Assembly (NCBI GenBank): GCA_030018135.1
Contig: JASEGJ010000026.1
Coordinates: 1 to 14,544 of the forward strand
Origin: Candidatus Hodarchaeaceae archaeon
Lineage (GTDB): Archaea > Hadarchaeota > Hadarchaeia > Hadarchaeales > Hadarchaeaceae
Reading direction: 5' to 3'
DNA length: 14,544 bases
Part shown: positions 1 through 14,544 of the stretch, piece by piece
How positions within the stretch are numbered: the first letter of the stretch is position 1
Layout of the letters: the number at the start of each line of letters is the position of its first letter
Made by a program: the position numbers and the translations under genes
Notes under the pieces: model-generated
The model's input: the letters and a program-made list of their open reading frames with translations, nothing else
Database searches by the model: none
What the model was told of the DNA's origin: nothing

Positions 1-65
1 CTCCATTGACGATGGATTATGGTTCAAAAATTAAAGCCTTATTTGAACGGCACCGCGCTATCTTT

Positions 66-80
66 CGCAAACTTTAAGTA
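66..80 (+). promoter_or_regulatory. Putative BRE/TATA promoter of the first pilin gene
   Basis: CGCAAA followed by CTTTAAGTA, about 35 nt upstream of GTG 115, which is preceded by GGTGA (105-109). Confidence 0.5.
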
Positions 81-114
81 TGCGAAAAAAGGTACTCTTT
101 ACTCGGTGAGAGAG

Positions 115-534
115 GTGATAAACGATAAGAGAGGGGTATCGCCGGTAGTTGGTACCATTCTATTGATCGCCGTGACAGTGGCGCTCGCAGCTGTGATCGC
201 GACCATCGTCGGCAGGATAGGCGTCCCAGCAAAGGCACCTTACGCGATCTTGGGCGTGACGGCAGAAAACGAAGGTGAAGAAAACGTTAAGATCACCATC
301 ATTCATAGGGGTGGGGACACCCTCGTTGTAGGAGAACTCAAGGTAAGGGGCGAAAAAAAAGATGGAGCGTTTAAGGATGTTCCTATAAATTGGGGGGACA
401 ACCTATTCGCGCCAGGTGAGGAAGCATCCGGCAGTTATACTTATGACAACTCGGAAGGAAAGATAATCAAGATAAAGGTTATCCATACTCCATCGGGACA
501 ACTGCTGCTCGATACCTCTGTCAGAGTAGAATAA
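115..534 (+). CDS. Archaeal type IV pilin (class III signal peptide, DUF1628-like N-terminus)
   Basis: DKRG|VSPVVGTILLIAVTVALAAVI prepilin cleavage motif plus hydrophobic helix; later ITIIHRGGD and IKVIHTPSGQLL motifs typical of archaeal pilins. Start moved from 19 to GTG 115 (RBS GGTGA); GTG 106 is an alternative. Confidence 0.9.
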   Translation: MINDKRGVSPVVGTILLIAVTVALAAVIATIVGRIGVPAKAPYAILGVTAENEGEENVKITIIHRGGDTLVVGELKVRGEKKDGAFKDVPINWGDNLFAPGEEASGSYTYDNSEGKIIKIKVIHTPSGQLLLDTSVRVE

Positions 535-610
535 AAAGGAGGTGCTGAGCTAGCGAGGGAGGAGTGCCGAAAGGCGTCGGGCTGGTGCGGTGGCTTGGCT
601 AGTCCATAAA

Positions 611-670
611 GGCCGCCAAAACCGGCGGCCCAACTTTTTGTTTTGGGGGTGCTTTCATAACTTTTTTTGT
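611..670 (+). terminator. Hairpin plus T-tracts after the pilin gene
   Basis: GGCCGCC-aaaacc-GGCGGCC (611-630) followed by CTTTTTGTTTT and a further T7 run at 662-668. Confidence 0.5.
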
Positions 671-751
671 TCAAATTGTTCGACTCAGTGAATTTTTATC
701 GCTGGGTGCCTGTAATTAAATCAGGAGCGTGAAAGCTCGCGGGCGAACCTC

Positions 752-1531
752 ATGAAGGTTAAGGCACTCGTGGGGGAGGAAAACGGGGTCTCGGTGGTCA
801 CCGGGGCAATAGTGGTCGCCGCCGTGGTCGCCATCGTCCTCTCCATCTTCCTCGCGTTTTGGATACCCCGTCAGGGGTACGAGAAGGAGCGCGAGCACGT
901 GGAGGAAATCAGGGGGAGCTTCTCAAAGCTGAAGTCCGCGATCGAGACGATCGAGCTGCTCGGCTCCAGGACGGTAGATGTTAAGATGAACGCGGACCCC
1001 ATCCCCATTTTCGGCGGGCCGGCGAAGGGGGGGCTCCTATCGTTCGATAATTCCGGCAGCTCGATCGGCTTTCAATTAAACAACAGCTACTACGTCGACC
1101 AGACATGGGTATACGAGAACGGGGCGGTGATATTGGTGCAGGGGGGCCAAAGCATCATGGCCTCTATGCCGGCGATGGTGGCGGCCGTCGACAACGAGCG
1201 CGAGAACATAAGGGTCGAGGTTCACGTAGTCCGGCTGAAGGGCAAGGGCACCTCGATCGGGGGGACCGGCACCCGCACCATCGTTATAGTGAGGGAAAAC
1301 GTCGTCGTCGAAAATTATCACGTCCCGAGCCTGACCATAGCAATAAACTCGGCCTACCCCGACGCTTGGCGGGAGTACCTCGGCCACCTCGAATCGAGGC
1401 TCAACGCTAAGGGCTACAACGCTGCGGTGGATGACCTCTCGATCACGATAGACGGGAAGGTCGAGGACGATGGGGTGAACGACATTTACTACTTCAGGAA
1501 GGTCATAGAGGTTGAAATCAGCATCGGGTGA
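752..1531 (+). CDS. Pilin-like protein with class III-like signal peptide (minor pilin candidate)
   Basis: EENG|VSVVTGAIVVAAVVAIVL N-terminus, amphipathic EREHVEEI helix, YYVDQTWVYENGAVILVQ motif; clear paralogue of the next gene. Confidence 0.8.
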   Translation: MKVKALVGEENGVSVVTGAIVVAAVVAIVLSIFLAFWIPRQGYEKEREHVEEIRGSFSKLKSAIETIELLGSRTVDVKMNADPIPIFGGPAKGGLLSFDNSGSSIGFQLNNSYYVDQTWVYENGAVILVQGGQSIMASMPAMVAAVDNERENIRVEVHVVRLKGKGTSIGGTGTRTIVIVRENVVVENYHVPSLTIAINSAYPDAWREYLGHLESRLNAKGYNAAVDDLSITIDGKVEDDGVNDIYYFRKVIEVEISIG

Positions 1532-1535
1532 GGCG

Positions 1536-3449
1536 ATGGGCGCTAGCTTCGGAATACGCTCGCAGGGGATTGTAGGGGAGAAGAGGGGCGTTTCCGTAGT
1601 ACTCGGCGCGATAATCGTCTTGGCGATCCTCTTCGTGGCCTCCTCCGCCTACATCGCGGCCTTGATCCCCAGCGAGGGGCACCAAAGGGAGCGCGAGCAC
1701 ATGGAGGAGGTGAAGGAAAGCTTCCTCGAGCTGAAGTCGGCGATCGATACGCTCGAGCTGCTCGGCTCCAGGACGGTAGACGTGAAGATGGCCGCCGACC
1801 CCATGCCCGTCTTTCAAGGCGCGAGGTCCGGCGGCCGCCTGTCGGTCGAGCCAGCTGGCGCCAGATTTCTCTACGCCGAGAGCTTGGGAACAGATAACAC
1901 AACTTCCACCAGCTATCAGGATAAAGTCGTCCTGACCTTCACGCCACCCAAGCCCCTAGATTACCTCATCATAGCCTCGGCGGAGGTTGCCGGAAGTGCT
2001 ACAACTCAAGAGATATGGGCAAGCTTGGAGGTCAATGGAGTCGTTCACCAAGAGCTCAGATACGCGGTAAATGATCCCTCGGAATGGTATCCGCTCAATG
2101 CCCTGAAAAGGGTCAAACTCTCCAGTCCTAGCGCGGTGAAAATTCGATTCAAAACGAACACGCCGGGCACGGCATCTATAAGAAGTGCCCGCATCGTGGC
2201 GTGGGCAATCACTTGTGAATACGCCGAAAATGAAAATGAGGCCTCAAGGGTTGGTGTGGAAAATAGGGTTACTCTAAAGTTTACTCCCTCGACGGCTGGC
2301 GATTACCTAATCATCGCGACGGCGAACATCACAAACACCTCAACCTCGAGGGATACGATAACTAGGTTGTTAATAAATGGAATCGAATACGCCGGCGCCC
2401 GGAGGAGGCCAACTTCGACCACCGCTTATTATTCCTTCGGTAACATCAAAAAAGTCACCCTGCAAGGCGGCTCTGAAAGTACGATTGTAATCCAATACGA
2501 ATCCGCAAAAGGAACGGCGAAAATTAAATATGCTCACGTCGCCGCGATCCGCCTCGACCAACTGCCAAATAGTTATTATGCAGAGAACGAGGCCCCGACA
2601 AAAACTCTACCAAAAAAGTGGATTGATAAGGTCGCTAATACTTACGTAAGCCAGGAGGACCATTTAATTCTTGGCACCATACATCTCAAAGAAACGGGGA
2701 TAGCTAAGTTCGTCGGTGCTAAATTGTTGGTCGATGGTATCACTTCCGAAAAACCGTATTTTAAGGGAGTCAGTGCTTGGATTTATGAAAGCACTTTAAT
2801 GATGGATAAAAAAAGTTTGGCAGCTGGCGGCCATCAAGATAAAATCCAATATTATGGAGAAAGCGCAGCCGAAGAAGCGAAGTTCGGAAGGCTCATGTCC
2901 TTGGAGGTACCCTCCCTCCACCACATGCGGCACGGCGTCATCCGCTTCGACATAAACAACGTCTACTACGTCGATCAGACCTGGGTGTACGAGCTGGGCG
3001 CCGTCATCCTGGCCCAAGACAACGCCAGCGTCATGGTCTCGAGATTCGAGGATGTGGGCTTGGTCGCCGCCGATAACGGGGACATCCGCGGCAACCCCCT
3101 GCCAGGCGATAACATCCGCGTCGAGGTCCACTTCATCAGGGTCAAGCGGTTCGATACCTCGGTGAGCTCGATGGGCACCTCCACGATCATGCTCGTCAAG
3201 GAGAACTCCCATTACGAGGTCGAGAACAGCCCCCGCGAGAACGTCACCATAAGGGTCAACTCGACGTACAGGGACGCCTGGGCTGAGTACCTCTCGTGGC
3301 TGGTGGGGGAGCTAAACGCCAGGGGCTACAACGCATCCTTCGACGACCGCACGCTCAGGCTCACCATTCTAGGCAAGAGGACATCCCCGGGCGTGAGCGA
3401 CATCCTCTACTACGAGAGGGTCACGGAAATAGAAGTGAGCCTCGCGTGA
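1536..3449 (+). CDS. Large pilin-like protein / candidate pilus adhesin with three-repeat insert
   Basis: EKRG|VSVVLGAIIVLAIL signal; N- and C-terminal parts align with 752-1531; ATG 1536 follows GGGTGAGG overlapping the upstream stop. Confidence 0.8.
   Translation: MGASFGIRSQGIVGEKRGVSVVLGAIIVLAILFVASSAYIAALIPSEGHQREREHMEEVKESFLELKSAIDTLELLGSRTVDVKMAADPMPVFQGARSGGRLSVEPAGARFLYAESLGTDNTTSTSYQDKVVLTFTPPKPLDYLIIASAEVAGSATTQEIWASLEVNGVVHQELRYAVNDPSEWYPLNALKRVKLSSPSAVKIRFKTNTPGTASIRSARIVAWAITCEYAENENEASRVGVENRVTLKFTPSTAGDYLIIATANITNTSTSRDTITRLLINGIEYAGARRRPTSTTAYYSFGNIKKVTLQGGSESTIVIQYESAKGTAKIKYAHVAAIRLDQLPNSYYAENEAPTKTLPKKWIDKVANTYVSQEDHLILGTIHLKETGIAKFVGAKLLVDGITSEKPYFKGVSAWIYESTLMMDKKSLAAGGHQDKIQYYGESAAEEAKFGRLMSLEVPSLHHMRHGVIRFDINNVYYVDQTWVYELGAVILAQDNASVMVSRFEDVGLVAADNGDIRGNPLPGDNIRVEVHFIRVKRFDTSVSSMGTSTIMLVKENSHYEVENSPRENVTIRVNSTYRDAWAEYLSWLVGELNARGYNASFDDRTLRLTILGKRTSPGVSDILYYERVTEIEVSLA
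1866..2913 (+). repeat. Three tandem ~112-119 aa domains inserted in the pilin-like gene
   Basis: YAE motifs at 1872, 2220, 2577, each followed by related segments DKVVLTFTP..DYLIIA, NRVTLKFTP..DYLIIA, DKVANTYV..DHLILG; absent from the paralogue. Confidence 0.75.
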
Positions 3450-3450
3450 T
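3391..3450 (+). repeat. Direct repeat copy 1: last 18 codons and stop of the pilin-like gene
   Basis: 53/60 identical to 3891-3950, offset exactly 500 bp. Confidence 0.95.
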
Positions 3451-3525
3451 TTTTTAGGTTGATGAATGAAGAGCAGGCTCTTTCGTTTCGCGTGTTCGAA
3501 ACGTTTCGCTGACAAAACTTCGATT

Positions 3526-3843
3526 TTACCTATCTAAACTTTGGCAAATTAATTTCACAGGATTGCCACCTGTTCGTTTAGAAATCCTCTCTTTTAGGAG
3601 AGGTTTGATCGTATTATACTCCACCAGATCGACTTTCCTCCCCAAGGCCTCTTCGATTTCTAGCCTAAGTCCAACGAAGTCGAGTAGGCTGATGTCGCTT
3701 TCGATTTCCACCAAAATATCGATGTCGCTGTCCTCTTTTATCTCCCCCCGAACGCATGACCCGAATATCCCCGCTTTTTTTATCCCATAACGCCGCAGGA
3801 TCGGAAGGATCTTTCGTTTTATTTCCTCGATATTTGCTCCCGT
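3526..3843 (-). pseudogene. Minimal nucleotidyltransferase (MNT antitoxin), damaged, no HEPN partner
   Basis: Frame reads (ACG)GANIEEIKRKILPILRRYGIKKAGIFGSCVRGEIKEDSDIDILVE..LGRKVDLV with the GS-x10-DxD motif. ACG (3843-3841) directly follows an in-frame TAA; removing one base at 3582-3584 gives a typical ERILNEQVAIL* end at 3555. Confidence 0.8.
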
Positions 3844-3890
3844 TTATCCACCATTTCTTCATATGGTCCGGTAGGTAAAAAGATTGGCTC

Positions 3891-3950
3891 GCGTGAGCGA
3901 CATCCTTTACTACGAGAGGGTCACCGAGGTCGAGGTGAGCCTCGCCTGAT
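3891..3950 (+). repeat. Direct repeat copy 2: orphan 3' end of the pilin-like gene (attR-like)
   Basis: Encodes VSDILYYERVTEVEVSLA* versus VSDILYYERVTEIEVSLA* in the gene; not attached to an upstream homologous ORF. Confidence 0.95.
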
Positions 3951-4208
3951 CTTCAAGGATCCTGAATCGAGAATAGGCCCCCCCTGCCGTTCAGTTCCAC
4001 TTTTAGCTTATTCGAAACGTTTCTGCCGATCGAAGCGTCGATTTCTGGCGATGTCAGATCGACGGCCAATATTTCAACGCCGTCCAACTTAAAGCCGCTT
4101 ATTGACATCCCGCGAGGGGGTCGTTCTCTGATGGAGGTATTGGATATTTTTTCGGTAATTAAGAAATTCTTAAATATGGGGGGCGAAGTATTTTTAATGG
4201 TGATGTAA

Positions 4209-4484
4209 ACGGCAGATACCTACATCTGTAAGGTAACTTCGGTTGGCCAAATAACCCTCCCGAAAAAAGTTAGGGAGAAGTTAGAAGTTGGGGAAGAGGA
4301 CTACATTATCCTAGAGAGGATTGGAGACACCTATTTCCTAAAAAAAGTCGAGATCGAAAGAGACATTTTGAAGCGGGTCCGAAGAAAGGTAAAGAAAAGC
4401 GGGATAACGAGAGAAAAGCTGGCTGAGATCCTTGAGAAGGCATCCGAGGACGTGTGGAGAAAAACTCGTGAAAGCGTTCGTTGA
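4209..4484 (+). CDS. AbrB/MazE/VapB-family antitoxin (ACG start or nonsense-damaged 5' end; missing from ORF track)
   Basis: (ACG)ADTYICKVTSVGQITLPKKVREKLEVGEEDYIILE, classic AbrB swapped-hairpin motif; 91 aa; GGTGA 5 nt upstream; overlaps the PIN gene start. Confidence 0.85.
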   Translation, partial: TADTYICKVTSVGQITLPKKVREKLEVGEEDYIILERIGDTYFLKKVEIERDILKRVRRKVKKSGITREKLAEILEKASEDVWRKTRESVR

Positions 4485-4899
4485 CGCCAACACCATCTTG
4501 AGCGGGTTGTTATTTGCGGGCAACGAGGCGGTCTTGCTGGAACTCGGGAGGCTGGGGGCCCTGCACTTGGTGACCAACGAGTACGTGTTGAAGGAGGTGC
4601 GGGCGGCCCTAGAAAGGGAGGATTTTCACCTCGCGGAGAAGGAGCAGCGGTACTTGATGAGGTATGCTTTGGAGTGCATTTCCATTGCAGGGGACCCGTC
4701 AAAGGAGGATATCAAGAAGCATTACGACCTGCTTTGGGACAAAAAGGATTTGCCCGTCGTCGTTGGGGCAAAAAGGGAGGACTGTGAATTTTTGGTCACT
4801 GGCGATAAAGAATTGCTCTCTGGAAAGGTCAAAAAATTTGTAAATTCGATCACGACATTCGAGCTGTTGAGAAGGCTAATGAAGGAAAGGTCTCCATAG
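4468..4899 (+). CDS. PIN-domain (VapC-like) toxin
   Basis: KAFVDANTILSG, LKEV, DKKDLPVV, FLVTGDKELL acidic PIN motifs; GTG 4468 overlaps the antitoxin end. Confidence 0.9.
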   Translation: MKAFVDANTILSGLLFAGNEAVLLELGRLGALHLVTNEYVLKEVRAALEREDFHLAEKEQRYLMRYALECISIAGDPSKEDIKKHYDLLWDKKDLPVVVGAKREDCEFLVTGDKELLSGKVKKFVNSITTFELLRRLMKERSP

Positions 4900-4905
4900 C
4901 TTTAA

Positions 4906-4965
4906 GTCGAGCACCAGTTCGACATCCGCGGTTGCGAGCGGAGATGTACGATAATCCGCCGACTT
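4906..4965. repeat. Degenerate repeat / bulged hairpin downstream of PIN toxin 1
   Basis: GCACCA..GAGCGG..TGT(A)CGATAATCCG resembles 5705-5750; TCG-ACATC-CGC pairs with GCG-(GA)-GATGT-(A)-CGA. Confidence 0.5.
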
Positions 4966-5001
4966 ATGCGCGTCGGATGATTTCTAAGGATTTTGAGGCT
5001 T

Positions 5002-5028
5002 ACCCAAAACTTAAATGGGTTTAACCCA
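5002..5028 (+). promoter_or_regulatory. TATA box overlapped by inverted repeats (probable antitoxin autoregulatory operator)
   Basis: ACCCA (5002-5006), CTTAAA, TGGGTT-T-AACCCA (5016-5028) about 20 nt upstream of ATG 5048. Confidence 0.5.
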
Positions 5029-5047
5029 CAAGATTTTATGGGATAAA

Positions 5048-5284
5048 ATGACCTCTGTCGTCGACGGGAGAGGGAGGGTAGTCCTACCCAGACACGTGAC
5101 CGAGGCGCTCGAATTAAGCGAAGGGGACATGATCGCATTTGAGAAGGTCGAGGACCACTTTGTGATTAGGAAGGTAAGGGCGCCCGAGAGGAAACTGGAG
5201 GAAATCATGAGTTGGAATCCAAAGCGTATAGGAAAGCCGGAGCCAGTTTCGCCGAAGGAGATGAAGGAGATCTGGAAATCTTGA
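5048..5284 (+). CDS. AbrB/MazE/VapB-family antitoxin
   Basis: VVDGRGRVVLPRHVTEALELSEGDMIAF AbrB motif; stop overlaps the TTG of the PIN gene. Confidence 0.9.
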   Translation: MTSVVDGRGRVVLPRHVTEALELSEGDMIAFEKVEDHFVIRKVRAPERKLEEIMSWNPKRIGKPEPVSPKEMKEIWKS

Positions 5285-5700
5285 TCGGCCTAGACTCGAA
5301 TATCTTGGCCTATGCCCTCGACCCGACTTTTCCGGAACATCGGCATGCTAAAAAAGCCATTTTGGAGCTCGATAGTTGGCACATAAATCCAACCGTAGTC
5401 CACGAGGTTTATCACACCCTAGTCTTCAAGAGGAAAATGGAACCTACAGCGGCCGAGAGGAAGCTCATTGAATTTTTGGGCGACGAAAGGACATTTTTCG
5501 CGAACCAAACTAAATCGACCTCACTCTTTTCCCTGAGCCTCGCGAGCAAATTCGGCCTCGGAGGTAGGGATTCGCTGACCATAGGATGTTACCTGCACGC
5601 AAAGGTAAGTAAAATGCTTACGCACGATGAGGAAATTCTTCAGCTAAAAGCTTTGAAGTTCAGGGGTAGGGGAGTTGAATTCACGGACCCGATCAAATAG
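5281..5700 (+). CDS. PIN-domain (VapC-like) toxin
   Basis: IGLDSNILAYA, VVHEVYH, GGRDSLTIG, LTHDEE motifs; TTGA 4-nt overlap with the antitoxin. Confidence 0.9.
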   Translation: MIGLDSNILAYALDPTFPEHRHAKKAILELDSWHINPTVVHEVYHTLVFKRKMEPTAAERKLIEFLGDERTFFANQTKSTSLFSLSLASKFGLGGRDSLTIGCYLHAKVSKMLTHDEEILQLKALKFRGRGVEFTDPIK

Positions 5701-5704
5701 GGGG

Positions 5705-5750
5705 GTCCGCGCACCACTCGTGAGCGGGTTTGTCGAATAATTCGTGATTT
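5705..5750. repeat. Degenerate repeat downstream of PIN toxin 2
   Basis: GCACCACTCGTGAGCGGGTTTGTCGAATAATTCG aligns with 4911-4958 apart from a ~13-nt gap. Confidence 0.5.
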
Positions 5751-5979
5751 TTTAAATGACTGCCGGACATTTTTATGAAACTGTCATTTCATTGTGGGGG
5801 CCGCGTCGAGGTTGGGGTACAAATATTAAGGTGGTCCCCATATATGTATCCAATATTGAGCCGCCCTTTAGCGACCACCGTACTGCATAGCTTGGAACCT
5901 TTTCCGCACCACTTCAGGATCCGGCAAAGGGCGGGAGCAACAATTTCAGATATTTCCCAAACATCAAAACGCTAAGGCA

Positions 5980-6392
5980 TCAAACGTTTTTCAAGCCTAT
6001 CCCGATGACGACGTCGAGCAGCACCCCCTTCGACGGCGAATGGATCACCTGACCCTCATCGTCCTGCCGCTCGGATTTCCCCCGTACTCATAGGAGCCCC
6101 AGCATTCGTCGCCGGGAGAGAAGGGCCCATCCCACCTCATGGCGACGCTCCTCAGATACCCCCTGGAGTCCTCGGCGAGCACCTCGAGCTCATTGCCGCT
6201 CAGAGTAGCTCCGCCCCTGTGGATCAGGAGGATCCTCACAACCTCGCCCCCCTCCCGCTCCGCCTCCGCCATCAGGATCGCGTGCGGCGCCTTCGCGAGC
6301 GCGATTATGGTGGCGATTATCAACGATGAGGCGATGACGATGATGCCCACGGCGACCATCATTAGCAAATCCCTTTTGCTGCCCTCGATCAA
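5980..6392 (-). pseudogene. Paralogue of the 115-534 pilin, frameshifted near the C-terminus
   Basis: AKAPHAIL, ILLIHRGG, FSPGDECWGSYEY match AKAPYAIL, ITIIHRGG, FAPGEEASGSYTY. Stop at 6045; adding one G near 6048 continues VIHSPSKGVLLDVVIGIGLKNV*, matching VIHTPSGQLLLD. Confidence 0.8.
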
Positions 6393-6543
6393 CCCCCTCG
6401 CCGCTTAAAAGTTCGGGAGAGGGTACTTAACCCTTGTGAAACATAACTCCAGGCGAACCGCCGCCTTGAAGGGTGGCTTTTGGGTCGCGCATCGAGCGAC
6501 GCTACAGGCAATCTCCGTCCCGCCAGTTCCTTATGAGGTTAAG

Positions 6544-7482
6544 CTACCTGCGCAGGCCCTCGATCGCCTCGGGTCTGACGATGTACAAACCAGTAGAACT
6601 GGTGATATTCACCTCGAACCTCGTGAGCACATCCTGGCGGGCAGATAACAGCCCTTGGAACTTCCGGAAGTGGAGCGACCTTCGCCGCTGGATTGGGCCG
6701 ACCTGCTCCCATCCGAACGCCAGCACGCCATCGGCGCAGGAGGCGATCTCCTCCTCCATGTGCTTGTCGAACAAGTTGGTGGTGAGGTCAGTATAAACGA
6801 GGCCGCCCCAATTCTTCGCCGCACGCTGAAGCCCGCGCAGGAACAGCATGAACTCGTACTGCTTGGCCTCGGTGTCCGAGTATAGCCTAGCGAGGTCCGT
6901 CAGGCTGTGCAAAAAGACGACGTTGCCCCTGGCGTGGGCCAAGAGAAAATCGGCGAGCGATTTACAACAGCCCTTCGGCTTCGTGGTCGGCCTCCCCACC
7001 GCCTTTCCAACGCCCGCAAGCGCGTCCCCGAGCGAGGTGAGCATTTCCTTCCTCTTCTCTGCGGCCCACCCCTCCGACACCCACTCGAGCGGCACCGAGG
7101 ATGTCGCGAAGTAATCCTTGGAGAGGTCCACGAACTTAACCCGCTTTTCAAACGGCTCGTAAAGGTCGCGGTCAAAGCTCAGAGCGATCTCGTTCATCAG
7201 GTCGGACTGCAAGCGGGTCAGCGTGACCCACCATATCTCCTTCGGGAGCACGATGCCCGGCCCGGTCGGCGGGGGCAAGCGACCGGCCTTTATGGCGGCC
7301 AACATGACCGACGAAGTCATGGCGAACTCCATGTTGCCGGACCCGATCTCGCCGAGTAATAGCACAAATGACCCGGCCGGGAAGCCACCGCCCACGAGCC
7401 CGTCGAGCGAGCTTATCCCGGTCGGGATTATCCTCGGCGGCTTGGCGGTCATTTTATCAACTTTAATCTTGTCCCGCGCCAA
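6544..7482 (-). CDS. RecA-superfamily RAD55/KaiC-like ATPase with degenerate Walker motifs
   Basis: IPTGISSLDGLVGGGFPAGSFVLLLGEIGSGNMEF N-terminus; ADGVLAF and RRSLHFRKFQG C-terminal motifs. ATG 7452 is an alternative start. Confidence 0.8.
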   Translation of the reverse strand: MARDKIKVDKMTAKPPRIIPTGISSLDGLVGGGFPAGSFVLLLGEIGSGNMEFAMTSSVMLAAIKAGRLPPPTGPGIVLPKEIWWVTLTRLQSDLMNEIALSFDRDLYEPFEKRVKFVDLSKDYFATSSVPLEWVSEGWAAEKRKEMLTSLGDALAGVGKAVGRPTTKPKGCCKSLADFLLAHARGNVVFLHSLTDLARLYSDTEAKQYEFMLFLRGLQRAAKNWGGLVYTDLTTNLFDKHMEEEIASCADGVLAFGWEQVGPIQRRRSLHFRKFQGLLSARQDVLTRFEVNITSSTGLYIVRPEAIEGLRR

Positions 7483-7498
7483 TTTTAACCTTGTCCAA

Positions 7499-8224
7499 TC
7501 AGAGGGTGAGCTTCGCCGCGAGGCCGCGGAGGGCCTTAGAAGCCGGGCTCTTCGGCTTGTAAACGATGACCGGCTTCTTGAGATTGGTGGACTCGATTAC
7601 GGCCGGATCTTCCTCGATCGTGCCCAAAATTTGGGCCTTTAGCTTGCCCTCGATTTCGGCGTTTTTCATGAGCTTGCTGCCCCTCAGCCTGCCGAGAAAG
7701 GAGGATTTTCTCGCCCTGTTTACTACGACTCCGCCGATCTTCGCGTCCATGACTTCGGCGACGGTGTGCAGCTTGGCGGCGGCCTCGATGGCCGGTGGGT
7801 CGGGCGTCACGATCAGCAGGATCTCATCCGCGACCTTTATCGGTGCCAAGCTATACTTGTTCAATCCGGGCGGGGCATCGATGAGGATGTAATCGTAACC
7901 CTTCACGAGCTTTTCGACGATGCTCCCAAGCTTGTTCGGATCCGCGCCCAGGAACCCGCCGATGGAGGGGCCGGATGGCAGGACGTCGATCCCGTGCGCG
8001 GAGTAGATGGCCTTCTCGGCGCTCACCTTGCCTCCCAGCGCCTCGTGCAAGGTTACGTAGGTCTCGCTCAATCCCAAAATCGTGGCTATGCCACCCATGG
8101 CGAGGTCGGCATCTATCACCAAGGTCTTCTTGCCCAGCTGGCCCAGGCAAACTCCCAAATTTGCGGCCGCGGTGGTTTTCCCCACGCCGCCCTTCCCGGA
8201 GGTTATGGTGTAGACCTTGGACAT
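7499..8224 (-). CDS. minD: Archaeal MinD/ParA-family ATPase
   Basis: ITSGKGGVGKTT deviant Walker A, LVIDADLAM, YILIDAPPGL, GVVVNR. Confidence 0.88.
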   Translation of the reverse strand: MSKVYTITSGKGGVGKTTAAANLGVCLGQLGKKTLVIDADLAMGGIATILGLSETYVTLHEALGGKVSAEKAIYSAHGIDVLPSGPSIGGFLGADPNKLGSIVEKLVKGYDYILIDAPPGLNKYSLAPIKVADEILLIVTPDPPAIEAAAKLHTVAEVMDAKIGGVVVNRARKSSFLGRLRGSKLMKNAEIEGKLKAQILGTIEEDPAVIESTNLKKPVIVYKPKSPASKALRGLAAKLTL

Positions 8225-8290
8225 GCAGGACCCATCGACAATAGTAGAAATGAGTTCTCCTTATTTAAGCCAACCGCAAACGAACCGAGA

Positions 8291-9442
8291 CTAAAGTTGC
8301 TCGATCACCGCCTTGATGCGCTCTACCGCCAGCTCGATGTTCTCAGGAGTGTTAGCGTACGAGATGCGCAGGTAGCCCTCGCCGTGTCTCCCGAAGGCGG
8401 TGCCCGGCGACACCACAACTTTGGCCCGCTCGAACAGGTAGTCGGCGAGCGCACTTGAACTCATGCCCAGATCTGAAACATTCGGGAACGCGTAAAATGC
8501 GCCCCTCGGCGTCGGGCACCTAAAGCCCTCGATCGAGTTGAGCAATCTGACCGTCAACTTGCGCCGTCCATCGTAATCGGCGATCATCTCCCGGACGCAG
8601 TCCTAGGGCCCCCGCAACGCCTCGACGGCCGCCCACTGCGTCGGCGTGCTCGTCGACGAGGTCACATTTTGATGCACCTTGAACATGGGCTGCATCAGCT
8701 CCTTCGACGCGCAGAGGTAACCCACGCGCCAGCCCGTCATCGCGTAGGTCTTTGAGAAGCCGTTCACGAGTATGACCCGCTCGGCGGCATCGAGGGTCGG
8801 CAAGCAGACGTGCTCAAAACCATCGTACACAAATTTTTCGTAAATCTCGTCGGATACGACAAGGAGGTCTCGCTCGCTGGCGATGTTGAGGATCTCCCGC
8901 AACGGCCGCTCGGGCATGACCGAGCCGGTGGGGTTGCTCGGGAAGTTAAGCAGGATCATCCTCGTGCGATCCGTGATCGCCGACTCGATTTCCTCAGGAC
9001 GCATCCAGAAGTCCGGCTCGCTCAGGCGGACGCCTACGGGCACCCCACCGGCTATCCGCACCGCCGGGCCGTATGTCATGTAAGCGGGGTCCGGCACGAG
9101 TACCTCATCGCCCGGCTCCAAGAAGGCCGCGATGGCGCAGAATATCGCCTCCGTGCCGCCGACCACCACCATGACCTCGCTATCGGGATCGTAATCTAAG
9201 CCGTACTCGCTCGAGTAGCGCTCGGCTATAGCCTGCCTAAGCTCGAGGATGCCCGTGTTCGGCGAGTAATGCGTCTTGCCCTCGTCCAGTGCTCTCTTGG
9301 CCGCCTCGCGTATGTGCTCCGGCGTCGTCACATCTGGCTCACCCACGCCTAGGCTTATGACGCCCGAAGAGCCCGTCGCTAGGTCGAAGAGGCGCCTGAT
9401 CACCGATGGTTGAATCTCCCGCAGATGTCTTGCCTCTCTCAT
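8291..9442 (-). pseudogene. Class I/II PLP-dependent (aspartate-type) aminotransferase with one in-frame TAG
   Basis: SLGVGEPD, NFPSNPTG, SDEIYE, NGFSKTYAMTGWRVG; TAG at 8605-8603 in GP*DCVREM, and the same frame continues through GAFYAF and GEGYLRISYA to 8291 (383 codons from ATG 9442). Confidence 0.88.
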
Positions 9443-9514
9443 CCTACGACCGCCATCCACAAAGTTGCGGCGGCGCTTAAAGATTTTTGGGCTTCCATTG
9501 TGGCACAAATTTTG

Positions 9515-10717
9515 CTAGCCGCCGAAATCGCGCGCCACCTGTTCAAGCACCTCGACGAGCTTCTCGACCTCCCCCTCGAAGTTGTAATAGTGCACGGAGG
9601 CTCGAACCGTGCCCTCGACGCCGAGGTGGCGCATCGTCGGCGCAGCGCAGTGATGCCCGGAGCGAACGGCGATGTTCGCGAGCTCGTCAAGCATCGAAGC
9701 GACATCGTGGTGATCCAAGCCGCGAACGTTAAAACTGACCACACCCCCGCGCCGCTCGAGGTCACCCGGCCCATAAACTTCGACATGTTCGATGTCGGCA
9801 ATTTGGAGCATCCGCCGCGTAAGCTCGCGCTCGCGCTCGGCTATGCGCTCGATGCCTATCTCCAGCACGTACTCAGCTGCCCGTCCGAGCCCGATGATGC
9901 CTGGTATGTTCGGCGTGCCGGCGTCGAAGACCTGCGGGGGCTCAACTAGCTTGCATGAGTGTTCGTCCACGCTTTCGACTATGCCCCCGCCAAGCAGGAG
10001 CGGCTCCAGCTCGTGAAGGTGATCCTCGCGCACGTACAGGAAGCCGGTGCCCTGCGGCCCGAGCAGCCCCTTGTGCCCCGGCGCCGCGAGGAAATCGCAT
10101 TCCATCGCCCTGACATCGACCGGCATGTGGCCGACCGCTTGGGCAGCGTCGACGAGGAAGAGTACGTCATGTTCTCGCGCGAGCTTGCCGACCTCCTCGA
10201 CGGGCTGAATGCTGCCTATGGCGTTCGAGATGTGGGTCATCGTTATGAGGCGGGTTCTATCGTCGATGACGGCCTCGATCTCGCTCGGCTCGATCAAGCA
10301 ATCCCTCGTGGCGCGCACGATCTCGAGTTCGATGCCTTTCGTGCGCTCGAGGCGTTGCCAAGGTATGAGGTTGCTGTGGTGCTCGAGCACGGTGGCGATG
10401 ACCTTGTCCCCCTTCCGCAGCCCCAAGCCCTGCGCGACCATGTTTATGGCCTCGGTGGCGTTCTTCGCGTACGCGATCTCCTCCGGCTTGGCGCCTATCA
10501 CCCGAGCGAGCTTTCCGCGGGCGGCCTCAAAGGCGTCCGTCGCGCGTCGCGTCGCGCGATGCAAGCCACGCCCCACGTTCGCGCTGAACTCCTGAAAGTA
10601 CTCGAGCATCGCATCCAGCACGGGCTGGGGCGTGGGCGTCGTCGCGGCACTGTCGAGATAAATTATGCCGGTTTGCAAAAATGGAATTTCGGCCCTGACC
10701 TGCTCGACGGTTTTCAT
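9515..10717 (-). CDS. sufS: SufS-type (group II) cysteine desulfurase
   Basis: IYLDSAATT, EHHSNLIPW, VDAAQAVGH, PGHKGLLGP (PLP lysine), VRSGHHCA catalytic motif, RASVHYYN. Start ATG 10717 preferred over 10762. Confidence 0.9.
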   Translation of the reverse strand: MKTVEQVRAEIPFLQTGIIYLDSAATTPTPQPVLDAMLEYFQEFSANVGRGLHRATRRATDAFEAARGKLARVIGAKPEEIAYAKNATEAINMVAQGLGLRKGDKVIATVLEHHSNLIPWQRLERTKGIELEIVRATRDCLIEPSEIEAVIDDRTRLITMTHISNAIGSIQPVEEVGKLAREHDVLFLVDAAQAVGHMPVDVRAMECDFLAAPGHKGLLGPQGTGFLYVREDHLHELEPLLLGGGIVESVDEHSCKLVEPPQVFDAGTPNIPGIIGLGRAAEYVLEIGIERIAERERELTRRMLQIADIEHVEVYGPGDLERRGGVVSFNVRGLDHHDVASMLDELANIAVRSGHHCAAPTMRHLGVEGTVRASVHYYNFEGEVEKLVEVLEQVARDFGG

Positions 10718-10799
10718 GCCAAGTCTCTCCCGCCCTCTCCGTTTGGTCCTTTCGACCGCCATTATAAGTTTCTCCAGCTCATCGATATAACTTAGGCAT

Positions 10800-11291
10800 T
10801 CATTCGGCAGGGTTGTGATGGCTGAGCTGCGCGAGAAGGGCCGCCGAGAGTTCGTCGACAGCCCCCTTCACCTTTTCGCTCATCCTCGCCCCCATTCCCG
10901 TGCTGCTCGGCTGAATTCCGAGCAATACGACTTTTGCCGTGGTCTGGGCGCGCAAATAACCCGCGAGCAGGGAGAGCGGCATGGTATGGGTGGAGATCGG
11001 TCGGCCCGTGATGGCCTCCGGCTCGCTTAATATCGTGGCGCCCGGCTCGGAGCCGAAGTCCGTGGCATCGATGAGGATTACATGGGAGGGTTCAAACTTT
11101 CTTATCTCCGCTGTAAAGTTCTCCGGGGCCACGCCCGCCTCGATTAAGAGCACATTCGGCGAGCTCAATCCCCGCCTAAGCCTTCGCACCACCTCGATGC
11201 CCGCCGCATCGTCGCTCCGCATATCGCTACCTATGCCCACTATCGCCACTCGGGTTGCACCCTTGAGCAAGGATGAGAGATCCAGCTTCAA
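10800..11291 (-). CDS. hycI: Hydrogenase maturation endopeptidase, HycI type
   Basis: IVGIGSDMRSDDAAG, GVAPENF, LIDATDFG, ISTHTMPL, LLGIQP. Confidence 0.88.
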   Translation of the reverse strand: MKLDLSSLLKGATRVAIVGIGSDMRSDDAAGIEVVRRLRRGLSSPNVLLIEAGVAPENFTAEIRKFEPSHVILIDATDFGSEPGATILSEPEAITGRPISTHTMPLSLLAGYLRAQTTAKVVLLGIQPSSTGMGARMSEKVKGAVDELSAALLAQLSHHNPAE

Positions 11292-11292
11292 T

Positions 11293-11994
11293 TCATCGCC
11301 TCAAAAACCGATCTAGGATGAGGTCCTCTTGGCTTGCCCCAACCCGCTTGAGCATCGCCATCGGCCAGTCCACCCTTCCCACCTCGGCGACGGTGTGGGC
11401 GTCCGTACCTATGCTCAACTTAACCCCCTCCCGCAGACAGGCCTCGAGCAAACCTTGATCTGGCACGCGATACTTGGAGTTGAGCTCGATCGCGACCCCC
11501 CTCTTGGCCGCCGATTCGGCGAAGGCGGCGATATCCTCGCGCGAGAGATAGGGCGCAAGGTAGCGATGGAGCTGAAACGGGTGCGCCAGGACATCGGCCC
11601 GCTGGTGTTCCATGGCCTTCATTATTGCGTGAAAATATGCCCTCGCCAACTCCGATGGTTCGCGGCTGAAAATTCTAAGCCTGTGTATGCCCATGATTAT
11701 GATATCGAACCTGTCGATCAACCTTTCGTCCACATCGATTGCCCCATCGGCGTCAACGACGTTGGCCTCTATGCCCGCCAACACCGGGATCTCCGCGTCC
11801 TCCCTTGCCGCCGTGACATCCTGTAACATTGGGACTATCTTGTGGGGCGAGATGCCAACCGACAACTCTGGCCCATGGTCGGTAATCGCCACCGCCATCA
11901 AGCCGCGCGCCTCGGCCGCCTCTACCATCGCTGCTGCCGCGCTTTCCCCGTCGGAATATATCGTGTGTACGTGAAAATCGAATTTTGGCAACAC
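11293..11994 (-). CDS. PHP-domain metal-dependent phosphoesterase
   Basis: DFHVHTIYSDG, AITDHG, GIEAN, LAHP, IELN, IGTDAH; GTG 11994 follows GGGGTG. Confidence 0.9.
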   Translation of the reverse strand: MLPKFDFHVHTIYSDGESAAAAMVEAAEARGLMAVAITDHGPELSVGISPHKIVPMLQDVTAAREDAEIPVLAGIEANVVDADGAIDVDERLIDRFDIIIMGIHRLRIFSREPSELARAYFHAIMKAMEHQRADVLAHPFQLHRYLAPYLSREDIAAFAESAAKRGVAIELNSKYRVPDQGLLEACLREGVKLSIGTDAHTVAEVGRVDWPMAMLKRVGASQEDLILDRFLRR

Positions 11995-12071
11995 GGGCGC
12001 ACCCCTTAACCTACGATCTAAGAAGGGGGGACTCAATTAATAACTTCAGATGTTTTGCGTCGAACAAAATG

Positions 12072-12300
12072 GCGGGGATATCGACCCTTCCGCTACTATT
12101 TCGATAGCATTCCGAATCTCGACCACTTCGGTCGTCCATCGCTTTTTCACGTTGGGGTCTTTCTCCCACAGTCGTTGCCGCGCAACCCTGCTTCCGGGAG
12201 CTTATCCACAGCCTTCCCCGGTTTTTCGCCCGGGTTTTTCCGTGGCTCCCCGTTGCCCGTAGGCTCCGGTTCGGCCACCTCTGTGGGCTTCTGTCCCCGC
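12072..12300 (-). ncRNA. Putative structured non-coding RNA, family unassigned (~230 nt)
   Basis: Ends pair (GCGGGGA/TCCCCGC); internal helices CCCACAG/CTGTGGG, GACCC/GGGTC, GGGAGC/GCTCCC, CCCGG/CCGGG, GTTGC/GCAAC, CGACC/GGTCG; cUACGg tetraloop; A-rich linkers; TATA at suitable distance. Confidence 0.7.
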
Positions 12301-12322
12301 AAATGTTACTGGAGCAAGGCGC

Positions 12323-12340
12323 TATAAATAGTTCATTTCG
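12323..12340 (-). promoter_or_regulatory. BRE/TATA promoter for the putative ncRNA
   Basis: Minus strand CGAAATGAAC-TATTTATA ends 22 nt before the first paired G at 12300. Confidence 0.6.
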
Positions 12341-12435
12341 ATTGCCAAAAGTGTTGGCCGATTAAAACAAAGACTCGCAGAACCTTGGAGGGACAAGCAT
12401 AAAATACGAAAACGGCGCCAAATTAACCGATTGTG

Positions 12436-12659
12436 ATGTGCTTAGCGATTCCCGGTAAGTTATTAAAAGTGGATGAAAAGGTTGCAGTGGTGGACTTCGG
12501 CGGCATACGTAGAAATGCGCAGCTCGATTTGCTTGAAGATGTGCATGAAGGCGATTAATCGTGCATGTCGGCTATGCGATTCAGACATTGAACAAGGAAG
12601 AAGCGGAGAAGACAGTAAGGCTATGGGTTAAAATCGCCAAAGGTGAGGCCGGTGCATGA
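12436..12659 (+). pseudogene. hypC: HypC hydrogenase chaperone, frameshifted (missing from ORF track)
   Basis: MCLAIPGKLLKVDEKVAVVDFGGIRR..EGD* (TAA 12556-12558); IVHVGYAIQTLNKEEAEKT resumes in another frame at 12558; the expected GDYVIVHVG implies a 4-nt loss. Confidence 0.9.
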
Positions 12660-13032
12660 GGTCGAGCTGGCAAATCGGGTGTTAAGCGCGCTCCGTTCAA
12701 TAGCCATCGAGAACAACGCCGACATACTGGAGGTAAACTTACAAGTTGGCGAACTTAACGAGCCGCGTGCATTGCGATTTTGGTTAAATAAGCTCGGCGG
12801 CGATGAATTTAGGCCGGTCAAATTTAGGATTGAGCAAGTGCCTCTCACGATCAAGTGCGAATGCGGCTATTTCGGTGGGGCAAATTTGCCCACGGGCGTT
12901 CATTTATCTGAACCTGAACTCGAGATACCCTGCCCAAAATGCGGTAGACGCGGGGTCCGCCTGACATCTGGTCGCGAGTTTGAAATAGTCGATGTTAAGT
13001 TGCGAAAGGAGGTTCAAAAGGATGTTAGATAA
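12652..13032 (+). CDS. hypA: HypA nickel metallochaperone
   Basis: GTG-HE N-terminus (MHE nickel site), LQVGEL, CECG and CPKCG zinc ligands, SGREF. Confidence 0.9.
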   Translation: MHEVELANRVLSALRSIAIENNADILEVNLQVGELNEPRALRFWLNKLGGDEFRPVKFRIEQVPLTIKCECGYFGGANLPTGVHLSEPELEIPCPKCGRRGVRLTSGREFEIVDVKLRKEVQKDVR

Positions 13033-14038
13033 AAAAATTTCGCTGGTCCACGGCGCCGGTGGAGCTGCAATGATGAAGTTGATAAGGGATGTCGTGTTGA
13101 AGGAACTTTCGCTCACGCGCGTTGGTGCCATCGGTCTGAACGAGCTTGACGATGGTGCCACAATAACCGTTGGGGATAAAACGCTGGTGCTCACAACCGA
13201 TGCCCACACGGTCAAACCGCTTTTCTTTCCGGGAGGGGACATAGGCAGGCTGGCAATTTCTGGTACTGTTAATGACTTGGCCGTCATGGGGGCTCGGCCG
13301 CTCGCGATGGCCTGCGCGATCGTGCTCGAGGAGGGGTTCCCCATCGACGATTTGTGTAGGATTTGCCGTTCAATCGACTTGGCCACGCGCGAAGCAGCAG
13401 TGCCGCTGATAACCGGCGACACCAAGGTGATGGAGCGCCATGCGCTCGATGGCGCCGTGATCACGACGACGGGCGTAGGTATAGCAGATAACCCGACGAC
13501 AGACAGTGGGCTTAGGCCGGGCGATAAAATTATCATCACTGGAACAGTCGGCGATCATGGCGTCACAATTTTGACCCACCGAGAGGGCATTTCCCTTGAA
13601 ACGGACCTATGCTCCGACGTCGCCCCCATATGGGAAACTGTGAAAGCCGCTCTGGAAGCCGGAGGCATAACCGCAATGAAGGACCCGACGCGCGGCGGCA
13701 TTGCGGCCGCGCTTAATGAAATGGCATCAAAGGCTGAGGTGGGGATCGTCCTAGATGAACGAGAGATACCAATAAAACCAGCTGTTAAAGCGGCGAGCGA
13801 GATGCTCGGCATCGACCCCCTACAAATAACGAATGAGGGCAAGGCAATAATCGGGGCAAATCCCGAGTATTGCGAGGACGTACTAACTGCCATAAGGAAG
13901 ACCAAGTATGGGAAAGATGCTTGCGTGATTGGGGAGGCAATTGCCGATCACCGAGGGGAAGTAATGCTTAGAACCATGGTCGGGGGCCATCGCATAATAG
14001 AAGCGCCAGTTGGCGATCCCGCACCCCGAATTTGCTAG
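13022..14038 (+). CDS. hypE: HypE carbamoyl dehydratase
   Basis: HGAGG, PLFFPGGDIGRLAISGTVNDLA, TGDTKV, MKDPTRGG, NEGK, C-terminal PRIC; ATG 13022 after GGAGGT. Confidence 0.95.
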   Translation: MLDKKISLVHGAGGAAMMKLIRDVVLKELSLTRVGAIGLNELDDGATITVGDKTLVLTTDAHTVKPLFFPGGDIGRLAISGTVNDLAVMGARPLAMACAIVLEEGFPIDDLCRICRSIDLATREAAVPLITGDTKVMERHALDGAVITTTGVGIADNPTTDSGLRPGDKIIITGTVGDHGVTILTHREGISLETDLCSDVAPIWETVKAALEAGGITAMKDPTRGGIAAALNEMASKAEVGIVLDEREIPIKPAVKAASEMLGIDPLQITNEGKAIIGANPEYCEDVLTAIRKTKYGKDACVIGEAIADHRGEVMLRTMVGGHRIIEAPVGDPAPRIC

Positions 14039-14101
14039 CGTTGTCCATCGGCCTACGGCATATTTTTGTAGGCTGTTCGCCTACGGGTCTAATTGTCTAA
14101 T

Positions 14102-14501
14102 TCAACGGCGTAACCGCAAAAATGCTAGAAATTTCTTGGTCGGCTTCGCTCTTCTTCTCCTACGTCGCGCTTCCGGCCCCCGTATCATTTTATGCGTAAT
14201 CCTGGGCGATCCGCTTTTGATTGCGAGATATACCGCGTCTCCCGCCGTTTTTAAAGCCTCGCGGGGGATCCCTCTCGAGCGCTTATGGATTTCGACGATG
14301 GCTGCCCGCGTGAAAGGCTCTGTCGTCAGATCGTCAAAGTCGCCCCCCCCGCGCCCAAGCCATTCGCAGAGCTAGGAGTTCCTCGACCTCTTCAACGTTC
14401 ATAGGTTTAAGTTCTAGGGTGAGTCTCCTGCGTTGTAATATGGCAGGTGAATGTTGCTCAACAAACTTCAAGAGGTGATGTTTTTGCCCATTTAAGTCAT
14501 A
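14102..14501 (-). pseudogene. C-terminal fragment of an ExeA/GspA-like AAA ATPase, frameshifted at a G8 run
   Basis: NGQKHHLL..PAILQRRRLTLELKPMNVEEVEELLALRM, then (after removing one G at 14343-14350) PFTRAAIVEIHKRSRGIPREALKTAGDA; in-frame TGA at 14504-14502 upstream and no Walker motifs visible. Confidence 0.55.
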
Positions 14502-14544
14502 TCACCTAATTTTCGCCGTAAAATAGTTCTTGAGATACTTCCTC

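Follow-up and report, generated by a model that had tools for sequence, protein, structure and literature searches.

A displaced gene end and a disrupted nucleotidyltransferase gene behind a pilin-like gene of Hadarchaeota: candidate scar of an insertion carrying a replacement gene end

Introduction

How does an intact gene come to be followed, exactly 500 nt further on, by a second copy of its own end? The question is raised by a pilin-like gene in the genome of a Candidatus Hodarchaeaceae archaeon, a member of the phylum Hadarchaeota from a group that inhabits hot springs. In an initial annotation, made from the letters of the DNA alone, the layout was read as a one-gene cassette, devoid of an integrase, that uses the pilin-like gene as its attachment site and brings along a replacement for the gene end into which it integrates. 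In a survey of Thaumarchaeota, archaeal integrated elements are described in the 3'-distal region of protein-coding genes, where re-use of the site can build arrays; they are kilobases long, mostly carry an integrase or a casposase, and have att sites for which 13-69 bp is cited (PMC6563490). In this study we examine the two gene ends, the DNA between them and the corresponding loci of related genomes, and assess the contrasting explanations for the duplication.

Sequences analysed

The window, i.e. the whole stretch of DNA analysed, corresponds to the complete 14.5-kb contig JASEGJ010000026.1 (positions 1-14,544, forward strand; contig C18) of GCA_030018135.1, a metagenome-assembled genome of 1.1 Mb in 45 contigs (G000). 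It was compared with 65 other genomes of the phylum (66 with G000), with metagenome contigs, among them the contig L038, with viral contigs and with a plasmid collection. Two sequencing runs from a related hot-spring strain, each containing 0.04 of the words and yielding near-identical tables, were counted as one data set.

The whole window had no megablast match in the plasmid collection, and neither the tail pattern of the pilin-like gene nor that of the membrane-protein gene described below had any match (0 each) among the viral contigs. In the metagenome contigs, the pilin-tail pattern found a single match, L038, where the usual downstream genes follow and a cassette is absent, while an alignment of three C-terminal domains used as query returned 197 pattern matches, none of which was confirmed.

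Results

The pilin-like gene ends twice

The features of the locus are listed in Table 1. The gene at its left codes for a predicted archaeal type IV pilin-like protein of the DUF7289 family, whose translation starts with a hydrophobic N-terminus (...GVSVVLGAIIVLAILFV...). A DUF7289 paralogue lies upstream at 752-1531, and genomes of family f2 have 3-4 tandem copies; the same cluster also holds a Pilin_N gene at 19-534 (Pfam). The pilin-like gene stops at the same residue as its orthologues in G013 and L038, which identifies copy 1 as its real end, and both copies preserve frame, length and stop, with the length of the G013 and L038 ends. The middle of the gene (approximately 2245-2877) has a low GC content and is unalignable to G003, as seen in the GC profile and as a gap in blastn.

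Table 1. Features of the pilin-like gene end and adjacent DNA (window coordinates)
Feature	Position	Strand	Basis and remarks
Pilin-like gene, DUF7289	1512..3449	+	645 aa, intact; Pfam 30.9 bits vs cut-off 27
Copy 1 (T1)	3391..3449	+	Last 18-19 codons and stop; core 3391-3424, diverged distal part 3425-3449
D1	3450..3527		Non-coding, behind copy 1; homologous to D2 with indels; GC 0.40
Segment absent from related strain	3456..4152		Contains D1, MNT, T2, D2 and about 105 nt; strain joint
MntA-like minimal nucleotidyltransferase (MNT) gene, disrupted	3555..3854	-	Stop-to-stop ORFs, NCBIfam, tblastn
MNT upstream region	3863..3890		Abuts left edge of copy 2; would be the element-side arm in an att/Campbell reading
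Copy 2 (T2)	3891..3949	+	Orphan gene end, 18-19 codons and stop, one I-to-V difference
D2	3950..4045		Non-coding, behind copy 2; D1 homologue by alignment
Toxin-antitoxin island	4153..5701	+	AbrB/VapB-like 4209-4484, PIN 4432-4899, MazE-like 5015-5284, PIN 5212-5700 (Pfam, NCBIfam)

By repeat search and by reading of the sequence, the copies lie at 3391-3478 and 3891-3978, an offset of exactly 500 nt. The coding parts, stop included, agree in 52 of 59 bases, and with the next base this reproduces the 53/60 agreement claimed at first. The reported distribution of the differences holds as well, with one mismatch in the first 34 nt (3391-3424) and six in the next 25. The length of 60 nt did not hold, since homology runs on for some 80-95 nt beyond both stop codons, with indels, so that the repeat amounts to about 140 nt of gene end and the sequence behind it (137 and 155 nt). 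The gapped local alignment of 3391-3527 with 3891-4045 scored 93, compared with 17.4 +/- 2.3 and a maximum of 23 in 100 shuffles. Leftward extension of the repeat to approximately 3872 was weak and not significant, and a third tail copy was sought behind the toxin-antitoxin island (5650-6100 of the window) and not found (score 24 vs a shuffle maximum of 25).

Divergence between the copies ranges from 12% (coding) to about 35% (non-coding), and the longest exact words that they share measure 16-17 nt. The near-identical block of 34 nt is also conserved in L038 (1 mismatch), and a hairpin inside the gene end (z -2.4 and -2.1) is not kept in G003. The 13-nt word TTCGAAACGTTTC is common to D1 and D2 and absent elsewhere in the 1.1-Mb genome, and D2 together with the next 105 nt gave chance-level matches only in the 65 other genomes of the phylum. 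G000 is the only one of 65 genomes of the order with two tail matches, which makes the pilin locus a single case.

Six of the seven in-frame differences are synonymous, the other being an I/V change, and in 20000 simulations of seven random substitutions a fraction of only 0.00125 gave at most one amino-acid change. Purifying selection on both copies, as initially proposed, is thus borne out (P ~0.001), and this pattern suggests that both copies evolved as working gene ends in separate lineages, one of them having arrived from another lineage. As for which one, copy 2 (...DILYYERVTEVEVSLA) agrees with the orthologue type seen at the ends in G003, G013 and L038, and not with the upstream paralogue, which supports its identification as the displaced end of the same gene. 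Its 8 distal codons all have G or C in third position, in keeping with the gene body (GC3 0.89), whereas 3 of 8 distal codons of copy 1 end in A and lead into the low-GC D1 and MNT (GC 0.44). However, the natural end in L038 is matched by copy 1 at 55 of 59 positions and by copy 2 at 51 of 59; the distal part of copy 1 being nearer to it, copy 1 is not demonstrably foreign.

A disrupted antitoxin-like gene lies between the copies

Of the claim that the interval contains only an MNT gene, one part stands, in that MNT is its sole recognisable gene, and the other does not, as this gene is disrupted. Its main frame (3843..3553) is without a start: the ATGs at 3862 and 3854 belong to different frames, and the C-terminus (LNEQVAI and the stop) lies in a shifted frame; consistently, tblastn with the MNT proteins of G023 and G004 recovered segments in two frames. 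The translation retains the nucleotidyltransferase core motif GS..RG...SD.D and matches the NCBIfam family MntA_antitoxin (E 9.5e-14; 51.2 bits, under the cut-off of 60), and a 62-aa ORF of MNT matches Pfam NTP_transf_2/Polbeta below cut-off. The closest MNT relative, in G004, has a HEPN gene downstream. No HEPN partner was found here, the flanking ORFs 3369-3533(-) and 3953-4219(-) matching no family; nor is the latter a decayed MNT. A working one-gene mobile cassette is therefore not supported, the MNT gene being a frameshifted remnant of an MNT-HEPN pair, and with only this remnant left the interval would now be a decaying scar, not an active one-gene element. The MNT segment is known from one metagenome-assembled contig. 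An apparent in-frame TAG was also noted in an aminotransferase gene.

The interval is variable between close strains

Downstream of the pilin-like gene, the three closest relatives (G003, G013 and L038) have DHH-like and FIST-like genes. Contigs of the related hot-spring strain are about 96% identical to the window and lack some 700 nt at this locus: on one contig of 1025 nt, position 3453 is joined to 4157 with 5 letters between. The absent segment is flanked by a 7-nt direct repeat, ATTTTTT, at 3449-3455 and 4146-4152, so this variant is neither a simple empty site nor the product of a pop-out. Neither this strain nor the three relatives have an empty site or an allele whose boundaries coincide with those of the repeats, the sole strain variant skipping approximately 3456-4152. 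The 700-nt segment was also considered as a transposon, an idea dropped when no terminal inverted repeats were seen by eye.

A further joint in the same strain connects 5701 to 3315, and an additional pilin tail, beginning at 3315, thus follows the last PIN gene at a distance of 34 nt. The toxin-antitoxin island of the strain, about 96% alike, is bracketed in this way by copies of the pilin-gene tail; seven differing letters are listed within the tail region 3335-3384. The strain sequence additionally includes a tail piece of 44 nt. The two strain joints, one from the stop region to the DNA upstream of VapB and the other from behind PIN to a tail, suggest that the gene end is a repeated recombination point with toxin-antitoxin genes as cargo. 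They do not demonstrate a fixed attachment point within the pilin-like gene, given that the tail copy of the strain starts at 3315 and not at 3391.

Recombinases are encoded elsewhere in the genome

Pfam searches of 21 ORFs of the window found no recombinase, in agreement with the initial annotation. The genome has three tyrosine recombinase (PF00589) hits, on contigs C33, C22 and C1, with none on C18, and no PF00239 hit. On C1, a tyrosine integrase lies between diverged direct repeats of 141 nt, a structure that constitutes a classical integrated element in this genome.

The layout recurs at another gene end

The succession of gene end, cargo and orphan end recurs in G000 and its relatives. 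On contig C45 of G000, the end of a membrane-protein gene is followed by VapB and PIN genes and an orphan end that differs from the gene end at 27 of 87 nt, with only 7 amino-acid changes. In G002, the same membrane-protein gene end is followed by a surface-protein gene, then an orphan end, then the same VapBC, and the orphan end of G021 lies within an island of 31-40% GC; 17 of its 90 nt differ, and 1 amino acid is changed. Clear orphan ends of this gene were found in 4 of the 66 genomes searched, with different cargo at the same point of the gene. All four start at the same codons (CAC TGC ATG GG) despite differing upstream flanks. No integrase was found on the contigs that carry them, and two of the genomes have no tyrosine recombinase hit.

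Discussion

Insertion of DNA with a replacement gene end

We consider it somewhat better than an even chance that the locus is the scar of a Campbell- or att-type insertion of DNA carrying a replacement gene end, the cargo of which is decaying. DNA from a related archaeon would have brought its own gene end and downstream sequence (T-D) beside the cargo, and recombination within the shared gene end would have put the cargo between two ends while keeping the gene whole, copy 1 being the end now in use and copy 2 with D2 the old, displaced 3' end. A plausible route is a single Campbell-type crossover with a circular molecule, equivalent to an attB x attP exchange with B-O-P' and P-O-B' as its products. 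The original cargo would have been an MNT-HEPN (type VII) toxin-antitoxin module, of which the frameshifted MNT was left. We infer both the circular intermediate and the direction of the event, in which copy 2 is native and the distal part of copy 1, D1 and MNT are imported; as to the agent, an integrase acting in trans and host homologous recombination appear about equally likely.

Several lines of evidence point to such an insertion. A near-identical block of 34 nt followed by diverged homology is the pattern expected for O and then P' versus B', and synonymous divergence is not predicted by duplication in place followed by drift. Copy 2 combines an orthologue-type sequence with a third-position GC like that of the gene body, while the distal part of copy 1 includes A-ending codons and runs into low-GC DNA. 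Furthermore, the segment is an indel between close strains, the layout recurs in the phylum, the genome holds a classical integrated element, and integration into 3'-distal gene regions, with the resulting arrays, is in print for archaea (PMC6563490). Counting against this reading are the lack of an empty allele matching the repeats in the genomes compared, the lack of a recombinase on the contig and the start of the strain tail at 3315, together with the native-like match of copy 1 to L038, the single occurrence of the pilin locus and the restriction of the MNT segment to one metagenome-assembled contig.

Alternative origins

A one-off, homology-facilitated illegitimate recombination, with no element, circle or att site, would produce the same final structure. 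A linear piece of related-strain DNA, comprising gene body, T1, D1 and MNT, would have paired with the recipient over the gene body and been joined illegitimately at its far end, 57 nt before the stop of the recipient, whose own end would be left as copy 2. Such an event accounts for the missing recombinase and for a tail copy starting elsewhere in the related strain, as random joints would give, and it fits the mosaic structure of the gene, the low-GC middle and the strain tail differences both suggesting that recombination with foreign alleles is frequent here. Random joints, however, do not predict four independent orphan ends at the same codons. In addition, the limits of the MNT segment coincide exactly with where D1 stops and T2 starts, the arrangement that a circle [T-D-cargo] would leave, and we regard this origin as rather unlikely. 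The occurrence of DUF7289 genes in tandem, both upstream of the gene and in the f2 genomes, and the homology of D1 and D2, as would follow from duplication of the gene with its downstream sequence, could instead suggest that a second full pilin-like copy once ended at 3949, lost its body by deletion and received MNT in its place. A full paralogue ending at the place of copy 2 is absent from G003, G013 and L038; moreover, divergence confined to synonymous sites is unexpected for a dead copy, at least three events are needed, and a close strain is without the segment in spite of the considerable divergence of the copies, all of which makes a tandem-duplicate remnant very improbable.

An assembly error, in which two strain versions of one gene end were fused in the contig, deserves even less credence. 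The window is indeed one contig of a fragmented metagenome-assembled genome, and several strain variants exist in similar samples, but the longest exact word common to both copies is 17 nt, too short for a loop in the k-mer graph at usual k-mer sizes. Moreover, some molecule must contain the joint between the MNT upstream region and the left edge of copy 2, and other contigs and other genomes show this layout too. An integron-type cassette, with attC sites at the borders of MNT and an IntI integrase to move it, would agree with a unit of 500 bp, with the attC clusters reported for some Hadarchaeota genomes and with the frequency of addiction modules as cassette cargo (PMC9668308). The repeats here consist of gene end and downstream sequence, not of imperfect palindromes; shuffled sequences fold as well as D1 and D2 do (z -0.25 and -0.26), an Rfam scan of 3300-4300 gave one chance-level hit only, though Rfam may hold no attC model, and there is no IntI nearby, leaving this origin extremely unlikely. 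The pilS copies of Neisseria are silent pilin cassettes that serve gene conversion, and copy 2, which repeats part of the 3' end of a surface-filament gene a short way behind the expressed version, might recall such a donor for antigenic variation; with the variable part of the gene (2245-2877) not copied, and with 19 codons and one conservative residue difference that store no variation, we attach almost no probability to this idea.

Relation to known systems

CIMEs of streptococci are cis-mobilizable, att-flanked remnants without an integrase, thought to be deletion derivatives of larger elements, and are defined by the att sites of a known ICE integrase able to move them in trans. The candidate remnant described here resembles them as DNA between attL/attR-like repeats without recombination genes of its own, but it comes from a different domain of life and has no known cognate integrase. 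At Rhs, CDI and T6SS effector loci, an incoming gene end with one or more small genes pushes the old end downstream as an orphan, and the ends encode different toxins with matching immunity genes. Copy 2 is likewise a downstream orphan homologous to the main gene, yet both ends encode the same 19 residues save one and the cargo is an unrelated toxin-antitoxin (MNT) remnant. The cargo shares with HEPN-MNT systems (MntA/HepT, type VII) a minimal nucleotidyltransferase core whose best family match is MntA, and differs from them in lacking the HEPN toxin gene, in a frame broken twice and in a score below the family cut-off.

Two kinds of archaeal loci also resemble the layout. As in the 3'-end elements, the gene end and a second copy behind the insert form a direct repeat, and the insert supplies an end and a stop so that the gene stays whole; unlike them, the locus has 0.36 kb of cargo, no recombinase, a diverged repeat of about 140 nt and no matching empty site (PMC6563490). 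CALINs, integron cassette arrays without an integrase reported in Archaea, contain one- or two-gene cassettes that are often addiction modules and are similar in the small size of the cassette and the absence of a nearby integrase (PMC9668308). In contrast to CALINs, no attC-like structure was found here by folding or in Rfam, and the repeats are copies of the host gene end. The pilin locus represents a known kind of scar, new for this phylum, which turns up conspicuously often among these archaea.

A possible family of cassettes

By itself, the locus is an integration or recombination scar of an ordinary sort, holding a dead antitoxin gene. It matters as a way into a wider pattern: in these small genomes of hot-spring archaea, a working gene end and a displaced foreign copy of it repeatedly enclose toxin-antitoxin pairs or other small cargo, and one target gene shows a boundary fixed across genera, with no recombinase in cis. 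Should such units be moved by an enzyme acting in trans or by homologous recombination, the spread of toxin-antitoxin genes through streamlined archaeal genomes, and their persistence there, would be accounted for, and a search for orphan gene ends would become an easy way to locate the flexible gene pool of metagenome-assembled genomes.

A bolder and doubtful proposal is that Hadarchaeota harbour an integrase-free family of mobile cassettes, each consisting of a copy of the host gene end, a small toxin-antitoxin or surface-protein cargo and a short conserved arm, moved by the homologous recombination of the host or by a still unrecognised trans-acting recombinase. The unit would leave as a circle formed between the two gene-end copies, enter the corresponding gene end in related cells and be retained there through its addictive cargo. 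What suggests such a family is the fixed start of the four orphan ends of one gene in four genomes, the different cargo at that point, the absence of tyrosine recombinase hits in two of the genomes concerned, and the upstream flanks of the orphan ends, in which the motif AGTTAGCTTTC occurs in two cases and GTGAGTT in two.

Duplication of a gene end at the pilin locus

The genome under study (G000) is a metagenome-assembled genome of 1.1 Mb in 45 contigs, 92.9% complete, of which the window represents all of contig C18. Both sequence reading and a repeat search recovered the gene end repeated at the exact 500-nt spacing (3391–3478 against 3891–3978) described in the initial annotation. Copy 1, the end of the pilin-like gene, and copy 2, an orphan end with an in-frame stop codon six codons upstream, agree at 52 of 59 bases of the coding part, stop codon included. 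As previously read, the first 34 nt contain one mismatch and the following 25 the other six; of the seven, six are synonymous and one is an I/V exchange, and in 20000 simulations with as many random substitutions, at most one amino-acid change arose in a proportion of just 0.00125. Homology passes the stop codon, a gapped alignment of 3391–3527 with 3891–4045 scoring 93 against 17.4 ± 2.3 for shuffles, and thus the duplicated unit comprises the gene tail (T) and about 80–95 nt downstream of it (D).

Features of the pilin locus and of the orphan ends in other genomes of the phylum
Feature	Location	Strand	Description
Pilin_N gene	19–534		Same cluster as the 645-aa DUF7289 gene
DUF7289 paralogue	752–1531		259 aa; same cluster as the 645-aa gene
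Pilin-like gene	1512–3449	+	Intact, 645 aa, DUF7289 domain, hydrophobic N-terminus; ends with copy 1
Copy 1 (T1)	3391–3449		End of the pilin-like gene
D1	3450–3527		Non-coding sequence behind copy 1
Copy 2 (T2)	3891–3949		Orphan end
D2	3950–4045		Non-coding sequence behind copy 2
Island	4209–5700		Two AbrB/MazE-like + PIN pairs; low GC
G002 orphan locus	L072 (G002:C13) 1–2460		Gene end, 446-aa surface-protein gene, orphan end, VapBC pair as on C45
G021 orphan	L054 (G021:C1) 3595–3684		On another contig than the gene, in a 31–40% GC island
G019 orphan	L056 (G019:C109) about 552–629

In copy 2 each of the eight distal codons has G or C as its last base, resembling the gene body (GC3 0.89), whereas three codons in the distal part of copy 1 end in A and this part leads into low-GC D1 (0.40) and the nucleotidyltransferase gene (0.44). 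This codon pattern fits, weakly, copy 2 as the putative old, native end; the case is a weak one because the natural end in L038, a metagenome contig, also has A/T-ending codons in its distal part and matches copy 1 (55/59) better than copy 2 (51/59). Farther upstream, the middle of the pilin-like gene (2245–2877) has a GC content of 0.42–0.48 against about 0.60 in its flanks, gives no blastn alignment to the G003 orthologue, and resembles an exchanged or rapidly evolving surface region.

The interval had been said to hold only a minimal nucleotidyltransferase (MNT) gene; one recognisable gene does lie between D1 and copy 2, but it is broken. It is MntA-like, on the minus strand, with the motif GS..RG...SD.D (NCBIfam MntA, E 9.5e-14, under the family cut-off). 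The frame matching its relatives (3843..3553) has no start codon, nearby ATG codons being in other frames, and the conserved C-terminal LNEQVAI and stop sit in a shifted frame. Its closest relatives in the order, in G004 (74% identity, followed by a HEPN gene) and G023 (59%), have intact frames; a family search of the flanking ORFs found no HEPN gene beside the MNT gene of the window.

Behind D2, about 105 nt without assignment precede the toxin-antitoxin island, which is followed by a small pilin-like gene on the opposite strand and by conserved genes from 6544 on. Relatives of the VapB-PIN pair of the window (66–69% identity) lie directly behind tRNA-Thr(CGT) in G023 (L077, G023:C4, 1148–1974), and in G056 are flanked by direct repeats of about 50 nt (L075, G056:C167, 14–62 and 941–989). 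The palindromic word TTAAGAAATTCTTAA at 4157–4185, upstream of the AbrB/VapB-like gene, recurs in similar form ahead of the G056 relative and is probably an operator for autoregulation.

Relatives and strain variants

Matches to the 189 C-terminal residues encoded by the pilin-like gene occur in 21 of the 41 genomes searched, G000 counted, the nearest relatives being in G013 (80%) and G003 (79%). Of 65 genomes searched in the order, 7 contained a degenerate tail pattern (≤2 mismatches), with two matches in G000 only; for the pilin locus itself there is one case. A tail pattern retrieved L038 as sole metagenome contig (86% DNA identity). In G013, G003 and L038, convergent DHH-like and FIST-like genes come next after the gene, and synteny with the window restarts at a KaiC-like gene. 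G000 contains no FIST homologue, and DHH only as a 40% paralogue elsewhere in the genome; therefore, the toxin-antitoxin block replaced those genes in this lineage.

Only two public runs, both hot-spring metagenomes available as contigs, matched any part of the window (0.04 of the words each); their near-identical tables were counted as one data set. Short contigs placed on the window at ≥80% likeness provided two informative joints. At the first, a 1025-nt contig matches 4157–4858 (30 differences in 702 bases) and continues leftwards, past five other letters, into 3410–3453, such that the stop region of the gene meets the VapB upstream region, and D1, MNT, copy 2, D2 and the 105 nt or so behind it are left out. 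The missing part (about 3456–4152) has the 7-nt direct repeat ATTTTTT at its edges; the farther-left 273 nt of the contig have no placement on the window, and its tail may or may not belong to a full gene. At the second, another strain contig matches up to 5701, a single base beyond the last PIN gene, and after 34 other letters takes up the window sequence again at 3315 and onwards, which is either a further pilin-tail copy behind the island or a circular or tandem junction. Close strains therefore differ by an indel of the MNT segment, and elsewhere the island lies between pilin tails; the boundaries of the 500-bp unit appear in neither joint.

Recurrence of gene-end repeats

Self-comparison of G000 yielded 19 local direct repeats (≥40 nt, within 6 kb), most of those inspected being paralogues or internal repeats, while three resemble the pilin locus. 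On C45 (L039 3325–5379) a 412-aa membrane-protein gene has its end repeated 816 nt on, behind a VapB-like + PIN pair. This orphan (L039 5293–5379) preserves frame and length to the stop, and the two ends differ at 27 of 87 nt with just seven amino-acid changes, each having the same eight codons onward to the stop. On C14 (L040, C14 about 9400–12570), a glycosyltransferase-like 5' end, about 100 nt from the ATG, stands in three copies, one with a 1-nt deletion, with nucleotidyltransferase and other small genes between them, a mirror image of the tail repeats. The third, on C1 (L041, C1 16570–20938), is a classical integrated element, with a 323-aa tyrosine integrase (PF00589 + PF16795) between 141-nt, 78%-identical tRNA-like repeats, diverged in the middle and called as no tRNA by ARAGORN.

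Searching the last 140 residues of the membrane-protein gene in 66 phylum genomes identified clear orphan ends in four (G000, G002, G019 and G021), besides a further match in G061 whose position at a contig start precludes judgement. The four orphans have their first codons (CAC TGC ATG GG) in common, whereas their cargo and upstream flanks differ, the latter sharing short motifs only (AGTTAGCTTTC in G021 and G002; GTGAGTT in G000 and G021). In G021 the orphan and the real end of that genome disagree at 17 of 90 bases but at just one residue. Behind the G002 orphan stands sequence matching the region downstream of the real end in G007; there VapBC lies directly behind the gene with no orphan, and thus in G002 an older end was displaced by a newer insertion.

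No recombinase had been noticed in the window, in agreement with the three PF00589 matches of G000 lying on C33, C22 and C1; serine recombinases had no match in G000. PF00589 matches (E ≤0.001) occurred in 44 of 66 phylum genomes, with none on contigs carrying the membrane-protein gene or orphans in G000, G002, G007, G019 and G021, and none anywhere in G002 (87% complete) or G007 (95% complete). The 22 genomes without a match at this threshold include some that are 94–95% complete, which is odd if every archaeon is expected to carry an Xer-type enzyme.

Origin of the pilin-locus structure

We consider that the structure is, on balance, probably an insertion scar. Incoming DNA with its own T-D beside the cargo would recombine inside the shared gene end, giving the order gene-T1-D1-cargo-T2-D2; in att terms this would read B-O-P' ... 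P-O-B', and in Campbell terms one crossover with a circle [T-D-cargo]. Both versions would predict a fixed left orphan edge, derived from the circle, homology running rightwards from it, and a mark of selection on each of the two ends. They differ in the enzyme only, an integrase in trans and host homologous recombination being about equally likely; we infer both the intermediate and the direction of transfer.

We think a one-off, homology-anchored illegitimate joint unlikely: it would account for the other strain having a different tail start (3315) while leaving unexplained the fixed orphan start at the membrane-protein gene. That copy 2 is the remnant of a tandem paralogue appears improbable: no second gene copy ends at its site in G003, G013 or L038, and the cassette proposed initially has withstood this comparison. 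An assembly chimera is a shade less credible still, the copies having no common word above 17 nt. Some Hadarchaeota reportedly have attC clusters (PMC9668308), but an integron cassette is remoter yet, D1 and D2 folding no better than shuffles and an Rfam scan yielding no match beyond chance, and a silent pilin cassette is the remotest of these explanations.

CIMEs are att-flanked remnants without an integrase, and Rhs/CDI loci carry orphan ends; both work like the pilin-locus scar. Archaeal elements also integrate in the 3'-distal part of protein-coding genes, supplying a new stop, with 14 of 68 integration sites in Thaumarchaeota being of this kind and arrays arising by re-use of the site (PMC6563490). 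In contrast to all these systems, the insert described here is very small and free of recombinases, its repeat is long and diverged, and a matching empty site was not found; for these reasons we regard it as a known kind of scar outside any named element family. A limited literature search found no published description of such scars in Hadarchaeota.

Elsewhere in the window, an in-frame TAG near 8588–8590 interrupts a class I/II aminotransferase gene (8291–9508, minus strand) and could be a genuine nonsense codon or an error.

What the first reader, a model, noticed from the sequence alone, without database searches (positions are those of the whole stretch)
12066..12340. Unassigned ~230-nt structured RNA with its own promoter between PHP/hycI and hypCAE
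Seen (minus strand): closing helix 12300-12294/12078-12072; a large domain closed by 12287-12281/12171-12165 holding a cUACGg hairpin (12264-12255), a long interrupted hairpin (12250-12196) and GTTGC/GCAAC; a second domain closed by GACCC/GGGTC (12159-12155/12087-12083) with three short hairpins. G-U pairs and A-rich linkers favour this strand; a BRE/TATA sits 22 nt upstream, a T-run follows, and the PHP gene has its own AT-rich box. It is not tRNA/rRNA and lacks the SRP helix-8 motif. Inference: the helix order loosely mimics an RNase P catalytic domain without an S-domain (GAGAAAGACCC .. GCGGAAGGGUCGAUA) but lacks the bulged U of P4, so it may be a highly divergent RNase P-like RNA or a new archaeal ncRNA class.
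Basis: partly seen in the sequence, partly recalled or inferred. Interest (0 to 1): 0.75.

Follow-up and report, generated by a model that had tools for sequence, protein, structure and literature searches.

The report
Orphan structured RNA family in Hadarchaeota

Summary
Window 12300-12066 (minus strand) is a real non-coding RNA gene of about 235 nt with its own archaeal promoter and T-run. Its fold is backed by compensatory changes in 43 of 59 pairs across 50 close homologues, and in 53 of 59 pairs across 97 distinct family members.

It is not RNase P RNA. The same genome has a canonical type A RNase P RNA (204.5 bits), an SRP RNA and a 5S rRNA. No Rfam family matches, even at E<=10.

A covariance model finds 1-6 copies in 51 of 66 genomes of the phylum. 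The phylum is called Hadarchaeota in this scan's earlier notes. Only chance-level hits appear in other archaea.

The family has three paralogous classes, A, B and C. They share one core and differ in a distal arm. The window copy is class A, and this genome also holds a second class A copy and a class B copy.

Copies sit at conserved housekeeping loci, and some species have cleanly lost them.

Function is unknown. My best guess is the RNA core of a ribonucleoprotein, with moderate-to-low confidence.

This scan had already noted two other members on other DNA (e1-1401787, e1-5166267).

The parts
12321..12340 (-). Promoter: purine/A-rich BRE-like stretch and TATA-like box (box itself 12330-12323), ending 23 nt before the RNA's first base
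   Evidence: Read. An A/T-only box ending 15-30 nt upstream is present in 91 of 98 family members and 51 of 52 class A members (rows printed).
12066..12300 (-). The RNA gene (class A member of the family), about 235 nt from the predicted start at 12300 into the T-run
   Evidence: Full-length match to model R1, 250.1 bits. blastn matches in relatives start and stop at these bases.
12295..12300 (-). P1, 5' strand of the closing helix (pairs with 12077-12072)
   Evidence: 5 of 6 pairs change on both sides across the family.
12072..12077 (-). P1, 3' strand
12165..12287 (-). 5' domain: helix P2 (12287-12281 / 12171-12165), an internal loop and a 3-bp helix (12275-12273 / 12179-12177) closing a four-way junction. 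The junction carries hairpin P3 (12269-12250), the long interrupted hairpin P4 (12245-12206) and hairpin P5 (12201-12182).
   Evidence: RNAalifold and pair counts. This is the most conserved part across all three classes (alignment A3).
12083..12159 (-). 3' domain: one interrupted arm made of P6 (12159-12155 / 12087-12083), P7 (12151-12149 / 12093-12091), an internal loop, P8 (12141-12135 / 12108-12102) and P9 (12131-12128 / 12115-12112)
12142..12148 (-). 5' side of the internal loop between P7 and P8. With 12101-12094 it has the sequence signature of a loop E / sarcin-ricin (bulged-G, AGUA/GAA-type) module.
   Evidence: Both strands are conserved in all three classes. The motif assignment is my reading from recalled knowledge of the motif and was not tested.
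12094..12101 (-). 3' side of the same internal loop
12116..12127 (-). Apical loop of P9. Seven consecutive bases are invariant in all 50 class A sequences aligned, while the flanking stem covaries. Classes B and C have different sequence here.
   Evidence: Invariant columns. P9 pairs show 21 changes on both sides. Class comparison.
12063..12070 (-). T-rich terminator-like run directly after P1
   Evidence: A run of 4 or more T at this place occurs in 78 of 98 members, 51 of 52 in class A.

Best explanation
SHOWN:
- Window 12300-12066 (minus strand) is an independently transcribed gene for a stable, elaborately folded non-coding RNA.
- The whole primary transcript is the fold. The 5' and 3' ends pair in a closing helix that joins two domains at a three-way junction: a four-way-junction domain and a long interrupted arm with a conserved internal loop.
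- It belongs to a family confined, as far as searched, to one archaeal phylum, called Hadarchaeota in this scan's earlier notes.
- The family has three paralogous classes: A about 235 nt, B about 207-220 nt, C about 200-215 nt.
- All classes keep the same core and differ mainly in the distal part of the 3' arm.
- The copies are vertically inherited at housekeeping loci, sometimes tandemly duplicated, and sometimes decayed or lost.

INFERRED (moderate-to-low confidence):
- The RNA acts in trans as the core of a ribonucleoprotein.
- The shared core, with its invariant purine-rich junctions and internal loops, binds a common partner.
- The class-specific distal arm gives each paralogue its own partner or target. 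In class A this arm ends in an invariant apical loop at 12127-12116.

The confidence figure covers the whole statement. The 'shown' part alone I put above 0.9, and the ribonucleoprotein-scaffold mechanism at about 0.3.
For: Fold:
- z -5.04 on the minus strand.
- 43 of 59 pairs have compensatory change in 50 class A sequences.
- 53 of 59 pairs do so in 97 distinct members. There 95.5% of cells are paired against 75.5% in shuffles (0 of 500 shuffles reach it) and 35-44% when partners are slid.

Strand and non-coding nature:
- 539 G-U cells against 69 A-C cells.
- No reading frame is open for 70 aa or more in over 27 of 52 class A copies, and lengths differ by single bases.

Own transcription unit:
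- An A/T box lies 15-30 nt upstream in 91 of 98 members, and a run of 4 or more T at the end in 78 of 98. In class A both are 51 of 52.

Not a leader of the next gene:
- The downstream gene is on the opposite strand at 19 class A loci, neighbours differ between loci, and the PHP/hyp context occurs only in this window among the held loci.

Family and classes:
- 51 of 66 genomes of the phylum have 1-6 matches.
- 98 matches lie in the 90 held loci: 52 at 209-260 bits and 46 at 25-146 bits.
- The own genome holds C18 (this window), C17:13374-13607 and C40:7690-7909.

For a modular RNP-like design:
- The core is conserved across classes.
- The distal arm is class-specific.
- The class A loop is invariant while its stem covaries.
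Against: - No partner protein was identified. No gene recurs next to the RNA other than housekeeping synteny.
- LSM-family copy number does not track presence of the RNA.
- No Ro60/TROVE protein was found in the genome, which is 93% complete.
- Three of four species of one genus lack the family altogether. One of them is a 9-contig, 95%-complete genome in which the two flanking genes are simply adjacent. Whatever the RNA does is therefore dispensable or replaceable.
- Such an ornate fold with invariant junction purines would suit a ribozyme equally well.
- Expression was not observed. No RNA data set could be examined.
Confidence: 0.45

Rival explanations
1. It is a ribozyme, or the catalytic RNA of an RNase P/MRP-like processing enzyme. 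The three classes would be specialised paralogues, as RNase MRP is to RNase P.
For: - The fold is large and multi-junction, with near-invariant purines in junctions and internal loops.
- The ends are closed by a helix, as in RNase P RNA.
- Paralogues keep the core while the periphery varies.
Against: - No match to any RNase P model.
- A canonical RNase P RNA is present.
- The P4-like helix is nested and covaries, with no bulged U and no pseudoknot. No extra long-range pairing stood out in a mutual-information scan.
- The family's models score nothing on the RNase P gene.
- The family is lost in some species, which is unusual for an essential processing enzyme.
Confidence: 0.13
2. It is a trans-acting base-pairing regulator. 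The invariant class A apical loop (12127-12116) pairs with a conserved target RNA, and the rest of the fold is a stabilising scaffold.
For: - Seven consecutive loop bases are invariant in all 50 class A sequences across three taxonomic families, while the closing stem covaries.
- Part of the loop is complementary to the universal 3' end of tRNAs with an A discriminator (my reading, not tested).
Against: - A search of the own genome for the loop's complement gave only scattered hits in coding sequence. None fell in a stable RNA or at a recurring position.
- Classes B and C lack this loop yet keep the whole core, so the core must have a function of its own.
- Known base-pairing small RNAs are far less elaborately folded (general knowledge).
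Confidence: 0.12
3. It is a translation-linked RNA that copies the design of 5S rRNA: a closing helix, a three-way junction, and one arm carrying a loop E-type module. It would bind a ribosomal protein, a factor or the ribosome.
For: - The topology parallels 5S rRNA, with the loop E-like internal loop conserved in all classes.
- A 5S rRNA with a large insertion is known in Halococcus (recalled, not checked here).
Against: - A normal 5S rRNA gene is present (94.7 bits).
- The Rfam 5S model does not match the element at E<=10.
- The family models score nothing on the 5S gene.
- The strand order of the loop E-like motif and the junction lengths differ from archaeal 5S rRNA (my reading).
Confidence: 0.07
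4. It is a mobile or selfish repeat (a MITE-like element, or a remnant of a virus or plasmid) whose apparent structure comes from its terminal inverted repeat.
For: - Several copies per genome.
- Tandem and decayed copies exist.
- Presence or absence differs between species of one genus.
Against: - Copies within a genome are only about 79% identical within class A and far less between classes.
- Each class sits at the same housekeeping locus in many genera.
- Every helix covaries, not just the terminal one.
- Each copy has its own promoter and T-run.
- No transposase or integrase recurs in the flanks.
Confidence: 0.03
5. It is a cis-acting leader or riboswitch of the PHP-hycI genes that follow it on the same strand.
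For: In the window the PHP gene (11293-12036, minus strand) starts about 30 nt after the T-run, on the same strand.
Against: - The PHP/hyp context is found only in this window among all held loci.
- Elsewhere the downstream gene is often on the other strand, and it is a different gene at different loci.
- The T-run follows the closing helix directly, and no alternative fold is evident.
- No riboswitch family matches.
Confidence: 0.02

Closest known systems
Archaeal RNase P RNA, especially the minimal type T (Rfam RF02357; types A/M RF00373)
   Same: - Size of about 200-290 nt.
- The 5' and 3' ends pair in a closing helix.
- Multi-junction fold with A/G-rich conserved junction strands.
- Stable RNA gene with its own promoter.
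   Different: - No model match.
- No P4 pseudoknot and no conserved bulged U.
- No CR-I/CR-V sequences, which the genome's real RNase P RNA does have.
- Several paralogues per genome, with loss in some species.
5S rRNA (Rfam RF00001)
   Same: - Closing helix plus three-way junction.
- One arm carries a conserved purine-rich internal loop of the loop E type.
- Independent small stable RNA.
   Different: - Twice the length.
- The other arm ends in a four-way junction instead of a hairpin loop.
- No model match.
- A normal 5S gene is present.
Eukaryotic/bacterial Y RNAs and vault RNAs (small RNP scaffold RNAs; recalled)
   Same: - Terminal stem formed by the two ends, followed by a U-run.
- Several diverged paralogues, plus pseudogene-like decayed copies and lineage-specific loss.
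- A conserved part and a variable part.
   Different: - Much larger and more intricately folded.
- No Ro60/TROVE protein in the genome.
- No sequence or model similarity.
Orphan ornate bacterial RNAs such as raiA, OLE, ROOL, GOLLD (Rfam; recalled)
   Same: - Found by covariation.
- Complex multi-junction folds.
- Narrow phyletic range.
- Function unknown or only partly known at discovery.
   Different: - Archaeal.
- Unrelated in sequence and structure (no Rfam hit).
- Three paralogous classes per genome.

Membership tests
RNase P RNA (Rfam clan CL00002: RF00373, RF02357 and relatives) | Match to a family covariance model | tested here: not met
   - No hit at gathering score on the window.
- No hit at E<=10 on 11950-12480.
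- RF02357 finds nothing in the whole genome at E<=10.
RNase P RNA | P4 long-range helix (pseudoknot) with a conserved bulged U and the CR-I/CR-V sequences | tested here: not met
   - The candidate helix (12159-12155 / 12087-12083) is nested.
- Its inner positions covary as ordinary pairs.
- The genome's true RNase P RNA shows the conserved strands in its alignment to RF00373.
RNase P RNA | It is the genome's RNase P RNA, with no other candidate present | tested here: not met
   Canonical gene at G000:C41:16740-17026, 204.5 bits, model positions 1-288.
5S rRNA (RF00001) | Match to the model; the genome's 5S gene | tested here: not met
   - No hit at E<=10.
- The 5S gene lies at C11:96140-96261, 94.7 bits.
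- The family models score 1 bit or less on it.
Archaeal SRP RNA (RF01857) | Match to the model; helix 8 motifs | tested here: not met
   - No hit.
- The SRP RNA lies at C7:1427-1734, 147.4 bits.
tRNA / tmRNA | Cloverleaf or tRNA-like domain recognised by ARAGORN | tested here: not met
   0 genes in the window.
MITE-like dispersed repeat | Many near-identical copies at unrelated sites, terminal inverted repeats only, no own promoter | tested here: not met
   - 3 copies in the genome, at 79% identity or much less.
- Conserved synteny per class.
- All helices covary.
- Each copy has its own promoter.
cis-regulatory leader / riboswitch | Constant position upstream of, and on the same strand as, a functionally related gene | tested here: not met
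   - Downstream genes differ, and are on the opposite strand at 19 class A loci.
- The PHP/hyp context occurs only here.
Y RNA (Ro60-bound RNA) | A Ro60/TROVE protein in the genome | tested here: not met
   PF05731 gives no match in the genome, which is 93% complete.
   - 250.1 bits over model positions 1-234. The window copy was among the sequences the model was built from.
- Promoter and T-run read.

The most novel reading that the evidence does not exclude
The family is the RNA subunit of a lineage-specific catalytic or RNA-processing ribonucleoprotein in archaea. Its three specialised paralogues would each be aimed at a different substrate by its distal arm. That would be a second ribozyme-type system beside RNase P, comparable to the RNase P/MRP split in eukaryotes.
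Probability: 0.12. Interest if true: 0.85.

Novelty: categorically new. Interest (0 to 1): 0.62.

Why it matters
Large RNAs with conserved multi-junction folds and dense covariation are rare. When such RNAs have been understood, they have usually proved to be ribozymes or the cores of important ribonucleoproteins.

New classes of this kind are very rare in archaea. Beyond rRNA, tRNA, RNase P, SRP and guide RNAs, few are known.

This family offers unusual handles for study:
- three paralogous classes share one core and have exchangeable distal arms;
- natural 'knock-outs' exist, in closely related species that have lost every copy;
- each class sits at a well-defined locus.

Comparing genomes with and without the RNA could therefore point to the partner protein or pathway.

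The result also corrects a tempting but wrong annotation as a degenerate RNase P RNA.

Tried and rejected
- **Known RNA families.** Rfam gave nothing at the gathering score or at E<=10, for the window or for the two paralogue loci. The paralogue loci gave only three chance-level hits, E 0.81-6.3.
- **Identity as RNase P, SRP or 5S RNA.** Rejected, because canonical genes exist and the family models do not score on them.
- **tRNA/tmRNA.** None found.
- **Expression.** The one run search listed no RNA holder.
- **Target of the invariant class A loop.** The complement search in the own genome gave only scattered coding hits.
- **Extra tertiary pairs or pseudoknots.** The mutual-information scan gave nothing clean beyond the nested structure. 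It is confounded by the paralogue classes.
- **Partner protein by neighbourhood.** Only housekeeping synteny was found: DRG-type GTPase, FAD-dependent reductase, family B DNA polymerase, glutamine synthetase and aldehyde:ferredoxin oxidoreductase. These names are my reading of the representative sequences, with no Pfam run on them.
- **Partner protein by family.** There is no TROVE protein. LSM copy number is the same in genomes with and without the RNA.
- **Regulon of the class A upstream palindrome.** A matrix derived from the held loci found nothing informative in the own genome. The top hit precedes a protein gene, with no RNA or tRNA there. An exact-pattern search in five genomes found nothing because the pattern was too strict.
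- **Homologues outside the phylum.** Weak hits of 20-23 bits appeared in other archaea. They have poor alignments. The best three lie inside a ribosomal protein L5 gene, so they are chance.
- **Pattern scans of the large public collections.** Not done. The metagenome, viral and 185,579-species collections were therefore not searched for this RNA.
- **A model from all 98 members.** A shorter 5'-domain model was built instead.
- **A poorly aimed literature search.** One search returned only generic papers.

Full report
**What is there**

Reading the minus strand of the window shows an A/T-rich TATA-like box at 12330-12323. Twenty-three bases later there is a G-rich strand (12300-12295) that pairs with 12077-12072, and a T-run follows directly. 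Between the two strands lie about 220 bases with no credible coding potential.

The single sequence folds to -99.3 kcal/mol on the minus strand, z = -5.04, and 0 of 200 dinucleotide shuffles fold as well. The plus strand reaches only z = -3.49.
- a PHP-domain gene (11293-12036) and hycI (10800-11291) on the same strand downstream;
- hypC, hypA (read from the ORFs) and hypE diverging on the other strand.

**Is it a known RNA?**

No Rfam family reaches its gathering score anywhere in the window. None is reported even at E<=10 when only 11950-12480 is searched with the permissive filters. ARAGORN finds no tRNA or tmRNA.

The genome that holds the window has 1.11 Mb in 45 contigs and is 93% complete. 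It carries:
- a canonical archaeal RNase P RNA at C41:16740-17026 (204.5 bits, whole model);
- no match to the minimal type T model;
- an SRP RNA at C7:1427-1734 (147.4 bits);
- a 5S rRNA at C11:96140-96261 (94.7 bits).

The element is therefore none of these. The family's own covariance models give nothing on those three genes. R2 scores at most 8.9 bits anywhere in the three loci. The best R1 hit, 13.3 bits, lies outside the RNase P gene and on the other strand.

**Homologues and the fold**

A blastn search of 61 relatives found full-length matches of 73-84% identity that begin and end at the bases of the closing helix, often two or three per genome. Fifty such sequences align with 80% mean column identity. 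RNAalifold predicts 59 pairs on them, and 43 of these have at least one sequence changed on both sides with the pair kept.

A covariance model built from them (R1) finds matches in 51 of 66 genomes of the phylum, or 20 of 26 among genomes at least 90% complete. By family, not counting the own genome, the counts are f1 39/45, f2 6/6, f3 1/1, f4 1/9, f5 3/3 and f6 0/1. The model also picks up shorter, much more diverged full-length relatives at 80-146 bits.

After fetching those loci, cmsearch over the 90 held loci gives 98 matches. On the 97 distinct rows of the resulting alignment:
- 53 of 59 pairs change on both sides;
- 95.5% of cells are standard pairs, against 75.5 +/- 0.4% after shuffling partners (0 of 500 shuffles reach the observed value);
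- only 35-44% of cells pair when partners are slid by 1-3 columns.

That alignment is fitted to the model, which favours the structure. The independent MAFFT/RNAalifold result points the same way.

In the modelled pairs, G-U cells outnumber A-C cells 539 to 69, which fixes the strand. No reading frame stays open for 70 aa or more in over 27 of 52 class A copies, and lengths differ by single bases, so it is not a small protein gene.

**Anatomy in window coordinates**

- P1 is 12300-12295 / 12077-12072.
- A 7-nt purine-rich joiner follows.
- P2 is 12287-12281 / 12171-12165.
- P2 leads through an internal loop to a 3-bp helix that closes a four-way junction.
- The junction carries hairpin P3 (12269-12250), the long interrupted hairpin P4 (12245-12206) and hairpin P5 (12201-12182).
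- An A-rich joiner follows.
- The second arm is P6 (12159-12155 / 12087-12083), P7, a conserved asymmetric internal loop (12148-12142 opposite 12101-12094), P8, P9 and the apical loop 12127-12116.

The internal loop has the sequence signature of a loop E / sarcin-ricin-type module. This is my reading from recalled knowledge and was not tested.

The small hairpin near 12186-12174 is replaced by P5 and the junction helix. The second domain is one stacked arm rather than three hairpins.

**A family of three classes**

Clustering and flanking genes separate three classes:
- class A: 53 sequences of about 235 nt, one of them an internally deleted 186-nt copy; the window copy belongs here;
- class B: 13 sequences, 207-220 nt when full length;
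- class C: about 30 sequences in several sub-clusters, 200-215 nt.

All classes share P1, the joiners, the whole four-way-junction domain, P6, P7 and the internal loop. They differ in the distal part of the second arm.

In class A the apical loop contains seven consecutive invariant bases in all 50 aligned sequences from three taxonomic families, while the stem below it shows 21 changes on both sides.

The own genome has the window copy, a second class A copy (C17:13374-13607, 79% identical) and a class B copy (C40:7690-7909, 134.9 bits).

**Genes of their own, vertically inherited**

An A/T-only box ends 15-30 nt before the first base in 91 of 98 members. A run of four or more T lies at the 3' end in 78 of 98. 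For class A both counts are 51 of 52 (sequences). Five of the seven members without a box are low-scoring, decayed or truncated copies; the other two are full-length members.

Each class sits at recurring housekeeping loci. Class A lies between a GTPase gene and a reductase gene, or upstream of a family B DNA polymerase gene. Class B lies in tandem just upstream of class A in one genus. Class C lies near glutamine synthetase. These protein names are my reading of the printed representatives.

The downstream gene is on the opposite strand at 19 class A loci. The PHP/hyp neighbourhood occurs only in this window among all held loci. The RNA is therefore not a leader of those genes. No transposase or other RNA-specific partner gene recurs.

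**Loss**

Fifteen of the 66 genomes have no match, among them all seven of one genus with larger genomes and three of four species of another genus.

In that second genus, the species with the RNA has it between the GTPase and reductase genes. In two species without it, one a 95%-complete assembly of 9 contigs, the same two genes lie side by side with only a short spacer. The family is therefore dispensable or replaceable.

**Range**

Model R1 gave only three hits, at E 0.25-0.86, among 85 archaeal genomes outside the phylum.

A second model, built from the 5' domain of all classes (R2), gave:
- two hits of about 20 bits in the same 85 genomes;
- seven hits of 20-23 bits in a further, partly overlapping set of 121 genomes.

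Their alignments break many pairs. The best three lie inside a ribosomal protein L5 gene. I count them as chance.

The large metagenome, viral and all-species collections were not searched (see Tried and rejected), so 'confined to the phylum' means only 'not found in those searched'.

**What it does**

This remains inferred. The design is a primary transcript whose two ends pair, with a universally conserved core and an exchangeable distal arm. Several old paralogues, decayed copies and lineage-specific loss go with it.

That pattern is what one sees in scaffold RNAs of ribonucleoproteins. I take this as the most likely reading (about 0.3). A ribozyme or RNase P/MRP-like processing RNA follows (about 0.13), then a base-pairing regulator that uses the invariant loop (about 0.12).

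I could not name a partner:
- neighbourhoods are uninformative;
- there is no TROVE protein;
- LSM copy number does not follow the RNA;
- the loop's complement has no convincing target in the genome;
- the class A promoter palindrome led to no regulon in this genome.

No RNA-seq holder was listed, so expression is untested.

**Novelty**

These full-text searches returned no paper on such an RNA:
- the phylum's two names with 'noncoding RNA', with 'RNase P' and with 'ncRNA';
- 'structured RNA' and 'covariation' together with one of the phylum's names.

I saw only the listings and the abstract starts. One search was badly aimed and uninformative.

Earlier notes of this scan had already flagged two other members. 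One is a 217-nt stretch elsewhere in this genome (e1-1401787, later marked 'part of it fell', without saying which part). The other is a roughly 212-nt RNA next to glnA in another genome (e1-5166267), which fits class C.

Both notes named type T RNase P RNA as the closest known and found no catalogued family, and my tests agree with that. As far as those short notes show, they do not report the following, which I can add:
- these members and the window copy are classes of one family with a shared core;
- the canonical RNase P, SRP and 5S genes are all present;
- the family has been cleanly lost in some species.

The phylum name itself comes from those notes and was not checked by me.

Noticed in passing
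Loci L016, L029, L033, L046, L048, L050, L093 and many others, about 58-45 nt upstream of class A genes (not present upstream of the window copy at 12340-12400): Most class A promoters carry a conserved 12-14-bp palindrome just upstream of the BRE/TATA region. Some class C promoters carry a different inverted repeat. It looks like a binding site for a class-specific transcription factor.
   Followed up: partly
L104:201-350; L014:1325-1419; L093:1952-2161; L094:2098-2307; L091:2001-2186: These are decayed or truncated family copies. Tandem class B-like copies upstream of class A have many broken pairs and no A/T box (25-68 bits). One class A copy has the whole four-way-junction domain deleted. 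Together they suggest birth by tandem duplication followed by decay.
   Followed up: partly
L097 (G008:C2) and L098 (G023:C4) compared with L096 (G016:C9): Within one genus, the GTPase and reductase genes flank a class A RNA gene in one species. In two others they are directly adjacent with a spacer of about 70-100 nt. This is a clean presence/absence polymorphism.
   Followed up: yes
G000:C17:13374-13607 (+) and G000:C40:7690-7909 (+): These are the second class A copy and the class B copy of the family in the same genome. Each has its own TATA-like box, and the C17 copy is followed by a T-run. Neither locus has an Rfam match.
   Followed up: yes
G000:C33:52896-52961 (-): A weak partial match to model R1 (17.3 bits, model positions 32-95). 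It could be a remnant or chance, and I did not examine it.
   Followed up: no
window 12473-12631 (+): A 52-aa ORF with a HypC-like N-terminus lies directly before hypA (12643-13032) and hypE (12992-14038). The minus-strand ORFs 12621-12854 and 12904-13539 in the same stretch have no Pfam match and are probably not genes.
   Followed up: partly
L106:501-642 (G231:C17) and the same place in L107, L108: The coding sequence of a ribosomal protein L5 gene in another archaeal lineage scores 20-23 bits against the 5'-domain model R2. It is a reminder that hits of about 20 bits to this purine-rich model are chance.
   Followed up: yes
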